Shown here: positions 1-64,000 of the stretch, in pieces
How the letters are laid out: every line of letters starts with the position of its first letter
How positions within the stretch are numbered: position 1 is the first letter of the stretch
DNA from: Candidatus Heimdallarchaeota archaeon
Lineage (GTDB): Archaea; Asgardarchaeota; Heimdallarchaeia; Heimdallarchaeales; Heimdallarchaeaceae
DNA length: 64,000 nt
NCBI GenBank assembly: GCA_030603365.1
Contig: JAUVXV010000003.1
Span: 96,001-160,000 of the forward strand
Reading direction: 5' to 3'
Made by a program: the position numbers and the translations under genes
Notes under the pieces: model-generated
Told to the model about the DNA's origin: nothing
The model's input: only the letters and a program-made list of their open reading frames with translations
The model's database searches: none

Positions 1-2
1 TT

Positions 3-1586
3 GACGAGAGTACAAATGCGTATGTCAATACTACAAGTTTGATTTATGGTGAGAATGTCAGTTATATTGTAGAAGTCACAGATTCTCTTACTCATTCAGA
101 GATAGTAGGTCTTAAAATAAATCTTAATAATTCAGCTTTTGATTTCATTGTTAATGTTACAAAACTTGATAGTATTACTTATGAAATTCTAATTGTAGCT
201 AACAATGTCACTGATAGTATTTTTGCTAAAATAGAAATTCAATTCTATAAATGGGAAGAGAGTAAACAATATATCCAAATCTACTTGAAGGTGGATAAAA
301 AAGAAGGATCTCTTTTCATTCATCAAAGTAGTGTTGATACAGTTACCTATGGAGAGATTATTCCTGTCATAATATATCTTCAAAATGACTTAGGTTTAAA
401 TGAGACAATTCTGTCTATAGTAGTTAATGGATTGATTACTGATATCAAAATTTTAGGTGATGGGTTGTATCAATTTAACTTCTCATCCACCGCACTAACT
501 AGTAAAGGAAATCATACTCTGGACATTCAAGTTCAATCTGAGTTCTTTTATGGTTCGAACAGTGTTTTTACAATTGAGGTTTTACCAATTCAGTCTCAGA
601 TATCAGTTGAAGTTACGAGTTATGAAGTACTAGAAGAATCACAAGTAGTTATCAGAGGTTTACTAACAGCAGACGATGGAACACCTCTTTCTGACCAAGA
701 AATACTGGTTTATGTTTATATTGTTGAAGAATCAAATGGAAGACTTGTCTATGCTTTGAATATAGACGATTATGATGATTATAGAATTATTACAGTGTAT
801 ACAGATGCTGATGGTTACTTTACTGCATCTTTCCAGATGTATGAGGGAATAGAGTATATTGACATAGAAGTATTCTATGATGGTAATAATCATCATGATA
901 TCTCCTCTTCTGTTCTAGATGCTTCTGTTTATTCAATGAAACCTCCAGGACTTCCATCTTGGTTATTATATACAATTATTGGTGGAAGCGTGCTTTTGGG
1001 TTTGATTGTTTCACTAATTATATACAAGATAGTTAAACCTAAACCATTTGAAGCTTTAATGGAAAAAATAACAGATGAACAAATAGCACTAAATTATTCT
1101 ATTATGTCTCCAGGTGTTGTTCTTTCCATTTTTGATCAAAGAAAAGGACCTGTACCTCTAGTAATGGATCATAGTTTAGAGCTAGGACAGTATGTAGGAC
1201 GACTAAGAATGGGGACAGAGAATTTCATACTTAAAATCTCTGACCAGGCATACAGCTCGCTTGGTTTCGAAGAACATGATACAGGTCGTAGAGTTGGTTC
1301 TATTGTTCTACCAGGAGAAAAAATGGTGGGATGGGTACATGGAATACAACTACCAAATGAAACCGCAAGAGGGGGATTTGAAAATCTTTCATTAATCGTT
1401 CTAGCAGATTCAGAATATAGTAATTTACTATTAAATTATCAAGATTACTTATACGATGAAGCAGACAAGTTAGTTGAAGTTCTAAAGGCAAAAAACCAGC
1501 TCGATAATATTAAAATCATTATAGAGGGAATAAGGAAGAAATCAGTAATAATAATGCTAGCAGCGCAAGGGATAGAAGAGAAATAA
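3..1586 (+). CDS. 5'-truncated single-pass surface protein: Ig-like ectodomain, TM helix, cytoplasmic longin/uDENN-like domain
   Basis: Frame is open from base 3 (DESTNAYVNTTSLIYG), so the gene starts upstream of the window. Beta-rich ectodomain with N-x-S/T sequons; TM PSWLLYTIIGGSVLLGLIVSLIIY; C-terminal VVLSIFDQRKGP...NETARGG; clear paralogue of the next ORF. Confidence 0.8.
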   Translation, partial: DESTNAYVNTTSLIYGENVSYIVEVTDSLTHSEIVGLKINLNNSAFDFIVNVTKLDSITYEILIVANNVTDSIFAKIEIQFYKWEESKQYIQIYLKVDKKEGSLFIHQSSVDTVTYGEIIPVIIYLQNDLGLNETILSIVVNGLITDIKILGDGLYQFNFSSTALTSKGNHTLDIQVQSEFFYGSNSVFTIEVLPIQSQISVEVTSYEVLEESQVVIRGLLTADDGTPLSDQEILVYVYIVEESNGRLVYALNIDDYDDYRIITVYTDADGYFTASFQMYEGIEYIDIEVFYDGNNHHDISSSVLDASVYSMKPPGLPSWLLYTIIGGSVLLGLIVSLIIYKIVKPKPFEALMEKITDEQIALNYSIMSPGVVLSIFDQRKGPVPLVMDHSLELGQYVGRLRMGTENFILKISDQAYSSLGFEEHDTGRRVGSIVLPGEKMVGWVHGIQLPNETARGGFENLSLIVLADSEYSNLLLNYQDYLYDEADKLVEVLKAKNQLDNIKIIIEGIRKKSVIIMLAAQGIEEK

Positions 1587-1600
1587 GAAGGAGGATTAAA

Positions 1601-4600
1601 ATGACTAGAAATAACAACAAGATTTTTGGACTAATACTTATAATTTTATGTTTTAATACAGTGACCCATCAAGAGATTCTAAACACAGAATCAACTAACT
1701 CTGATGTTGAAAACCTATTGAATGATCCTCCTTATACTCCAAGTTTTCCAGGCTATGTAGACAAAGCTGAAAATCCTGATGATAGTTCACTTATAACAAA
1801 TACCGAAATCGAGGGAGAGTTTCAAACTTTAGCATTTTTCCCTGGTGGAACAGGTAAAATTTATGGGGAATCTCGAGTAGGTGAGACCCTGATCAATGAT
1901 CCAGCAGGTGAGGATCCATATGATAGAAGAAATATTTTTGAATGGGTTACCTACGACGATATCAAAGATGATGGAACATTAAATAAAGAGATGTACTGGA
2001 GAGCTCTGAGTGATGAACCTCTTACTTGGCCGAATTCTACAGATTGGTTCTACATGAGAGAGAGAAATTCTCCACATGAACCTTCCAAAATTTATAGTCC
2101 AGTTTTCACAGAGGACTATGAAATCACAGGAAGAGTCTACTGGTTATCTTGGTTTGAATCAAATGACGATCCTCCTTTTTCAGAAGCAATAAACATTGGT
2201 TATCGTCAGAGTCTTTACCTCTTCAACCCAGCAGATCCTTCCAATCCCACTTTACTTGCTAGTATACAGAGTATATATTATGAACCTAACATCTGGGCAG
2301 GTCAAAGAACACACTTTGCAGATTTAGTTGGAACTACACTAATTCCTGCTGGTTATAGATTAAGATGGGATATTGAAATACGGTTCAGTTTAGTTCCTTC
2401 AGCAGGATCTTTTCTCCAGTATACTGGTTACCTACATACTGGTGGTGGTTCAACAACATGGACAATCGATGATCCTGATCCAATTTATGATAGCACATAT
2501 ACAATTAATAATGTGACAAGGATGTCAGGAATTCAACTTAGAATGCGTTCTAAAGGATATCCTACCATAAATGTGTTAGGAGCGACTGACAATGCTGTTT
2601 ATCAGGTTCTTCAGAATATGACTATCGATGTGACTGATGGTTCGATAAGTTCATATCAGTGGAATGGTGGAAGTTGGACTTCTTTTAGTGATTTAACGAC
2701 CACTTCTCTTCCTGATAATCATGGTTGGAATGAACTTGAAATAAAAGCAAGTGATCCAGTTTTTAACAACACAAAGATTGTTACTTATATCTTTGGATAT
2801 GATAAGTCCTTGATTAATGTTGTACTTAATAGTCCTCTTACGAATGGGTCGACTATAACGGGTGGAACTACCATTGATTTGGATGTTTTCAGTGTAAACC
2901 TAACAGAATACATGTGGGATAATAATGGAACGTGGGTTCTTTTAGAGAGTCCATATAACATAAGCGCTCCAGATTTTGATGGAGAACACATACTAACAGT
3001 TCGAACATCTGATTTCTACACTATTGAATCTGTTGTCTATATTTTTGTTTTCGATTCTACTAATCCAATAATTCAGTTATATAATGTAGTCAATGATACA
3101 ACGCATGCCCCCAACAAAGTAATTGAGTTCAATATTACAGATAATTCTGCTATTCAAACTGCTTACTATAATTGGGATTCAGGAACTGATCAATTATGGA
3201 CACCTGCACAAGGAACCATTTATCAAACTAGCCTACCAATAGGTATTGGATATCATGAACTAGTTACAAAAGCAAATGATACATTCGGTCATTATACTGA
3301 ACAATTCTATCGGTTTTATACAGATGATCAGTTGTTCTTATTAGAACTTGCTGAATTACGTAATGATTCTTATTATCTAGGTGGAGATGATGTTGTTATT
3401 AACGTTCAAAAAAGTAATGGAACCATTAAATATGTCTGGGATAGTGGTACTATCAAAGACGGGAGTATCATTGCATCTCAAATGACACTAACAGGTGTAG
3501 ATGCTATGCCTACTACAGCAGGTCCCCATAATTTAACAATTATAACTTTTGATCTTATAGGGACAATGTATGTTTTTTACTTTAACTTCATTGTAGACCT
3601 TGAAGCTCCAATCATAGATGGTTCAATAGTTTCTCTCTATAACGACACAAGATTTACGACTGATAACACAATGGAATTTATTATAACTGATAATTATACC
3701 CGAACAAACCAACTTATTATCTATATATCAATTGATGGTAAAGCTAACCAAACCCTTAACTCTCCTTTTGAATTACATCTCTATACATTTAACGATGCTA
3801 CTCACTATTTCACAATATATGTCTATGATTTAGCAGGTAATTACGCTATTCAGACCATCTTCTTCCATATTGATACTCTTGCACCTATAATTGAAATAGA
3901 TATCCCAAGTATGATTGTTTTTCAAGAAACGAATTATGTTACAACAGGGGCAGAAGTTATAGTTACTGTAGATGATTTAGATCCTCTTGTTGATACATTT
4001 TACTCTTGGTCAGGAGCTGCTAATTCAAGCTTCTCAGGAAGTATAACTTTAAGTTATGGAGATAGTACAGGTGATCTTCTAATATTCGCAAATGATTCGT
4101 TGGGACATCTTGATTATTATACTATTATTCTAATTATAGACAATACAGCCCCACAATTATTCCTTTCCTCCCCAAATGTGCTTGATGAAATTAATAGATT
4201 TACTGACCTCGAATTCGATATCAATGAAGAGAATATCCAAACAGTTAACTCTATTGGATATTATTGGGATAAATTGCCTTTTTATTATTTCAATACAACA
4301 TACGATAGTTACGATAGCTTTGCACTAAGAATTCCTTCCCTTTTCTTCGATGGACCAGGTGCATATGTAACAGGAAATACTGCAACTCTTGTAATAGAAC
4401 TTTATGACATCCTAGGACATTCTGTATTTGGTAGTTTCGATTTTATTATAGACAGAGATGCTCCTATTCCTGGTTTATACCTGAATGAAAGTGGTGTAAT
4501 AACGCAATTGGAAGAAGGAATCATTTATACAAGTTTAGGCGAAACACCTCTTCTGTATAAGAATGATACAAATGATGACATAGCGGATTTATACTGGATT

Positions 4601-6427
4601 TGGGATGATGACGATGCAACAGGTGATTCATTAGAATTTGGTGGTATTTTAACTGGTGGATATTTGCTAGTAGATATTGTGCCACCAGAAGATGGCCGTC
4701 ATTATCTAAGAGTAGTTTTAACAGATAATACGATAAGTAGTCAACCAAATTTTATAGAATATATTTTCAACATTACTGTAAATGATATTAATATTGATAT
4801 TACTGAACCTAATCCTGAAATGTGGGTTGAGGAAGCAGATTTCTTGTCTTACCATCATAGAATGAACTATACTGATTCATTTAGTTTTACTGTTAATATC
4901 ACAGATACAGTAGATGGTTTAGAAATTCCAGATTTGCAAAATAGAACTATTTCAAGAGTATATAATCTCTTAGCAAGCATTGTTCAACTTGACAATACTA
5001 TCTATGAATGTACTATTGTAGCTACTAATGTTACAAATGGTCTTGAAACACATATAGATTTTGAATTTTACTTAATCGACGGTGGTTCTCAGAAGCTAAG
5101 GTTTTACTTGATTGTAGATAAAAAACTTGGTAGTCTGGAAATACTTGATAAAACAGAACTTACAGTTCAATACGATGAGGATATCGATGTTTACATTGGG
5201 TTAAAAGATCATCTTAGTCAAAATCTTTCAATTATTTATGTTGAAGTCAACTCTCTGATTACTAGTTTTTACAATATAGAAAATACTACAGAATTCTGGT
5301 TCAGATATTCAACACATGGGTTAGAAGAAGGAGAGCATGCAATTACCATTTATGCAGAGAGTACATTTTATTATGCAAAATTGGAAGGTAATTTGACTTT
5401 CGAATTTACAGTCACTCCACTACCCATTTTCATAGATATACAAGTCTCCAATTCTACTGTTTTAGAAGGAACAGAATTTACAATAACTGCAGCATTAACC
5501 TTCCAAAATGGAACAGGATTTGCTGGACAACTTTTACACTTCTTTGTATACTCATATTCGTATGAAACAACAACAGGAGAAGTTTCAGCAGCAATCCCAA
5601 CAAATTATACAACTTATATTATATCAAACAGAACAACCAACATCAATGGTATAGCAACCATAATATTTACTATGTCAACTGAAATTGATTATGTCCTTAT
5701 TGCAGTTACTTATGATGGTGGTGATTTTGTTGACACTTCATACTCTGAATTTGATGAGAAGGTAGTTAAAATTTTTCTACCTGGTTTTCCAAGTTGGTTA
5801 CTTTATACTTTGATTGGTGGAAGTCTATTTGTAATTTTAATAATCTCCCTCATTGTTTATCGAGTAACACGAGGTAAACCATTCGAAGAAGTAATGGAAA
5901 TCGTAACAATTGATGAGATAAAAGAACGATATGAGACTTTATCACCTGGCGTGATTCTAACAATATTTGATCAGAAAAAAGGACCAATACCTCTTATTGC
6001 ATCTCATTCTCTAGACACAACTAGATATCTTGGTCGTATGCAGATTGGTGTTGAAAATTTTATGCTTAAAATAGCTGATCAAGCTTATAGCTCTCTAGGT
6101 TTTGAGGAGCATGATGTTGGAAGAAGAGTAGGTTCGATAATTCTTCCTACAGAGAAGATGATAGGATTTGTTCATGGTGTTCAACTCCCTAATAAGATGG
6201 CTCGAGGTGGTTTTGAAAATCTATCATTAATTGTTCTTGCAGATTCGGAATTTGGTAACTTATTACTAAATTATCAAGAATATATTTATGATGAAATTGA
6301 TGTTATTATTGAAGCTTTGAAGACTAAGAAGCATTTGAAACAAGTTGAAGAATTACTGCGAATAGTTAGACATAAATCAGTTAAGGTCATGCTTACCGCA
6401 GAAAAAGTTGAACAAAAGAAAGGATAA
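1601..6427 (+). CDS. 1608-aa single-pass surface protein: signal peptide, Ig-like repeats, TM helix, cytoplasmic longin/uDENN-like domain
   Basis: GGAGG SD upstream; hydrophobic N-terminus; repeated D-x2-AP / A-x-D-x2-G Ig-like motifs; many sequons; TM near 5790-5860; VILTIFDQKKGP...NKMARGG. Confidence 0.85.
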   Translation: MTRNNNKIFGLILIILCFNTVTHQEILNTESTNSDVENLLNDPPYTPSFPGYVDKAENPDDSSLITNTEIEGEFQTLAFFPGGTGKIYGESRVGETLINDPAGEDPYDRRNIFEWVTYDDIKDDGTLNKEMYWRALSDEPLTWPNSTDWFYMRERNSPHEPSKIYSPVFTEDYEITGRVYWLSWFESNDDPPFSEAINIGYRQSLYLFNPADPSNPTLLASIQSIYYEPNIWAGQRTHFADLVGTTLIPAGYRLRWDIEIRFSLVPSAGSFLQYTGYLHTGGGSTTWTIDDPDPIYDSTYTINNVTRMSGIQLRMRSKGYPTINVLGATDNAVYQVLQNMTIDVTDGSISSYQWNGGSWTSFSDLTTTSLPDNHGWNELEIKASDPVFNNTKIVTYIFGYDKSLINVVLNSPLTNGSTITGGTTIDLDVFSVNLTEYMWDNNGTWVLLESPYNISAPDFDGEHILTVRTSDFYTIESVVYIFVFDSTNPIIQLYNVVNDTTHAPNKVIEFNITDNSAIQTAYYNWDSGTDQLWTPAQGTIYQTSLPIGIGYHELVTKANDTFGHYTEQFYRFYTDDQLFLLELAELRNDSYYLGGDDVVINVQKSNGTIKYVWDSGTIKDGSIIASQMTLTGVDAMPTTAGPHNLTIITFDLIGTMYVFYFNFIVDLEAPIIDGSIVSLYNDTRFTTDNTMEFIITDNYTRTNQLIIYISIDGKANQTLNSPFELHLYTFNDATHYFTIYVYDLAGNYAIQTIFFHIDTLAPIIEIDIPSMIVFQETNYVTTGAEVIVTVDDLDPLVDTFYSWSGAANSSFSGSITLSYGDSTGDLLIFANDSLGHLDYYTIILIIDNTAPQLFLSSPNVLDEINRFTDLEFDINEENIQTVNSIGYYWDKLPFYYFNTTYDSYDSFALRIPSLFFDGPGAYVTGNTATLVIELYDILGHSVFGSFDFIIDRDAPIPGLYLNESGVITQLEEGIIYTSLGETPLLYKNDTNDDIADLYWIWDDDDATGDSLEFGGILTGGYLLVDIVPPEDGRHYLRVVLTDNTISSQPNFIEYIFNITVNDINIDITEPNPEMWVEEADFLSYHHRMNYTDSFSFTVNITDTVDGLEIPDLQNRTISRVYNLLASIVQLDNTIYECTIVATNVTNGLETHIDFEFYLIDGGSQKLRFYLIVDKKLGSLEILDKTELTVQYDEDIDVYIGLKDHLSQNLSIIYVEVNSLITSFYNIENTTEFWFRYSTHGLEEGEHAITIYAESTFYYAKLEGNLTFEFTVTPLPIFIDIQVSNSTVLEGTEFTITAALTFQNGTGFAGQLLHFFVYSYSYETTTGEVSAAIPTNYTTYIISNRTTNINGIATIIFTMSTEIDYVLIAVTYDGGDFVDTSYSEFDEKVVKIFLPGFPSWLLYTLIGGSLFVILIISLIVYRVTRGKPFEEVMEIVTIDEIKERYETLSPGVILTIFDQKKGPIPLIASHSLDTTRYLGRMQIGVENFMLKIADQAYSSLGFEEHDVGRRVGSIILPTEKMIGFVHGVQLPNKMARGGFENLSLIVLADSEFGNLLLNYQEYIYDEIDVIIEALKTKKHLKQVEELLRIVRHKSVKVMLTAEKVEQKKG

Positions 6428-6441
6428 TTCTTCTTCTTTTT
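6428..6441 (+). terminator. pyrimidine/oligo-T tract after the surface-protein pair
   Basis: TTCTTCTTCTTTTT immediately after the stop codon, typical of an archaeal terminator. Confidence 0.4.
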
Positions 6442-6525
6442 ACCGCCTTTATCGATATATTATTATTGTATTTTCCGACAATTATCATAAAGGTTATATT
6501 AACACTAGTAATTAGAGGCTCAATT

Positions 6526-8421
6526 ATGTCCTATCTCTTCGATGAACTATCAGGAAAAGAAGACAGCAAAGCTACAGTTGAAGATAAGATTCTTCTTATG
6601 GGTCTTCAAGCTGCAGGAAAAACTGCTATCAAAGACGTTGTCTTCTTCAACAAACAACCTGAAGAAGTTAACGATTATATGGCTACAGTACACTATCAAA
6701 GACAGTTCATTGATGAAGAACAAAAAAGTATGATTATAGACTCTGGTGGACAAGAAAGTTATTGGAATGAAGCTGTTACTCATTTTAGACATCTTGTTTT
6801 TTCCAATGTTAAGTTGTTAGTATGGATTGTAGATGTTACAAAACCAGAATTATTCGAAGAATCAGAAAGACGATTCAGTTTTACAATACGACAATATAAA
6901 AAAGAGAATCCAGATGGAAGCATCACTGTTTTATGCCACAAAGTTGATTTAGTTACTCCAGAAAAAATGATTGTAATTCATCAACATGTTAGAGATATGT
7001 TCAGTGATCCTCGTTTTGAAGTTGATTTCGAAAATACTAGTATCTACTACTCTGACAGTCTCAAAGAATTATTATTTACTATAATGGATGAAGCTGGTAT
7101 TAACACTAAACGATTCGAACTTATCTCTAATCTTGGTCAGAAAGTTGAAGAGAGTGATGAATTCCAGAGTTATGTTATGGAACATCAGGAAGATCCAAGA
7201 GTCCAACAGTTACGTGATTATTTAAATCCTGAACCTGAAGCTCTACTTCCTTCTTTTGGAAAATTAACTTTGCAATTCGATCTGAAAGAGTATGACATTG
7301 TTGAAATAGTACTTATTGAAAAAGAAACGAATTCTCCCATAGTTGGAGCTTCATCTCAAGCTAATGTAACTGCTGAAAATTCCATGGAATATCTTATTGG
7401 TCTTCATGATTTTAAGAATAAGTTAAAAGAAAATGGAGAAAGTATAGACCCAACAGGGACAGTGTTTACATCATCTACAGGAAAAGTACATGCATTGGTG
7501 TTCAGTCTTGATGTTAATTATCTCCTTATTACTTCTTTCGATCCAATAACTGACGAGAGGAAAGAATTACTTTTTGAGCTAATCCTTAGATTCGCTCAAT
7601 CAACAACTGCAGCTGCAGAAGCTCCTCCTCCTCCTAGTGCTCCAGCTGTTATTGAAGAACCAGTTGCTCAACCCGATCCAATCGCTGAACAACCTGTTGC
7701 ACAACCAGAACCAGTTAAAGCAGCTGAAGAAGTGGCAGTTGCTCAAGAAACAATTGAGGTTCAAGAAGAAATTCCAGTTGAAGTAGCGGCTCCATTAGAA
7801 GTTGAAACTGCTGTCCCGGAAGCAAAACCAATTAAAATTGAAGAGATATTAACTGCTGAAGAAAAAGATGCAGGATTTTTCGAACCAGCTATAGTTGGGG
7901 ATGAATTTCTAGGTAAGGAAGAGCCTGTTACAGTAGTTGAATCTGAACCAATTCCTGCCACAACGGAAGAAGTTACAAAAATCTCTCAACCTGAGGTACA
8001 AGAGAAAGTTGCTGAAGCTGTTTCTGGAGAAAGAGAAGTTAAAATTGAAGACCCAGTTCCAGTTGTAACACCTCCAACACCTCAACCTGCTAAAGTTGTT
8101 GAAGAAGGTGTTCCTGAACCTCCCAAAGTTGAACTTGAACCTGAACCAACTCCTATTACTGAGGAACCTAAGGTAGAACTAATTCCTGTTCTAGCTGAAG
8201 TAGGAACACCCAAACAAGATCCAGTTGAAGCTACAGGAGATGGATTAACGATTAATTTTTCAGCTGATGATATCAAAAACTTTGCAAACTTCTTAGTTCA
8301 GAAAAAAGAAATAATTCTAGATGAATCTATAAATATCGAAGATATTAAAGGACTGTCCAATTTCTTATTTAAAGGGATAACAGAAGATAAAGAAGAACAA
8401 AAAGAAGAAGAATCAGACTAA
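6526..8421 (+). CDS. Rag/Gtr-family small GTPase with roadblock/longin-like domain and long acidic Pro/Glu/Val-rich tail
   Basis: KILLMGLQAAGKT (G1), DSGGQ (G3), HKVD (G4), TSIY (G5). ATG 6526 preceded by GAGG is preferred over the TTG at 6466. Confidence 0.85.
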   Translation: MSYLFDELSGKEDSKATVEDKILLMGLQAAGKTAIKDVVFFNKQPEEVNDYMATVHYQRQFIDEEQKSMIIDSGGQESYWNEAVTHFRHLVFSNVKLLVWIVDVTKPELFEESERRFSFTIRQYKKENPDGSITVLCHKVDLVTPEKMIVIHQHVRDMFSDPRFEVDFENTSIYYSDSLKELLFTIMDEAGINTKRFELISNLGQKVEESDEFQSYVMEHQEDPRVQQLRDYLNPEPEALLPSFGKLTLQFDLKEYDIVEIVLIEKETNSPIVGASSQANVTAENSMEYLIGLHDFKNKLKENGESIDPTGTVFTSSTGKVHALVFSLDVNYLLITSFDPITDERKELLFELILRFAQSTTAAAEAPPPPSAPAVIEEPVAQPDPIAEQPVAQPEPVKAAEEVAVAQETIEVQEEIPVEVAAPLEVETAVPEAKPIKIEEILTAEEKDAGFFEPAIVGDEFLGKEEPVTVVESEPIPATTEEVTKISQPEVQEKVAEAVSGEREVKIEDPVPVVTPPTPQPAKVVEEGVPEPPKVELEPEPTPITEEPKVELIPVLAEVGTPKQDPVEATGDGLTINFSADDIKNFANFLVQKKEIILDESINIEDIKGLSNFLFKGITEDKEEQKEEESD

Positions 8422-8423
8422 GT

Positions 8424-9653
8424 TTAAACTGGTCTGCTGTCATCATATCTTCTATATTCTAAATCTCCATCAAGAAAGATTGGTATTTCTCTTATACCTT
8501 CTACACATTCATGTAATGGGAACATCTCAACTGATGTTGCACCAAATCCTTTTTGGACTTTAATACCTCTTTCAAGATTTTCAGAATTTTCTACTGCAAC
8601 ATCGATTATAGATTTCTGAAGATTACGACCACAAATATCACATTTAAATGAGATTGACTGTTCTACTCTTCTTTCAATTGTTTCACCTTTCTCAAGACCT
8701 TTTTTGAGTAGGTAATCTACTAAAGTGCCTTTCATCTTTATTCTTGCTCTTCCTATTAGTTCATCTGCTTGGAAAAGCTCTTTCATCTCAGCGGCAAGAT
8801 TCATGAAGTATTCTATCTCTTCATCTACTGAATGCTGAGGAGGAAAGACAGTTGTTAGAATAAGATCTTGATCTACTTCTCTCATATATACTCTGTTTTC
8901 ATCAAATGAGAATGTCACATAATCTAATTGTAATGTTGGTGAAAACATCTTGGCAAGATCATTTTTTAGTTTAACAAAATTGAATCCTGTATATCTCTCT
9001 GGTTGAGAATAGAGCATTAGACCTTGAGCAGTTGATAATGAAAGAAAAACCAAATCTTGTTTGCTAAAAGCTTCCTTAATTTTAACAGACTTTGTATCAT
9101 CTTTTGGAAAGACATATGCAATCACTTGTTGCATTGCGTCCCAGATTGTATCTTCAAAGATTGAAGTTGCAAATAGATCAGCATTCGTAAATTTGTCAAT
9201 CTCAAAAATATCTTTTATTGATTGTAAAACAGGTTCTCTTTTATTTGGTGGAACAACATCCATTTTATGTGCAAAAACATAAATTCTTGCTCCCTCTGAT
9301 AGTTGTTTAGCGTTTTCCATTGTCAGATCAAAATAATACTTAGATCTCATAATGTTTGAAGCATCAGAAATATCGATAACGAAAATGAATGCTTTTACAT
9401 CACTGAAGGTTCTTTCTTTGTATTGTTCAAATACTTCATTCAAGTAATTGGATTGCCCTCCAACATCAAATAGGTTAATGGCACTTCCTGCAAGATTGAA
9501 CAGTTTTCTGTTAATACGAACAGTCGCAGGGTTCATTGATGTTGCTTCTGGAGCAAAGCCTTCGAAAACTACTTGACGTATAGAAGTTTTACCAGACTGA
9601 GATAAGCCAAGAACGACAATTTTGGATTCTAATTCATTTCCACCAGTGTACAT
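8424..9653 (-). CDS. Rag/Gtr-family small GTPase with roadblock/longin-like domain and C-terminal Zn-binding domain
   Basis: GLSQSGKT, DVGGQ, HKMD, TSIF; C-terminal CDIC...HEC. Confidence 0.85.
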   Translation of the reverse strand: MYTGGNELESKIVVLGLSQSGKTSIRQVVFEGFAPEATSMNPATVRINRKLFNLAGSAINLFDVGGQSNYLNEVFEQYKERTFSDVKAFIFVIDISDASNIMRSKYYFDLTMENAKQLSEGARIYVFAHKMDVVPPNKREPVLQSIKDIFEIDKFTNADLFATSIFEDTIWDAMQQVIAYVFPKDDTKSVKIKEAFSKQDLVFLSLSTAQGLMLYSQPERYTGFNFVKLKNDLAKMFSPTLQLDYVTFSFDENRVYMREVDQDLILTTVFPPQHSVDEEIEYFMNLAAEMKELFQADELIGRARIKMKGTLVDYLLKKGLEKGETIERRVEQSISFKCDICGRNLQKSIIDVAVENSENLERGIKVQKGFGATSVEMFPLHECVEGIREIPIFLDGDLEYRRYDDSRPV

Positions 9654-9933
9654 GTACCTTCATGTCTAAACCTATTATTTCCTTATAAAATGTTTATGTT
9701 ACTCCTAAATTATAAGTAGATGGTTTCAAACTTTATTAGAACGAATTTCATGATTTTGTTCTAGATAGTTTGTCTGAAGGTCTCCTTCTTGTAAGATGGG
9801 GTTTCGAATCATGAACTCTTACTGGCTAACACGACCACCTTCTTGAATAGGGCACCTTTTTGAAAGGTATCAGTCTTTACAGCAAAATGCAACAAGAATT
9901 ATAAGTGTGATAGTATGATGGGGATTGAGTAAT

Positions 9934-10008
9934 ATGAACAGAAGAATGATCAAGTTAGTTTTTCCAGTATTTCTCTTTTCTCTTACACTTTGCGTTGTCT
10001 CAGTATAG
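9934..10008 (+). other. possible 24-aa hydrophobic small ORF (signal-peptide-like)
   Basis: Manual translation MNRRMIKLVFPVFLFSLTLCVVSV*; too short for the ORF track. Confidence 0.25.
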
Positions 10009-10054
10009 AGAAAATATGCAAAAAGATAATAACATCTTTCTTCACATTTTAGTT

Positions 10055-11497
10055 ATGGCCTACGATGTGATTGTAATAGGTTCAGGTTTGGGTGGATTGG
10101 TGGCAGCCGCGAAACTTGCTAAAGAGGGGAAGAAAGTTCTTGTTGTTGAACAGCATTCCAGTATAGGAGGATATGCAACCTGCTTTACAAAGAAAAATTT
10201 CACTGTCGATGTAGGTTTCCATTCTATGGATGGGCTCTATGTTCAAGATCCCAAAATAAAAGTTTTCGAAGATTTAGATGTTTATATTAATATCGAGTTC
10301 ATTAAAATCCCAACAGGTTATTTCAGATTTACTAATGAGAGAGTTGATTTTACTTTACCTGATACAGTTGATGAAGCTATTACCGAACTTAAACAACAAT
10401 TTCCAGAAGAAGAAAAGGGTATTCGTACTTTCTTTAAAACCATTGAAAACATATCAACATCAAAGTGGAGTAATAAATCAGTAGGAGAAATGTTAGATTC
10501 ATTATTTCGAAATGATGATATTAAATTAGTCTTAACAGGGGCAATGTTATATTATGGTGATGATCCTTATACTACTTCAGCTAAAGCATTCTCAACTGCA
10601 GTTTCAAGGATATTCAAAGGAGGAAATCATTACATAAAGGGAGGTTCGTTGAAACTTACAGATTATTTTGCAAATTTTATTAAAGAACATGGGGGTACTA
10701 TTACTTTAAATAAAAAAGTTACAAAAATTCTTACTGACTCTCTTGGTTTAATTACAGGAGTTGAATATGAGTCAACTTCTAATGATGATACTGTGAAAAC
10801 TCAAGTTGATGCTAACTTTGTTATTCTAAATGCTTCAGTACCTCAAGTAGCAAATGTTTTGTTACCTGAAAATGAGACTACCTCTCTATTAAGAGAAGCA
10901 GTTAAACAAATGAAATTAGGCCATTCTGTTCTGAATGTCTATTTAGGGTTTGATACTCCCCTTGATAAATTAGGTCACAAAGATTATCTTACCGTTGTAA
11001 ACGACCAAAGTGTTTTCAAGCTTAGTGATGTATTTGGGAACAATAATACAGGTTATTCAAAAAGGAATTTTCTCTTTGTAGATTACAGTCAAATTGATAG
11101 TGGGATGGCCCCATATGGGAAAAGTACGGGTGTTATTAGTACAATTGATTATATAGAAAATTGGTCTAAGTTGGATGAAGACAATTATAAGTCAAAGAAA
11201 AAGCAAGTTGAAACAGAATTCATTGAAAGATTAGACAAACTCATTCCAGGTGTTAAAGATCACATAGAGTTCGTTAGTGTTGCAACACCAAAAACAATGA
11301 AAAGATATACACTCAATCCAAAAGGATCAATCATTGGATTTGCTCGAACACCAATCCAAGTGGAAATGTACCCTCTAAAATCACCAATAAAGAACTTGTA
11401 TTTCTCATCTACTTGGTCAATTCCAGATGGAGGGTTTACTTCAATAATAGAAGCTGGATGGAATAGTGCTGTTTCAATATTAAGAAAAAGAAGATAG
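10055..11497 (+). CDS. FAD-dependent oxidoreductase, phytoene dehydrogenase/retinol saturase-like
   Basis: YDVIVIGSGLGGL Rossmann motif, GGY, ATPKT..RYT..P.GSI.G, NLYF...GG. Confidence 0.85.
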   Translation: MAYDVIVIGSGLGGLVAAAKLAKEGKKVLVVEQHSSIGGYATCFTKKNFTVDVGFHSMDGLYVQDPKIKVFEDLDVYINIEFIKIPTGYFRFTNERVDFTLPDTVDEAITELKQQFPEEEKGIRTFFKTIENISTSKWSNKSVGEMLDSLFRNDDIKLVLTGAMLYYGDDPYTTSAKAFSTAVSRIFKGGNHYIKGGSLKLTDYFANFIKEHGGTITLNKKVTKILTDSLGLITGVEYESTSNDDTVKTQVDANFVILNASVPQVANVLLPENETTSLLREAVKQMKLGHSVLNVYLGFDTPLDKLGHKDYLTVVNDQSVFKLSDVFGNNNTGYSKRNFLFVDYSQIDSGMAPYGKSTGVISTIDYIENWSKLDEDNYKSKKKQVETEFIERLDKLIPGVKDHIEFVSVATPKTMKRYTLNPKGSIIGFARTPIQVEMYPLKSPIKNLYFSSTWSIPDGGFTSIIEAGWNSAVSILRKRR

Positions 11498-11516
11498 TTT
11501 GGATCTTAACTCCTTA

Positions 11517-12512
11517 CTATCTGAATTCAAGTTTGTTTATTTTCAGGAATTCTTCATGAACTAAATGACTCAGTGCAAAAAGAAACTGAGGATAACTCTG
11601 ATTAGGATTCATTTCCTTGTAAGTATCAAGTATAGATTTTTCATGATTAGTCAGATAGAATACTATAAGTTCCTTACAGAGAATTTTGATGTTGGGACTC
11701 AGTTCTTGGAAAATAGTGGCTTGCTCAGTATTAAATCTTCGTAGACCTTCAGAAGATGACTTTGGAAAAGCGATTGTGGAATTAACAAGGAGATCTAACT
11801 CGACAAGATTTCTTTCTGTAGGTTCTTCAACGATATTATCATCTATGAATTCAGCAATTAATTTCAAAACCACTTCATCTAGATATACTAGTGATTCAAG
11901 AGTATCTGCTATATGTTGTATCCATTTTCTAGCTTCAGTAAATGGAAAAGATTTTTGTCCTTGTTTTGAAGCTGTTTTTAGTTGATGTTTCCACTCCTTA
12001 TAGATCCGATCTACTATTTTGGCAGAAATAAAAACTTGTATCTCAATAAACCCTAGAGTTGACTTTATTGTAATTCTTTTTCCTTCTTCTTTTTTGTCAA
12101 AAGTATATTTGCTGTTTCGGATTTTGTCAGTTATCTCCAAACCTGTGATATTTATCCTTTCGAAAGTTTTAGTGTCAAAGACCTTTTCTACCATTGCAAT
12201 TTTTTGGGGAGTAGGAATTCCAAGTGATTTAAAAATATCTTGTTCATCTTCTCCTGTTGAAAAATCTCTATCAGTTTCATAACCATAGTGAGTCGATTTA
12301 ATGTGAACCTGAGATCTTACTGTAAGAAAATTATCAATAAAACACTTTATTGCAGAGAGATTGTTCTGAGCACAGTTATGGACATCAACAAATTCTAGAA
12401 TTGTTGAAAGAGTATCAGATTTCAGTAGCTTAGATGGAATGTTTAGATTCCGTTGCTTTTGACATTTATTGCATTGATATTCTACCTTTTTTATTCCATT
12501 CTGACTACTCAC
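11517..12512 (-). CDS. hypothetical protein with N-terminal CxxC...HxC Zn-binding domain and possible C-terminal winged helix
   Basis: CNKC...DVHNC...FIDNFLTVRS; C-terminal SILDTY...ALSHLVHEEFLKI. Confidence 0.65.
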   Translation of the reverse strand: MSSQNGIKKVEYQCNKCQKQRNLNIPSKLLKSDTLSTILEFVDVHNCAQNNLSAIKCFIDNFLTVRSQVHIKSTHYGYETDRDFSTGEDEQDIFKSLGIPTPQKIAMVEKVFDTKTFERINITGLEITDKIRNSKYTFDKKEEGKRITIKSTLGFIEIQVFISAKIVDRIYKEWKHQLKTASKQGQKSFPFTEARKWIQHIADTLESLVYLDEVVLKLIAEFIDDNIVEEPTERNLVELDLLVNSTIAFPKSSSEGLRRFNTEQATIFQELSPNIKILCKELIVFYLTNHEKSILDTYKEMNPNQSYPQFLFALSHLVHEEFLKINKLEFR

Positions 12513-12670
12513 CTGATACCCCCTAGATGTATATGAACTAATTTGCTTATTTTCTTATATATTCTTTTAGATAATTCTAACGAAATTTTACAGCAGATTT
12601 TTTCTTATTTTTTTCATCCGATACTTTAAAAACAACCTTATTTTATTGGGGGTAACAAGGTGTAATTAAT

Positions 12671-13795
12671 TTGACTAAAGCTGTTGAAAAATCAATGGAA
12701 CCCTATGAAAAATTAACTAAGACACTCAACACCATACCTAATGGTTTTCCAACTATAGAGGATGGTACTCACCTTCGTCTTCTAGAATGGATCTATGAAC
12801 CTGAAGAAGCAGAATTAGCTAGTAAACTAAAACTTTCTGCTGAAACAGTCAAGAAAATGTCCAGACGTTTGAAGATTCCTGAAGATGAACTTACTAAAAA
12901 GTTAGAGATTATGGAATCAAAAGGACAGTTGCGTATAACCAGGTCACGAGGTCGATTCCCTAGAAGAAAATCAAAAGGTCAAATTAAATATGGTCTATTA
13001 CCTTTTGTTGTAGGAGTTTATGAAGAGCAAATTCACAGAATGGATGCTGAATTTGCTTCCTTGTTTGAAGAATATGTTCAGAAAACTAAAGGAGCAATTA
13101 TTTTTTCGACTAAACCAGCAATTCAGAGAGTTGTTCCGGTTAAAAGCGTAATTAAGACAGAACTTGAAATCCATCCCTATAATCAGGTAGAACAAATGAT
13201 ACTTAATGCTAAAAGCTGGGGTATAAGAGATTGTATTTGTAAAAAACAACAGGAGCTTATTGGTGATCCCTGCAAATACGATGATAGGGTTTGTTTAGTA
13301 TTCTCAGGTAGAGAAAATAAATATGAAGAAAGTCATCAAACCACAACAATAACCATGGAAGAATCACTTCAAATTCTTAAGGAAACTGAAGAAGCTGGAC
13401 TAGTCCATACTTCTATGAATATTGAAGATGGTCATAGTTACATCTGTAACTGTTGTACCTGCTGCTGTGGTGTTCTCAGAGGTTTTGTGGAATGGGGTCA
13501 ACCACAAGCATTCGTTAAATCTGATTATGTTATCGATATAGATGAAGAAACATGTATTGGCTGTGGAAAATGTATTGATAGGTGTCAGTTCAATGCACTT
13601 TCGATAGTTGATAAAAAATGTGTTTCTAATGATAATTGTGTAGGTTGTGGAGTATGTGCCTTAGTTTGTCCTACAGATGCCTTAAGCTTAATTGATAGAA
13701 ACCCCAAAGAAACAAAGAAACCTCCAAAGAATATTTTAATGTGGATGCTTAAACGCGCATTCTCCAGAAAGGTTAATCTCCTCAAAATCATCTAA
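12671..13795 (+). CDS. 4Fe-4S dicluster ferredoxin-domain protein with N-terminal HTH-like region
   Basis: CICK..C..C and CNCCTCCCG motifs; two CxxCxxCxxxC motifs; AGGTG SD upstream of the TTG. Confidence 0.85.
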   Translation: MTKAVEKSMEPYEKLTKTLNTIPNGFPTIEDGTHLRLLEWIYEPEEAELASKLKLSAETVKKMSRRLKIPEDELTKKLEIMESKGQLRITRSRGRFPRRKSKGQIKYGLLPFVVGVYEEQIHRMDAEFASLFEEYVQKTKGAIIFSTKPAIQRVVPVKSVIKTELEIHPYNQVEQMILNAKSWGIRDCICKKQQELIGDPCKYDDRVCLVFSGRENKYEESHQTTTITMEESLQILKETEEAGLVHTSMNIEDGHSYICNCCTCCCGVLRGFVEWGQPQAFVKSDYVIDIDEETCIGCGKCIDRCQFNALSIVDKKCVSNDNCVGCGVCALVCPTDALSLIDRNPKETKKPPKNILMWMLKRAFSRKVNLLKII

Positions 13796-13858
13796 TAGAA
13801 TATGATTCTTCATTAAGTACTAAATGCTTAAAAATCTTCAAAAGAATTAGTCTATAGT

Positions 13859-14476
13859 ATGGTGTTGGTTTCAGATCTCTCCAACTATTTTTTTATTACA
13901 TATCTATGTGTCTATGTTATATTTCATGTTCCATTTGATATTTACATGCTGATAAGAAAAGGAAAAGCATCCTACCCAACACCTAAATTCAGATCCACAT
14001 TAGAAGGATTATCAGTAGTTTTATCCTCCTTTATATTTTGGTTCTATATGATTTTAAGTCCAATTATTGTCTTTTCATCAGGCAAGAATATTTTTGTTCT
14101 TGAAGATATCCCAGAAGAAATAAAACTTCCTATAACTATAGTTGGAATTGTCATAATGTCTATAGGGTTGATTGTAGGCTGTTTAGGTAGGATTGGTAGA
14201 GGAGTGTATCTAGCAAGAAATGAAGCAAAGCTTGCTACAAATTGGGGGCATGCACTAGTTAGGCATCCATCATACTTTCTTTACATAACTGGTTTTATTG
14301 GTATCCCGTTTGTTGCTATCTCACCTTATTTGTTTATTCTTTTATTGGGGATTCCTGGTTATATGATAACTTCAAGACTAGAAGAGGGTGTTTTAATTGA
14401 GACTTTTGGAGATGAATACAAAGATTATCAAGAAAAAGTTGGGAGATTTGTTTTCAAAATCAGAAAGAAAAAGTAG
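13859..14476 (+). CDS. isoprenylcysteine carboxyl methyltransferase (ICMT/Ste14/PEMT)-family membrane protein
   Basis: Multi-TM; VRHPSY; EE..L...FG.EY..Y...V motif. Confidence 0.8.
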   Translation: MVLVSDLSNYFFITYLCVYVIFHVPFDIYMLIRKGKASYPTPKFRSTLEGLSVVLSSFIFWFYMILSPIIVFSSGKNIFVLEDIPEEIKLPITIVGIVIMSIGLIVGCLGRIGRGVYLARNEAKLATNWGHALVRHPSYFLYITGFIGIPFVAISPYLFILLLGIPGYMITSRLEEGVLIETFGDEYKDYQEKVGRFVFKIRKKK

Positions 14477-14478
14477 GC

Positions 14479-15837
14479 TCATTTGAAAGGCCATTTTTCT
14501 AACAATCTCAGATTATCTTCCAATTTCGCGTCTTGAAGTATTTTGATTATTTCTGCTTCTTTCAATCTCTTAGGCATCTCCTTCATTTTACTGAAAGCAT
14601 CTATAAAAACAAAAGCAAAAGCAGTTGAAATCTTTGCATCAAGTCTTGATATTTTATCAAATGTGTCAGCTGATGTGTGACCATATCCTCTCCCTACTCT
14701 TGGATCAGGTTTTTCTCCAAAAATACATACGTTAGGAATCCCCTTTAAGAAATATGGATAATTATCACTAGCTGAAATAATGTTATTGGTAATTTTTGGA
14801 TCATAGAGAAGCTCATTCTTTAGTTCTTTTACTTTCACTAATAACTCTTCTATGCCACTGCAAGTAATATGTTTTGGAATATGCCCGATTAAACCGTCAA
14901 GGTTTATCATACCAACAATATCTGCGACATCAGAATCATTAACGTATATTGTAGACCCTACTACTCCAAATTCCTCAACACCAAATGCAACAAATCTCAG
15001 CGTTCTTTCAGGTATATAGTTTACTTCTTTCATCAATCTGGAAATCTCTAAAATCGCAGCGATTGATGCGGCATTATCTGTAGCTCCTTGAGCAATATCA
15101 TGACCATCATAATGACCTCCAATCACAATAACTTCATCCTTATTTTTGCCTGGAATTTCCCAAATGATATGTTTTGATGTTAATTTTGGAATTTCGTTTG
15201 AAACGAATATTTTGCATGTTAGAACATCTTCTTTTCGTAAAATTTCTTTGATGTGCTCATAAGATTCTTTAGATATCCCTATTGCAGGAATTTCTCCTAT
15301 TCTGTTTGATCTTACAGAACCTGTCGGAAATAGTTGTCCCGGATTATGATTTGCAAAAACAAATACTTTTGCACCGTACTCATAAGCATTAGCATATTTT
15401 ATCCTTCGATGTAACCAGCCTTCCTCTGTATCTCCTGAATGAATCATTACAGCTTTTCCTGGAGTAGAATTCTTAATCCGTTTTAGTTCTGTTTCTGATC
15501 CACCAAACCCATCAATAATGTTTGTTTCTATAGTTTCACCATTTGTTGAAGGAGCTAAAACTAGTGATATTGCTGGAAAAGAGTATTCTTTCGTTTTACT
15601 TACAATGCTAAATTTACATTCTCCTCTTATCCAACCTTGATATTCAAAATCATAATTAATAACAGGAATTCCAATATCCTTGAGATACTTGTTCATATAT
15701 TCCTGAGCAATTTTTTCACTTTCTGTTCCTGAAAATCTACTCCCCATTAAGCAAAGATCTTTTATTGTTTCAAAAATCGAATCTTTGGAAAAAATCTTTC
15801 CTAATATTCTTTCCTTAAGATCCACTTCTTCATTCAT
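14479..15837 (-). CDS. M28 family aminopeptidase with PA domain
   Basis: GGHYD, GATDNA, EEFG..GS, NLD, SDNYPY, HTSADT. Confidence 0.9.
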   Translation of the reverse strand: MNEEVDLKERILGKIFSKDSIFETIKDLCLMGSRFSGTESEKIAQEYMNKYLKDIGIPVINYDFEYQGWIRGECKFSIVSKTKEYSFPAISLVLAPSTNGETIETNIIDGFGGSETELKRIKNSTPGKAVMIHSGDTEEGWLHRRIKYANAYEYGAKVFVFANHNPGQLFPTGSVRSNRIGEIPAIGISKESYEHIKEILRKEDVLTCKIFVSNEIPKLTSKHIIWEIPGKNKDEVIVIGGHYDGHDIAQGATDNAASIAAILEISRLMKEVNYIPERTLRFVAFGVEEFGVVGSTIYVNDSDVADIVGMINLDGLIGHIPKHITCSGIEELLVKVKELKNELLYDPKITNNIISASDNYPYFLKGIPNVCIFGEKPDPRVGRGYGHTSADTFDKISRLDAKISTAFAFVFIDAFSKMKEMPKRLKEAEIIKILQDAKLEDNLRLLEKWPFK

Positions 15838-15868
15838 GTCTAAATATTTGGATTATGGACTTTTAAAA

Positions 15869-16132
15869 CTAACTCCCCAACGTTAGAAAGAAATCTAGTT
15901 GTTCTCTGATAAATGCTTCATCAGCACTACCAATAATGCGTTGATTGTTAGGAAGAACTATTGTAGGTATTGCAACTATCTGATACTCTTCTGCTTTTGC
16001 TATATCCTTGGAAACATCAATTATTTCAAGCTCTAGATGATCTGAATCTGCAATAATGTGTCTTAAAACACCTTCCAAATAAGGACACCAACTACAGGAT
16101 GGACTCTTGAATAGTATTATTTTAAGACTCAT
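15869..16132 (-). CDS. thioredoxin-fold protein with CxxC, KaiB-like
   Basis: CSWC; ELEIIDV....KAEEYQIVAIPTIV...RIIG; 8 bp downstream of the KaiC-like gene. Confidence 0.8.
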   Translation of the reverse strand: MSLKIILFKSPSCSWCPYLEGVLRHIIADSDHLELEIIDVSKDIAKAEEYQIVAIPTIVLPNNQRIIGSADEAFIREQLDFFLTLGS

Positions 16133-16140
16133 TATAACAC

Positions 16141-17547
16141 CTAATCGACAATTTCTATTAATGGTATTTTCTCCTTATATTTCACTACTTTGGGTAGGAA
16201 GGTCGCTCCTGTTGAACTTTTTATACACTCAATATATGTTGTATAATCTTCTCTAGAAAATCTGATTATAATATCTGCAGTTGTTCGCAATCTTGCTAAC
16301 ATTTCTCTACTAATAGCATTGAAGTTTATGAATGAATGAGCTACAGCTCTCTTCTCCTTAATATTGAAGGATTGGAGTGCGAAATAACGCAAGAATTCAG
16401 ATTCAGAAAGAATATTAGCATCATCTGTAAGATCTCCATAAACGACTACTTTCTGATTCGATTTTTGAAATGCTTCCATCAATTCAACAGTTACAGAAAT
16501 CATATCATCTGTTGTCATTAGTTGACTCATTTCTCTAGCTTCTATTGCAGTTACTGAACGATTATACTTGTCAATGAATACGATATTTCCTTTATTCATA
16601 AAAGGTTCAATGTCACAATCAGCTTTTTTGAAGTCTTCAATAATCCTAGATGAATACATATGTACATTAGAATGAATAATTATTCCCTTGTCCTTTTCAA
16701 GATTGTAACATAAAGTACTCAAAAATAATGGAAAATAATTTGTTTCGCCATCAACTTCTATCAATACAACACTCCCAGAAGGAATACCTCCTCCAAGCAA
16801 ATTATCTAGTTTTTCTATACCTGATGATTCTTCATGTATTATAGATACTGGAGGTTGTTCTGACCTTAGGATGGATATGCCATCTCTATTGATAATGAAC
16901 CTGTTCTCAGAATTAATTGGTTTTGCTGACCTTAGTTTTGGAATTGAGATTCGTTTAATGAGTTGATTGTTTTTTAATTCAGTTCGAATCTTAATTACAC
17001 CATCAACAAGAAACTCCTCTATGGTGGAATATTCCTCGTTCATCCGGGATTCAGCAGTTAGAACTAGCACTGCATCTTCATTAGTGATTTCCCGTATGAA
17101 ATCCATGAAATTGCTTCTAGCAGTTTTTTCATATTTGAACTCAGCAAAGAAAGCTGAAATTGAATCAAAAATTATCATTTTTGCATTGATAGTTTGCATT
17201 CTATTTTTGGTTCGAGCAATAATAGCTGATAAATCAAACCTATCTGTCTGAACTAGATTTGTTCCCATGGGTTTTAGAGACATCTTTTCTAGAAGTAATA
17301 ATCCTTTTTCTACATATGAATCCAGATCCATATTAAATGATTTACCATAAATCATCAATTTCTCAATATCCACTTCTGTTGAGATAAACAAGACCGGAAT
17401 GCCTGCTTTTAGAGCTCCAAGAGTCATAAAGAGTGAGAGAACTGTCTTCCCTGATCCGGCAGTTCCTTTAATTGCATAGCAGAAGCTTGTCCTCAAACCT
17501 CCGTCCATCATTTTATCAAGTTCTTCTATGCCAGTAGAAATAATCAT
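16141..17547 (-). CDS. kaiC: KaiC-like double RecA-domain ATPase (second domain degenerate)
   Basis: STGIEELD..GG, GTAGSGKT, STE, IIFDS, IEEFLVDG, KLR; second repeat SSGIEKLD..GGG with Walker A replaced by DGETNY. Confidence 0.8.
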   Translation of the reverse strand: MIISTGIEELDKMMDGGLRTSFCYAIKGTAGSGKTVLSLFMTLGALKAGIPVLFISTEVDIEKLMIYGKSFNMDLDSYVEKGLLLLEKMSLKPMGTNLVQTDRFDLSAIIARTKNRMQTINAKMIIFDSISAFFAEFKYEKTARSNFMDFIREITNEDAVLVLTAESRMNEEYSTIEEFLVDGVIKIRTELKNNQLIKRISIPKLRSAKPINSENRFIINRDGISILRSEQPPVSIIHEESSGIEKLDNLLGGGIPSGSVVLIEVDGETNYFPLFLSTLCYNLEKDKGIIIHSNVHMYSSRIIEDFKKADCDIEPFMNKGNIVFIDKYNRSVTAIEAREMSQLMTTDDMISVTVELMEAFQKSNQKVVVYGDLTDDANILSESEFLRYFALQSFNIKEKRAVAHSFINFNAISREMLARLRTTADIIIRFSREDYTTYIECIKSSTGATFLPKVVKYKEKIPLIEIVD

Positions 17548-17670
17548 CTTTTTTCAATTATGAAGATATTCAAACTTGTATAAAATTATATCTAAAGTTG
17601 TAGAAGGGTGTTAGTTTGATTTCTAAAAGAACTCAACTTATTTATATTATTAGAAATGTTTCAGCTTATT

Positions 17671-18222
17671 ATGGTTCCTAAATATTCGGCTCAAATGGTT
17701 GGTAGACGAATAATAGTTTGGAGCATCGAACAAGGAATGGAACTATATTCAAGTGGATTTTATGGTAAACCCATAGGTGTAAGAAAACCACAGTTGGGGG
17801 ATGAATTCAGAGATCCTTCTGAAATTTCACCATTTGAAACTATGTATCTTCTTAATCAAAAACTGATTACACTGACAGATGAACAGAATAAAACAATAAC
17901 AAAAAAAATCTTCTTAGAAAAATGTATTCAAAACTTTCTAAGCTTTGAGAGTAAAATGAGAGTTTATAGTCACTTAAGAGACTTAGGGTATATCGTTAGA
18001 CCAGGTTTAAAGTTCGGTGTTGATTTCGCAGTTTATATTAAAGGTCCTGGACTTGAACATAGTCCATATATGGTCCAAATAATTGAAAAAGATGGAAAAA
18101 TAGACCCAATAGAATTAGTCAAAGCAGGCAGATTAGCAACAACTGTACGAAAAAATTTTGTGATTGCTTCTACAATAAAAAACAAATTACATTTCTTCAT
18201 TTTTGGTAGGTTTAAACCATAA
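17671..18222 (+). CDS. endA: tRNA-intron endonuclease, catalytic subunit
   Basis: VRPGLKFGVDFAVY, PGLEHSPY, RLATTVRK (Y/H/K triad). Confidence 0.92.
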   Translation: MVPKYSAQMVGRRIIVWSIEQGMELYSSGFYGKPIGVRKPQLGDEFRDPSEISPFETMYLLNQKLITLTDEQNKTITKKIFLEKCIQNFLSFESKMRVYSHLRDLGYIVRPGLKFGVDFAVYIKGPGLEHSPYMVQIIEKDGKIDPIELVKAGRLATTVRKNFVIASTIKNKLHFFIFGRFKP

Positions 18223-18313
18223 TAACAATATAACTAAAATCCCCAATAGAAAATATTTTTCCTTTTTACTACCATAAAAGATTAAAAGAATTAAAATTAT
18301 CCTTTTAATGTTT

Positions 18314-19498
18314 ATGAGTTCTTCAACAGATTGGCAAGTGGATGTTCTCGAATTTGCTCAGAAATGCATTTATTGTGGTTATTGTTCACTATGTCCAACA
18401 TATAAAGAACTCAAATGGGAGACTTATCATCCTCGTGGAATTCTTGAACAGATAAAGTTATATTTCACAGAAGGAACAAAAGAAGAAGTCAAATTAGACA
18501 CTTCGAAATCACTTTTTGAAGCGATTTTTGCTTGTACAATGTGTAAAATGTGCGAGAATATTTGTCTTGCTGATATTCCTTTGCTGAAAATCTGGGAGCA
18601 AATCCGTCAAGAATCTTTCAAGAAAGGCAGATGGAACCCTTCAATGCTTTCTCTTTATAATAAAGTTAAGGACACCTACAATATCTATGGTTTACCTTCT
18701 GAAGATAGACTTACTTGGGCAAAGATGAGTGGTTTAGTGATGACTAGACGAACCAAGAAGAAAGCCCCATTAGCTTATTTCATTGGATGTCAAGCTGCGT
18801 ATTCTGGAAAGATGGGACAGGTAGCTCCTAGCGTTGTCAAAATCCTAAGAAAAACGAAAACTAATTTCACAATTCTTGGAACTGATGAATGGTGCTGTGG
18901 TTCTCCTGTCTTCTTAGCAGGAGGTTACTCTGTAGGTAAGAGTTTTGCTAAACATAATTTGGATGAATTAAAGAAATTGGGTGTAAAGAGACTTGTTACA
19001 GCTTGTTCAGGTTGCTATCGAACTTTCAAAATAGTTTATCCAAGAGTTCTAGGAGATAGCTGGGATATTGAAGTCCTTCACATTTCTGAATTAGCAAATG
19101 AGTTAATCAAAGCAGGTAAATTGAAACTAAAGCATAAATTCAAAGAAAAAATTACCTTCAAAGATCCTTGTGAGTTGGTTAGACACTGTGAATTAATAGA
19201 AGCACCCAGAGATGTGATAAATAGCATTCCAAATGTTCGATTTGAAGAATTACCTTCCAATCGAAATGAAGCATTATGTTGTGGAGGAGGAGGATTATTG
19301 AAACTCAATGATTCTGAGTTAGTTGGCAAAGTTAATTCCAAATTGATATCAGAGATTGAGTATTCTGAAGCTGATATAGTTGCAAATGGTTGTCCTACTT
19401 GTTTAGATACAATAATGACTGGAGTTAAGAATAAAGGTTTAGATGTCGAAGTTATAGATATTGCAGAACTCATCTTAAGAGCAATGGGGGATAAATAA
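18314..19498 (+). CDS. HdrD/GlcF-like Fe-S oxidoreductase (two 4Fe-4S motifs plus two CCG domains)
   Basis: CIYCGYC..CP, CTMCKMCENIC, WCCG, ACSGC, DPC, LCCGGGG, CPTC. Confidence 0.9.
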   Translation: MSSSTDWQVDVLEFAQKCIYCGYCSLCPTYKELKWETYHPRGILEQIKLYFTEGTKEEVKLDTSKSLFEAIFACTMCKMCENICLADIPLLKIWEQIRQESFKKGRWNPSMLSLYNKVKDTYNIYGLPSEDRLTWAKMSGLVMTRRTKKKAPLAYFIGCQAAYSGKMGQVAPSVVKILRKTKTNFTILGTDEWCCGSPVFLAGGYSVGKSFAKHNLDELKKLGVKRLVTACSGCYRTFKIVYPRVLGDSWDIEVLHISELANELIKAGKLKLKHKFKEKITFKDPCELVRHCELIEAPRDVINSIPNVRFEELPSNRNEALCCGGGGLLKLNDSELVGKVNSKLISEIEYSEADIVANGCPTCLDTIMTGVKNKGLDVEVIDIAELILRAMGDK

Positions 19499-20910
19499 TG
19501 ACATTAAAGAAGAAAGCAAGATCAAGATTTGTTCGATTTCTTGGTAAACAACTTCGTGAAGATAGAACAACTCTTCAAATTTATTCTAGAGATATGGCAG
19601 ATTTACCTTCTTTAGTTAGCATATTTTTCCAAAATATTCCTGATGGTGTTATCCTTGCTTCTTCAGTAAAAGACATCCAAACTATATATTCGGTGGCCAA
19701 TGAAACAAAAACACCAATTACTCAAAGAGCAGCTGGAACAGCTGGTTTAGGAGGAAGTATTACTTACAAAAAAGGATTAGTTATAGATACTAAAGGATTT
19801 GAACAACATTACTTGGTTAATCCATTAGATCAAACTGTAGTTGTCAGTCCTTCGTATGTTTTCTCTGATTTACAGAGGAAGCTAAAATTAGAGGGTTTCT
19901 CATTATGCTCTTATCCTTCAAGTTATCATTCTGCAACAATTGGCGGATGGATAGCGCATGGGGGACATGGGATTGGTAGTGCTCAATATGGAGGAGTATT
20001 AGAACAGATAGTAGAAATTGAGGTAGTTCTGCCAACAGGTCACTTAGTAAAATATACAGAAAGAGATCATATTTCACTATTTGTAGGCTCACATGGGACA
20101 TTAGGGACAATTACAGAAGTTACATTGCGAGTCAAATTTGATATCCCGTTAAAACACCAAGGTTGTACCTTTGATTCTCCAAAAGAGTTAATTCAAGGAC
20201 TAGAAGAAATAGTAAGGATTTTTCCATATTCTGTTTGGTTTCTAAATCCAGAACATGTTGCTCTTTTCAATGAAACATTTGGTTATAATCTACCCATTAG
20301 ATATGTGGCAATAATCTCAAAAGAAGTTAATTTCGAGGAAGAAGAACTAGAATTCAGTAGGCTATTTAATAACGCCGTTCGTAATGCTGGGGGTCAAATT
20401 CTCGATCGTAGGTATACAGAGGATATTTGGCAATTCAGATTTAAATCATTTTCAATGCTAAAGCAGTGTAAAGATTTTGTTGTTTCTGAAGTGATATTGC
20501 CAATAGAAGCTAGTGACAAATATATAAGAAAATTAGTGTCCAAATTTAAAGGAAACATTCACTTAGAAGGAGAGGTAATCTCACCAACTCATTATGCTTT
20601 AATGATGTATCTATTATATGATGAAAAATTATCATCTTTAAAGAAAACTCTATTGAATCTGAAACTGTTCAATTTAACAATAGGAAGTAAAAAAGTAAAA
20701 GGCACACCATACTCAACTGGACTATGGTTCTCAGGATACTATGGGAAGATATATGGTAAAGATGAATTGCGACGATATAAAGAATTTAAGAAAAGCGTTG
20801 ATCCGAAGAACATTAGCAATCCAGGAAAAGTATTATCTCCAAAATTAAGATTCCTTCCAATAGTGAGTTTGAAATTTGCCGTAAGATTAGCAAGTAGGTT
20901 AATACTATGA
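19498..20910 (+). CDS. FAD-binding oxidoreductase, GlcD/D-lactate dehydrogenase-like
   Basis: RAAGTAGLGG, PSS..SATIGG, GSHGTLG.ITE, DPKNISNPGK; overlaps the previous stop codon. Confidence 0.88.
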   Translation: MTLKKKARSRFVRFLGKQLREDRTTLQIYSRDMADLPSLVSIFFQNIPDGVILASSVKDIQTIYSVANETKTPITQRAAGTAGLGGSITYKKGLVIDTKGFEQHYLVNPLDQTVVVSPSYVFSDLQRKLKLEGFSLCSYPSSYHSATIGGWIAHGGHGIGSAQYGGVLEQIVEIEVVLPTGHLVKYTERDHISLFVGSHGTLGTITEVTLRVKFDIPLKHQGCTFDSPKELIQGLEEIVRIFPYSVWFLNPEHVALFNETFGYNLPIRYVAIISKEVNFEEEELEFSRLFNNAVRNAGGQILDRRYTEDIWQFRFKSFSMLKQCKDFVVSEVILPIEASDKYIRKLVSKFKGNIHLEGEVISPTHYALMMYLLYDEKLSSLKKTLLNLKLFNLTIGSKKVKGTPYSTGLWFSGYYGKIYGKDELRRYKEFKKSVDPKNISNPGKVLSPKLRFLPIVSLKFAVRLASRLIL

Positions 20911-21344
20911 AAATACAAGAATATGAATTTCCAGATGATTTACTATATGTGACGGGGGAACCAGGTCATTTTTGGCTAGAGAAAATATCCGAAAATAAAC
21001 TGAAAATTGGCATTGATCATTATGCATCATCAAGAGCAGGAACTATTGAATTCGTTATGACAATGAAATTAGATAAACGTATCAAGAAAGATGATACAAT
21101 TGGTACAATTGAAAGCGGTAAATGGGTTGGTCACATCAAATCACCTATTGACGGAATAATCATTGAGAAAAACGATAATTTGAGAAAAAATCCTGAATTC
21201 ATTAATGAAGATCCCTATGGGAAAGGCTGGGTTCTTATTCTTGAAGGAAAGGAAATAGAAACACAGCTTGAAGAGCACGAACTCATAGTTTCAGCTGGAG
21301 AAAAATTAGAAGAATACATACTTTGGCGAATAAGTGAAGAATAG
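20907..21344 (+). CDS. gcvH: glycine cleavage H-like lipoyl-carrier protein (GcvH/LbpA-like)
   Basis: PDDLLY, IESGKW (lipoyl Lys), SPIDG, INEDPYGKGW; ATGA overlap. Confidence 0.85.
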   Translation: MKIQEYEFPDDLLYVTGEPGHFWLEKISENKLKIGIDHYASSRAGTIEFVMTMKLDKRIKKDDTIGTIESGKWVGHIKSPIDGIIIEKNDNLRKNPEFINEDPYGKGWVLILEGKEIETQLEEHELIVSAGEKLEEYILWRISEE

Positions 21345-21396
21345 CATATCTTCTGAAAGATAGATTTTTATTTTACTTTACTCATTTTGTTTCATT

Positions 21397-22269
21397 ATGT
21401 TCAGCTGGTTCATACTTCTCTTTGCTCTCTTACAAGGAATTTTAGAGTGGTTACCGGTTAGTTCTCAAGGTCAAACAGTATCATTGCTTATCGCATTAGT
21501 TAATCTAGATGAGAACCTAGCATTTCAAATAGCATTGTGGCTTCATCTTGGTACTTTAATAGCTGTCATAATAAAATATCGACGGGAACTGTTTCTCTAC
21601 TTGAATCTGAAGAATAAAGAACCAGAAATTGTTCAGTGGAGAAGATTCTTGATTTTTAGTACTTTAGGGACTATAGTAACTGGTGTTCCCTGTTTTTTAC
21701 TTGTAAAATATCTTATTAAAGACAATTCAGTCTTTGGAGAATACATTATGCTTGTCATTGGTGTAGCTCTAATCATAACAGCTGCTTTACTCTTCTATTC
21801 TGATCGGAAGAAAAATAGAATAGGTACTCAACCAGAAGAAATATCTGAAGAGAACAAGTTAGTAAAACAAGCATCCATCGAAGATTTATCTAAACTGAAA
21901 ATGATAACCAGTGGTCTTTTTCAAGGATTTTCAATTATACCAGGAATAAGTCGTTCTGGAATAACAATGAGTGGGTTGTTGTTCATGTCAACGAAAAAGG
22001 AAGATGCAATTAAAGGCAGTTTTCTGATGAGTATACCTGCTGTCATTGGAGGTTTCATTCTAGATGTTACTTTTACAGCTGTTGAAGGAGGAGCTATATT
22101 CCCTATAGAATGGTGGCAGTTACTAATTGCAATTCTATTAACAGCAATTATTGGTTATTTAACTATAGAGCTTTTCCTTTTCATTGCTAGAAAATACAAT
22201 TTTGCTTTAATTTGTTTAATTCTAGGAATACTTACTTTAGTGTTATTTGCCATTCGGTTTGCTGGATAA
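21397..22269 (+). CDS. uppP: undecaprenyl-diphosphate phosphatase (BacA/UppP family)
   Basis: QGILEWLPVSSQG, LHLGT, PGISRSG, SFLMSIP. Confidence 0.92.
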   Translation: MFSWFILLFALLQGILEWLPVSSQGQTVSLLIALVNLDENLAFQIALWLHLGTLIAVIIKYRRELFLYLNLKNKEPEIVQWRRFLIFSTLGTIVTGVPCFLLVKYLIKDNSVFGEYIMLVIGVALIITAALLFYSDRKKNRIGTQPEEISEENKLVKQASIEDLSKLKMITSGLFQGFSIIPGISRSGITMSGLLFMSTKKEDAIKGSFLMSIPAVIGGFILDVTFTAVEGGAIFPIEWWQLLIAILLTAIIGYLTIELFLFIARKYNFALICLILGILTLVLFAIRFAG

Positions 22270-22353
22270 AAAACAATGACAATTGAAACCTTCAAAATCA
22301 TTTTATATAATGAAGTTAAAACTAATCAATAGACATAATAAATTGTATTACAG

Positions 22354-22369
22354 TTAACGAAAACGTTAA
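22354..22369. promoter_or_regulatory. perfect inverted repeat upstream of the Arf operon
   Basis: TTAACG-AAAA-CGTTAA. Confidence 0.35.
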
Positions 22370-22443
22370 ATTAACTAGAATTACTATATGATTGTTTATA
22401 CTAGCAGTAATACCAGCTCAGTTAGGTAAAAATAGGTGAATGA

Positions 22444-23454
22444 ATGTCTTTCTACGAGTTTCGAAAACGTATTCTAGAAGAGAAGCAAAAAAGAGAAAAG
22501 CAACAAGGTAGACAAGGTGGAACAAATGACTCAAAACAAGAAACTATCATTGGTAAGAATAAGTTCAGTGTAGCATTATTGGGTTTAGAAAGAGCTGGTA
22601 AGACTTCCTTAGTAAAGAAATTATTAAAACAGGAAGATATAGTGGTCAGACCAACTTATGGAGTTAATCTAGAAAATTATCAATATAGGGATCTAAACTT
22701 TACTTGTTTTGATCTTGGAGGTCATCAGCCATTTCGATTAAGTCTGTGGAAAAAATTCATTGAAAGAGCAGACGGGGTGATGTATCTTGTTGATTCAGCT
22801 GACCATGCAAGGTTTGAAGAATCAAAACAAACCTTCTGGCATTATATTAACTTTGCAAAACAAAACAGTCCAGTTTTATTTTTAGCTAATAAGAGCGATT
22901 TACCAAATTCTAAAGAGCTTTCAGAAATCAATGGACATTTCGAATTAGATAAATTTCTAAGAAATCTAAGACCATTTAATATCAAGAAATGTTCAGCCTT
23001 AACTGGACAAGGAGTATACGAAGCTTGGGACTGGATGGTTGATGTGCTCTGCGGTGCACAACAATGGAAAGTTAAGATAGGAGCCGCTGTACTTGCAGAT
23101 GTTGAAGGTAATATCGTATCCGAAGCTATCTTCGGAAAACCTAGTGAACAAGCAGTAATAGCTAACGATTTCAAAAAACTCAAAGAATTGACTCGTCTTT
23201 TTGCCATTGAGTCCAAGGAGAGCATTCAATCTATTAAACTTGAAAGTCTCTTCAAAAAACATGTAAGTCATGTTAAAAGAGGTGCTTATTGCCTCTCAGT
23301 TATGATTGATCCAATCGATCCAGTTACTAGAGCTCAGCAAATTCAATTACGAATTCTAGAGAATTTTAGCAGAAATCCTGTTGAAGTTCAGAAAAATCTA
23401 AATGAAGTATTTGAAAGCAAGTTTCCATTAGAAGTAGAAGGAGGACGTCGTTAA
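22444..23454 (+). CDS. Arf/Sar-like small GTPase with C-terminal longin/roadblock-like domain
   Basis: GLERAGKT, PTYG, DLGGH, NKSD, CSALTG. Confidence 0.9.
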   Translation: MSFYEFRKRILEEKQKREKQQGRQGGTNDSKQETIIGKNKFSVALLGLERAGKTSLVKKLLKQEDIVVRPTYGVNLENYQYRDLNFTCFDLGGHQPFRLSLWKKFIERADGVMYLVDSADHARFEESKQTFWHYINFAKQNSPVLFLANKSDLPNSKELSEINGHFELDKFLRNLRPFNIKKCSALTGQGVYEAWDWMVDVLCGAQQWKVKIGAAVLADVEGNIVSEAIFGKPSEQAVIANDFKKLKELTRLFAIESKESIQSIKLESLFKKHVSHVKRGAYCLSVMIDPIDPVTRAQQIQLRILENFSRNPVEVQKNLNEVFESKFPLEVEGGRR

Positions 23455-24450
23455 TTGAGTAGCTACTTGTCCTTCATCCGAGATAAACTTATTTCTTCAC
23501 AAGAGAGGAAAATTCCTCAATGTGCAATTTTAGGTTTAGAAGGATCAGGTAAATCAAGTGTAGTAAGTCGTCTACTTTATGGAACTGTTTCAGAAGATCA
23601 ACCAGACCAATCAACATGTTATATCAATATAACTTATGGAAAATCAACAATTACAATTCTTGAAGCCGATGAAGAAACTTCCCGAGAGAGTCCTTATTTC
23701 CAAGATATTCTTAGCAAAATTGATGGGATAGTTTTCGTAATTGATACTCAATCAATAAGACATGTAGAGGCTTCTTTTGAATATATATTCAGTTTATTTG
23801 ATAAGATACCTCAAACAACTTCAATATTATTCTTAGCAAATAAAATTGATATGCCAGATGCTGTGCCTTTTCCAGATTTATTACAGGATCCAGCTTTTCA
23901 AGTAATCATGGATGATATCAACAGATCTGTGTCAATCTATCCCGTTAGTATAAAAACTGGTGAGAACTTTTACACTGCATTTGATTGGGTTATCTCAAGA
24001 ATGACTGGCAGAACCCCCTTACGTGAAGAAGTTACTCCTAAACGAGTTATTATACTTCAGGAAGGTGGAGTTCCTGCTTTTGACCATACTTTTGATGCTT
24101 CAATTGCGGAGCATGACAGTACTTTGTTGGGAGGGTTAATTAGCGCATTAAATATCATGGCTTCCACCATATTTGAATCACAATCAGTAATGGACGTGGT
24201 AAAACTTGGTGGATATAAAATGGTAATTAGAAAAATGGAAGGATGGAGTATCGTACTATTTGTTGATCGTGATGATAGTGAATCAAAGGCTCAATCTCTA
24301 GCCGAAGAGATTCTGAATGCTTTCCAAGAAGAAAGACAGCGTGATCCATCTAAAGACTTGCCAAAGCAGATTAAGTATGAATTTTTAACCAAAATTCCAG
24401 AAATTGCTATCTTATTAGATCAACAACCAATAAGCGAAGATGAATATTAA
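23455..24450 (+). CDS. Arf-like GTPase with degenerate G2/G3 (probable pseudo-GTPase) and C-terminal longin-like domain
   Basis: GLEGSGKS, NKID and SIKTG retained; DxxG replaced by EADE; abuts the previous gene. Confidence 0.8.
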   Translation: MSSYLSFIRDKLISSQERKIPQCAILGLEGSGKSSVVSRLLYGTVSEDQPDQSTCYINITYGKSTITILEADEETSRESPYFQDILSKIDGIVFVIDTQSIRHVEASFEYIFSLFDKIPQTTSILFLANKIDMPDAVPFPDLLQDPAFQVIMDDINRSVSIYPVSIKTGENFYTAFDWVISRMTGRTPLREEVTPKRVIILQEGGVPAFDHTFDASIAEHDSTLLGGLISALNIMASTIFESQSVMDVVKLGGYKMVIRKMEGWSIVLFVDRDDSESKAQSLAEEILNAFQEERQRDPSKDLPKQIKYEFLTKIPEIAILLDQQPISEDEY

Positions 24451-24461
24451 GGAGAAAACAA

Positions 24462-25232
24462 ATGATAAATCCAAATATATCAAAAGAACCATCATTGGTG
24501 TTCAGTGTCTTTAAGGATTATGGACCTGAAATTCTATTCAATAATTCTACTTTAGATGAGAATACTGCATTAACTTTAGTCATGAGTGGTATGACTCTTG
24601 TTGAAATGGATAAAACTTCCATTGGCAGAGTAGATGGTTCAAAAAATCCAAAAATGCTTGGACCTATCCCTGTTCCAGAAAATGAACACTTAAAAGCAAT
24701 AGCAATTCCTTTTGAGACAGAAATAACTTCCTCCTCAGATGAAAGGATAGCAGCTGCAGGACATCGTTTATGTGTCGCATATTTCCTTTTTGAAGGTATT
24801 GCAGTAAGAGATGTTCTAGATAGTTATGGCTTAATAGAACCATACTTTACCTTGATAGGAAGGAGCATGCAGAAAGAGTCAAATATTAATCCTACTTCAA
24901 TTAAACAGCTTTATACTCGTATGATTGACATGTTTTCTGGTAAAATTCCAAGAATCTTTGCTATAAATGCTGATAATTCACTAAAAGAAATGATTGGTAA
25001 AAGATTGGAATATGCTGATACTTACTTACTTTGTGATTTAGATAAAAATGAAATGTATGTCCTTTTATATAATCCATCGATAGATGTATGGAGAAGAAGA
25101 GACATCTACAAAGTAGCTTCAGAGTTAAATTCAAGTATGTTCAGAAGTGCTATGAGAATTAAAACCATTGAAGATATTAAAGAAATGGTTCGAATTCTTG
25201 GAATACTTAACATTGAAATTGCACCAGTTTAG
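24462..25232 (+). CDS. longin/uDENN-like domain fused to gelsolin-like repeat
   Basis: LVFSVFKDYGP, GPIPVP, DERI; C-terminal LEYADTYLLCD...MYV...RRRDIYKVASELN. Confidence 0.6.
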   Translation: MINPNISKEPSLVFSVFKDYGPEILFNNSTLDENTALTLVMSGMTLVEMDKTSIGRVDGSKNPKMLGPIPVPENEHLKAIAIPFETEITSSSDERIAAAGHRLCVAYFLFEGIAVRDVLDSYGLIEPYFTLIGRSMQKESNINPTSIKQLYTRMIDMFSGKIPRIFAINADNSLKEMIGKRLEYADTYLLCDLDKNEMYVLLYNPSIDVWRRRDIYKVASELNSSMFRSAMRIKTIEDIKEMVRILGILNIEIAPV

Positions 25233-25282
25233 AAACGAGCATTTTCTTTTTTCAATACCTTTAGGAAAGATATAGCTTCCGT

Positions 25283-25705
25283 CTATTTATTTTCAGGCAC
25301 ATAACTCATCATGATTAAATCATCGCGAGTGTGCCATCCCACCTTCTTGTAAAACTCTTTTACTCCTTCAGTATCAACTTCGATAAAGAGATGAACTTTT
25401 TTTACATCTTTATTACTAAATCTTCTATGTAACTCATCCATCATCATTCTTCCATATCCGTGTTTTTGATATTTTGGATCAATAGCAAGATGATGTACAT
25501 ACCCTCTTCTTCCATCAAAAGCTCCTAAGACTACAGCAACAACTTTTTTCTCTAATATCCCAACGAGAAACAAATCCTTACTATATTCAAGAGATCTCTT
25601 TATCTGTTCTTTTGTATCTGAAGCTCCTAGTGATAATCCTGTTTCTGTCCAAATTCTAAGAACTTCTTCATACATTCCCATTTCAAACTGAATGATATGC
25701 ATCAT
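25283..25705 (-). CDS. GNAT acetyltransferase (YpeA-like)
   Basis: DGRRGYVHHLAIDP..Q..GYG, FYKKVG. Confidence 0.9.
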   Translation of the reverse strand: MMHIIQFEMGMYEEVLRIWTETGLSLGASDTKEQIKRSLEYSKDLFLVGILEKKVVAVVLGAFDGRRGYVHHLAIDPKYQKHGYGRMMMDELHRRFSNKDVKKVHLFIEVDTEGVKEFYKKVGWHTRDDLIMMSYVPENK

Positions 25706-25781
25706 TAATTGTTTGAACTCTAGGATTAATGAATTTTTTTGTATCCAAACATTCTAAAACTGAGAAAAAAGAGTTACATTA

Positions 25782-26414
25782 ATGATTAACAACAAAGTAA
25801 TCCTTCTATTAAGTGGGGGATTTGATAGTGGGCTTGCAGGTTACCTACTCGAAAAAGTAGGGTATTCAATTATCCCTCTTCATCTGTCAAATGTTGATTT
25901 CGCAGGGGAAGAATCTATAGAAAAAAGCATACAACTATCACGTAAGTTCAATTGGGATAAACTTTATGTCATTGATATCGCTGATGCCTTAGAATCTTTA
26001 GTTGACAAGTGTAAGCATTCATACTACTTTGTTCTTATGAAGCGATTTATGCTAAAACTCGCGAGTGCTGTAGCTAAAATAGATGAAGCACAATTTATTG
26101 CTACAGGAGAAAGCTTAGGTCAGGTTTCAAGTCAAACACTTGCTAATATCTCAGCTATTGAACAAGCTACAGAATTTCGTGTTCTGAAACCTTTGATTAC
26201 TTTTGATAAGGAAAAAATTGTCTCAATGACACGAGAAATTGAGACATTTGACATTTCTTCAGGACCAGAAGTTTGCGACCTCTTAGGACCAAAACATCCG
26301 GTAGTGAATGCAAGTCTAGGAAATACCTTAAATGAAGAGAAGAAAATACTAGATCTTGATTTAGTTACATCTTCCGTTAAGAAGTTACAGATTATAGATC
26401 TAGAGAAAATTTAA
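25782..26414 (+). CDS. thiI: ThiI-like PP-loop sulfurtransferase, catalytic domain only
   Basis: LLSGGFDS, TGESLGQVSSQTL, PLI..DK..I; no THUMP domain. Confidence 0.78.
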   Translation: MINNKVILLLSGGFDSGLAGYLLEKVGYSIIPLHLSNVDFAGEESIEKSIQLSRKFNWDKLYVIDIADALESLVDKCKHSYYFVLMKRFMLKLASAVAKIDEAQFIATGESLGQVSSQTLANISAIEQATEFRVLKPLITFDKEKIVSMTREIETFDISSGPEVCDLLGPKHPVVNASLGNTLNEEKKILDLDLVTSSVKKLQIIDLEKI

Positions 26415-27319
26415 CTAAGTTTTACAGAGGTTTCAAGGATTCTTTCTGCAACTTCTTCATAGTTTTTTGAAGGTAAATCTTGTATTTTTTCATGCTCAAC
26501 CTTCTCAGCTGCTAAAGCCATGCCGTAAGCAATAGAAAAGCTAACATCTTTAGTCTTATTATATTTAGACAATAAAGCTGTCATAAGAACATCTCCAGCA
26601 CCTGTAGGATCTTTTTCCTTTCTTCTTGGAGCTGTAAGTCTATACACAGAACCTTTATCTGAATAAATTAGTCCTTTTTCTCCCATTGTAACTAATTGCA
26701 CATTATTTTTAGGAAAAAAATCCATTATTTCTTCTATCGTATTTTTACCTGAAAATTGTTTTATTTCATGAAGAGAGCACTTTACAAAATCAACTGTTTC
26801 TATCAACCAGTCAATTTCTTCTTTATCGTATTTCCAAATTATTTGGTTATTTTGATCTACAGATCTGATGAAACCCTGTATATCTAAACTAGTAACATCA
26901 TGATTTTCTTTAGCCCAAAGAACAGATGTTTTTGATATTTCACGGAAAACAGGAGAAAGTAGGCATGCTTTTGCTCCTTTTTGGGTCTGAATAAATTCAT
27001 CAAGATTTTCTGCCTGAGATAGCAATCTAAGAACCCTGTATTTGGGGAAAATATCATGATGGAATCGAGTTGTTGATTCACATATTAAAGTTTCAATTTC
27101 TAGATTTTGGATAGAGGAAAGATAATGAATGAAAGCTTCTGGGAAATCTTTTCCAATTGCAGTTAGAATTCTTGTTTTGGAATCTATAATTGGTACAACC
27201 ATGGTTGAATAAGCAGCAGGTCCTCCTAATTCAGAATAAGTCTCTTTATCAGGACCCATTGAATGGAATCTCTTGTCGTCCAGAACTAAATGACTTATTA
27301 TGTTAAGATCTGCTTTCAC
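26411..27319 (-). CDS. PfkB family carbohydrate kinase
   Basis: GGPAAY, DIQGFIR, TMGEKG, DPTGAGD. Confidence 0.9.
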   Translation of the reverse strand: MKADLNIISHLVLDDKRFHSMGPDKETYSELGGPAAYSTMVVPIIDSKTRILTAIGKDFPEAFIHYLSSIQNLEIETLICESTTRFHHDIFPKYRVLRLLSQAENLDEFIQTQKGAKACLLSPVFREISKTSVLWAKENHDVTSLDIQGFIRSVDQNNQIIWKYDKEEIDWLIETVDFVKCSLHEIKQFSGKNTIEEIMDFFPKNNVQLVTMGEKGLIYSDKGSVYRLTAPRRKEKDPTGAGDVLMTALLSKYNKTKDVSFSIAYGMALAAEKVEHEKIQDLPSKNYEEVAERILETSVKLS

Positions 27320-27410
27320 ATTTTCAAAAACTTAGGATTGTACTTAAAGTTTCTCACTTATCTTGGAAAATAGAAAAACATTTTTGAAGGAGGAAAAGGA
27401 ATATTTAGAC

Positions 27411-28889
27411 ATGACTACAGAAGAAAAGAAAGTAAGAGATTTCGGTTTAGTCTTTTACTTTTGGTTTTTACTTGTTTTAGCTGCATATGCATTTGGAGTC
27501 TTTTCAATTGTGCAGCTTGCAGATGCTAATCAAGGATTGGTTCAGTGGATAACAGAGAAATTTGGTGATGCTACGGCTATTCTTGGTGATTATATCTGGT
27601 GGGCTGTTGGTATAGCAGGTGTACTCTTCTTAATTGGAATCATCTTTGCTTATCTTCAAGTTTGGCTAATGAGCTACATTGGTGCTGAAATTGTAAATAC
27701 TGTTATTTTCGGTATCCCAGTAGTTTTAACTGGAGCTGGAATATACGCTTTTATCGCTTTCGAGGAAGTGTGGATTGGAATTGTTCTAATTGCTCCTGCA
27801 GCATTCTTACTAATAATTGCTATACTTGTAGGTAAACGAGTGGTTCTAGGATCAAAAATCTTTGAAATGAGTAACGAAGCAGTAAATGAAGAGAAAGAAA
27901 CACTTTTACCAGTGCTATTTTTTTCATTTATGTCTATCATCACTATTGTTACTGGTGTATCTTCAGCTGCTTATGCAGGTGCTAATATTGATAAATATAT
28001 TACCTCCAACTGGCTAGAATATCTAGTGTTTTTCATTCTTATCTATGTCTACCTAGTAATTCATTGGACCATGCTCTACTTTGCTGATGCAATCAATATC
28101 TGTATATTCAAAAGATGGAACAACTACAAAGAATCTTCTATTAAATATGCTATGAAAGATGTTTGGAAAATTAAAGGTAGTATTGTTATGTTTGGAATGT
28201 TTATGGCTTTCTTTGATGCAATTATAAAAACAATACAATTCTTTGCAAATAGAAAATTCTACAAGAACTGGAAAAATAACAAAGTATGGTCAACAACTAT
28301 GAAAGTTTTGAAAATTATCTTTTTCATTTTCATCTTTATACTAAAAGGATTGTTCAAGATATTGAAGTTCTTGAACTATTATACATTGACCATTATAGTT
28401 GTTGAGAAACAAGGTTTTATTAGAAGCATGATGAGATCTGCTGATTTATCATTAGATTCAGCTGCTGACATAATTGTTGGAAAAACTGGAGTAAATATAG
28501 CTAAAGGATTATTCACAATAATGACATTTGGAGTATTTTCAGCAGGAGGATTTTTCCTAGGCTATTACTGGTTAGCAGGTTGGATTGGAATTACAGCTGG
28601 TTCATATGCAGGTCTTAGCTATACAATTTGGTTCTCTTTAGCTGTAGCAGCTGCATTCTTCTTCTTTGGATATCTTCCAACTACAGCAATTCTTAGACCA
28701 ATATCAACAGCTTATAAGACAATCCTCTTCTTCTACATAGCAGATCCATTTAGAGGACATCCGGGTAGAAGAACAAGAATAACAGGTGACATTCAAGAAA
28801 GTCTTGATAAGATTAAGGACGATGTAATGGAAACCTATGATAAAGAAGAGCGTCCAACTTGGAACAAACCAGAAGAAGCAAAAGTATAG
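27411..28889 (+). CDS. choline transporter-like (CTL/SLC44/Pns1) membrane protein
   Basis: About 10 TM helices; GSIVMFG, LKFLNYYT..I.V...GFIRS...S..L resembling the conserved CTL C-terminal block. Confidence 0.65.
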   Translation: MTTEEKKVRDFGLVFYFWFLLVLAAYAFGVFSIVQLADANQGLVQWITEKFGDATAILGDYIWWAVGIAGVLFLIGIIFAYLQVWLMSYIGAEIVNTVIFGIPVVLTGAGIYAFIAFEEVWIGIVLIAPAAFLLIIAILVGKRVVLGSKIFEMSNEAVNEEKETLLPVLFFSFMSIITIVTGVSSAAYAGANIDKYITSNWLEYLVFFILIYVYLVIHWTMLYFADAINICIFKRWNNYKESSIKYAMKDVWKIKGSIVMFGMFMAFFDAIIKTIQFFANRKFYKNWKNNKVWSTTMKVLKIIFFIFIFILKGLFKILKFLNYYTLTIIVVEKQGFIRSMMRSADLSLDSAADIIVGKTGVNIAKGLFTIMTFGVFSAGGFFLGYYWLAGWIGITAGSYAGLSYTIWFSLAVAAAFFFFGYLPTTAILRPISTAYKTILFFYIADPFRGHPGRRTRITGDIQESLDKIKDDVMETYDKEERPTWNKPEEAKV

Positions 28890-28975
28890 CTTCTCTAATC
28901 CTTTTTTTCTTTTTTCTTCTTTTCCTATAAGTAAATTTATTAATTGATGAAAGTATTTTCTTATTTGGAGATAAT

Positions 28976-30346
28976 ATGCGTTCACCTCGTCGAAGTATAA
29001 TCGGGAGTTATCGTTATAGTGTAGTCATAAAGCCTACAAAGGCAGAATATAGTGATTCTATGTCTGGAGTATTGGAACTTTATGACGGAAAACATGTTAT
29101 AGAGACTCATAAATTTGATACTTTTGATCAATTAGCTTCAACTATAATCAATTACTGGGAGAAAAAACTTGGTTCAGATGTTAATGTTCATAGATTTTCT
29201 AACTGGTTATCTGAATATTTCTCTGATATAGGAATAACTAACATTAATTTTTACCAGATGCTAGAAACAGTAATAGGTTTAGGTCAAGGAGTTGCTCTGC
29301 AATCTTCGGGAGTAGCAATTCGAGAGGCTAAAGTAATTCAAGAATACTTAGGGTCAACAGATGATGAGGTAGAAAAAGCGGTTAAACTACAAGCAGTAGG
29401 AACATTTGTGGATGTTCGTGGAGAAGGTATGGAACCTGTACCCGAGAAGTTGAGACCAGAAGAACCTCCAACAGATACTGTTCTCAAACCTAGCGAGATT
29501 TTCAAGACAGCTGAAACCATTTCTCCAGTTGTAACTCATTTACCAACTGTAAAGGAGGAAGAAAAAGAAAAACCAGCCCCACCAACAAATACTTTACTTA
29601 AACCTAGTGAAGTTTTGAAAGAAAGAGATTCGGTGGTTTTTGCTGAAGAACCTTCTAAAGCTCCTACTCAAGTTTCAGGTGATCCAGTTATTACGGCACC
29701 TACAGAAAAAACTACTCGAGATACTCCTCCTACCGATTCATTACTTAAGCCTAGTGAGTATCTCAAGAAAAGAGAAACCATTGAGGTCATATTTGAAATT
29801 GATATAAAACCTAGTACTATTCCAGAAGAAAAAAAAATTAAATCTGTGATAGGAGAATCAAAGACAATTTTAACACATCAAAAGCTGAAACCACCTTCAG
29901 AGATTTTGTTGAAACCAAGTGAATCGATTACAGAAATAGAAGAAAGATCACTAAAACCACCTATTAGAATAGATCCTGAAGTAAAGAAAATCCCCTCTCC
30001 CCCTTTATCTGAGAAAGTTGAATCTGATGAAGATGAAATCAAATCAGAAATAGATGAATCTGGAAAAGAAGTTATTGATTTTGAGATAGAAGTTAAAGCA
30101 GAAAAAGAACCTTTAGAGGTAACATTCAGAGAAATTAAAACCATTGATAAATTAAGGGTAACAGATATAATGGGTGTAGGTGATAAAATTGCAATGTTGC
30201 TTAAAGAAGGGGGATTTGATAGTATCCAAAAAATAATGGAAACTACACCTGAAAAACTTAGCAAACTTAGAGGTATTGGAGTAACTACTGCAAAGAAATT
30301 AATTTACGGAGCGAAAGCTTTGGTGAAAAGGGAAGTAGAAGAATAA
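28976..30346 (+). CDS. protein with disordered LKPSE-repeat region and C-terminal helix-hairpin-helix pair
   Basis: PPT-x-[TS]-[LV]LKPSE repeats; IMGVGDKIA and LRGIGVTTA HhH motifs. Confidence 0.75.
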   Translation: MRSPRRSIIGSYRYSVVIKPTKAEYSDSMSGVLELYDGKHVIETHKFDTFDQLASTIINYWEKKLGSDVNVHRFSNWLSEYFSDIGITNINFYQMLETVIGLGQGVALQSSGVAIREAKVIQEYLGSTDDEVEKAVKLQAVGTFVDVRGEGMEPVPEKLRPEEPPTDTVLKPSEIFKTAETISPVVTHLPTVKEEEKEKPAPPTNTLLKPSEVLKERDSVVFAEEPSKAPTQVSGDPVITAPTEKTTRDTPPTDSLLKPSEYLKKRETIEVIFEIDIKPSTIPEEKKIKSVIGESKTILTHQKLKPPSEILLKPSESITEIEERSLKPPIRIDPEVKKIPSPPLSEKVESDEDEIKSEIDESGKEVIDFEIEVKAEKEPLEVTFREIKTIDKLRVTDIMGVGDKIAMLLKEGGFDSIQKIMETTPEKLSKLRGIGVTTAKKLIYGAKALVKREVEE

Positions 30347-30435
30347 TTGCTATTTCCCATTTTTTTATTATCAAATCTTTCTATTTTTCAAGGAAAATGT
30401 TATTTATGGTATAAAGAACTGCTATTTGTAGATTA

Positions 30436-30966
30436 ATGAGCTTACCTTACATTATTCAAGTAATTGGATATTCGCAATCTGGAAAAACAACTTTGATTAC
30501 AGAATTAGTTAAGTTGCTTAAGAAAGAAAATATTTCATCTTTAACAATAAAATCTGCAAGATCTCATCCTTATGAATATTCTACCAAAGATTCAGATAAA
30601 TTCTTAGAATCTGGAGCCCAAACCTCTGTGGTAATCTTCAGTAATGTTACTCAAATATCATCTAATCAACAATTGAATGTTGAAGTTGTCATAGAAGCAT
30701 CTGAAAAGTTATCAGATTTCGATATTGTTCTTATTGAAGGTTTTAAAGAATTGAAATATCCTAAAATACTTGTTTTTAGCGAAAAAATTCCTGACACAAC
30801 TGAAATAGATTTTATGACCATTAGATATTTATATTCACCAGAAGAAAAGGAATTTGATAAATCTACAATAGTAAATGATTTGATAAAACAAAGTAATGTG
30901 TTTTTAGCTTTCAGTATAGAAGAATTAACTTCCAAGATCATTTTCGATTTGGAGAGTAGAGGATAA
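30436..30966 (+). CDS. mobB: molybdopterin-guanine dinucleotide biosynthesis protein B
   Basis: GYSQSGKTT, KDS..F...GA, DIVLIEGFK..PKI. Confidence 0.9.
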   Translation: MSLPYIIQVIGYSQSGKTTLITELVKLLKKENISSLTIKSARSHPYEYSTKDSDKFLESGAQTSVVIFSNVTQISSNQQLNVEVVIEASEKLSDFDIVLIEGFKELKYPKILVFSEKIPDTTEIDFMTIRYLYSPEEKEFDKSTIVNDLIKQSNVFLAFSIEELTSKIIFDLESRG

Positions 30967-30969
30967 TCT

Positions 30970-32076
30970 ATGCACAATTCAATTCGTAATCTCCTAGAAG
31001 AAGTTGGTAGGAATACATCTAAGCATAAAAAGGCAGAAGAACACATAACAGGTTTAATCTGTGGTTTTAATAAGGAGCATCAGGATAAGGAAACATTCCT
31101 TACATATCAAATGCGTTTTATTAGAAAATACGTTAAAGAATTAATAGTTTCACTTCCAAAGAATTATGAAATACAAGACTTAAGTTTAAAGAATGAGATT
31201 AAGGATTCCAATGTAAAAATTGTTGAAAGAGAAGAAAAAGAGACTCCTTACTCATCCTCAGCATTTGATTGTCTTGTTCAGAAGAGTTTAAACAATCGAA
31301 TACTATTTTTGCCATTTGATTTCGAAATTTCAAACATTAAGATTGAAAATCTTATTTCTCAAAATTATCCTCTTATCACATATCTAGGTGTACTTGGGAA
31401 TTTTTTCCCTTATTTAGGTGCCATAGACAAATGGAATAATCGTTTTAATTTACAGTTGATTCGTTTCTGCAAAAAAGAAAACCTTGATGATTTCTATAGA
31501 ATTAGTTCAAATGTAACATTTTTCAAACTTATCAAGCAAGATAAAATATTAAGAAAAAGCTTAGTTTCGAATGACTTGTTGAGTACACTAAGGAGCCAAG
31601 AGATAGATTCTTTCTTTCCTTTTAAAATTCAATATCCTCTTGATGAACAAGCGATGGTTAAACTAATAGCCTTGATGCATATTCTACAGAAAGAAATTAC
31701 TGAAAAACAAGAAATATCTTCTTCATTTAAAGTTCAACAATTACTTACTTTGAGTCATCGTTTTGCTAGTTTTGGACATAATTTTCTAGCTTACCAGGCT
31801 TTTCTGTTTCTGATAAAAAGATCAGAATATAATATTAAATTTCCATTAGACTGGTCTATGGAAAAGGTGCTTGAACAATCAAGAAGGTTACTTCTTGAGG
31901 AATCAAGAATATTTGCTGAAAGGGGATTAGAACGATTAAGATTTATATGTTTAAATGATTTAATTTCTTTGGATTTAGTGAAAAATCAGGACAGGGAGTG
32001 GATACTAAAAGAGATTCCCAAGATTAAAGAGAATCTACAAAAAGATAATATTGAATACTATTTTGAGCAAGATTAA
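30970..32076 (+). CDS. hypothetical protein, possibly degenerate MobA-like N-terminus plus helical C-terminus
   Basis: 3 bp after mobB; GLICG....DK and ILFLPFDF echo the MobA motifs. Confidence 0.5.
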   Translation: MHNSIRNLLEEVGRNTSKHKKAEEHITGLICGFNKEHQDKETFLTYQMRFIRKYVKELIVSLPKNYEIQDLSLKNEIKDSNVKIVEREEKETPYSSSAFDCLVQKSLNNRILFLPFDFEISNIKIENLISQNYPLITYLGVLGNFFPYLGAIDKWNNRFNLQLIRFCKKENLDDFYRISSNVTFFKLIKQDKILRKSLVSNDLLSTLRSQEIDSFFPFKIQYPLDEQAMVKLIALMHILQKEITEKQEISSSFKVQQLLTLSHRFASFGHNFLAYQAFLFLIKRSEYNIKFPLDWSMEKVLEQSRRLLLEESRIFAERGLERLRFICLNDLISLDLVKNQDREWILKEIPKIKENLQKDNIEYYFEQD

Positions 32077-32125
32077 AGAAAATTCATACGAATTATATTT
32101 ATTTGCCTATTTTCAAGTTATATCT

Positions 32126-32938
32126 ATGGAGCCAGTATATCTAAGAAGCAATATCCCATTCCTAAAAAGCACTCAACCTTTAATAATGGCTCATAGATGA
32201 CGAAGTGCGTTTACACCTGAGAGTTCTTTTCAATCTTTCAAGGAAGCATATGATCTTAAAGTCGATGTTTTAGAAACCGATATTAGATTAACTAAGGACA
32301 ATATTCCAATCGTCTTCCATGATGAAACACTTGATAGAACAACTAATGGAAAGGGTAAAATCAGAGATCATTCTTTTGAAGATTTACATGATATTAATCT
32401 AGGTTACATGTTTAAGGATGAAAAAACAGGAGATTATTCTTACAGGGTTAAGAATTATAAGATTCTTTCTTTGGCAGATTTTTTTGATAAATTTCCAAAT
32501 ATTAAGGTGACTATAGATATTAAAGATGAAATCAGAGAAGCTCCAAATGTAATTCTAGAAGTAATTAGAGAGTCTGGTGCAGAAAATAGAGTGATGATTG
32601 GTTCTTTTCATCACAAACAACTTGTTAGATTTAGAACTCTAAGCATTAATCTATCAATTCCAACAAGTGCTAGTCCAAAAGAGGTCTTAATTTTTATATT
32701 TCACCTCACTAAATTGAAAAAAAGAAATTATTGTGCTTTGCAAGTGCCTATGAATTATGGTTGGTTACAAATAGTAACTGAGAATAATGTTAAGAGAGCA
32801 CATAAGTTAGATTTAGCTGTTCATCCTTGGACGATTAATAATGGAAATGAAATTAGACAATTACTAGACTGGAATATAGATGGGATTTTCACTGATGATC
32901 CCGAGTTATTAATCCAAATAATGAAAGCTAAACTGTAA
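32126..32938 (+). pseudogene. glycerophosphodiester phosphodiesterase (GDPD) with in-frame TGA at 32198-32200
   Basis: IMAHR*RSAFTPE...ETDIRLTKD..PIVFHD..LDRTT is in frame with the 32408 ORF (IDIK, WTIN, GIFTDDP). Confidence 0.85.
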
Positions 32939-33773
32939 AATGCTGAATTAGTTTTTGTATTTCATCTTCAGGTATCTTGACTTCTCCGAAAATAGCTTTG
33001 TGATCATGAAGATCTGAACCTCCTGTCATGAGAAGATCATTTTTCTTGCAAAATTTTTCAAGAAAAAGAATGCCATTTTTTACCGTTCTTTCTGAAAGAT
33101 GTGGACAATGATAACTATAATTATAGTAAACTTCAATACCTTCTAAACCCCACGAGAGCAATAAATTCAAATAATATTCGAGTTTTTCAATATCCTCAAC
33201 TTCAACTAATAGAGGATGGGGGAGAATCGTTGTGCCTTTAGCTGAATGAATTATTTTTATCGCTTCTTCTGGTTCAATTGTTTCTCTTCTAACATATCCT
33301 GGTTTTCCTACTCCTAAGTATTTCTCAAAAGCTTCTTTCACAGTCTTAACATGACCATTTTCTACTAAAGCTCTAGCAAAGTGAGGTCTTCCTGCACTTA
33401 CTCCTTCACCTATTTGTTTCATTATATCCTCATAAGTAATGTCAATGTCAATTTCTTCTAGCCTAGCTATTACTTTGTGAATCCGCTGTTTTCTAGCCAT
33501 CTGTAGCAACTTAAGCTTTTGATTAAAATTCTTATGCAGAACATCAAAGTTATAACCAAGTATCTCTATTTTCTGCTTCTCATATCTTGATGATAGTTCT
33601 ATCCCTGTGAGATACATAAAAGAGAATTCTTCACTCTGTTCTTTTGCTATATTTGTTCCGTCGATAGTGTCATGATCAGTTATCGAAAATATGGTTAATT
33701 CCTTTTGTTGAGCAAATGATAAAAGTTCTTGAGGAGAAAATACTCCGTCTGAAAATGTAGAATGGCAGTGCAT
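32928..33773 (-). CDS. PHP-domain phosphoesterase (TrpH/YciV-like)
   Basis: HCHSTFSDG, ITDHDT, GIELS, GRPH, HP, GIEVYY, TGGSDLH. Confidence 0.9.
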   Translation of the reverse strand: MHCHSTFSDGVFSPQELLSFAQQKELTIFSITDHDTIDGTNIAKEQSEEFSFMYLTGIELSSRYEKQKIEILGYNFDVLHKNFNQKLKLLQMARKQRIHKVIARLEEIDIDITYEDIMKQIGEGVSAGRPHFARALVENGHVKTVKEAFEKYLGVGKPGYVRRETIEPEEAIKIIHSAKGTTILPHPLLVEVEDIEKLEYYLNLLLSWGLEGIEVYYNYSYHCPHLSERTVKNGILFLEKFCKKNDLLMTGGSDLHDHKAIFGEVKIPEDEIQKLIQHFTV

Positions 33774-33788
33774 ATCAATTTTCGTTTT

Positions 33789-34202
33789 TCACACCCTCAC
33801 CTTGAAAAGCTTCTGCGCAAGATTCTCTAGCTCAGAAAAGATTTGATAAACAATAAAGACAATTCCAAGCCCCCAAGCAAGACCAACCAATAAATAGCTG
33901 AACCATTGAACATTGCTTGTAAAATAGGTAATCATATACATAATAGCTTCTAATATAGCTAAAATTGGCAAAGTTGAATAGAGAAGAGGTAACCAGCTTA
34001 CTTTGCGATAAACAATGAGATTATCTCCATCTCCTTCAGTTTTATATTTGATATGAGCCATCGGAATAGCTATTTGGCAAGTAAGAATGATAAGATTATC
34101 TTCTCTTTTCTTCACTCTTAGAGTAGTTCTTTCTCTTGCAATTACATCTAACATATCAATAAATTCATGAGATTTTAATGCAAGGTATTCGAATTGTTTC
34201 AT
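33789..34202 (-). CDS. hypothetical membrane protein (two C-terminal TM helices)
   Basis: ORF within the pcp-PHP run; hydrophobic segments. Confidence 0.7.
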   Translation of the reverse strand: MKQFEYLALKSHEFIDMLDVIARERTTLRVKKREDNLIILTCQIAIPMAHIKYKTEGDGDNLIVYRKVSWLPLLYSTLPILAILEAIMYMITYFTSNVQWFSYLLVGLAWGLGIVFIVYQIFSELENLAQKLFKVRV

Positions 34203-34209
34203 ATTATTC

Positions 34210-34839
34210 TCACTCTACTTGTGATTCAAGTTCATCTAATGTGGTTCTAATAATGATTTCCAAAGCTTTAACTATTAAATCCAAAGACATGGATGGAGTC
34301 TTCTTCCCAATTACTTGTTCTGGAAGAGAAGGTATATGTACAAAACCTGCTAGTCTCTTATAATTTTTTAGATTTATAAGATACATTAAATGGTAAAATA
34401 TTTGATTGCATCCATAAGTTCCTGCAGAATTTGAAATTTCAGTTGGAATTTTGTTTCTTTCTAGTTCATTTTTGATTTTTCGAATTGGAAGAGTGCTAAA
34501 ATATCCAGCAGCACCAGTTTCTTCTAAAATCATATTATTCGGTTTTGCTCCACAATTATATGCGGTTTTTATTACATCTGCCATATTTATTGCAATTCTC
34601 TCTAAAGATATCACACTACGAGTAGATTGACCTGTGCAAATAATGACTTGAGGTTCTTCCTTTTCAACTATTAATTCCAATGTTTCTTTAATTTCGTTGA
34701 ATCTTAAAGGAATTTTGTGAACAGAAATTTCATATCCTCTAATTGTTCTTTTTGAGATTTTTTGACTTGCTAGAATGGAGGGATTTATGTCAGATCCTCC
34801 AAAGGGTTCAAAACCTGTAAGAATTACTTTTTTCACCAT
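34210..34839 (-). CDS. pcp: pyroglutamyl-peptidase I
   Basis: LTGFEPFGG..INPS, LERIAIN, SAGTYGCN, GFVHIP. Confidence 0.95.
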   Translation of the reverse strand: MVKKVILTGFEPFGGSDINPSILASQKISKRTIRGYEISVHKIPLRFNEIKETLELIVEKEEPQVIICTGQSTRSVISLERIAINMADVIKTAYNCGAKPNNMILEETGAAGYFSTLPIRKIKNELERNKIPTEISNSAGTYGCNQIFYHLMYLINLKNYKRLAGFVHIPSLPEQVIGKKTPSMSLDLIVKALEIIIRTTLDELESQVE

Positions 34840-34881
34840 TTAAATCATCTTACTAGGGATTATATTGTTTGTTCCCACCAG

Positions 34882-34902
34882 AAGATAGATGATAACTATC
34901 TT
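34882..34902. promoter_or_regulatory. inverted repeat in divergent promoter region
   Basis: AAGATAG-N7-CTATCTT. Confidence 0.35.
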
Positions 34903-35021
34903 AAAAAATCTATGCAATTTAAACTCAGGTGCTTTACATAGGGATATTTCAAATTTTCATTTCAATCTAAAGACTTTTAAAACAGATTTTCTCTTTTCAG
35001 TCTGTCAAATAGGTGTCATAA

Positions 35022-36011
35022 ATGACCAAAAGTGAGCTACTAAAATTAGCTGGTATTGGACCTAAAGCTGCAAAAACGCTAGAAGATTGTGGTTACAATA
35101 CTATAGAAAAAATAGCTAAAACTACAGCTGATGAGTTATCAGAATTACCGGGTATAGGAAAAGCAACTGCTGAAAAATTAATTCAAAGTGCAAAGGAAAT
35201 GGTTCCTGCAGCTAAACCTGCAGCTAAACCTACTGCTAAAATCCCTACTGCTAAAATCCCTACTGCTAAAAAGCCTACTGCTAAAAAGCCTACTGCTAAA
35301 AAGCCTACTGCTAAAATCCCTACTGCTAAAAAGCCTACTGCTAAAATCCCTACTGCTAAAAAGCCTACTGCTAAAATCCCAACAGCCAAGAAAGAAATCT
35401 TAAAGGAAACAATTCCAAAGCCAATAACTGTTAAAGCCGCTACAAAACCCGTTGCTAAACCTTCCGAACCTCTGCCTTCCGTTAAGAAACCCGCTGCTAA
35501 ACCTGCTGCTAAACCCGTTGCTAAACCTCCAGCAAAACCCGTTGCTAAACCTCCAGCAAAGAAACCTGTAGCCATAACACCTGCTGCTAGAACCGTTACT
35601 AAAAAGCCTGCTGCTTATGCGAAACCAAAAATTTCGAATGCTGCAAAACGTGCAATTGAATTAGCTCCTGAGATGAGAATTATTAAACAAAAAAGAGCAG
35701 GTAAAAAAACTAAAGTAGTCAAGAAAGAGAAGATTTCTCAAACTTATGGGATTGTCAACAGTATTGTACATGACCGTACAGGAAAATCATCTAATAGATC
35801 AATAGTTGTGAAGCTTTATAATACAGAAATTCCTCTTCCTAAATATCTGGGAAGGAAAGTTACTGTGTCTTTTCCAAATTCATCTAAACAACTTACAGGT
35901 GTAGTTTCCAAGATTCATGGAAAAAAATCCTCAGTGGATAAGACTATAATAATAAGGTTCAAGCAAGGAGTAAGTCCTCATATTATTACTGGCAGAGCTA
36001 TATTTGCATAA
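35022..36011 (+). CDS. HhH domain + Lys/Pro/Ala-rich repeat + ribosomal protein L35Ae (eL33)-like domain
   Basis: LAGIGPKAA and LPGIGKATA HhH motifs; PTAK[KI] repeats; C-terminal YLGRKV..LTGVVSKIHG....IRFKQG. Confidence 0.75.
   Translation: MTKSELLKLAGIGPKAAKTLEDCGYNTIEKIAKTTADELSELPGIGKATAEKLIQSAKEMVPAAKPAAKPTAKIPTAKIPTAKKPTAKKPTAKKPTAKIPTAKKPTAKIPTAKKPTAKIPTAKKEILKETIPKPITVKAATKPVAKPSEPLPSVKKPAAKPAAKPVAKPPAKPVAKPPAKKPVAITPAARTVTKKPAAYAKPKISNAAKRAIELAPEMRIIKQKRAGKKTKVVKKEKISQTYGIVNSIVHDRTGKSSNRSIVVKLYNTEIPLPKYLGRKVTVSFPNSSKQLTGVVSKIHGKKSSVDKTIIIRFKQGVSPHIITGRAIFA
35229..35393 (+). repeat. 15-bp coding tandem repeat CCTACTGCTAAAA(TC/AG), 10 copies plus 1 degenerate
   Basis: Read directly from the sequence; encodes PTAKI/PTAKK. 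Confidence 0.95.
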
Positions 36012-36052
36012 TCATCCTATAATTTTAAAAGGGATGATTCTATTATTTTCAT

Positions 36053-36418
36053 ATGGTAAGGAAAAGAGATTTAATAACCTCTGCAAGAATTGTCTCTTAC
36101 ATAGGAGGAGTTCTTTATATTCTGGGAGCTGCTTTATTATTCCTTAACCACTTTATACCAGCTTTTGAGTTAGGATATGTTGGAACACGAGTAATAATCT
36201 ACTTATTTGGTTTATCTTTTAATGGTGATATTCTAGTTCTTGCCATAGTTGGAGTAGTAATAGGTGGCGGTATAATCATCTTACTAGGAGCAGAAACCTC
36301 ACATCTTCTTACAGGAATTCTTCTAATTGTACTAGCTGCTATAGGACTTGGAATTCCTGCAATACCAACTTTTGCTGGTGCAATATTATATCTGATAGCT
36401 TATACAAAGAAACGTTAA
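36053..36418 (+). CDS. small multi-TM membrane protein, paralogue 1
   Basis: Gly-rich hydrophobic protein; GILLIVLAAIGLGIPAI..AGAILYLIA. Confidence 0.8.
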   Translation: MVRKRDLITSARIVSYIGGVLYILGAALLFLNHFIPAFELGYVGTRVIIYLFGLSFNGDILVLAIVGVVIGGGIIILLGAETSHLLTGILLIVLAAIGLGIPAIPTFAGAILYLIAYTKKR

Positions 36419-36536
36419 GAAAAAGTCCTTCAAATTACTCCCTATCTTTTAATTAGTTTTTCATCTGTGAATCCATTGAGAGATGTCTTAGAAAAATAGA
36501 AAAAAATTTATATACAATCGATACAATCTCTTTTCC

Positions 36537-36893
36537 ATGGCAAGGAAATCATCATGGGCTACTTGGGGTAGAATCCTTGGTGCTATAGCAGGTATACTTT
36601 GGATTGTATCAGGTGTCCTACAACTTATTGGAGATATTCTTGGCGAGAGTTTTACAAATATAGTCAACACAGCTGCATGGCTTAATGGCCTTGGAGGAGT
36701 AATAACTGATTTAATTTATGCAATAGTAATTATTGTTATAGGTGTATTAGTTTTCTTATTAAGTGTTGGAAGATTTGGAATAAAATACCTCATCATAGGA
36801 ATTCTCTTGATTGTTTTTGCTATTATCGGAAGTGGACTTCCAGCAATTTTAGCTTTAATTGGTGGAATCTTCTACATAATAGCCGGAGTATAA
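36537..36893 (+). CDS. small multi-TM membrane protein, paralogue 2
   Basis: GILLIVFAIIGSGLPAI..IGGIFYIIA. Confidence 0.8.
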   Translation: MARKSSWATWGRILGAIAGILWIVSGVLQLIGDILGESFTNIVNTAAWLNGLGGVITDLIYAIVIIVIGVLVFLLSVGRFGIKYLIIGILLIVFAIIGSGLPAILALIGGIFYIIAGV

Positions 36894-36970
36894 TCAATCA
36901 ATATTCTTTTTTTTTCTTATTTATTTTACAATAGTTTTTATATTTTGGTTCTTCCATTTATTTGAAGAAC

Positions 36971-39940
36971 ATGTCTGGTACTGGTCAACAACCTCCAGCT
37001 CTGTTTTTAGGTACAGAGCATTCAACAGATGAACCCGTTTATTTGCCATTAAAAGCACTTAATAGACACATTAGTGTTTTTGGACAATCTGGTAGTGGTA
37101 AAACCGTAGCTTGTAAAATTTTGATAGAAGAAGCAGTTAGAAATGACATCCCAGCTATTATTATCGATCCTCAAGGAGATATCAGCAGTTTAGCAATGGT
37201 TGAGGATTATGAGAAGCTAAAACCATATGGGATTTCAGAAGAGTTCTACAAACAATACAAGGATAAAGTAGAAGTAGTTATTTTTACTCCAGCATCAGAA
37301 AAAGGGATTCCTCTATCTATTAATCCTCTAATTATGCCTCCACAAGAACTTGACAGAGAGGAGAAAATTCTAGCAATAGATGGTATTGCTACAACTATGG
37401 CAAATGTATTAAGATACAAACTTAATTCAGAGAAAGGAGGGGCAGTTAAAGCTTATCTTGTATCTCTTTTTGAGCAATGTTTGGAAAAAGACATTTTGAT
37501 TGCAGATTTCGAGATGTTGATTGATTTAATAAAAACAGAGGAAGCTTATCTATCCGATAGCATCCGATCACTATTGTCAACAAAAGAGAAAGAATCATTG
37601 ATTAAGAGAATAAAATCAGTAAATGTAGGTGCTTCTTCGCTTGTATTCAATCTAGGTCCTAAATTATCTGTTCAGACATTAATTAGATCAACAAATCCTG
37701 ATAAAATAAGAATAGCGATTATATTTCTAAATACTCTTTCTAGTCTGAGATTAAGGGAATTGTATATTACAACTCTAGCCCAGAGTCTTTATACTTTCAT
37801 CCGCTCTAATCCTTCAGATGATCCTCAACTAATATTCTATATAGATGAATTAGCAGGACCACCTCAGCTTATACCTCCTCATCCTAAAAACCCTCCAACA
37901 AAACAATGGCTTCAGTTGCTGTTTAAACAAGGTCGTAAATATGGTTTATCAATGCTAGTTGCTACTCAGAATGTTAGTGATGTTGATTACAAATCCTTTG
38001 GACAAGTGAGCACCTTTCTTTTTGGTAGATTTGTAACTCCCCAAGATTTGAGAATTGTGGATAAAATGTTACAATCTCATCCTGAAGCTAGATATATTGT
38101 TGATCAGCTTCAAAAATTCAGAAGCGGTGAATTCTATATTCTTTCACCAGACAATTTCAAAGCTCCCGTTCACATTTTAACCAGAAGATTATATTCGGTT
38201 CATAAAACACTGTCAGATGAAGATGTAGCAAAAATGTATGAATTGCCTCCCCCAACGTTGTGTAAACAAATTGGAGATTATGATCACGATATAGATTCAG
38301 TAGATTTTGAAGACATAGAAAAGGAGTTAAATTTAGAAGATTTAGAGAAAGAGCTATCAGCTATTCGAAAACTGACTAAGACTTCTAGTCTATTAGATAA
38401 GCAAGTTGATATCGAACCTGAAGAAGATGAAGATGAACTAGAAACAGACGAAGAATCAGCAGAAAAAGAAGAGCTTACAATAAGTGAACCAGTTGATGAG
38501 ACAGTAATAATCGAGTCAATAGATCTGAGTCATATCGTTGGTTCAATGGGTGAACAGTTTCTTAAGTATGAACCTGTTGATTTTAAAGAACTTTTACAGA
38601 AGTTTTTTGGAAGAGAAAAAATCAAATACCTTGGTACTGAAAATCTTGAATTAGCTTATCTTCCTTTCCTCTACTTGGATTTCCAAATTAAAGCTGTTCG
38701 ACGAGTAAAGGTTCATTATGCTAATGCAGAAAGGTGGGAAGATATAGCTTTAGAGCAGCCGATAAAACGTATTTTTCCTCTAATTGATAGAATTGAATAC
38801 AGTGATGGTGAAAAGATTTGGAATGAAACAAATATTCCAATTCAACCTGAAGAGATTTTCGAAGAATTAATCTCAATTCTTCCAATGAAGAATTTGGGGA
38901 GTTTATTTGCTCCTTCTTCATCTAATATCAAGAAACTGGAGGTTCAACGTAGTCCCGAGAGCATCCTAGAATCTTTCCATGATGTGCTATTAATAGACCA
39001 AACTTTCTATGTAGATACTTGGAGCAAGGCAATTAACGAAGGTTTGCTTAAAATAGAAGATGATCATGAAGCGGAAATTAAAAGTTGGATGGATGAACTG
39101 GAAAAAGAAAGAGAACAAATATGGACTATAATTGATGATAAAAGGAAGAAAGTCAAGCAATTTAAAGCTAAAATTGAAGAAGCAAAAGCTATTTACGTTA
39201 CCCTTAAGCCTCTAATGGAAGATAAATTCAAATATAAGAGTACAGCTGAAGTCGGTAATTATAATAAAGCAGTGGAAACAATCAAATTTGGTCCAGAGGT
39301 TGTGAAAAATTTCGTTAAGGATGTAGAAAAGGGTATAACTAGGATTAAAGAGATAGACAAGATGTTTAAAGCTTCTCCAAAAGTAAAATTGTTAGATGAG
39401 AGCAAGCACATCATCAATAAAAGAGATTTTATTACTCCAAAGTCATCAGAGATGAAAGAAATCTATGCTGCATTAGTTTATATTCCTGTTTCTTTAGCTA
39501 AGATATCTATTGTTGACTCTCAAGGAAACAAAATTCAAGTAAATGGTATCGCTGAATCTGTTCTAGGCACAGAGGTTCATCTATTATGTGATGTGTGTTT
39601 AAGTAAGCATTCTGCTAAAATGCTCTTCGTTTCAACTCCTGATGTTTGTTCAGTCTGTGGGAAGGTTCTATGTCAAGATCATACTATTGTTGACAGCGTA
39701 ACAAAATCGATTTTATGCTCTGAACATGCAGTTGTCTGTTCTTATTGTCAAAATGTAGTTTCATCAGAGAAAGGAACAAAGTGCGATTTCTGTGATGACT
39801 ATGTGTGTGAAGAACATATATTCCGATGTTCGTCATGTAAGAAAGTTCTTTGTAAGAAACATTCAAAAGAGATAGAGAAGAAAGGGATGTTTAAAGAAGA
39901 AAAACTTTACAAATGCCCTGATCATGTCAAAAGGAAGTGA
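36971..39940 (+). CDS. HerA/FtsK/VirB4-superfamily (DUF87) ATPase with coiled coil and C-terminal Cys/His Zn-finger array
   Basis: RHISVFGQSGSGKT, IIDPQGD, YIDE, GRKYG, ATQ; repeated CxxC-x3-4-CxxH at the C-terminus. Confidence 0.88.
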   Translation: MSGTGQQPPALFLGTEHSTDEPVYLPLKALNRHISVFGQSGSGKTVACKILIEEAVRNDIPAIIIDPQGDISSLAMVEDYEKLKPYGISEEFYKQYKDKVEVVIFTPASEKGIPLSINPLIMPPQELDREEKILAIDGIATTMANVLRYKLNSEKGGAVKAYLVSLFEQCLEKDILIADFEMLIDLIKTEEAYLSDSIRSLLSTKEKESLIKRIKSVNVGASSLVFNLGPKLSVQTLIRSTNPDKIRIAIIFLNTLSSLRLRELYITTLAQSLYTFIRSNPSDDPQLIFYIDELAGPPQLIPPHPKNPPTKQWLQLLFKQGRKYGLSMLVATQNVSDVDYKSFGQVSTFLFGRFVTPQDLRIVDKMLQSHPEARYIVDQLQKFRSGEFYILSPDNFKAPVHILTRRLYSVHKTLSDEDVAKMYELPPPTLCKQIGDYDHDIDSVDFEDIEKELNLEDLEKELSAIRKLTKTSSLLDKQVDIEPEEDEDELETDEESAEKEELTISEPVDETVIIESIDLSHIVGSMGEQFLKYEPVDFKELLQKFFGREKIKYLGTENLELAYLPFLYLDFQIKAVRRVKVHYANAERWEDIALEQPIKRIFPLIDRIEYSDGEKIWNETNIPIQPEEIFEELISILPMKNLGSLFAPSSSNIKKLEVQRSPESILESFHDVLLIDQTFYVDTWSKAINEGLLKIEDDHEAEIKSWMDELEKEREQIWTIIDDKRKKVKQFKAKIEEAKAIYVTLKPLMEDKFKYKSTAEVGNYNKAVETIKFGPEVVKNFVKDVEKGITRIKEIDKMFKASPKVKLLDESKHIINKRDFITPKSSEMKEIYAALVYIPVSLAKISIVDSQGNKIQVNGIAESVLGTEVHLLCDVCLSKHSAKMLFVSTPDVCSVCGKVLCQDHTIVDSVTKSILCSEHAVVCSYCQNVVSSEKGTKCDFCDDYVCEEHIFRCSSCKKVLCKKHSKEIEKKGMFKEEKLYKCPDHVKRK

Positions 39941-40524
39941 CAAATATCTCTAATAAGTATAGAAAAAGACCTTCACTAGTAATTCTATTAGCTGGACTAC
40001 CTGGTACAGGTAAATCGACATTAGCAAGAAAATTAGCTCGTAGATATAGACTCGAACATATCAGTACTGATTCTGTTAGGAAAAGAATTTTTAGAGATGT
40101 AAGAAGAGATCATTTTGGTCGTGGTTCATACTCAAATAGACAAAGGATGGTTGTATATGACACCATATATTATGTAGTTTATACTTTGTTGAAACATAGA
40201 GTCGGTTGTGTCTTGGATGGTACTTTCTATCAGGATAGGATGAGGGCAAAAGTTGGTAGAATCTGTGCTCGGTTCGATGCTAAATTCATCTTAGTAATGG
40301 TAACATGTCCTGATGAAATTATCAAGAAGAGGTTTGAAGAAAGAGAAAAAAGAGAAAGACGAACACTTAGTGACGCTGATTCAAAAATCTATGAGAAATT
40401 TAGACAATTGTTTGAACCCACTAACTTACGTCATATCAAAGTTGATATGGGCACAAATCATGATAAAATCCTAGAATTGATTAGCAATGCTATCTCAGAA
40501 AGAAAAGGTGGAGCTGTTAAGTAA
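39937..40524 (+). CDS. P-loop kinase (AAA_33-like)
   Basis: GLPGTGKST, STDSVRK, VLDGTF, SDAD; GTGA overlap. Confidence 0.85.
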   Translation: MTNISNKYRKRPSLVILLAGLPGTGKSTLARKLARRYRLEHISTDSVRKRIFRDVRRDHFGRGSYSNRQRMVVYDTIYYVVYTLLKHRVGCVLDGTFYQDRMRAKVGRICARFDAKFILVMVTCPDEIIKKRFEEREKRERRTLSDADSKIYEKFRQLFEPTNLRHIKVDMGTNHDKILELISNAISERKGGAVK

Positions 40525-41476
40525 ACCATCAACCTATCCGCATGAAACAGATGTAGAAATCCAAGTTATTGAAACAAATATAAGTTGGGTTTTTCTTACT
40601 GGATCACATGCTTATAAAATGAAGAAAGAAATAAAATTCGGAGAAATTCTTGATTTTTCAACACTGGAAAAGAGACACATTGCATGTGAGAATGAGATAA
40701 TATTCAACAAGAGATTAGCTCCTTCTATTTATCTAGAATATGTTTCACTAAATTCAGATTTACAGATCTCTGGACAAGGTCTGCCTATAGAATATTTAGT
40801 AAAAATGAAACAACTGGAACAAGAAGATTTACTTCTCGAAAAAGTCATAAGAGGGGAAGAAATCTCCGATACTCTACTTGTTACATTGGCTAATGTGATT
40901 TTTAAATTTCATCAGAGGAATGTTATTGACCCTAGTTTCTCAGTTTTTGAGACTATTTATGAGAAATGGGATGAGAATTTTCGAACGACACGAACGTATC
41001 CTAACTTTCCATTTGATAGGGATTTAGAAAAACGAGTATACCAATTTCTAGAGAAGAATAAGACGTATTTTGAAAAACGAGGAATTGAGAAGAAGATTGT
41101 TGATGGTCACGGAGATTTAATATTGGCAAATATCTTTAAATCTGAAGAAAGTGTGATTATTTTTGATTGCATAGAATTTAATGAGATGTTAAGAATTCAA
41201 GATATTTTGGAAGAGGTAGCATTTCTAGCCATGGACTTAGATTTTCATGAAATGCGTAAAAAATCTGATTTATTCTTATCCTCATATCTTGAAAAAACCG
41301 ATGAAAATCTGACTCCTTCATCACCCATATTAAGTTTCTATAAATCGTATAGAGCGTATGTGAGAGCAAAAGTATATTTCTCTCAATCATTACAAGAACA
41401 ATCTGAGCAAAAGAAAACTGAAGTTGAAGAACTTTCGTTGAAATATATGGAATTAGCTTCATCTTATCACTTCTAA
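40487..41476 (+). CDS. aminoglycoside phosphotransferase-like kinase
   Basis: IETNISWVFL..AYKMKK, DFSTLEKR, HGDL...NI, FDCIEFN, YRAYVRAKV. Confidence 0.88.
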   Translation: MLSQKEKVELLSKPSTYPHETDVEIQVIETNISWVFLTGSHAYKMKKEIKFGEILDFSTLEKRHIACENEIIFNKRLAPSIYLEYVSLNSDLQISGQGLPIEYLVKMKQLEQEDLLLEKVIRGEEISDTLLVTLANVIFKFHQRNVIDPSFSVFETIYEKWDENFRTTRTYPNFPFDRDLEKRVYQFLEKNKTYFEKRGIEKKIVDGHGDLILANIFKSEESVIIFDCIEFNEMLRIQDILEEVAFLAMDLDFHEMRKKSDLFLSSYLEKTDENLTPSSPILSFYKSYRAYVRAKVYFSQSLQEQSEQKKTEVEELSLKYMELASSYHF

Positions 41477-41490
41477 AAACTGTGAACAAT

Positions 41491-42360
41491 ATGTCTAATA
41501 TTGATGTTAAAATTGGTTGTCATGTATCAATTGCAAAATCAGTAGATTTAGCAGTAGACAGAGCTGTTCAAATCAATGGTAATACATTTCAGATTTTTAC
41601 TAAAAATCCTAGAGGATGGTCAGCTAAAATACTCAATGAAGAAGAAGTTCAACAGTTTCGTTTAAAGCTAAAAAAACATGAGATAACCCATGTTTTTGGT
41701 CATATCTCTTATTTACCAAACCTTGCTTCTACAGATTCAGAAATATATTCAAAGTCTATTCGTTCATTTCTCAACGAAATTGAGAGGTGTGTTACCTTAG
41801 GAGTTTCTTACTTTGTTGTTCATGGGGGTTCATACAAAAGTAGTACATTTGATAAAGGTATGAAACGATATATTGATTCTATTTTGAAGGGTATAGATCA
41901 AGCTAAAGGGAAGGTTGTAATCCTCATCGAAAATTCCTCTGGTGGTGTTAATTCACTAACAGGTACATTTGATAATATAAGCGTAATCTTAGATGAAATA
42001 GCAGATAAAAGTGCAGTGCAAGTGTGCTTAGATACCTGTCATGCTTTTAGTTCAGGATATGATTTGCGTACTGAAAAATCTGTTAGTAAAACTATTAATG
42101 ATATGGAAACACATATCGGATTAAGTAATATCTCTCTTATTCACGCTAATGATTCTCTCGGAAAACTTAACTCTAATAGAGATAGACATCAGCATTTAGG
42201 TCTAGGAGAAATAGGAGAGCAAGGATTCAAAGCAATGATCAATCATAGAAATTTACAAGAGAAACCATGGATTCTTGAAACACCTATAAATGAAATTAGA
42301 GGAGATACTGAAAATATTGAATACTTACGCTCTTTAATTGAAAAAGATAGTAACAATTAG
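41491..42360 (+). CDS. nfo: endonuclease IV (AP endonuclease family 2)
   Basis: GCHVS, FQIF..NPR.W, H..Y..NL, IEN, CLDTCHAF, HAND, DRH, ILETP. Confidence 0.95.
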   Translation: MSNIDVKIGCHVSIAKSVDLAVDRAVQINGNTFQIFTKNPRGWSAKILNEEEVQQFRLKLKKHEITHVFGHISYLPNLASTDSEIYSKSIRSFLNEIERCVTLGVSYFVVHGGSYKSSTFDKGMKRYIDSILKGIDQAKGKVVILIENSSGGVNSLTGTFDNISVILDEIADKSAVQVCLDTCHAFSSGYDLRTEKSVSKTINDMETHIGLSNISLIHANDSLGKLNSNRDRHQHLGLGEIGEQGFKAMINHRNLQEKPWILETPINEIRGDTENIEYLRSLIEKDSNN

Positions 42361-42965
42361 AAGAGAGGAGGGAATATTTGATTGAATACTATAGCAAATA
42401 ATACTGCAAGAGCTATTGAATAAAGTCCTGCGAGGAATGAGGGTGCTATTTTTGGTGTTCTCTTCTCACCTGGACGAATATCTGTATCAATAAATCTTCC
42501 AGTTGAATCATCTAATGATTGACCTGTTGCCATCTCACTAATAATTTTCTTCTTTCTTAATACTTGAACCTCTTTCTTGACTTCCTCAAAATCTGCAGCT
42601 TTGAATCTAAGAAATTTTCGTTCAAAAAAGAAGGAAGTTTTAACCCATAACCACAGTGCTTGCATATAATCAAGAGATGTTGAGAATCCATATAATAAAG
42701 CAGAACCACCATACAAGAATAGAAACAGTACAGTTGTGTTCAAAGAACCACTGTTAAAACCAAGCCCTAGAAGAATTCCTGTTAACATGGCTGAAAACCA
42801 TAATATGGATGCTAGAAGCCATGAAGATAATGGCATTTTCATCATATTATCATATAAAATACCTGCTTTGGAAGATTGAAAAGAATAACCACAATATGGG
42901 CATTTGAAAGTTGTTTTATCATCTAAAAGACTAATTTCTTCTAATCTGCAGAATCTACAATCCAT
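42357..42965 (-). CDS. Zn-ribbon membrane protein
   Basis: CRFC...CPYC followed by three hydrophobic segments. Confidence 0.75.
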   Translation of the reverse strand: MDCRFCRLEEISLLDDKTTFKCPYCGYSFQSSKAGILYDNMMKMPLSSWLLASILWFSAMLTGILLGLGFNSGSLNTTVLFLFLYGGSALLYGFSTSLDYMQALWLWVKTSFFFERKFLRFKAADFEEVKKEVQVLRKKKIISEMATGQSLDDSTGRFIDTDIRPGEKRTPKIAPSFLAGLYSIALAVLFAIVFNQIFPPLF

Positions 42966-43061
42966 ACTTGATCACCGATTATTACAAAGAAGATAATTGT
43001 GAAGACTTTATATTCTTTGCGGAATTACCCCATAAGTCGATATATAAAATCTTTTCTCTGT

Positions 43062-43982
43062 TTAAGAGAAGAGAGAGTGAATGTGTTCGTCAAGTTGATA
43101 AGGTTCTAAGTCCTTCTTGTGCTTATTGAGATAATCTTGAATGAGAGAAGAAAGCCTTCTAGCCTCAGGTAGAGCTAATTCATCCTTAACTGCTATAGAT
43201 ATAACATGTTCATTTTCTTCTGTGATGAAATAAAAATAAGGTTCAATTTTAATGACTTTAAATTTCTCATGGCCTAATAATTCATTTGTAAATCCGCTTA
43301 GAGCTCTCAAATAACCAACAAACATACTAGGGTCATCAACAACTTGGTTTGGATCAAATAAACTAATCATGTTTCCATTTAAATCAGAGATAAGAACTGC
43401 TTCAGGAGTTATATCTTGCACTTCCATAAGTTGCTTAACTTTTGTAGTAAACCATTTCATTGCGTAATCAATATTTTCGTTTTCTCTGATTGAGGTTTTA
43501 AAGATTTGAAAAGATAAATTAGAATAGTTGGACATTTTTGTCAGGTTCATTGTATTAATAATCTGTTCTAAATTCATGGAATTCTTGAGGTCTGCTTTGT
43601 TAGCTAAGAAAAGAATTACTTTATCTGAATAGTACCCCTTTAACCATTCGTCTACCATAATCCAGAACCACTTAGTAGCTTCATCCATCTGTTCATTATC
43701 AGTTGAATCTAAAACAAAAATTATACCTACAGAGGTCATAGCATAAGATTTCCAGATGGTTGAACGATAAGATTTTTGTCCTGATATATCAAATATATTA
43801 AAGGTCAAATCCCCTATTTTTATTTGTTCAAAATTCACACCTACTGAAGGTTTTGGTCTAGTAAACTTCTCAACTTTAAACCAATTGACTAGAGTAGTTT
43901 TTCCAACATATGGTAAACCTATAATGGTAATCGGAATACCTTTCTTCTTTAACCTAAGTAAATCGTCCATTCCTTCTCTCAA
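43062..43982 (-). CDS. Arf/Sar-like small GTPase with C-terminal longin/roadblock-like domain
   Basis: GLPYVGKT, PSVG, DISGQ, NKAD, TSI; GGAGG SD. Confidence 0.9.
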   Translation of the reverse strand: MREGMDDLLRLKKKGIPITIIGLPYVGKTTLVNWFKVEKFTRPKPSVGVNFEQIKIGDLTFNIFDISGQKSYRSTIWKSYAMTSVGIIFVLDSTDNEQMDEATKWFWIMVDEWLKGYYSDKVILFLANKADLKNSMNLEQIINTMNLTKMSNYSNLSFQIFKTSIRENENIDYAMKWFTTKVKQLMEVQDITPEAVLISDLNGNMISLFDPNQVVDDPSMFVGYLRALSGFTNELLGHEKFKVIKIEPYFYFITEENEHVISIAVKDELALPEARRLSSLIQDYLNKHKKDLEPYQLDEHIHSLFS

Positions 43983-44050
43983 AAAATATCCTCCCCAAGT
44001 GTTTTAAATATTAAGATTGAGGAATAAGAAAAAGAAATAGAAAAGATTAT

Positions 44051-46345
44051 TTAGAGATTTAGAACGAAATAATCTAACGTATTTATTAAATCTTGATATG
44101 GAACTGGTTGTTTTTTTCTTCGATTGCGGATTGCTTTAGCATTTTCTCTACAAAAGAGAGAAAAAGTATAAATCATCTTAGGTAATTCTTTCTGCCCCTC
44201 TAAGTAGTCAATGATTTTTCCTACTGTTTCACTGACTTCATAGAATAAATTCCCAGCCTTTGAGTACCAACCTGTTGCTATATCTGATTTTTTAGCTAGA
44301 TGGTATACCTCACCCAGTAGAACATTTCTTATCGCTTCGAAAGTCTTTTTAATTACAGGACCAAAGACATTTCTTCTTTTTACGAAATCCCAATTAATTA
44401 GATTACCCTTAATGGACACGTCTTTGTTTATTGCGATCAACTCTTGTGTATCTAATAAAATTAGATCTAATAATTCATTAAATTCCTTCATCTCAGAAAA
44501 CTGCATCTCAACAGCTTCTGCAAGAAATTTTGGCACTGATTCTGCTTCAGCTGTTAAATCTATCAATTCTTCAATAAACTTTCGAACTACATTTTTATAG
44601 GTACTTTGAAGACCTAATGAAACCAAACTTGACTCAGTGACCATACCTACAGTTTTTGTTTCCACCATTCGATCATTAATCAGATTATTCAATTCCTTTT
44701 CTTTTCTTTTGAGTCCTGTTAGGCTTTGATCTGCTTTCTTTGCAAAATAGTGGCTTCTAGCCCGTAGAATTAAATCTAGAACTATGTTATTATCAGCATA
44801 GAGATAGATTTTGTTTTCAGCAATCAATGACTTCAGATAATTTCTGATAGCAAGAACCTTCTTTCTATGATCATCTCTCTCAGGAAGGAAAGGAGGAAGC
44901 AACTCTATTGCTTTTTCAAGGTAAGAAAGTTTTTCGTCTAATTCTTCTAATTCATCTAAACTCGCTTCTGGGTTCTCATCATCAATTTCTAAGAGATCTA
45001 GATGAACTTCTGAAAGAGCTGAGTTCATCGCTTTAAGAGGAAAATTGAATTGAGAAATCAATCTGTCTATAATATTAAGATGGGATAGATCTCGTCCCAA
45101 CAATTCTGTTATAATACTTGAGGCTGATGAATAAGCTACACTAACGCCATAGATGAAAGGTAATGATCCTGCTGATTCAATCTTTTGAAGTAGTTTTTCT
45201 ATATCCACACATTTTTCTAAAGCTTTTTCGCCATCTTGTTTATACAGATTATCTATTAAAGAAGAATAATTTAGACCTAATTCGGTTAGAGATTCTAGTA
45301 TTTTTAATTCTGATTCATCTTGTTGCAGTCTTTTAAGAATAATTATACTTTCTGGATTGTCTGTGGAAATCAGCAATTTACATGCCTTATTGTATTCTTT
45401 CAATGCTTTGTCATAATAAGAAGCTGCATGCTCCAAATCACCTATCTCTAATGCATTTTGTGCAAGAAACTTAAAATGTTGTACTAAAGAAATTGAAGAA
45501 TGAGCATCAACTATTGGTAAAAATTCATTTTGAATTGTAATTGCCCTACTTCCTTGAGTTTCTTTCGTTTTGCTGAGATAATCTATTGTAGTTTCGAAAT
45601 GCTCTCTTGCATGATCTAAGATTGACAGTTCAGAGATTGGATCTCTCCACCAAAAGTCTTGAGCAGCCTTTCTAGAAATATCAATTATATGAGAAAGTAA
45701 TGTAACACCTTGAAGATAATCATATTCACTTTTTACAAGAAGAACTTTAGGGTCATCTTTGCTATTCGGAAGATTATCATAAATAGGGAGAAGTCGTTTT
45801 AGATTTTCCAATTGCACAAGTGGCATAATAACCCGTAAGAGGTCTTCTTTTGTTGGAGAAGGGGTGAATCCTTCAGTTTCAACCACTGGCAATTGATCGT
45901 TAAGGATTCTATACAATATCCTATCTATCGATTCTTTTGAAGTTATATAGTAAATATACTGACTACTTGAAGGAGAATGATTGAAAACCCCTCTATTTCT
46001 TACTTGAGAATAAACATATGTGAGAACACTCAATTGGAGTTCAAATTGGTTTAAAGCCATAATTTGATTTCTAAAATCTCCATAGAGTAATTGGTGAAGA
46101 GGGAGAGGGTTTTCTTTTCCTTGTATTACATCATTAATTACGTCATACACTCTCTCAACTGCCATATCTGCAAGACTATTGATCGCAGATAAATTTCGAG
46201 CACAAGATTCTGCAAAAGATATCCAAGCTTCAGAAATCTCTTTAGGTTCATCTAAAGTAGTAAAAGAACGATAAAGAGTATCTCTTTCTAATTCCATTTC
46301 TACGAATTTGTTGAAAGGTCGTGTATCCAATAGGGAAAGATGCAT
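44051..46345 (-). CDS. large all-helical hypothetical protein (TPR/solenoid-like)
   Basis: 764 aa, Leu/Glu/Lys-rich; A..YY.KA patterns; no catalytic motif seen. Confidence 0.7.
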   Translation of the reverse strand: MHLSLLDTRPFNKFVEMELERDTLYRSFTTLDEPKEISEAWISFAESCARNLSAINSLADMAVERVYDVINDVIQGKENPLPLHQLLYGDFRNQIMALNQFELQLSVLTYVYSQVRNRGVFNHSPSSSQYIYYITSKESIDRILYRILNDQLPVVETEGFTPSPTKEDLLRVIMPLVQLENLKRLLPIYDNLPNSKDDPKVLLVKSEYDYLQGVTLLSHIIDISRKAAQDFWWRDPISELSILDHAREHFETTIDYLSKTKETQGSRAITIQNEFLPIVDAHSSISLVQHFKFLAQNALEIGDLEHAASYYDKALKEYNKACKLLISTDNPESIIILKRLQQDESELKILESLTELGLNYSSLIDNLYKQDGEKALEKCVDIEKLLQKIESAGSLPFIYGVSVAYSSASSIITELLGRDLSHLNIIDRLISQFNFPLKAMNSALSEVHLDLLEIDDENPEASLDELEELDEKLSYLEKAIELLPPFLPERDDHRKKVLAIRNYLKSLIAENKIYLYADNNIVLDLILRARSHYFAKKADQSLTGLKRKEKELNNLINDRMVETKTVGMVTESSLVSLGLQSTYKNVVRKFIEELIDLTAEAESVPKFLAEAVEMQFSEMKEFNELLDLILLDTQELIAINKDVSIKGNLINWDFVKRRNVFGPVIKKTFEAIRNVLLGEVYHLAKKSDIATGWYSKAGNLFYEVSETVGKIIDYLEGQKELPKMIYTFSLFCRENAKAIRNRRKKQPVPYQDLINTLDYFVLNL

Positions 46346-46431
46346 AATAGAAGATACATTTTAACTTCAATAAATGTTTTGCATTGAATTCGATGCACAA
46401 AATCTAAATATTCTCTCTTAAATCTGATATT

Positions 46432-47517
46432 GTGAAACCTTTAGATTTTCTAAAAAGACAAGAACTTATTCAAGGGAAACTACAGTCTCAAAACATCGAT
46501 ATGTTAATGATTCCTCCGTCTATTAACTTCTTCTACATGTTTAAGGGTTATCTTCAATTGAGTGAAAGATTGATTTGTGGAATTATCGATAGAAATGAAG
46601 ATTCTATAATAATCGCACCATCTTTTGAGAAGGAGAATATGAAAATACAAACAACTTTTGATGATGTAATTACATGGAAAGAGGAAGAAGATCCATATAT
46701 TATCCTTAAGCAAGCACTATCCTATGAACCTAAAAAAATAGCTTTAGAACCTTCCACTCCTTTCAATGTTTATACAAGACTCAAGAAACAGTTTCCTTCT
46801 GCTGAATTTGTAGATGGGGGTTTATTTCTTAATGAATTAAGAACTATAAAAACTGAAGCAGAAGTTCAGAGAATGATTCAAGCAGCTGAGCATACAGCCG
46901 AAGGTATAACAAAAACACTAGATTCTATAAAAGAAGGACAAACTGAACTGGAAATACTTAAGTTAGCACAAAAACAGTTGTCTAATCTTTCTGGTGAAAT
47001 GAGTTGGTTTTTAGTACAAATTGATGAAAACAGTGCAGTTCCACATGGTAAGCCATCAAATAAGAAACTAAAGAAAAATAGTGTAGTATTAATAGACGCT
47101 GGAACAACATGTGATCATTATTTTGCAGACATTACAGTAACAAGCGTTCATGGTAATGCATCAGAGGAGTTTCTCAAAGTCTATGCCATAGTAGAAGAAG
47201 CTAACAATGCTGCACTTGAGAAATCAAAAGCCGGAGTCCCAGCAGAAGAAGTAGATTTTGCTGCTAGAGGAGTGATTGAAAAAGCTAGATATGGCGAATA
47301 TTTCACTCACCGATTAGGACATGGTTTGGGACTTCAAGTTCATGAAGAACCTTACATAGTCAAGGGTAATAGAGAACCGCTAGTTAAAGGGAATGTGCAT
47401 ACTGATGAACCTGGAATATATATACCTGGTAAATTTGGTATTCGCATAGAAGATGATGTTTTAGTTCAAGAGAAATCCAAACGATTAGTTGAATTTGATA
47501 GATATCTGTGGAAATAA
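46432..47517 (+). CDS. pepQ: Xaa-Pro peptidase (M24B)
   Basis: PHG, IDAG...Y.ADIT, HRLGHGLGL.VHEEP, EPGIY, GIRIEDD. Confidence 0.92.
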   Translation: MKPLDFLKRQELIQGKLQSQNIDMLMIPPSINFFYMFKGYLQLSERLICGIIDRNEDSIIIAPSFEKENMKIQTTFDDVITWKEEEDPYIILKQALSYEPKKIALEPSTPFNVYTRLKKQFPSAEFVDGGLFLNELRTIKTEAEVQRMIQAAEHTAEGITKTLDSIKEGQTELEILKLAQKQLSNLSGEMSWFLVQIDENSAVPHGKPSNKKLKKNSVVLIDAGTTCDHYFADITVTSVHGNASEEFLKVYAIVEEANNAALEKSKAGVPAEEVDFAARGVIEKARYGEYFTHRLGHGLGLQVHEEPYIVKGNREPLVKGNVHTDEPGIYIPGKFGIRIEDDVLVQEKSKRLVEFDRYLWK

Positions 47518-47519
47518 AC

Positions 47520-48293
47520 ATGAAATACCATAATTATGATAGATTAGCAGAAGTTTATGATGAAACAAGATTGATTCCTCTAGAACTCTCTTCTTTCTTT
47601 AAACATGAAATACAAAATTATCTAAAGAACAACTTTTTTCCACCTCCTAATAGAATTTTATCTATTGGTTTAGGAACTGGAAGAGTAGAATCACTTCTTT
47701 CTTCAAGAAACTATCAGTTATTTGGTATAGATATCGCTTCTAAAATGCTTAAAATGTTAAATAACAAAGAAATAAATCCGCCTTGTTATACAGCTCAAGC
47801 AGATGGTTTTTCTTTACCATTTTCAAAACCTTTTCACATAATTCTTCTCATACAAGTTATTCATTTAATTGATCACATTGAGAAGTTCTTTGAGGAAGTA
47901 CGTAATTTCGGTCAAGTTTTAGTTGTAGGTAATGCTTATACCGAAACTCATGAACATCCTTACTATGTAAAATTCCTTGAACTTCTAAAGAAAAATGGCT
48001 GGTCTGAAATTAAAGAAGATGTTCCTAAATCTGTGAAATTCCGAGAATTCATGAGTGATCATGATTTTAGTGTAATTGAGAAAAAAATGTCAATTGAAAG
48101 TTCTCTCCAGAATTTGCAAATATATGAAGGTATTAAAAATCGCTATTTTTCGAGCTTTTGGCAAGTAGAAAATAATATTTTCAATCAAACTATGTTGGAT
48201 TTTGACCAATTTATTTCAGATGATAACTGTAAGAAGAGTGATGTTTACCAGACTCGATCCAATGTGAATTTGACTTTTTATGAATTAAACTAG
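47520..48293 (+). CDS. class I SAM-dependent methyltransferase
   Basis: YD..AEVYD..R, LSIGLGTGR, GIDIASKML, ADG..LPF. Confidence 0.85.
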   Translation: MKYHNYDRLAEVYDETRLIPLELSSFFKHEIQNYLKNNFFPPPNRILSIGLGTGRVESLLSSRNYQLFGIDIASKMLKMLNNKEINPPCYTAQADGFSLPFSKPFHIILLIQVIHLIDHIEKFFEEVRNFGQVLVVGNAYTETHEHPYYVKFLELLKKNGWSEIKEDVPKSVKFREFMSDHDFSVIEKKMSIESSLQNLQIYEGIKNRYFSSFWQVENNIFNQTMLDFDQFISDDNCKKSDVYQTRSNVNLTFYELN

Positions 48294-48517
48294 CTCTCTA
48301 TTTCTTTCTTTTTCTTTTTCTTTTTTCTCAATTCTGCAAAAGTGACTAATCTGAATATTTTGACGAGTAAAACTATTATCACCACTATTATTCCAATGGT
48401 TAAAGCCAGTGCAAGCGCTACGGGAACAATTATAATTCCTGAAAGAATACCACCTATGATTTTAAGAGCTTTTTTCATGCTCATAGATATCTTGAACTGG
48501 TTTTTATATTTTTCCAA
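48290..48517 (-). CDS. small membrane protein with poly-Lys tail
   Basis: Long hydrophobic stretch then RKKKKKKK; start uncertain. Confidence 0.55.
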   Translation of the reverse strand: MEKYKNQFKISMSMKKALKIIGGILSGIIIVPVALALALTIGIIVVIIVLLVKIFRLVTFAELRKKKKKKKEIES

Positions 48518-48545
48518 GGGAAGTTAAACCAAAGTGAAAATATTT

Positions 48546-48917
48546 CTATTCCAGGATTTCGAGATCTACAGATTCTATTGTTAAATGTCTGATGTTAAGA
48601 TGGGTATCTCTTGAACCACATTTTGAACATTTGAAATTGTATGCAAACTCTTTATCACCTTCCTCAGAAGGTTCTCCTTTAAACTCGCACTCCAAACAGA
48701 TGATTTCTGCAGGTAATTTTAGTAATTCTAGATGAGCATTTTGAAATAATTCTATTTCAGTTATAATAATTTTGAATGCGTCCTGTAATAATTCGGGAAT
48801 TATCATTTCATAAGGATCTGCAGATACAGTCACTTTGTTAACTTTTAACGCTTTATGCTCAATCGCAATCTGCTTAACTTGATTGACAATTGCAGATGCT
48901 AGGCTGTATTCATGCAT
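48546..48917 (-). CDS. hypA: hydrogenase nickel metallochaperone HypA
   Basis: MHEYSLA N-terminus; CLEC...CSKCGS. Confidence 0.92.
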   Translation of the reverse strand: MHEYSLASAIVNQVKQIAIEHKALKVNKVTVSADPYEMIIPELLQDAFKIIITEIELFQNAHLELLKLPAEIICLECEFKGEPSEEGDKEFAYNFKCSKCGSRDTHLNIRHLTIESVDLEILE

Positions 48918-48927
48918 TTCATTCAAC

Positions 48928-49581
48928 CTATTGTATTTTGATTCCTAAAGAAGCAATAAGCTCATCAATACCAGTTATTTGTTTTGCACTTGTACACAAA
49001 ACATCCATGTTAGATTTGATTTTCTTTGCGTCTTCAACCAAAACTTGAGAATCAAAGCCTAAACCATCTAGGTCACATTTGTTAATGACAGCTATCTGAG
49101 CTCCCTTGAAAATAATGGGGTGTTTCTTAATAACATACTCCCCTTCAGTAATACTGACAACAACAATATTTTTCTGAGCACCAACATCCCATGCAGCAGG
49201 ACAGATTAAGTTCCCAACATTTTCAGTAAAGAAAATATCATAATCATCAACATTTATTTTATCTAACTCATTTTTGATGAGTTTTGCATTGAGATGACAT
49301 CCTCCTCCAGTGTTTATTTGAACAGTATCTACCCCCTTTTTTGCAATTCTATCTGCATCAATTGTTGTAGCAATATCACCGTTTATGACAAATATTCTAA
49401 AATAAGGTGAAAGTTTTTCTGCAATTCTTTCTAATAAAAATGTTTTACCAGCACCAATAGAACCCATAATATTGAAGAAGAGCTTGTTTTTGCTTTTCAT
49501 CATCTCTCTAATTTCATCTGCAAGTATGTCATTCTGTAGATATGCGGGTTTCTTTACAGAAATTTTCTTCTCTTGTGTCAT
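48928..49581 (-). CDS. hypB: hydrogenase nickel incorporation GTPase HypB
   Basis: GSIGAGKT, INTGGGCHL, ENVGNLICP, TEG, NKCD. Confidence 0.95.
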   Translation of the reverse strand: MTQEKKISVKKPAYLQNDILADEIREMMKSKNKLFFNIMGSIGAGKTFLLERIAEKLSPYFRIFVINGDIATTIDADRIAKKGVDTVQINTGGGCHLNAKLIKNELDKINVDDYDIFFTENVGNLICPAAWDVGAQKNIVVVSITEGEYVIKKHPIIFKGAQIAVINKCDLDGLGFDSQVLVEDAKKIKSNMDVLCTSAKQITGIDELIASLGIKIQ

Positions 49582-49712
49582 TTCCCTAATTTCACGGGTT
49601 CAAACTAATGTTATAAGTTATTCGATTTAACTATAGAATGATACTAGTACAGCAATAAGATTTATTACCTTAAAATTTGTAATATCTATAATAACCGTTT
49701 AGAGGTAATTAT

Positions 49713-51491
49713 ATGATGAAAAGATTAAGAAAGATGAAAAGAGCCGTTTCACCAGTTATTGCAACCGTTCTTTTAATAAGTTTAGTAGTTGCTGCAAGCG
49801 CAATGGTCTATTTTATTGTTGTACCATTATTGAAGGGGAGCGCGAGCGTGAATTTTGTAACTACACAATGGTTTGACAGTGATGGTGACGATGTTTCTGA
49901 TCTAGTGTATATAACTTTACAGAATACGGGATCAGCAAGTTCAAAAATTTCGAATATTACATTAACAATAGATAATGATGCTTTACCAGAAAGAACAGTA
50001 ATTGATAATGCAGAGCTGATAGTTGAAAAACTTCCCTTAACGCTTGATGTCACAGCAAGGATGGATATAGCTATTTCTTTTGATCCATCTGAATATATCG
50101 CAGTAGGCGATAATACTTTCAAGATTTTGCTTACATACAGTGATGGTCTTAGTTCAATTGCACCTGAAAACTTGAATCATATTAGTGTTATTTACCCATT
50201 AGAAATGACAGTTTTGAATCCTGTAAACGGTAGTTGGGTAAATGGTATTATTGATCCTCAAGTATTGGTGTCAGGAGGATATTTACCATCAGCAGTTACT
50301 TATGATTTCTTTCTACCTGGTCAAATTATTGCTTTAAACGACCAACCAGTTGCTAGTAATATTAATTCTGAAAGTTATGCTGATGATATTGGATATGAAA
50401 TGATTTTTTCAATTGATGACTCATTAAACCAGTCAGCTGTTTCAACAAACATCTTCAATATTGATAACAAAGCTATAGGTGTCACTTTAAGTGTGAGTTC
50501 AACAAGTATCAATCAAGGAGAATCCTTAAACGCAACATGGGTATGGGATGAACTTGGAGGAGCTCCTGTAATAAATCAGACACTTGTTTTATCGGGTGAT
50601 AGTTATGGTTCAGATTCAGTTTTTACTGCTTTAGATGATACTATAACAGCCTTTGTTCTTCTAGGAACCCAAACAGCTACAATAGCAGAGGACGACTTTA
50701 CACTTACTCTTTATGTAAAAGATGCAGTAGGTAATTTGAATAGTTCTGGTAAATCATTCTCATTAGTTGATATTCTTGCCCCAACATCTGAAATTCTCTC
50801 TCCTGTGAATGAAACCTATGGTATAGAGGGTATAATGAACATTGAAGTTTATGCTGCTGATCCAACAGGAATTGATACAACAAATTTCGATATTTACTTC
50901 TTCAGTCTAACAACATCTTTCTACTATTTGTACCAGAATGTTGTAGAAGGACTAGCGAACTATAATACCATAGATAGAACTTGGGAATTAGATTTCAATA
51001 GTTATCTACTCCCAGATGATGATTATGCAATGGTAACTTTTGTATATGATGATTCTGATGCAAAAAATGTAAAAACTGTTACTCATATACTCTCAGTAGC
51101 TAATCCAAAGCTTACATTATCTGGAGCAGTTGGTGTAAGAGGATTCTTCTCTCGAAGTACATTCAGTTTTTTCCTTACAAATAACTTACCAGACGATATC
51201 ACAATAACCCAAATCTATATTGATTGGGAACCAGATAACAGAGCAGATTATATCTATGAAATGAGAGATAACACAGATGGTACAATATGGTTATCTTCAG
51301 CAGGACAACCTTATGCTCAAGAAAGTGTATTGCCCGTAAATGGTGGTACAGGAGCAGTTTTAAGCGGAGGTTCAATCCATAAACTGACAATTCTATTTGA
51401 CTACTTTGATCGAACAGATAAAGCTGATTTCGAAATAAGGTTCTTTATTCAAGAATTAGGTGTATGGCAAATTTTCTTTGTAGATCAATAA
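49713..51491 (+). CDS. large type IV pilin/archaellin-like surface protein (class III signal peptide) with Ig-like domains
   Basis: KRA|VSPVIATVLLI; NTG; D..GN / D..AP Ig-like motifs; sequons. Confidence 0.85.
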   Translation: MMKRLRKMKRAVSPVIATVLLISLVVAASAMVYFIVVPLLKGSASVNFVTTQWFDSDGDDVSDLVYITLQNTGSASSKISNITLTIDNDALPERTVIDNAELIVEKLPLTLDVTARMDIAISFDPSEYIAVGDNTFKILLTYSDGLSSIAPENLNHISVIYPLEMTVLNPVNGSWVNGIIDPQVLVSGGYLPSAVTYDFFLPGQIIALNDQPVASNINSESYADDIGYEMIFSIDDSLNQSAVSTNIFNIDNKAIGVTLSVSSTSINQGESLNATWVWDELGGAPVINQTLVLSGDSYGSDSVFTALDDTITAFVLLGTQTATIAEDDFTLTLYVKDAVGNLNSSGKSFSLVDILAPTSEILSPVNETYGIEGIMNIEVYAADPTGIDTTNFDIYFFSLTTSFYYLYQNVVEGLANYNTIDRTWELDFNSYLLPDDDYAMVTFVYDDSDAKNVKTVTHILSVANPKLTLSGAVGVRGFFSRSTFSFFLTNNLPDDITITQIYIDWEPDNRADYIYEMRDNTDGTIWLSSAGQPYAQESVLPVNGGTGAVLSGGSIHKLTILFDYFDRTDKADFEIRFFIQELGVWQIFFVDQ

Positions 51492-51520
51492 ACTCTTTTT
51501 TCTTTCCTTTTTCTTTTTCC
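51492..51520 (+). terminator. oligo-T terminator tract
   Basis: CTTTTTTCTTTCCTTTTTCTTTTT after the stop codon. Confidence 0.5.
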
Positions 51521-51568
51521 ATTAATACTTTCGAAAAGCTAATAATATTACAGTTACATCTCTAACCT

Positions 51569-52468
51569 ATGAAAGTTACCTACGATAGATATCCAGAGCT
51601 ACCTAGATTTCTAAAAACTTTCGTAGAATTCACTGCTACGTCTTTAGCTACAAGATCTTTCATACTTTATGGCGATGTCGTTCTGGACGATTTTTCCAAA
51701 AGATACAGTAAAATCAATGTTATAATAATCCTAGAAAAAGGTCTATGGGAAAAGGATTTTAACGAGCTTGATTCGATTATAGATAAGCTTGCAGCTATGA
51801 ATGAAGATTTTTCTAAGTTACTTCGAGCTTATTTTGTTCCTTACACAATGCTGGAGAATCCGAGGATTATTCATCAAGATTTAGAGGGTATGATAGTAAG
51901 AGATCTTAAACAAGAGATAATTAATCAGTATCCTCTTTCTCAAACTGATGATTTCATGATTATGAAGAAAGGAGAAGTTTTGTATGGGGAAGATCTACGA
52001 AGTCATTTTCCAATTCCTCCATTAGAGTGTTTCTGGCAACAATTTCTAGCAGAAGTACCCAACATTGAAGAAATAGCCAAAATCTATCCCTTCCAACATA
52101 GTCAATCTCCCAATTATGATCACGCTACTAACTGGATACTTTACTTCTCAAGGGTTTTATATTCAATACAGAATAATGATGTAATTGGTAGAATGAAAGG
52201 TGCATATTGGTTTTCAAACGAATATCTCAATAAGTTAGGTGATTTTGTTGTAGAAGTAGCAAGTTGTAGACAACGAAATATTTCACTCTCAAGTGTTATG
52301 GGAGTGGTTGAGAACAGTAGAGAATTGATGTTATTCTGTATAGAAAAAGCATTTAAAATAAAAGGAATTCATACACCGGATCTAAAATCTCTCTATAAAG
52401 AAGACCAGGGACATGCTAATTTTAGTAGATTCTTTATGGAGATAAGAAATATAATAGAGAATATCTAA
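51569..52468 (+). CDS. degenerate Pol-beta-type nucleotidyltransferase (AadA-like) with helical C-terminal domain
   Basis: ILYGDVVLDDF....SKINVII where GS...SDID is expected; GEVLYG; R.LY...N.....K..GA.W. Confidence 0.65.
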   Translation: MKVTYDRYPELPRFLKTFVEFTATSLATRSFILYGDVVLDDFSKRYSKINVIIILEKGLWEKDFNELDSIIDKLAAMNEDFSKLLRAYFVPYTMLENPRIIHQDLEGMIVRDLKQEIINQYPLSQTDDFMIMKKGEVLYGEDLRSHFPIPPLECFWQQFLAEVPNIEEIAKIYPFQHSQSPNYDHATNWILYFSRVLYSIQNNDVIGRMKGAYWFSNEYLNKLGDFVVEVASCRQRNISLSSVMGVVENSRELMLFCIEKAFKIKGIHTPDLKSLYKEDQGHANFSRFFMEIRNIIENI

Positions 52469-52475
52469 GTATTCA

Positions 52476-53846
52476 ATGATGAGTCAGCGAGAAGATGTGC
52501 TCAATTCATTTATTGATATGCTACAGGTAATTTTTCCTGAAATTATATCAGTTTATGAATTTCAAAAAGAAATAGCACTCTTCGATAAAATTCTAGAGAA
52601 CTGTAAAGGATTAGTTATAATAATCTCTGAAGCTGATTACAGCTTAGAAAACCTAATACTTGTTGATCTTATTTATGATAAAATACAGGATGAACATGGC
52701 TGGGAAGAAGGAGTAAGATTAGCAAATTCTTTCTCAAGAAGCTATATTCGTACTGTCAATAATCTCTGGCACATCAATATAATGAATAATCACTGTCTTT
52801 TGCCCGAAGATCAAATTAATTTAAAGAATACAAGAAAACTTCTACATGGTACAAATATTATCCCTACTATCCCTTTTCCTCATAATGAAGAAGAAATACT
52901 AAAGATTAATGCTAACTTTACTAGAGAAGAAGCTCTAGAGTTATTCAATCAATCAGATCAGTATGTACCTCTCATTAATCCTGATTGTTGTTGGATGAGA
53001 TATGATTTCACAATCAATCATTCTCTAGTGCAGATTCTGGATGATCAATTCCTAAAAATGAAAGATAGGATCCAACCTGAAAAGAATGCTCATATTTATG
53101 GTCGTTATGGGGGGTCTGGTAAGACACAAATCATCTATTCTCTAATAAAAAAATGTAAAGAATTATCTCTTCCATTGATTTATAGAACTGAATTTTGGAA
53201 AGGAGAAGATGGAAAATATAAGGAGATAGAATTCAATCCAGAAAATTCCGCAGAAAGAGTTACTGAATGGGTAATTGAAAAATCTCCAGGAAGTAGATTT
53301 ATTTTATTTTTAGATGAAATAGAAGTAAATATTCGTCAGTTAAAAGAAAAATTAAGCGTAAAGTATCCTGGGGATGAAATAAACTTACTTATTATTTCTG
53401 GAGGAAAGGAAATTTCTCCCTTTATTGATGACAGTTTCGATGTTTATGATATCTCTAAAGAGTTCCCATTCAATGAATCACAGTTAAAAGAATTAGTAGA
53501 AAAACTAATAGAAAAATCAAACATAGCTTCAGATATTTTTCCAGAAGAAATTATTGATATCATCGTTACCAAAACAAAATTGTGGAACCACTCTTCAATA
53601 CGAAGAACTCCAACTTCTGTAATATTATCTAGTTCTCTTGCATTAGCTGAATCAATTAAGATAGCTAATGAAAATAATGAAGAAATTCAAATTAAACCTG
53701 AGTTAGCAGAAAAATGGTCGCTACTTAGTACATCTCCTTGGTATCAGAAATATGATGAGTTACATGATGTACATGCAGAATATTTGGTTTTTAATGGAAA
53801 GAAGTATGTGGATGTTGATAAACACTATCACCATCCTTTACCTTAG
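52476..53846 (+). CDS. AAA+-type P-loop ATPase with N-terminal degenerate NTase-like domain
   Basis: GRYGGSGKT, ILFLDE; N-terminus parallels the preceding ORF. Confidence 0.7.
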   Translation: MMSQREDVLNSFIDMLQVIFPEIISVYEFQKEIALFDKILENCKGLVIIISEADYSLENLILVDLIYDKIQDEHGWEEGVRLANSFSRSYIRTVNNLWHINIMNNHCLLPEDQINLKNTRKLLHGTNIIPTIPFPHNEEEILKINANFTREEALELFNQSDQYVPLINPDCCWMRYDFTINHSLVQILDDQFLKMKDRIQPEKNAHIYGRYGGSGKTQIIYSLIKKCKELSLPLIYRTEFWKGEDGKYKEIEFNPENSAERVTEWVIEKSPGSRFILFLDEIEVNIRQLKEKLSVKYPGDEINLLIISGGKEISPFIDDSFDVYDISKEFPFNESQLKELVEKLIEKSNIASDIFPEEIIDIIVTKTKLWNHSSIRRTPTSVILSSSLALAESIKIANENNEEIQIKPELAEKWSLLSTSPWYQKYDELHDVHAEYLVFNGKKYVDVDKHYHHPLP

Positions 53847-53856
53847 ATTCCTCTTT

Positions 53857-54915
53857 CTATTCATCATAGTATTTGGAATAGATTGCATTACTTTGAGCAA
53901 ACTTAAGAAAGTGACTTAAATTGTCTCTTAATTCATTAACATTCCTTTCATGATACAAAGTAAGATAAAGAGTTCCAACAAGAAACGATGTACCAGAAAG
54001 AAGAATTAACACTAATAACATTATTCCAAGTGCAATAAGGAAAAGCAAAATAGATTCTTTAATTGTAATCGGATTAGTACCAAAAATAGATTCAAATAAA
54101 TCAGTAAAGAAGATTATCCCTGTAACGAAAGCTGATAGGCTGAAAAACCTGCTCAGAATACTCCTTCTCATTCTTTCTGATAACTGATAAACTTCATTAT
54201 TTTTGTTGATATACTTGATTCTAGTATCTTCTATTGCCCAAACCATAGGTGTTATCCAAGAAGTAAATATTGGAGAACAAAGGACTACAAACGCACCAAT
54301 CATAAAACCTAGAAAGTAGGAACTTGGTTGGCTGATTTGAATTATCATTGCAATAAGAATACTAATACTGAAACTGGAAGTTAGAAGATCATACATCCTA
54401 GTTTTCAGAAAAACGCGAATACTAGAAACATCGCTATTAATTGCTTCTTCTTCAAGGAAATATTGCGTATCAGGACTAATATCGATGTTCAATAGTGTAG
54501 TAAAAAGAACTCTAAAGAATTTGAATTTCTTGTATTTAGTCTCCTTTCTTAGTTCCCCAAGCATTTCCTTAATTTCAGATGCCTGATCATGTTTAATCTT
54601 TAAAGTCTGAAAAACAAGTTTCTTCGCTACCCATCGTCCTATCCAATTCCAAAGAAATACTGATAAGACAGGGGATACAATTGAGATAATAACTAGTGAA
54701 ATGACTAAGGTTCTGATATCTTTTGGAGTAGGTTTAACGTCCCAATTTGTATATCTGATTGCAACATACCAAATTGCATAAAAAGCAATAAAAATAGCAA
54801 TATTTAATACCCATTTTTTCTTTGAAGGCTTTGTAATCCTATATTTCGCACCTGTTGCACTAATTTCCTTGGTAGGTAGAATGAAACTCTTTTGCTTAGA
54901 TATATACTCACTCAA
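53857..54915 (-). CDS. hypothetical membrane protein (about 6 TM helices)
   Basis: Three pairs of hydrophobic segments. Confidence 0.75.
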   Translation of the reverse strand: MSEYISKQKSFILPTKEISATGAKYRITKPSKKKWVLNIAIFIAFYAIWYVAIRYTNWDVKPTPKDIRTLVISLVIISIVSPVLSVFLWNWIGRWVAKKLVFQTLKIKHDQASEIKEMLGELRKETKYKKFKFFRVLFTTLLNIDISPDTQYFLEEEAINSDVSSIRVFLKTRMYDLLTSSFSISILIAMIIQISQPSSYFLGFMIGAFVVLCSPIFTSWITPMVWAIEDTRIKYINKNNEVYQLSERMRRSILSRFFSLSAFVTGIIFFTDLFESIFGTNPITIKESILLFLIALGIMLLVLILLSGTSFLVGTLYLTLYHERNVNELRDNLSHFLKFAQSNAIYSKYYDE

Positions 54916-55033
54916 TTAAGTAAATAATTATTCTAAAATATTAAACTTGTGAGACTTGCAACGCTTTATTATATTATCTGTAAAAAAATACATTTTCTGA
55001 ATGTTTAAATATTTGCTTGGCTAAACTTACTGG

Positions 55034-57535
55034 ATGGAAGTAGAAAAAGGAAAAAAAATTCACAGTGTGTTATCAACTATTTTCTATTACACATTTGTAT
55101 TGATTATAATCGCAGTTTTTGTTTTGTCTTTAGTAATTGAAGAGATCACACTTCTTAACAATATACTATTTATCTTTCTAATTGTAAGTTCAATAGTCAT
55201 TGTCTTTTATCTAACAGTTCAAATGCTGAGATATAACCTGACTGTGAACAAAAAAATACAAGCAGGTATATTCTTTGTAGTAATTGGTTTCCTTCTGATT
55301 CTTCTTTCAACCAGCAAACAGCTCTCATTTATTGAAAGCTTAGATCTTGACTTTCTTGGATATGATTTCTTTGTGTATTGGGGGATTGGATCTGTTGTAT
55401 TCGGGATATTTGTTGAACTTACATTTCTAGATCAGTTTATCTGGAAACTATTTGTGCAACCTATTAAATATCTCTGGAAATTAACTGCAAAATTTGCTAA
55501 ATGGGTTAGAAAAAATTGGTTAAACATTATTCTCTATACACTAGATTTAGCTTCTCTTGCAGGTATAATCTATGTGGCAATTTTCTGGAGCACAGATTGG
55601 TGGAAGATAACTGTTCTTTCAGTGAGTTGTGTTTACCCTTTAGTCCATCACCACAAAAGAATCTGGAAAGCGATAAAATTCATAGTTATTGATATAATTT
55701 ATGAATTTTTCAAAAAGGTAGGAGAATTCATTAAACAAGTTTGCACATCAATTTGGAATGCGATAGTTAGTTTTGTCAATTTAGTCTTGAAACACTGGTT
55801 GTCAATTCTCAAAGAGATTTTGAGGTTGATGGGTGCTGCAGGAGGGGGAGTGATGATTTATTTCGGTGCAACATTGGTGGAATATAGGTTTTTGATAGGA
55901 TTAGGAATAATAGCTATAGTTGTTAGTCTATTATTCACAAGAAAAACCATTCTAACAATGTTATGGGATCTACTTTCCTCAATTGCATCTTTCTTCTGGG
56001 ATAAGCTAATTTCTTTTATGAAAACTATTCTTGAAAAATGGTGGCCTATCTTTAAAGAATTCTTAAGGCTTGTTGGAGCTGCTGGAGGAGTTTATCTTAT
56101 CTATCATGGTTATGTTTTTGATCAGTTTTCCTATTTCATTGGAATTGGAGTTGCACTTATTCTAATTTCATTAATATTTACTAGAAAAGCTGTCTTAGTC
56201 TGGCTTGGAAATGGAATTTCGAAGTTTTGCACTTATATCTGGGAAGAAATACTCAAACCTTATTATGCTAGAATTATCAATGAAATTATAAGATTAATTT
56301 TTGTAGGAGGAGGGATTTATCTAATCTACTTAGGAGTAATCAAACAAATTTATTATTACTGTATTTACATAGGCATAGCAATTATCTTACTAGTAGAAAT
56401 TATAACAAGAAAAGCAGTGTTAAAGAAAATCTATTCTGTTATGAAAAACATTGCACTGGCATTCTGGGATTTATTAGTGTGGTTGACAAAACCATTCCGC
56501 TTCTTATGGGAAAAGCTTGTAGCAGTAACTAAATTCTTGATAAAAAACTGGTTCAAGGTAGTCCTATATTTATTAGACCTAGTTGCTATTGCAGCAATTA
56601 TCTATCTATCTATTACATGGAATTCTGAATGGTGGTATATTATCCTACTTTTCATTAGTTGTTGTTACATCCCTGCTCATCACTATAAACTAGTTTGGAA
56701 ATCTATCAAGTTTATAGGGATAAATATCTTCTATGATCCTTTCATTCGTTTTGTCAATTTAATTGCAGACTTCTTCAAAGCTTTATGGAATGGTCTAGTA
56801 GATATTGCTAAATTCTTAAAAGAACATTGGTGGACGATTTCCAAAGAAATTCTAAGGTTAATAGGAGCAACAGGAGGTATTACTCTTATAGTTTATAGTT
56901 TCATTCTAGAAGATTTCTCGTATTTAGCCTGGATAGGAATAACAGTTGTTCTTGTTAGTGAAATATTAAGTAGAAAAATTGTATTGAAAAAGATATATGA
57001 ATTCTTCAAGGCTATCTTTGTTTTCATCTTTGAAAATAGAGTGATTATTTCAAGGGTACTAGGATTCTTAGCAGCTCTTGCAGGTGTTATTATTCATTTT
57101 GTCCTTGACTATTTTATAACCTTCATTCTTCTTGTATCTATAGGAGGAACATTTGTACTTTTTGCACATTTCATATATCATCCAAAGAAACTGTGGGAAT
57201 TTTTGGTTAGTATTCCTAAAACATTGCATAAGATTTTAGTTACTATCTGGCTTACAATAAAGACTGGGTCAGTTTACATATATCAAAATGGTATTCGTTT
57301 AATATTGCTGATTGTAATGATATTCACTTTTATTTATGGTCTCTTTGTAGTTTTCAATTTTGATTTCATTGGTATTTTTGAGAATATAAGTGCTGCAATC
57401 AGAATCTCACTTGGTGCATTATTTGTAGTTGTAGCAGTTGTTGCTTTCATCCTTTTACGCAGAGAATTGAAGAAATTACGAACAGGTAGCTCAAAAGTGC
57501 TAGCTCAACAAATTCGAGAGAGGTGGAAGCAATGA
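55034..57535 (+). CDS. polytopic membrane protein built from ~80-aa TM-hairpin + amphipathic-helix repeats
   Basis: EI/FLRLxGAxGG...[TS]RK-type units x4; LYxLDL...WW...HH-type units x2. Confidence 0.8.
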   Translation: MEVEKGKKIHSVLSTIFYYTFVLIIIAVFVLSLVIEEITLLNNILFIFLIVSSIVIVFYLTVQMLRYNLTVNKKIQAGIFFVVIGFLLILLSTSKQLSFIESLDLDFLGYDFFVYWGIGSVVFGIFVELTFLDQFIWKLFVQPIKYLWKLTAKFAKWVRKNWLNIILYTLDLASLAGIIYVAIFWSTDWWKITVLSVSCVYPLVHHHKRIWKAIKFIVIDIIYEFFKKVGEFIKQVCTSIWNAIVSFVNLVLKHWLSILKEILRLMGAAGGGVMIYFGATLVEYRFLIGLGIIAIVVSLLFTRKTILTMLWDLLSSIASFFWDKLISFMKTILEKWWPIFKEFLRLVGAAGGVYLIYHGYVFDQFSYFIGIGVALILISLIFTRKAVLVWLGNGISKFCTYIWEEILKPYYARIINEIIRLIFVGGGIYLIYLGVIKQIYYYCIYIGIAIILLVEIITRKAVLKKIYSVMKNIALAFWDLLVWLTKPFRFLWEKLVAVTKFLIKNWFKVVLYLLDLVAIAAIIYLSITWNSEWWYIILLFISCCYIPAHHYKLVWKSIKFIGINIFYDPFIRFVNLIADFFKALWNGLVDIAKFLKEHWWTISKEILRLIGATGGITLIVYSFILEDFSYLAWIGITVVLVSEILSRKIVLKKIYEFFKAIFVFIFENRVIISRVLGFLAALAGVIIHFVLDYFITFILLVSIGGTFVLFAHFIYHPKKLWEFLVSIPKTLHKILVTIWLTIKTGSVYIYQNGIRLILLIVMIFTFIYGLFVVFNFDFIGIFENISAAIRISLGALFVVVAVVAFILLRRELKKLRTGSSKVLAQQIRERWKQ

Positions 57536-58902
57536 AGGAAGAAAAATCAATAGATATAGATACAGGAGATAAAACACCTGAATCCATTGAGAAAAATCCT
57601 GTGATAACAACACTATGGATAGGTTTCACTATCTCTGTTCTTAGTATCATAAGTATATTGATTTTAACATTAGCATTCAATCAAACTTATGATGATTTGT
57701 TCTTCAGAATAATCTTAGGTATTTTTGTAGTAGGGGTTCTGTTTTTATTCTTTGCTTTAATTCTACGTAGATTAAGAAGAAAGGGAATCGATTACTTTGT
57801 AACAGGAGCAATAACAGCCTACATAGGCTTCATTTTAGTGTCTTTTCCAGCTATTCTATTTGCAGTAGGTGTGACTTCTTTCGAACGCGATTATATCTTC
57901 TATATCTTAATGGCAACAGGTGTGATATTGATTATCTTTGGTTTCTTTTTTGAAGCATATGATCTTAATTTGAAGTTAATTGCTTTGATGAAGAAATTAA
58001 AAGAAGCATTGAAAAGAATCTGGAAGAAGATTAGCTGGAAACTATTCCTTTCTCCATGGAATTTATTGTCTGTGGCTGGAATAACAATAATCATTCTTGC
58101 AGCTGTAAAAGTGTTAGAGTTTATCAACCCATTATATTGGTATTTGATAGGTGGAGGATTAATTCTAATAAACATAGTCTGGCATTTCAGAAAAGAAATA
58201 GCAGAAATCCTTGTTAACCTTGGCAAAGTAATAACAACACTATTCCAAGCATGGTGGAGAGCTATAAAACAGATTCCTCAGATTATGAAGAAATTTGGAA
58301 TATGGATATACACCAAAACAATAGAGATAATAAAAGTAGTAGGGAAGGCAATAAAATTCTTTGTTATTAGAAATTATTTGATTCTATTTGTATTTGGAAT
58401 TTCTATGTTCATTGTTTTGCATTATCTGGGAATATTCAATCTCGAGATTCGTATCGCATTATCTTCCTTAGTATGTGGAATTGCTATAGTTAAGCCTATC
58501 ATAGATTGGAGAGAACATTTTGGAGAAGACATCAGTACTGCCAGGATGTACCTCTATAAAACAGCTCAGAAGACTAAGCGTATTTTCCAATATAGAAAAC
58601 TAACAAGATGCCCAAATTGCAATAGACCTAACGAAATTCTTAGAGAGTATTGTTGGAATTGTAATGAGTTATTACCAAAATGTATGATTTGCAGTAGTAA
58701 GGTTGAGAAAGGGACAAAAATAGCTAAATGTCAATTGTGTAATAACATCTTTCACATTGACCATCTAGAAACATGGTTAAGATTCAATACTAAATGTCCA
58801 GTCTGTAAAGAAACAATAGATAAGAAAGAAGAAGAATTCCTTCCTGAATCTACATATGAAGAAGAGTTGATTGAAGATATAACTCCAACTCTTGATCCAT
58901 GA
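57532..58902 (+). CDS. polytopic membrane protein with C-terminal Zn-finger plus RING-H2-like domain (putative E3 ligase)
   Basis: ATGA overlap with the upstream gene; CPNC..CWNC..CMIC..CQLC..FHIDH...W..CPVC. Confidence 0.82.
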   Translation: MKEEKSIDIDTGDKTPESIEKNPVITTLWIGFTISVLSIISILILTLAFNQTYDDLFFRIILGIFVVGVLFLFFALILRRLRRKGIDYFVTGAITAYIGFILVSFPAILFAVGVTSFERDYIFYILMATGVILIIFGFFFEAYDLNLKLIALMKKLKEALKRIWKKISWKLFLSPWNLLSVAGITIIILAAVKVLEFINPLYWYLIGGGLILINIVWHFRKEIAEILVNLGKVITTLFQAWWRAIKQIPQIMKKFGIWIYTKTIEIIKVVGKAIKFFVIRNYLILFVFGISMFIVLHYLGIFNLEIRIALSSLVCGIAIVKPIIDWREHFGEDISTARMYLYKTAQKTKRIFQYRKLTRCPNCNRPNEILREYCWNCNELLPKCMICSSKVEKGTKIAKCQLCNNIFHIDHLETWLRFNTKCPVCKETIDKKEEEFLPESTYEEELIEDITPTLDP

Positions 58903-60498
58903 TTAGTAATAGATACTCTCATCTTTAGTATAATATTCTTCAATTTTAAAGATCTTCTTAGATATAGCTACAAAGGGTAGGGCAAAGATTAGCATAAATG
59001 CAATTGAGAAGAACATGATGTAAAACATATTATCTCCAGTATAGTATTCAAAAATACCTAGATTTAGAGTATCGACTAAGGATAACACACCTACTACAGC
59101 AAAACCTGCTCCAAGAATAGTGTAAATAACTGCAATTAGATACACTCTGATTTTCTTGTTCCATTGAAATTTCTTTCCTGCTTTAATCTTATTTCCTCCT
59201 AAAAATCCATTTCCTAGAGGAATGAGCAAGAATGGTGCCATTAGAGCCCCATATAACATAAAGAAAAGAACATACCACCATTTGAATTTGAAGTCATTTG
59301 ATTTCTTTGAATAAGCTCCAACAAATCCAAAAACACCAAAATAAACTAGAGCTATAATCACAGGCATAATAATGAGAGCGAGTTGATCAATGCCAAGAGC
59401 TCGATACATTGGCATATCTGTGAAGTAATGCACAATGAAAAGCGCTCCCATGAAATAAAATGCAGTTAAAACAACCACAACAGTTGAATTCATGAAAATA
59501 TCTACTCTTTGACGAAGTCGTAATTTACTAACAATAAGCTCTTTCTTATGATCCAAAACTGCACCAAATTGTCCTTTTGTCCATCTGAACATCTGAGACA
59601 TTTTATGGTCAAAAGATTCAGTAGACAAACCTTTTGCAGCTACTTCATTTAACCAATATCCATAGTGACCTTTTGCAGCTATAGTAATGTAGTGATCATA
59701 ATCTTCAGATAGTTTGTTTTCAGGTAGAGGATAGAGATGTTCTTTTCGAAAACAGGCTGAAGTACCAAAGAAAACAACAGATTTTATTCTTCTCTTCCCA
59801 CCTTCTGCAACAAACAATTGGTGAGTAGACATAGTCTCCCAAATATGAAGAAAATTAGTTACGCTTCTGAACTCATACTTAGCTTGAATGAAAGCATACT
59901 CTGGGTATTGTTCTAGAATAGCTACAAACTTATCTAAAATATCAGGAACGGGTATTTGATCAGAATCAAAAACTACAACATATGTCGCTTTTGATTTCAC
60001 TAAGGTTTGATTAACAACGCCTGCTTTGTAGGATCTGCCTTTTCCTCGCAAATAGGTGAAATTATACTTCTCGGCTAATTTTTCAGCAGATTCCTGATAT
60101 TCTGGTAAGGAATTATCATCTGCGATCCAGACATTGAAATTGGGATAAGTGAATTTACTGCAACCCTCAAGAGTTTCATTGAGAATTTTCGGATTGACAT
60201 TATGAACTGGAACTATCACATCTACAGAAGGATGTTCTTTTAGTTTCTTGATATCGTAATCAATAGCTCCTATGTCAAGATAACCATCAATATTCTGAAT
60301 TAGGAAATAAGTGGCATACAATGGACCTAAGAGTTCGAAAATGAGTACGAGCAGATTTAGGATAACTCCACCAGCTCCTAAATTAACATAGTTAACGACA
60401 AAAGCAGCAATAGAAGAGCCAAAATAAAGAAGAAAGAGACAATATAAGATGAAACCGAAAATGTGATTCAGTCGACTGAGGGTTTTCTTGGTTGGCAT
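58903..60498 (-). CDS. processive GT2 glycosyltransferase (cellulose synthase-like)
   Basis: ADD, KAG, FDSD, SED and QMFRW (QxxRW) motifs; N- and C-terminal TM helices. Confidence 0.9.
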   Translation of the reverse strand: MPTKKTLSRLNHIFGFILYCLFLLYFGSSIAAFVVNYVNLGAGGVILNLLVLIFELLGPLYATYFLIQNIDGYLDIGAIDYDIKKLKEHPSVDVIVPVHNVNPKILNETLEGCSKFTYPNFNVWIADDNSLPEYQESAEKLAEKYNFTYLRGKGRSYKAGVVNQTLVKSKATYVVVFDSDQIPVPDILDKFVAILEQYPEYAFIQAKYEFRSVTNFLHIWETMSTHQLFVAEGGKRRIKSVVFFGTSACFRKEHLYPLPENKLSEDYDHYITIAAKGHYGYWLNEVAAKGLSTESFDHKMSQMFRWTKGQFGAVLDHKKELIVSKLRLRQRVDIFMNSTVVVVLTAFYFMGALFIVHYFTDMPMYRALGIDQLALIIMPVIIALVYFGVFGFVGAYSKKSNDFKFKWWYVLFFMLYGALMAPFLLIPLGNGFLGGNKIKAGKKFQWNKKIRVYLIAVIYTILGAGFAVVGVLSLVDTLNLGIFEYYTGDNMFYIMFFSIAFMLIFALPFVAISKKIFKIEEYYTKDESIYY

Positions 60499-60592
60499 AG
60501 ATAATCAAACAATCATTAGTACCTATTATTAAATTTTTACAAACAAGTTTTACAAACCCATGTTTAAGAGCTAATTTATCTGCTGAATGATT

Positions 60593-60607
60593 TTTGGTAA
60601 AACTAAA
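60593..60607. promoter_or_regulatory. possible DtxR/IdeR-type metal-regulator box upstream of the iron permease
   Basis: TTTGG-TAAAA-CTAAA imperfect palindrome. Confidence 0.25.
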
Positions 60608-60659
60608 CCTTTTTTTGATGATTGACGAAATGTTGCATGACTTTTAGCAGGGAATTAAG

Positions 60660-61520
60660 ATGTTCAGTACAGTTAGTTTTCTAATTACACTTCGAGAAGC
60701 AATAGAAGCAGCCCTTATCATAGGGATTCTGCTAGTTTATGTTACCAAAATAGGTGAAAAGAAATTTAGAAAACAAATATGGATTGGAACAGGAATTGGT
60801 GTCCTTCTTTCAATTCTCTCTGCTGTGATTTTCCAATTTGTACTAGGAGGATTTGCTAGTTATGAAGAGATTTTTGAAGGATTTGCAATGATATTTGCTT
60901 CATTATTATTGACATGGATGATTATTTGGATGGTAAAAGCAAGTAAGAACCTTAGAGAAAAAATTGAAGCCAAAGTAGATAATACAATATTAAATCAGCA
61001 GAAATATGGTCTTTTAGCACTAGCCTTAATTTCTGTATTTCGAGAAGGAATCGAGACTGTACTTTTTTTGGCTGGTGTTGGAGCTGTTGAGGAGAACTTC
61101 TGGGTAGTATTGTGGTCGGGAATATTGGGAATAGTGGTTGCTATTGTAATATCAATATTGATTTTCTATTCAGGGAAGAAAATTAACCTCAAATGGTTTT
61201 TCTTAATAACAAGTTTCTTGCTGATACTTTTTGCAGCCGGAATGATAACTCACGGTTTTCATGAATTTCAAGAAATTGGATGGTTTGGATCTGAAACTCA
61301 TTGGTTCCAACAGTATGTGTGGGATAGCAGTGCTATTCTTAACGATAAAACAAGTGAATTAGGTAAATTCCTAAGAGCTTTGTTTGGATATCAAGATAAA
61401 CCAACGTGGTTAGAGATAATAGTATACTTAAGTTTCTATGTGATTTTAGGGTTGATTTTCATAATTACAAGTTGGATTTCAAAGAGAAGAGAACTTGAAA
61501 TTGAAGAATCCACTACTTGA
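60660..61520 (+). CDS. FTR1/EfeU family iron permease
   Basis: Two RExxE motifs (REAIE, REGIE); about 7 TM helices; HEFQE. Confidence 0.92.
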   Translation: MFSTVSFLITLREAIEAALIIGILLVYVTKIGEKKFRKQIWIGTGIGVLLSILSAVIFQFVLGGFASYEEIFEGFAMIFASLLLTWMIIWMVKASKNLREKIEAKVDNTILNQQKYGLLALALISVFREGIETVLFLAGVGAVEENFWVVLWSGILGIVVAIVISILIFYSGKKINLKWFFLITSFLLILFAAGMITHGFHEFQEIGWFGSETHWFQQYVWDSSAILNDKTSELGKFLRALFGYQDKPTWLEIIVYLSFYVILGLIFIITSWISKRRELEIEESTT

Positions 61521-61612
61521 CCCTCAATGTAACATTTAAAAGTATGAAAAGTAATAGTTGAGAATAGAACCATTAGAGGTTAATAATTCTAAAATATTAA
61601 AGAGGTATAAAC

Positions 61613-62596
61613 ATGGTAGAAGTATTAGAATGGCCACTTGGAAAAGGAAATGAAATAATGTACAGACATCCTCGTGATACTATCAACTGGGGAGATATGG
61701 TAAATGTTCTTCCAAACCAAGTTGCAGTATTCATCAAAGATTCAGTAGTCTATGATGTTCTTAAGGGTGGAAGACACTTGATGAAAACCAAGAATATTCC
61801 ATTTTTGACAACATTACTATCCAGAATAGTTGGATATGACAAAAGTCCGTTTAACTGTCAAGTTGTCTTTGTCAATATGGCTGATTTTCAAGGTAAATTC
61901 GGAGGGCGATCACAAACACAGGAATTAGCTCCTCTGCAATTCTTTGGCGATTATTACTACAAGATAGATGATATACAGAAATTTGTTTTTGAAATAGCAG
62001 GAAACAGAAATATCTATACAACAGCTGCATTCAATGAATTCTTTCGCTCATTTATTGTGGAATCTGTTATTAGCAAACTATCAGAAAAAAGTATAGTTGA
62101 TCTAATGTCCAATTTAGGAAAAACTTCAGATTTCGTAGAAGATGAAGTAAAACCTGATCTCAAAGAATTCGGAATAAAATTGAAAACTTTAAAGTTTGGA
62201 GGCCTAGATACTACACCTGAATACAGAGATAGACTCTTCTGGATGCGTTCAGGTGTTTCTGCAAATCAAGTACAACAGTATGCTGGAATGGCAAAAGTAG
62301 TTGAAAAACTCCCAGAAGGTGGTAGTGGATTGACAGGAGCTGTTATGATTAACAATCTTTTCTCAAGAGGCGAAATAAAACAAGCCAACAAGATTGAAGA
62401 GAAAGGAGATGTTGAAGCAGCTTTTATTACTTGTAACCAATGTAAGAACAAAATTTCTCCAGCAGCTAAATTCTGTGCAAGCTGTGGTGATCCAACTGAC
62501 GATGAAAAGAGTGGCAAAATGAAGTTTTGCACCAACTGTGGATCTAAGAATGATACTGGCGCTAAATTCTGTGGCAACTGTGGTGACAAGATCTAA
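61613..62596 (+). CDS. SPFH (band 7)-like domain protein with C-terminal double Zn ribbon
   Basis: V.PNQVAVF.KD..V.D....GRH.M.T.NIP; CNQC/CASC/CTNC/CGNC. Confidence 0.85.
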   Translation: MVEVLEWPLGKGNEIMYRHPRDTINWGDMVNVLPNQVAVFIKDSVVYDVLKGGRHLMKTKNIPFLTTLLSRIVGYDKSPFNCQVVFVNMADFQGKFGGRSQTQELAPLQFFGDYYYKIDDIQKFVFEIAGNRNIYTTAAFNEFFRSFIVESVISKLSEKSIVDLMSNLGKTSDFVEDEVKPDLKEFGIKLKTLKFGGLDTTPEYRDRLFWMRSGVSANQVQQYAGMAKVVEKLPEGGSGLTGAVMINNLFSRGEIKQANKIEEKGDVEAAFITCNQCKNKISPAAKFCASCGDPTDDEKSGKMKFCTNCGSKNDTGAKFCGNCGDKI

Positions 62597-62630
62597 AATT
62601 CTTTTTCTTTTCTTTCTTTTTCTTATTTTC
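62597..62630 (+). terminator. oligo-T terminator tract
   Basis: TTCTTTTTCTTTTCTTTCTTTTTTC after the stop codon. Confidence 0.5.
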
Positions 62631-62764
62631 AGAAAAATTGTTAGCTTAATATTCCTTTAACAATTACTAAGCCAACAAGTAAAATAATATCTGTAGGATT
62701 TGTTCTATTGCAGAACAGAAGTGTTCTGGAAAGGGGTTTATAAAAGATAAAATTATGGGATAAA

Positions 62765-63526
62765 ATGAGTATTATGAAAATTAAACCAATCAATAAAAGC
62801 ATTATTTTTGGAGTAGTAACGGCTTTACTAACAACTTCATTAATAATAGGTGTTTATTTAGGAATAACTTCTACCGAAAAAAATCAGTTTTTACCCCCCT
62901 TCGAATGGGATTCCTCCTCACTAAAAACTCTTTCTTTACAGATGAATGAGCGTTCAGAGTATATATTAGCAACTTCTATAGAAACCAACATCAATGATAG
63001 TAGTGGTATGATGGTTTCTTATTTCAATCATTCCGTTCATTCAATTTATAGTTGGTATAATACTGAAACAGAAGAATGGCTGTTGGTAATAAACGACTAC
63101 CTTAATAGTAGTCAGGATTATGATACAATTTACAAAATCCAACCAGATATTTTATCTCCATTTTATCTTTCCCTAAATGCTGATCTCCAAACAATACAAA
63201 ATCAAGTTGATATAAGCGAGAATTACAGTGAAGAATTAGCATTAAGAGAATCTGCTGACCTCGCTATAATATCTATAATGATAACACATGCATATCAAGA
63301 TGGAACATTGATTATTGTTGAAGCTTTTGAAAACACTATTTTAGTACGTCTCATAAGTTTTATAGCGTATCATGGTGATTTTAATAGCTGGGGTGTAGAA
63401 ATAGACCCCAAAGCAGAATTTGATGATGGTAGGGTTAAGTATGATATCTTTTACAAGGCAGATATTCCTGAGTTCTTACCAAATTATACAAATGCAACTA
63501 ATGCGTTTTTAGAACTATTTTACTAA
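62765..63526 (+). CDS. membrane-anchored/secreted hypothetical protein
   Basis: N-terminal hydrophobic helix; acidic, sequon-rich remainder. Confidence 0.75.
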   Translation: MSIMKIKPINKSIIFGVVTALLTTSLIIGVYLGITSTEKNQFLPPFEWDSSSLKTLSLQMNERSEYILATSIETNINDSSGMMVSYFNHSVHSIYSWYNTETEEWLLVINDYLNSSQDYDTIYKIQPDILSPFYLSLNADLQTIQNQVDISENYSEELALRESADLAIISIMITHAYQDGTLIIVEAFENTILVRLISFIAYHGDFNSWGVEIDPKAEFDDGRVKYDIFYKADIPEFLPNYTNATNAFLELFY

Positions 63527-63548
63527 ATCTCTCGGAAAACGTGATTCA

Positions 63549-64000
63549 ATGAATAAGCAACCAGAAACCAAATTCGAGCAAATACTTACAAATCCAATCA
63601 CACTAAAGATTTTCATTTTCTTAAAATCAAAAAATCCTGGAAGCGTAGGAATACGTGAAGTAATGAGAGCAACCAAAATGAAAAGTTCAAGCACAGTTAG
63701 TCGGCATCTAGAAACAATGGATGAAATTGGGTTAGTTCAAAAACTCCCATCAAATAGATACGTTTTAACTTCTAATGGTTTATCAATACGAAGTTTCCAA
63801 GTTCCAGTAAAATTAACTACAAATCTGTTTAAAGGATACTTTGTCCCAATCTCTACCTATCAAATCAGTTTTTTAGTTGTGATGAGTCTTTTAACATTCA
63901 TACTATTATGGTATGATATGTTACTTGCTGCAATAAATGGATTAGTAGGACTAATCATTGGATTATTGATAAGCTTGAAACAATGGTTCACAATAATGAA
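63549..64000 (+). CDS. membrane-tethered winged-HTH regulator (3'-truncated, not in the ORF track)
   Basis: Manual translation MNKQPE...NPITLKIF...GIREVMRA...SSSTVSRHLETM...GLV, then two hydrophobic helices; open to the window end. Confidence 0.8.
   Translation, partial: MNKQPETKFEQILTNPITLKIFIFLKSKNPGSVGIREVMRATKMKSSSTVSRHLETMDEIGLVQKLPSNRYVLTSNGLSIRSFQVPVKLTTNLFKGYFVPISTYQISFLVVMSLLTFILLWYDMLLAAINGLVGLIIGLLISLKQWFTIM

Follow-up and report, generated by a model that had tools for sequence, protein, structure and literature searches.

We describe a locus in a Heimdall-group Asgard archaeon where two tandem giant type-I membrane proteins, 1586 and 1608 amino acids long, are encoded beside a pair of Rag-type GTPases (RagL and RagS). 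We interpret the locus as encoding a membrane-anchored arginine-finger longin regulator of the Rag GTPases, probably a GAP, and give this reading a probability of roughly 0.55; both the binding and the catalysis we infer. Specifically, the two surface proteins would hold a longin domain of the FLCN/SMCR8 class just under the plasma membrane, where the tail most likely binds the neighbouring RagL and RagS directly and probably speeds their GTP hydrolysis via an invariant arginine beside a GP motif. FLCN, NPRL2 and SMCR8 stimulate GTP hydrolysis through such an arginine. External ligands or cell contact that cluster or pair the receptors would be a plausible control point, since longin GAPs act as longin dimers and the tails discussed here are carried on single-pass proteins. 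We can only conjecture that the Rag nucleotide state is set by dimerisation of the receptors upon ligand binding, and the direction of signalling and its output are likewise conjectural.

Organisation of the locus

The window, i.e. the whole stretch of DNA that was analysed, comprises 64,000 nucleotides, and the four open reading frames that a preliminary description had placed at one end of it were all recovered at the same positions. TM-longin protein 1 (nt 3-1586, plus strand) is represented by the C-terminal 527 residues of a 1586-aa protein with its start upstream of the window (entire ORF, L007:6827-11587). It is followed by TM-longin protein 2 (nt 1601-6427, plus strand; 1608 aa), with a signal-like N-terminus, an Ig-like ectodomain, a TM helix and a longin tail. 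RagL, a 631-aa Rag/Gtr GTPase (nt 6526-8421, plus strand), is on the strand of the receptor genes, and RagS, a Rag/Gtr GTPase of 409 aa (nt 8424-9653, minus strand), is convergent with it, the two stop codons being 2 nt apart. Hence, where the preliminary description had two Rag-type GTPases following the receptors, both are genuine Rag/Gtr proteins and the second is not co-directional. The opposite strand of RagS and the 98-nt gap between the protein 2 gene and RagL both count against the GAP reading. A TTG at position 6466 was considered as the RagL start and rejected in favour of the ATG at 6526, which gives an N-terminus (MSYLFDEL) conserved in 10 orthologues. By eye, TATA-like boxes are present upstream of RagL and of RagS.

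Membrane topology and ectodomains

Proteins 1 and 2 share one layout: a signal-like N-terminus, approximately 1350-1400 residues of ectodomain, one TM helix and a tail of approximately 185 residues. The TM helix is encoded at approximately nt 960-1025 in protein 1 and at nt 5801-5857 (residues 1401-1419) in protein 2, both on the plus strand; the latter was located by a hydropathy scan and is a helix in the model. In both proteins K/R residues directly follow the helix, which fits the positive-inside rule, and N-x-S/T sequons number 34-37 per ectodomain and 0-3 per tail; the ectodomains are probably N-glycosylated. The open reading frames, sequons and hydropathy bear out the initial proposal of tandem paralogues with an ectodomain, a TM helix and a cytoplasmic tail, and the tails are indeed the more similar part, being ~60% identical (in an alignment that includes the TM helix) compared to 37% for the entire proteins; over the last 519 residues protein 2 is 44% identical to protein 1. 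For the ectodomain, Pfam Big_13 was found in 15 of 26 relatives (best E 4e-9), and the sequences thus support an Ig-like assignment at the family level, while the window protein itself gives a weak Ig-like Pfam match (E 0.013); the Ig claim made earlier holds for the family and is weak for this protein.

The cytoplasmic longin domain

The longin tail of protein 1 is encoded at approximately nt 1107-1583 (longin HMM, 264 bits) and that of protein 2 at nt 5942-6424 (residues ~1448-1608; AF2 model and structural matches), both on the plus strand. The AF2 model of the protein 2 tail (pLDDT 90.4, pTM 0.83) has the topology b1b2-a1-b3b4b5-a2-a3, with strands at 46-53, 57-65, 105-111, 116-126 and 134-144 and helices at 80-95, 155-170 and 175-203 (model numbering). 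It contains a five-stranded antiparallel sheet and aligns with many solved longins at VIA Z scores of 8-13, and on the basis of the model the cytoplasmic tail is a longin domain of ~165 residues. The highest score was obtained for a Loki longin (8yqg, Z 13.1), followed by FLCN (12.9 and 11.7), C9orf72-SMCR8 (12.2), Lst4 (12.0) and NPRL (~10), with generic longins such as Ykt6, AP sigma and TRAPP at 7.5-9.5. The best eukaryotic structural matches are accordingly FLCN, SMCR8/C9orf72, Lst4 and NPRL2/3, and the ESM Atlas neighbours comprise an Asgard longin-GTPase fusion, a Heimdall Folliculin-Pfam cluster, C9orf72, SMCR8, FLCN and Avl9. A non-longin fold, which the preliminary description had named as evidence against its own proposal, was not seen; the model is a longin with FLCN, SMCR8, Lst4 and NPRL2/3 as its nearest eukaryotic relatives. 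Of the "longin/DENN" tail suggested earlier, the longin part is upheld by the model and the Z scores and the DENN lobe is absent; a DENN module was rejected, as there is no Pfam DENN match and the model consists of the longin alone. Searches of PDB sequences with the tail and with a 36-row tail profile gave nothing meaningful and no FLCN match, and one antibody match to the tail was put down to chance.

Catalytic arginine fingers beside a GP motif are present in FLCN (R164), NPRL2 (R78) and SMCR8 (R147). In the tail model beta-2 starts with a GP motif, as in the GAP longins of the FLCN/SMCR8/NPRL2 type; the motif is encoded at nt 1146-1151 in protein 1 and at nt 5981-5986 (G1461-P1462) in protein 2. 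The invariant arginine is encoded at nt 1368-1370 in protein 1 and at nt 6203-6205 in protein 2 (all plus strand), where it is R1535, or R131 in tail numbering, a candidate arginine finger. Among 36 tails, down to ~25% identity, G57, R131, G132, E135 and N136 are invariant, and the arginine is also invariant in 26 full-length relatives. R1535 sits in the beta4-beta5 loop within the RGG-x-EN block, which is invariant in the 36 tails. A GP motif where the b1-b2 loop ends or b2 starts, combined with a loop arginine, is described as specific to GAP-type longins, and the same report mentions some Asgard longins with this arrangement (PMC12290439, main text). Moreover, R131 falls in the stretch that a sub-threshold HMM alignment matches to Pfam Folliculin (PF11704) positions 50-105. 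Against this family the two tails of the window reach 18.9 and 15.4 bits, i.e. less than its gathering score of 23.3 bits, and are thus outside it by that measure; sub-threshold matches were obtained for 19 of the 36 tails, and Folliculin is the sole Pfam family matched by more than one tail. Judging from the modelled fold, the loop position and the sub-threshold alignment, R1535 is a candidate counterpart of FLCN Arg164.

Instead of a GAP, the tail could be a platform on which the Rag pair docks without catalysis, or an effector site or GEF for that pair, and would tether the Rags at the plasma membrane, with Ragulator/EGO roadblock dimers, SRX-SRbeta, Mon1-Ccz1, the TRAPP longins and the SLC38A9 tail as models; signalling might then also run inside-out, with the GTPases controlling deployment, clustering or turnover of the surface proteins. 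We regard this as possible and somewhat doubtful. Most eukaryotic longin/DENN modules are GEFs or platforms and not GAPs, and GEF or platform roles also prevail among the longin-GTPase pairs known so far, which counts against the GAP reading. The same applies to the proline of the GP motif (P58), which is Pro in the window proteins and most relatives and Ala in several, while 8yqg, which the tail matches best in structure, is an Asgard longin dimer with no assigned activity. A tail that merely anchors the Rags accounts less well for an arginine that is invariant in its loop and block over such divergent sequences, and for structural neighbours that are specifically GAP-type longins. FLCN/SMCR8/NPRL2-type GAP longins act as heterodimers with an Arg-less longin partner. 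Both tandem paralogues of the window retain the arginine. No obvious Arg-less partner longin was found in this genome, which again counts against the GAP reading, as do the missing DENN lobe, the sub-threshold Folliculin scores of the window proteins and the profile search of PDB sequences that gave no FLCN match. In Hodarchaeales arrays a third TM-longin paralogue has Gly at exactly the finger position, and this loss fits a catalytic/non-catalytic pair better than a plain anchor.

The Rag GTPases

RagL and RagS are genuine Rag/Gtr GTPases. Against Pfam Gtr1_RagA (cut-off 22 bits) RagS scores 124 bits (9e-36) and RagL 92 bits (6e-26), and in a PDB sequence search the best matches were RagA for RagS (2e-22) and Gtr1/RagA for RagL (2e-13). 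The RagL motifs are GLQAAGKT (G1), DSGGQ (G3), HKVD (G4) and TSIY (G5); HKMD/HKVD, TSIF/TSIY and DxGGQ are invariant in the RagS and RagL orthologue alignments, as expected for Rag/Gtr G domains, and both GTPases carry the catalytic Gln. In RagS the G domain (residues 1-181, nt 9111-9653) is followed by a roadblock domain (residues 186-293, nt 8775-9098) with the order a-b-b-a-b-b-b-a in the AF2 model and, after a helical linker, by a small Cys/His beta domain (residues 333-394, nt 8472-8657), all on the minus strand. Using Foldseek, the RagS model aligned with full-length Gtr1/RagA over ~297 columns (E 1.5e-19, TM 0.74). In RagL the G domain is followed by a middle region that is roadblock-like, then by a variable tail rich in Pro and Glu, and a short motif at the C-terminus is conserved; the ESM Atlas features of RagL lie at 0.94-0.97 to Rag clusters. 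The sequence pattern and the Atlas features suggest that the middle region is a roadblock domain, which we leave as a putative assignment because hhalign of the RagS and RagL alignments paired the G domains alone; Pfam gave nothing for the C-terminal parts of either protein. RagS and RagL presumably form a roadblock-mediated heterodimer like RagA/RagC, for which the conserved occurrence of a long together with a short Rag gene in each cassette is suggestive only. A complex prediction with RagS 1-296, RagL 1-365 and the longin tail scored 0.01, which gives no answer and is neutral with respect to binding.

Conservation and linkage

To survey Rag genes, the 3714 ORFs of this genome were scanned with a Rag-subfamily HMM at a threshold of >100 bits. 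Five ORFs passed, and four of these flank the three TM-longin loci of the genome, each of the three paralogous loci having a Rag-subfamily neighbour; the fifth (C9:81639-82223) has no longin neighbour. Chance Rag adjacency is expected at ~0.3% per locus, and since four of five Rag-subfamily genes flank TM-longin loci it can be excluded. The cassette is intact in 21/21 testable genomes of the Heimdallarchaeaceae and a sister family, where testable means that both genes are on one contig; RagS is then found 2-2.5 kb past the longin tail. Flanking genes differ between genera, the cassette occurs in four unrelated genomic contexts, and in one genome it is rearranged yet intact. In Hodarchaeales at least 12 loci pair a TM-longin gene with a Rag gene, and one further locus was found in another class. 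Of the TM-longin loci sampled in Hodarchaeales, about half are without an adjacent Rag, which counts against the GAP reading; the genomes with such loci have Rag clusters elsewhere. Among 83 genomes of the class, 45 have both TM-longin and Rag genes, 27 have neither and 11 have one only, and within the genus the corresponding numbers are 17, 5 and 3. Finally, a fusion was seen in another Asgard class. In 3/3 genomes examined from it, the nearest tail homologue is fused N-terminally to a Gtr1_RagA GTPase and keeps the GP and ARG motifs; it reaches 25.5 bits against Pfam Folliculin, above the cut-off.

Missing linkage to Rag genes in relatives had been named beforehand as a reason to abandon the proposal, and the linkage was instead seen across families, contexts and one rearrangement, and is echoed by the longin-Rag fusion. 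It is highly improbable that the adjacency is meaningless, i.e. that adhesin- or S-layer-like proteins with a structural tail have GTPases as chance neighbours: the opposite strand of RagS would suit such a view, which is hard to reconcile with retention of the cassette in unrelated contexts and after rearrangement, three paralogous loci each with its own Rag paralogue, the joint presence or absence of both gene types within one genus, the fusion and the low chance expectation. The linkage, co-occurrence and fusion support a platform or GEF role equally well as a GAP role, because they show coupling and not catalysis.

A third GTPase upstream

A third GTPase, G3, a divergent Ras-like protein of 243 aa, is encoded 14 nt upstream of the protein 1 gene, outside the window, and has an unusual switch II (PGQKG) and G4 (THLD), which suggest a specialised partner. 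Given its proximity to the receptor gene, the longin tail may have G3 as its actual client, with the Rags downstream or in parallel, and the upstream, same-strand position of G3 in all 11 canonical loci examined agrees with this. We consider such a role for G3 unlikely, as G3 homologues were found only in the cassette of the Heimdallarchaeaceae and the sister family, whereas the Rags are the shared neighbour at all three paralogous loci here as well as in Hodarchaeales and another class, and the partner fused to the longin elsewhere is a Rag.

Relation to known systems and possible origin

Under the preferred reading, of a receptor-borne longin GAP for the Rags, the closest counterparts are FLCN-FNIP (Lst7-Lst4), GATOR1 NPRL2-NPRL3 and C9orf72-SMCR8, with which the tail has the longin fold, GP at the start of beta-2 and the invariant loop arginine in common; as for the eukaryotic longin GAPs there is a coupling, here genomic, to Rag-family GTPases, with a roadblock C-terminal domain in RagS. 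The eukaryotic proteins are soluble longin plus DENN heterodimers at lysosomes, whereas here a lone longin tail is present on a single-pass surface protein, and, unlike the FLCN/SMCR8/NPRL2 type, the DENN lobe is absent, both paralogues bear the arginine and the Pfam Folliculin match is sub-threshold. Plexins are single-pass receptors with an Ig/IPT-rich ectodomain and an intracellular Rap-GAP domain that is activated by ligand-induced dimerisation. They resemble our proteins, by analogy only, in combining a big ectodomain with a single TM helix and a cytoplasmic GAP (a candidate one here) for small GTPases, and differ in the GAP fold, which is RasGAP-like and not longin, and in the unrelated GTPase family and lineage. 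Ragulator/EGO and SLC38A9 offer another analogy, where a Rag dimer is both held and regulated at a membrane, either by a membrane-bound roadblock/longin-superfamily domain or by a membrane protein's tail; Ragulator is lipid-anchored with roadblock subunits and SLC38A9 is a multi-pass lysosomal transporter, whereas the receptors described here presumably sit in the plasma membrane and carry a longin with a candidate arginine finger.

Asgard Rag-like GTPases and FLCN-like longins were already known, while which regulator acts on which GTPase was open. The cassette is a specific, conserved longin-Rag pairing in the lineages closest to eukaryotes and as such a testable candidate forerunner of Rag signalling; the 165-aa tail, the 409-aa Rag and the ~365-aa Rag core are small enough to express, so the partner question can be addressed directly. 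If the reading is true, these receptors would be the first in a prokaryote to carry a regulator of a eukaryotic-type small GTPase, and ancestral Rag signalling would have taken place at the cell surface and not on an organelle. As one tentative scenario, taken as a whole, the Rag-FLCN/GATOR1-type switch might have arisen in Heimdallarchaeia/Hodarchaeales as a plasma-membrane receptor system and not as a lysosomal nutrient sensor: Ig-like receptors would have carried arginine-finger longin GAP tails, binding or cell-cell contact (e.g. with syntrophic partners) would have brought the tails together and so determined the nucleotide state of a heterodimer resembling RagA/RagC, and the Hodarchaeales receptor pairs with and without the arginine would prefigure FLCN-FNIP and NPRL2-NPRL3.

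No published description of the receptor-longin/Rag architecture was found in the literature. The tails are the same kind of domain, with GP and Arg, as the Asgard FLCN/SMCR8-type longins reported notably from Heimdallarchaeia; the main text of that Traffic 2025 paper explicitly asks if Rag or ArfR GTPases partner the GP-motif longins, and makes no mention of a TM fusion or a gene-neighbourhood link to Rag, both of which are present here (PMC12290439). In MK-D1, GTPase genes do not as a rule share operons with longin or roadblock genes (Tran et al. 2024, PMC10933270), and an operon with an FLCN-like DENN gene carries a Rab-like GTPase and not a Rag (Liu et al. 2020, preprint 10.1101/2020.10.19.343400); the present cassette supplies the Rag-longin linkage that is absent in both. 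The longin-Rag fusions of the other Asgard class belong to the known class of Asgard longin/roadblock-GTPase fusions, which have been described together with Asgard Rag-like GTPases (PMC10933270; preprint 10.1101/2020.10.19.343400; PDB 8yqg, 8yl2, 8zla). RagS matches LokiRagO and LokiRagM, and the top structural match of the tail, 8yqg, is the longin domain of a Loki Roadblock-Longin protein.

Gene organisation and membrane proteins

Four ORFs occupy positions 3-9653 of the window from the 3.65 Mb genome (32% GC) of this Heimdallarchaeota archaeon, whose family includes Ca. Heimdallarchaeum aukensis. TM-longin protein 1 (3-1586, +) is represented by the C-terminal 527 aa of a 1586-aa protein, and its 1608-aa paralogue, TM-longin protein 2 (1601-6427, +), begins 14 nt after the protein 1 gene. 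They are followed by two GTPase genes, RagL (6526-8421, +) and RagS (8424-9653, -), which are convergent with 2 nt between the stop codons; TATA-like boxes were seen upstream of both (by eye only). Two more TM-longin paralogues of the same plan are encoded elsewhere in the genome. All four have a short basic and hydrophobic N-terminus, an ectodomain bearing 34-37 N-x-S/T sequons over approximately 1350-1400 aa (a density of 2.4-2.9 per 100 aa), a single hydrophobic helix followed by K/R, and a tail of approximately 185 aa with 0-3 sequons; they are predicted to be type-I membrane proteins with a cytoplasmic tail. The homology extends over the full length (29-37% identity), the tails being far better conserved. 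The bacterial Ig-like Pfam domain Big_13 was detected in 15 of the 26 family members (best E 4e-9) and Big_3_3 in four of them, and W-D/G-x-H-L columns are repeated along the ectodomain. The ORFs, the one-TM plan and the Gtr1_RagA matches confirm the preliminary description of tandem ectodomain-TM-tail paralogues beside Rag-type GTPases.

In Hodarchaeales, some TM-longin open frames measure 8800-10400 aa (G075:C193, G070:C10, G057:C87 and G074:C52), among the largest archaeal proteins, and their C-terminal end is still the TM-longin tail.

The two Rag GTPases

RagS (409 aa) and RagL (631 aa) are real Rags: they match Gtr1_RagA with 124 and 92 bits, respectively, their best PDB matches are RagA/Gtr1, and both retain G1, DxGGQ, the Rag-specific HKxD and TSI. 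The RagS model comprises a G domain, a roadblock domain (a-b-b-a-b-b-b-a) and a small Cys/His beta domain, and matches full-length Gtr1/RagA over approximately 297 columns (E 1.5e-19). For RagL we only infer that the middle region is roadblock-like, because hhalign of RagS against RagL aligned the G domains alone and gave no roadblock match. The N-terminus of RagL (MSYLFDEL) is conserved, and its 3' part encodes a variable acidic and proline-rich tail with a short conserved C-terminal motif.

The extra beta domain of RagS in Heimdallarchaeaceae and another family of their class (f1/f7; 8472-8657, -, residues 333-394) has a conserved CDxCG...H-x-C and looks like a zinc ribbon; it is missing from the 300-aa Hodarchaeales counterparts and from eukaryotic Rags. 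At the C-terminus of RagL orthologues (8250-8421, +) a Pro/Glu-rich linker of highly variable length precedes F-S-x-x-D-I-K-x-F-A-x-F-L, which may be a peptide docking motif, and an acidic tail.

Fold and motifs of the tail

Only 58 relatives of the tail came out of an exhaustive HMMER search against 1.8 billion representatives, and in nearly all of them the domain is C-terminal (proteins of 900-2350 aa). In the AF2 model, generated from 36 tails (pLDDT 90.4, pTM 0.83), the TM helix and a pair of short helices lead into b1b2-a1-b3b4b5-a2-a3, and this order gives the tail a longin topology. Among solved structures Foldseek ranked a Lokiarchaeota longin (8yqg) first, followed by FLCN (8dhb_J, 21% identity), Lst4, FNIP2, GATOR1 and C9orf72-SMCR8. 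The VIA-align Z scores were 13.1 (8yqg), 12.9/11.7/11.5 (FLCN), 12.2 (C9orf72-SMCR8), 12.0 (Lst4) and ~10 (NPRL), compared to 7.5-9.5 for SNARE, adaptor and TRAPP longins. A shape search of the ESM Atlas gave an Asgard longin-GTPase fusion, a Heimdall Folliculin-Pfam cluster, C9orf72, SMCR8, FLCN and Avl9. Folliculin is the sole Pfam family matched by more than one tail (19/36), with the window proteins below threshold (18.9 bits; cut-off 23.3).

Invariant columns of the 36-tail alignment are G46, F52, Q54, G57, P60, D89, S93, F97, R131 (R1535 of protein 2), G132, E135, N136 and R186; in the model G57-P58 opens strand b2 and R131 lies within the b4-b5 loop. Human FLCN has hydrophobic-F-x4-G-P and A-R-G-x(2-3)-hydrophobic strand blocks that would align with the tail, which we take as a lead. 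The placement of GP and the candidate finger R131 corresponds to the pair, a GP motif opening b2 beside the arginine finger, which a recent report describes as specific to FLCN, NPRL2, SMCR8 and C9orf72, and as also carried by some Asgard longins (PMC12290439). Taken together, the modelled tail is most likely a longin of GAP type. The earlier reading of a longin regulator is thus computationally supported by the fold and by the Rag linkage, minus the DENN module it included: that lobe is absent because the protein terminates with the longin helices.

Linkage to Rag genes

A Rag-subfamily HMM identified five ORFs in the source genome (196-311 bits; all others ≤46 bits), and four of these flank its three TM-longin loci. 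In f1/f7 genomes the cassette order is G3 (a third, Ras-like GTPase), TM-longin (1-3 copies), RagL and, convergently, RagS. RagS lies 2-2.5 kb past the longin tail in 21/21 genomes with both genes on one contig; six exceptions are contig breaks. Flanking genes are common only within a genus, the same cassette occurs in four unrelated contexts, and in one genome (G014) it is rearranged but intact. Hodarchaeales receptors are up to 2000-10000 aa, and at least 12 of their TM-longin loci adjoin a 300-aa Rag, often plus a 560-740-aa Rag; other loci have no adjoining Rag, and those genomes have Rag clusters elsewhere too. In another class, G397 has one TM-longin locus with Rags on both sides.

Across 83 genomes of the class, 45 have both TM-longin and RagS, 27 neither, eight TM-longin only and three RagS only (17, 5, 2 and 1 within the genus), as plain counts without P-value from related, non-independent genomes. 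Of the two complete genomes of the genus of Ca. H. aukensis, that of the species itself (G015) carries both gene types and G016 carries neither.

The fifth Rag-subfamily gene (G000:C9:81639-82223; L008:5640-6224) encodes 194 aa, the G domain only; it is a solitary gene without a longin neighbour, flanked by an Nre-family gene on one side and a DJ-1/PfpI-like gene on the other. Downstream of the cassette, 9995-20910 encodes ordinary metabolic and housekeeping proteins (amine oxidase, ferredoxin-domain protein, M28 peptidase, KaiC-like ATPase, tRNA-splicing endonuclease and CCG/FAD-oxidase proteins), and these genes are not kept beside it in other genera.

Longin fusions outside the class

Outside the class many genomes have one weaker match each to the tail profile. 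In another Asgard class (f20; 3/3 genomes examined) the homologue forms the N-terminal part of a single protein of 453-470 aa (L133:7761-9173, L134:6055-7458, L135:108-1469), in which this Folliculin-type longin precedes a Gtr1_RagA GTPase (E 4e-23 to 6e-26) and a C-terminal region; GP and ARG are kept, and one case reaches the Pfam Folliculin threshold (25.5 bits). These fusions would independently show that a tail-type longin works with Rag-type GTPases. Tail-type longins are also fused to a Ras/Rab-like GTPase (f16) or lie ahead of a DENN-like region (f15). At L133 a second Rag (315 aa) is encoded two genes upstream of the fusion.

Asgard Rag-like GTPases, longin-GTPase fusions (known in principle) and FLCN-like longin-DENN proteins have been published (PMC10933270; 10.1101/2020.10.19.343400), and the 2025 report of GP-motif Asgard longins poses the question of their partner (PMC12290439). 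Our searches of the openly accessible literature brought up neither a transmembrane longin nor a Rag-longin cassette. The system is highly interesting with regard to eukaryogenesis and to how Rag/mTORC1-type signalling arose.

Possible activity of the tail

All lines of evidence point to tail-type longins being directly coupled in function to Rag-family GTPases. Such coupling could have the tail act as a platform, effector or GEF, which we consider possible but rather unlikely. The most likely activity, with a probability of roughly 0.55, is that of a candidate arginine-finger GAP, because the tails share an Arg that never varies, set in an equally invariant RGG-x-EN block, together with the GP motif, and their structural neighbours are of GAP type.

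The client might instead be G3 (G000:C13:92080-92811; L007:6081-6812), a divergent GTPase of the Ras superfamily (243 aa; motifs GDGxxGKTH, PGQKG, GTHLD and ISN) encoded just upstream of the window, 14 nt before the TM-longin protein 1 gene. Its position is kept in 11/11 canonical loci examined, and the source genome has only one distant paralogue; considering also the longin-Rag fusions of f20, we regard G3 as an improbable true client.

Because longin GAPs function in dimeric form and 8yqg is itself a dimer, pairing of the receptors would be a plausible switch for a GAP-type tail. Hodarchaeales arrays have two Arg-bearing TM-longin genes in tandem and then a third paralogue of approximately 1000 aa (L051:2374-5451, -; L077:11717-14605, +), with a divergent longin tail and Gly at the arginine-finger position. 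This recalls the Arg-less partners FNIP, NPRL3 and C9orf72, and by analogy the third paralogue may be a non-catalytic partner of that kind.

Follow-up and report, generated by a model that had tools for sequence, protein, structure and literature searches.

Convergent genes for two Rag/Gtr-family GTPases beside longin-tailed giant surface proteins in a Heimdallarchaeal genome

We found that a gene pair in a Heimdallarchaeal genome encodes two old paralogues of the Rag/Gtr GTPase family, here called A and B, which by their sequences are specific to Heimdallarchaeia and have intact G domains (G1 to G5). In our preferred reading, to which we give a probability of roughly 0.6, A and B are independent Heimdall members of the Rag/Gtr family that would belong to a signalling module together with a Ras-like GTPase and longin-tailed giant surface proteins.

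The A and B genes meet tail to tail

The DNA analysed is a stretch of 64,000 nucleotides (the window; assembly GCA_030603365.1, contig JAUVXV010000003.1, positions 96,001 to 160,000). The features of the window that bear on the pair are listed below by position.

3..1586, + strand: giant single-pass surface protein, paralogue 1, 3' part (full gene G000:C13:92826-97586, 1586 aa)
1026-1586, + strand: cytoplasmic longin tail of paralogue 1, 60% identical to the paralogue 2 tail
1601..6427, + strand: giant single-pass surface protein, paralogue 2, 1608 aa, with an N-terminal signal/anchor
about 5795-5869, + strand: single TM helix of paralogue 2, from a hydrophobicity scan
5858-6427, + strand: cytoplasmic tail of paralogue 2, predicted FLCN/SMCR8-type longin (AF2 model)
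6526..8421, + strand: Rag-like GTPase A, 631 aa (Pfam Gtr1_RagA, E 5e-26)
8419..8426, no strand: tail-to-tail junction, the two TAA stops (A, then B on the opposite strand) 2 bp apart
8424..9653, − strand: Rag-like GTPase B, 409 aa (Pfam Gtr1_RagA, E 9e-36)
11517..12512, − strand: 331-aa ORF with an N-terminal CxxC...HxC...[FI][IL]D pattern, as in the C-terminal module of B

Homologues of A align from the ATG at 6526, which marks this codon as the true start. The stop codon of A (TAA, 8419-8421) is separated by the dinucleotide 'gt' from that of B (TAA, 8424-8426, TTA on the + strand), and the coordinates thus agree with the sequence-only reading, which had described convergent genes with stops 2 bp apart. 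The first T5 run 3' of A is at 8550, within B, and the first one 3' of B is at 8403-8399, within the coding end of A. Because the stops are only 2 bp apart, the mRNAs of A and B probably overlap at their 3' ends, as far as the layout of the sequence indicates.

Both proteins are Rag/Gtr-family GTPases

The domains of the two proteins are as follows.

6526-7080, + strand: A, G domain (Pfam Gtr1_RagA, family alignment)
7081-7701, + strand: A, conserved second domain, presumed roadblock (family alignment)
7702-8235, + strand: A, variable Pro/Glu/Val/Ala-rich linker of ~180 aa
8236-8421, + strand: A, conserved C-terminal motif region (family alignment)
9111-9653, − strand: B, G domain (Pfam Gtr1_RagA)
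8772-9098, − strand: B, roadblock domain (AF2 model), followed by two helices
8427-8654, − strand: B, CCHC zinc-type module (C338, C341, H381, C383)

Against Pfam PF04670 (Gtr1_RagA), with its curated cut-off of 22 bits, A scored 91.9 bits and B 123.8 bits, which places both in the Rag/Gtr family, as had been proposed from the sequence. The motifs that had been named for them (HKVD/TSIY in A, HKMD/TSIF in B, DxGGQ in both) were all located: A carries GLQAAGKT at 6601-6624, DSGGQ at 6739-6753, HKVD at 6937-6948 and TSIY at 7036-7047, and B carries GLSQSGKT at 9585-9608, DVGGQ at 9453-9467, HKMD at 9258-9269 and TSIF at 9156-9167. The best PDB sequence matches of A, like those of B, were RagA/Gtr1; the 61-aa G4-G5 segment of A had no match in the PDB by phmmer.

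The AF2 model of B (pLDDT 77) has a unit of order a-b-b-a-b-b-b-a at residues 186-294, which superposes on the C-terminal domain of RagA/Gtr1. This bears out the earlier claim of a roadblock/longin-like domain after the G domain, as far as B is concerned. The model matched RagA with a Foldseek E of 1e-17 and, by VIA, with a Z of 25.3 (282/298 residues aligned, model range 7-295); VIA Z-scores were 24.7-24.9 to Gtr1 and 22.2-22.7 to RagC. Beyond this unit lies the zinc-type module, whose C, C, H and C ligands are invariant in the B family alignment.

For the second domain of A the searches were negative: residues 186-392 had no match in the PDB, in Pfam or by hhalign, and an hhalign comparison of this domain with the B roadblock domain was not significant. 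Aligned by hhalign as whole profiles, A and B matched within their G domains only. Neither second domain gave a significant hhalign match to eukaryotic RagA/Gtr2 profiles, even for B; since the same methods miss the modelled roadblock of B, the sequence negatives on A are uninformative. A language-model search returned a weak match of the A domain to Gtr1_RagA clusters (Atlas score only 0.8). The second domain of A is probably a roadblock fold too.

Across the whole genome, the CxxC...HxC...[FI][IL]D pattern was matched only by B and the ORF at 11517-12512. The two aligned by hhalign with the four ligands in register, at an E of 0.0015 and 17% probability, and BLASTP found no significant match between the B zinc module and this ORF. 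Synteny of the ORF is restricted to the same genus (L003). It is possibly a partner of B, a candidate picked out by sequence pattern, and an uncertain member of the module.

A and B probably do not sort into RagC and RagA types

From their G motifs, A had been read as RagC/D-like and B as RagA/B-like, an assignment that our results do not bear out. Eukaryotic Rags were reached through the B family profile, word-index searches with B having fallen short of them, and the RagC/D type is represented in our motif counts and trees by fungal Gtr2-type proteins only. Taken at face value, the motifs favour orthology, with A descending from the same gene as RagC/D/Gtr2 and B from the same gene as RagA/B/Gtr1, so that both subunit types would predate eukaryotes: HKVD occurs in 10/12 and [TS]SIY in 11/12 members of the A family, beside TS[IV]Y in fungal Gtr2-type proteins, and HKMD, as in RagA-type proteins, in 53/68 members of the B family. 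Yet the G4 residue varies inside every group. At the third position of HK[x]D the A family has V in 10 sequences, A in 1 and S in 1, and the B family (n=68) has M in 53, I in 10, L in 2, A in 2 and T in 1; eukaryotic RagA-type proteins also have I, S, T, V and L, and fungal Gtr2-type proteins have HKA[ED]. G3 speaks against orthology as well, being DSGGQ in 12/12 of the A family and DCPG[NDT] in fungal Gtr2-type proteins (DFPG in Coemansia Gtr2); the DxPG of the Gtr2 type is absent from A. Compared with the DCGGQ/HKMD/TSIW of RagA-type proteins, the B family has D[VI]GGQ in G3 and TSIF or TSIY, never TSIW, in G5.

Both family profiles favour RagA/Gtr1 in the PDB, that of B with 105 bits to RagA/Gtr1 against 62 to RagC/Gtr2, and that of A with 62 bits to Gtr1, 56 to RagA, 44 to RagC and 21-43 to Gtr2; the relatively smaller RagA bias of A is what orthology would lead one to expect. 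In two ML trees A and B fell into one Heimdall-only clade, with support of 72/99 (G domain) and 100/99 (full length). This clade adjoins the RagA-type proteins, at 55/61 in the G-domain tree and by a 97/79 split in the unrooted full-length tree, where RagA-type proteins and the Heimdall A/B clade stand opposite Gtr2-type proteins and the other Asgard Rag-likes; a further Rag-like protein of this genome (C1:478465-479757) falls on the Gtr2-type side. Trees in which A was forced to Gtr2 (fungal only) were 18-22 lnL units worse, with AU p values of 0.0745 and 0.109, and one in which B was forced to RagA was 22 units worse (AU p 0.0595), and thus neither placement was rejected. Weighing these results together, we consider orthology to the two eukaryotic subunit types improbable. 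The best explanation of the sequence data is that the A/B duplication was independent of the eukaryotic RagA/RagC duplication and that the HKVD/HKMD likeness is a coincidence of majority states. Single-residue G-motif signatures, then, do not identify RagA-type or RagC-type orthologues.

A recent lineage-specific duplication had also been put forward as an outcome that would undo the original proposal. In the ML trees the duplication is lineage-specific, A and B lying in one Heimdall-only clade, but it is not recent: both families are monophyletic with long stems, and they are older than the split of two archaeal families across which the convergent pair has been kept.

The giant surface proteins end in longin tails

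The tail of paralogue 2 gave an AF2 model of pLDDT 90.8 with the order b-b-a-b-b-b-a-a (strand 1 at 31-38, strand 2 at 42-50). Its closest structures were a Loki longin, Lst4, C9orf72-SMCR8 and FLCN (Z 11.2-12.9; 11.2-11.9 by VIA for the last three), generic longins reaching at most 9.6; the match to MglB was weak (Foldseek E 0.018), and the tail profile had no match among PDB sequences. Just before strand 2 the tail alignment shows a GP motif, of which every tail has G42 and at least 90% have P43; R89, R90 and R116 are invariant. A GP motif in this position is the defining mark of GAP longins (PMC12290439). Pfam Folliculin matched weakly at the tail position of paralogue 1, and such weak matches span the R116 region in five tails. 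By the models the receptor tails are folliculin/SMCR8-type longins, and most simply they would be GAPs with a candidate catalytic arginine. As a class, longin domains serve as GEFs or platforms more often than as GAPs.

The module has the gene order 243-aa Ras-like GTPase, one or two giant genes, A and convergent B. A giant gene accompanies A and B in 12/12 loci, and the upstream Ras-like gene is conserved in 8. The tail is present in only four proteins of the genome, and 4/4 adjoin GTPases of the clade of A, B and the small Rag-likes. In the operon of the other family, hhalign gave no significant match between a 265-aa protein and the tails, despite a GP-like motif, or between a degenerate GTPase-like protein and the B profile. 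At the A/B locus we saw nothing of a Ragulator, TOR or lysosome context.

Two other receptor genes of this genome each lie beside a single small Rag-like GTPase without a roadblock domain, and a link between GTPase and tail thus needs no A-B dimer.

Conservation of the pair and the question of dimerization

In 12 loci, drawn from two families of the class, A and B remain convergent with 0-72 bp between them, and the tail-to-tail order persists over 40-60% sequence divergence. A and B occur together in 28 genomes; 5 genomes have just one of them (in most cases at a contig end), and 50 have neither. Given the conserved synteny and the co-occurrence in 28 genomes, A and B are likely to be functionally partnered. 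That the adjacency is incidental and the genes are functionally unrelated strikes us as very improbable: convergent orientation does rule out a shared transcript, with nothing further in its favour, and it is opposed by the synteny and co-occurrence just given and by one rearranged locus (L009) in which A, B and the giant gene are still linked.

A weightier alternative is that A and B do not pair, each acting on the receptor tails by itself or in a homo-oligomer, as the small one-domain Rag-like paralogues presumably do, with shared regulation as the only reason for their adjacency. By their PDB titles, the solved Loki Rag-likes are a homotetramer (LokiRagO, 8yl2) and a monomer (LokiRagM, 8zla and 9m28), and Asgard Rag-likes therefore need not heterodimerise. 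The single small GTPases beside the two other receptor genes point the same way, as does the lack of detectable sequence similarity between the A and B roadblock regions. Against this stand the near-perfect co-occurrence, the preserved tail-to-tail order and the superposition of the B roadblock on the dimerising domain of RagA/Gtr1, along with a precedent in 'Ca. Prometheoarchaeum syntrophicum' MK-D1 (Tran et al. 2024, PMC10933270), where AF2 predicts that the Rag-like pair forms a Gtr1/Gtr2-like heterodimer via its roadblock domains. On balance we find an unpaired A and B unlikely. Our preferred reading is that the two are partners within the receptor-linked module.

Relation to known Rag and longin systems

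The pair resembles the eukaryotic Rag heterodimer (RagA/B-RagC/D; Gtr1-Gtr2) in having Gtr1_RagA G domains with an HKxD G4, in the order of G domain and roadblock in B, which superposes on RagA/Gtr1 (Z 24-25), in consisting of two paralogues, here encoded together at an archaeal locus, and in lacking a C-terminal lipidation cysteine in both A and B. It differs in that A and B share one Heimdall-only clade rather than falling one with each subunit type, and in its additions: the CCHC module in B, and in A the linker and C-terminal motif.

Asgard Rag-like gene pairs have already been published (Tran 2024, PMC10933270). The MK-D1 genes are likewise two adjacent Asgard Rag-like GTPase genes, but they form one operon in a Lokiarchaeon, whereas A and B are convergent, come from Heimdallarchaeaceae, carry extra C-terminal modules and are found beside receptor genes encoding FLCN-type tails. 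LokiRagO and LokiRagM share the two-domain fold of B (Z 21.9 over 264 residues for B and 8yl2) and are sequence matches too, at 54-73 bits compared with 83-105 bits to RagA; by title neither is a heterodimer. A literature search on these structures (8YL2, 8ZLA, 9M28) found no relevant paper.

With FLCN-FNIP (Lst7-Lst4), GATOR1 NPRL2-NPRL3 and C9orf72-SMCR8, whose GAP longins are their best eukaryotic structural matches, the tails share the longin fold, the GP motif and invariant arginines. Unlike these, the archaeal longin forms the cytoplasmic terminus of a ~1600-aa surface protein and lacks a DENN domain. Eukaryotic FLCN and GATOR1 have Rags as their targets. MglA-MglB is a further case of a small GTPase regulated by a partner of the roadblock/longin superfamily, although no roadblock domain is fused to MglA.

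A possible receptor-linked GTPase switch

In the mechanism that we propose for the module, A and B would pair via their roadblock domains, as Gtr1 and Gtr2 do, and would dock on a membrane-anchored longin tail or tails. The tail would act on the nucleotide state of A/B, in the simplest form as an arginine-finger GAP, and the state of the GTPases would in turn signal what the receptor encounters with its extracellular part. The CCHC module of B and the C-terminal motif of A, on its long flexible linker, would be the likely output or adaptor sites.

Rag GTPases and longin-domain GAPs (folliculin, GATOR1) are the core of eukaryotic nutrient signalling. If A and B heterodimerise, they would offer either a parallel to the obligate Rag dimer or a case resembling its ancestor. 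If the 97/79 split is real, the division between RagA and RagC would be pre-eukaryotic, with both A and B on the RagA side. A 2025 survey described GP-motif, arginine-bearing longins in Heimdallarchaeia and left their partner GTPases open (PMC12290439). Gene linkage points to Rag-like proteins as those partners, since every tail protein of this genome adjoins a Rag-family GTPase and A and B stay linked to tail genes in both archaeal families. More speculatively, and with the odds in our view against it, a pair of Rag and FLCN-type longin may already have been wired to receptors in Heimdall archaea, and the lysosomal Rag-FLCN/GATOR axis may have come from a switch at the plasma membrane.

Two convergent Rag-family GTPase genes

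The source genome, a member of the Heimdallarchaeaceae with a G+C content of 33%, carries, in the window (G000:C13:96001-160000), two Rag-like GTPase genes that face each other tail to tail:

6526-8421, + strand: gene A, 631 aa
8424-9653, - strand: gene B, 409 aa

The coordinates confirm a convergent pair with 2 bp between the stop of A (TAA, 8419-8421) and that of B (TTA on the + strand, 8424-8426). The TTG at 6466 was ruled out as the start of A because every homologue aligns from the ATG at 6526. Both proteins match Pfam Gtr1_RagA well over its cut-off of 22 bits (A, 91.9 bits; B, 123.8 bits), in keeping with the Rag-family membership proposed in the sequence-only reading, and the motifs named there were all found where expected (DSGGQ, HKVD and TSIY in A; DVGGQ, HKMD and TSIF in B). 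A and B each possess an intact Rag-family G domain. The MSYL N-terminus of A (window 6526-6537) is invariant in 12 of 12 A-family members, and MSYL or MNYL also starts the small Rag-like paralogues and a 309-aa protein of a sister family; this conserved stretch may be an N-terminal signal or membrane element.

A roadblock-like domain had been placed behind both G domains, and for B this is borne out by an AlphaFold2 model built from 18 family members (pLDDT 77). In the model, the G domain (residues 1-181) is followed by a Rag-type roadblock unit, a-b-b-a-b-b-b-a (residues 186-294), that superposes on RagA/Gtr1, and then by two helices and a small beta module (334-394). The first 295 residues align with whole RagA at Z 25.3 (282/298 residues, rmsd 2.9; Foldseek + VIA-align), and the model matches Gtr1 with Z 24.7-24.9, RagC with Z 22.2-22.7 and 8yl2, a solved Lokiarchaeal Rag-like protein, with Z 21.9. 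Within the last 75 residues, C338, C341, H381 and C383 are invariant in the family alignment, as is the LEYR...SRP end, and this segment is predicted to be a zinc-type module, which eukaryotic Rags lack. Protein A consists of a conserved core of ~390 residues, a variable Pro/Glu/Val/Ala-rich stretch and a short conserved C-terminal motif. Its residues 186-392 gave no match by sequence methods (hhalign, PDB, Pfam), a result that is uninformative because the proven roadblock of B likewise escapes the same methods. When this second domain was looked up by itself with a protein language model, every cluster retrieved was Gtr1_RagA, but the score of 0.8 amounts to a lead rather than evidence; we presume the domain to be a roadblock.

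Probable partnership of A and B

Across 83 genomes of the class, A and B are both present in 28 and both missing from 50, and the five genomes with one alone mostly have it at a contig end. Twelve loci from two families have A and B in convergent orientation, 0-72 bp apart; the single rearranged locus, L009, still keeps A, B and the adjacent giant gene linked. This co-occurrence and conserved linkage are good evidence that A and B share a function, but fall short of proof for the heterodimer that the sequence-only reading had inferred. Tran et al. (2024, PMC10933270) predicted that the products of two paired Rag-like genes in MK-D1 form a heterodimer through their roadblocks. According to the PDB titles, one of the solved Lokiarchaeal Rag-likes is a homotetramer and the other a monomer. 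The first T5 run of B lies within the last codons of A and that of A ~130 nt into B, positions that make overlapping 3' ends of the two transcripts plausible. Three divergent B orthologues (P0065, P0067 and P0068; 38-40% identity) have lost the DxxGQ G3 motif (e.g. NVGEE, or a gap) but retain the P-loop, HKxD, roadblock region and CCHC module; from these sequences, they may be GTPase-dead partners.

Relationship to eukaryotic RagA and RagC

The HKVD and HKMD motifs had led to A being read as RagC/D-like and B as RagA/B-like. We took a motif census on an HMM alignment of the A family (n=12), the B family (n=68), eukaryotic RagA-type proteins (n=152) and fungal Gtr2-type proteins (n=121). At G4, the A family has HKVD (10), HKAD (1) and HKSD (1), and the B family HKMD (53), HKID (10), HKLD (2), HKAD (2) and HKTD (1); the RagA-type representatives have HKMD (102), HKID (11) and NKMD (7), as well as HKSD, HKTD, HKVD and HKLD, and the Gtr2-type proteins HKA[ED]. 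Given these variants within the A, B and RagA-type sets, the G4 residue is a majority state and not a defining one. The G5 tyrosine of A does follow the Gtr2-type pattern TS[IV]Y, but its G3 (DSGGQ, 12/12) resembles the RagA-type DCGGQ and not the DCPG of Gtr2-type proteins (DFPG in Coemansia). The profiles of the A and B families each score better against RagA/Gtr1 than against RagC/Gtr2 (B, 105 vs 62 bits; A, 62 vs 44 bits), and the B model is closer to RagA than to RagC by ~2.5 Z units.

For phylogeny, eukaryotic sequences came from three sources: a B-profile search, a complete HMMER scan started from a RagA-type match, and a Gtr2-seeded search. The G-domain tree (91 sequences) unites A, B, three small same-genome paralogues and two sister-family Rag-likes in one archaeal clade (72/99), beside RagA-type proteins (55/61) and with the Gtr2-type outside; in the full-length tree (70 sequences) this clade has support of 100/99 and the sister family's 309-aa protein pairs with B (95/89). 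Constraint trees joining A to Gtr2-type or B to RagA-type proteins were 18-22 lnL units worse, though AU tests leave both unrejected (A, p 0.0745 and 0.109; B, p 0.0595), in trees with long branches and a Gtr2-type sample that is fungal only. Together, the motif census, profile scores, B structure and trees leave orthology of A to RagC/D and of B to RagA/B unsupported and disfavoured, and the RagA/RagC mirror that gave the finding its appeal does not hold up. As for a recent lineage-specific duplication, A and B do group lineage-specifically, but the duplication is old, since the A and B families are each monophyletic, sit on long stems and occur in two archaeal families. In the unrooted full-length tree, another Rag-like protein of this genome (430 aa, G000:C1:478465-479757) falls among Asgard Rag-likes on the side of the Gtr2-type proteins (split 97/79); long branches make its placement unsure.

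Giant receptors with folliculin-type longin tails

Giant single-pass proteins adjoin the pair and two small Rag-like GTPases elsewhere in the genome:

1601-6427: giant single-pass protein, directly upstream of A
3-1586: second giant single-pass protein, upstream of A; the full gene begins before the window
G000:C11:140198-145509: tail-bearing giant receptor, adjoins a small Rag-like GTPase
G000:C11:60154-65286: tail-bearing giant receptor, adjoins a small Rag-like GTPase

Their 190-aa cytoplasmic tails (mean column identity 70%) are far better conserved than the ectodomains, which share 30-55% identity between genomes. The tail model (pLDDT 90.8) has a longin fold, b-b-a-b-b-b-a-a, whose top structural match is a Lokiarchaeal longin (Z 12.9); the Lst4 longin (11.9), C9orf72-SMCR8 (11.6) and folliculin (11.2-11.3) score above NPRL proteins (9.9) and ordinary longins (at most 9.6). 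The tail alignment has Gly-Pro immediately ahead of strand 2 (Gly invariant, Pro in at least 90%) and invariant R89, R90 and R116, and weak Pfam Folliculin matches cover the R116 region in five tails. The FLCN finger presumably lies in a similar 'ARG' loop directly ahead of a strand. A GP motif of exactly this kind, with an arginine finger, marks the GAP longins FLCN, NPRL2, SMCR8 and C9orf72, and also a class of Heimdall longins whose partner GTPases were left open (PMC12290439).

A tail HMM finds only four tail-bearing proteins in the source genome, and 4/4 adjoin a GTPase of the A/B clade; those beside the C11 receptors are 180-198 aa long and have no roadblock. Linkage of A/B to FLCN-type longin tails is conserved. 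Our literature search found no published description of a receptor-longin-Rag linkage; the FLCN-like operon of Liu et al. contains a Rab-like GTPase, not a Rag.

Other GTPases and neighbours

Further genes of interest are:

G000:C13:92080-92811, just upstream of the window: Ras-like GTPase, 243 aa
11517-12512, - strand: ORF, 331 aa, N-terminus CxxC...HxC...[FI][IL]D as in B
22444-23454, + strand, and 43062-43982, - strand: GTPase-like ORFs, 306-336 aa, weak Gtr1_RagA-type matches
L012:5742-9548 (-), L013:5775-9480 (+), L014:5839-9572 (-) and L015:5593-9323 (-): sister-family operon

The ~243-aa Ras-like protein is a third GTPase of the module, encoded ahead of giant receptor genes in eight loci (including L002:1744-2463, L006:2836-3567 and L008:4595-5314). 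It has a weak Pfam Ras match, a GDGxxGKTHT P-loop, PGQKG at G3 and an unusual THLD at G4, normally NKxD. Genome-wide, the CxxC...HxC...[FI][IL]D pattern occurs only in B and the 11517-12512 ORF, which is syntenic only within the genus. BLASTP gave no significant match between this ORF and the zinc module of B; hhalign aligned the two at E 0.0015 and a probability of only 17%, with the four ligands in register. The ORF product is a candidate partner of the A/B C-terminal modules. The ORFs at 22444-23454 and 43062-43982 may be other G-domain fusions; the latter branches with distant outgroup GTPases.

The sister family belongs to the same class and has larger genomes; it lacks the A/B module but carries a same-strand four-gene operon. 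It encodes a Rag-like protein (~335 aa), a degenerate GTPase-like protein (~313-339 aa), a ~265-aa protein with a GP-like 'TDMGPFPLL' near its start and a Rag-like protein of ~309 aa; hhalign gave no significant homology between the 265-aa protein and the receptor tails.

A model for the A/B module

We propose that A and B would pair through their roadblock domains and dock on one or more membrane-anchored tails. The nucleotide state of A and B would be set by the tail, for which action as an arginine-finger GAP is the simplest possibility, and downstream partners could be bound by the zinc module of B and the tethered C-terminal motif of A. Published work already covers Asgard Rag-like GTPases, their fusion to roadblock domains and one pair predicted to heterodimerise. 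What is new is the A/B pair, its genes convergent and its proteins bearing extra modules, and the fixed linkage of this pair to folliculin-type longins carried by receptors. The surrounding genes, receptors with folliculin-type tails, alter the picture of the pair.
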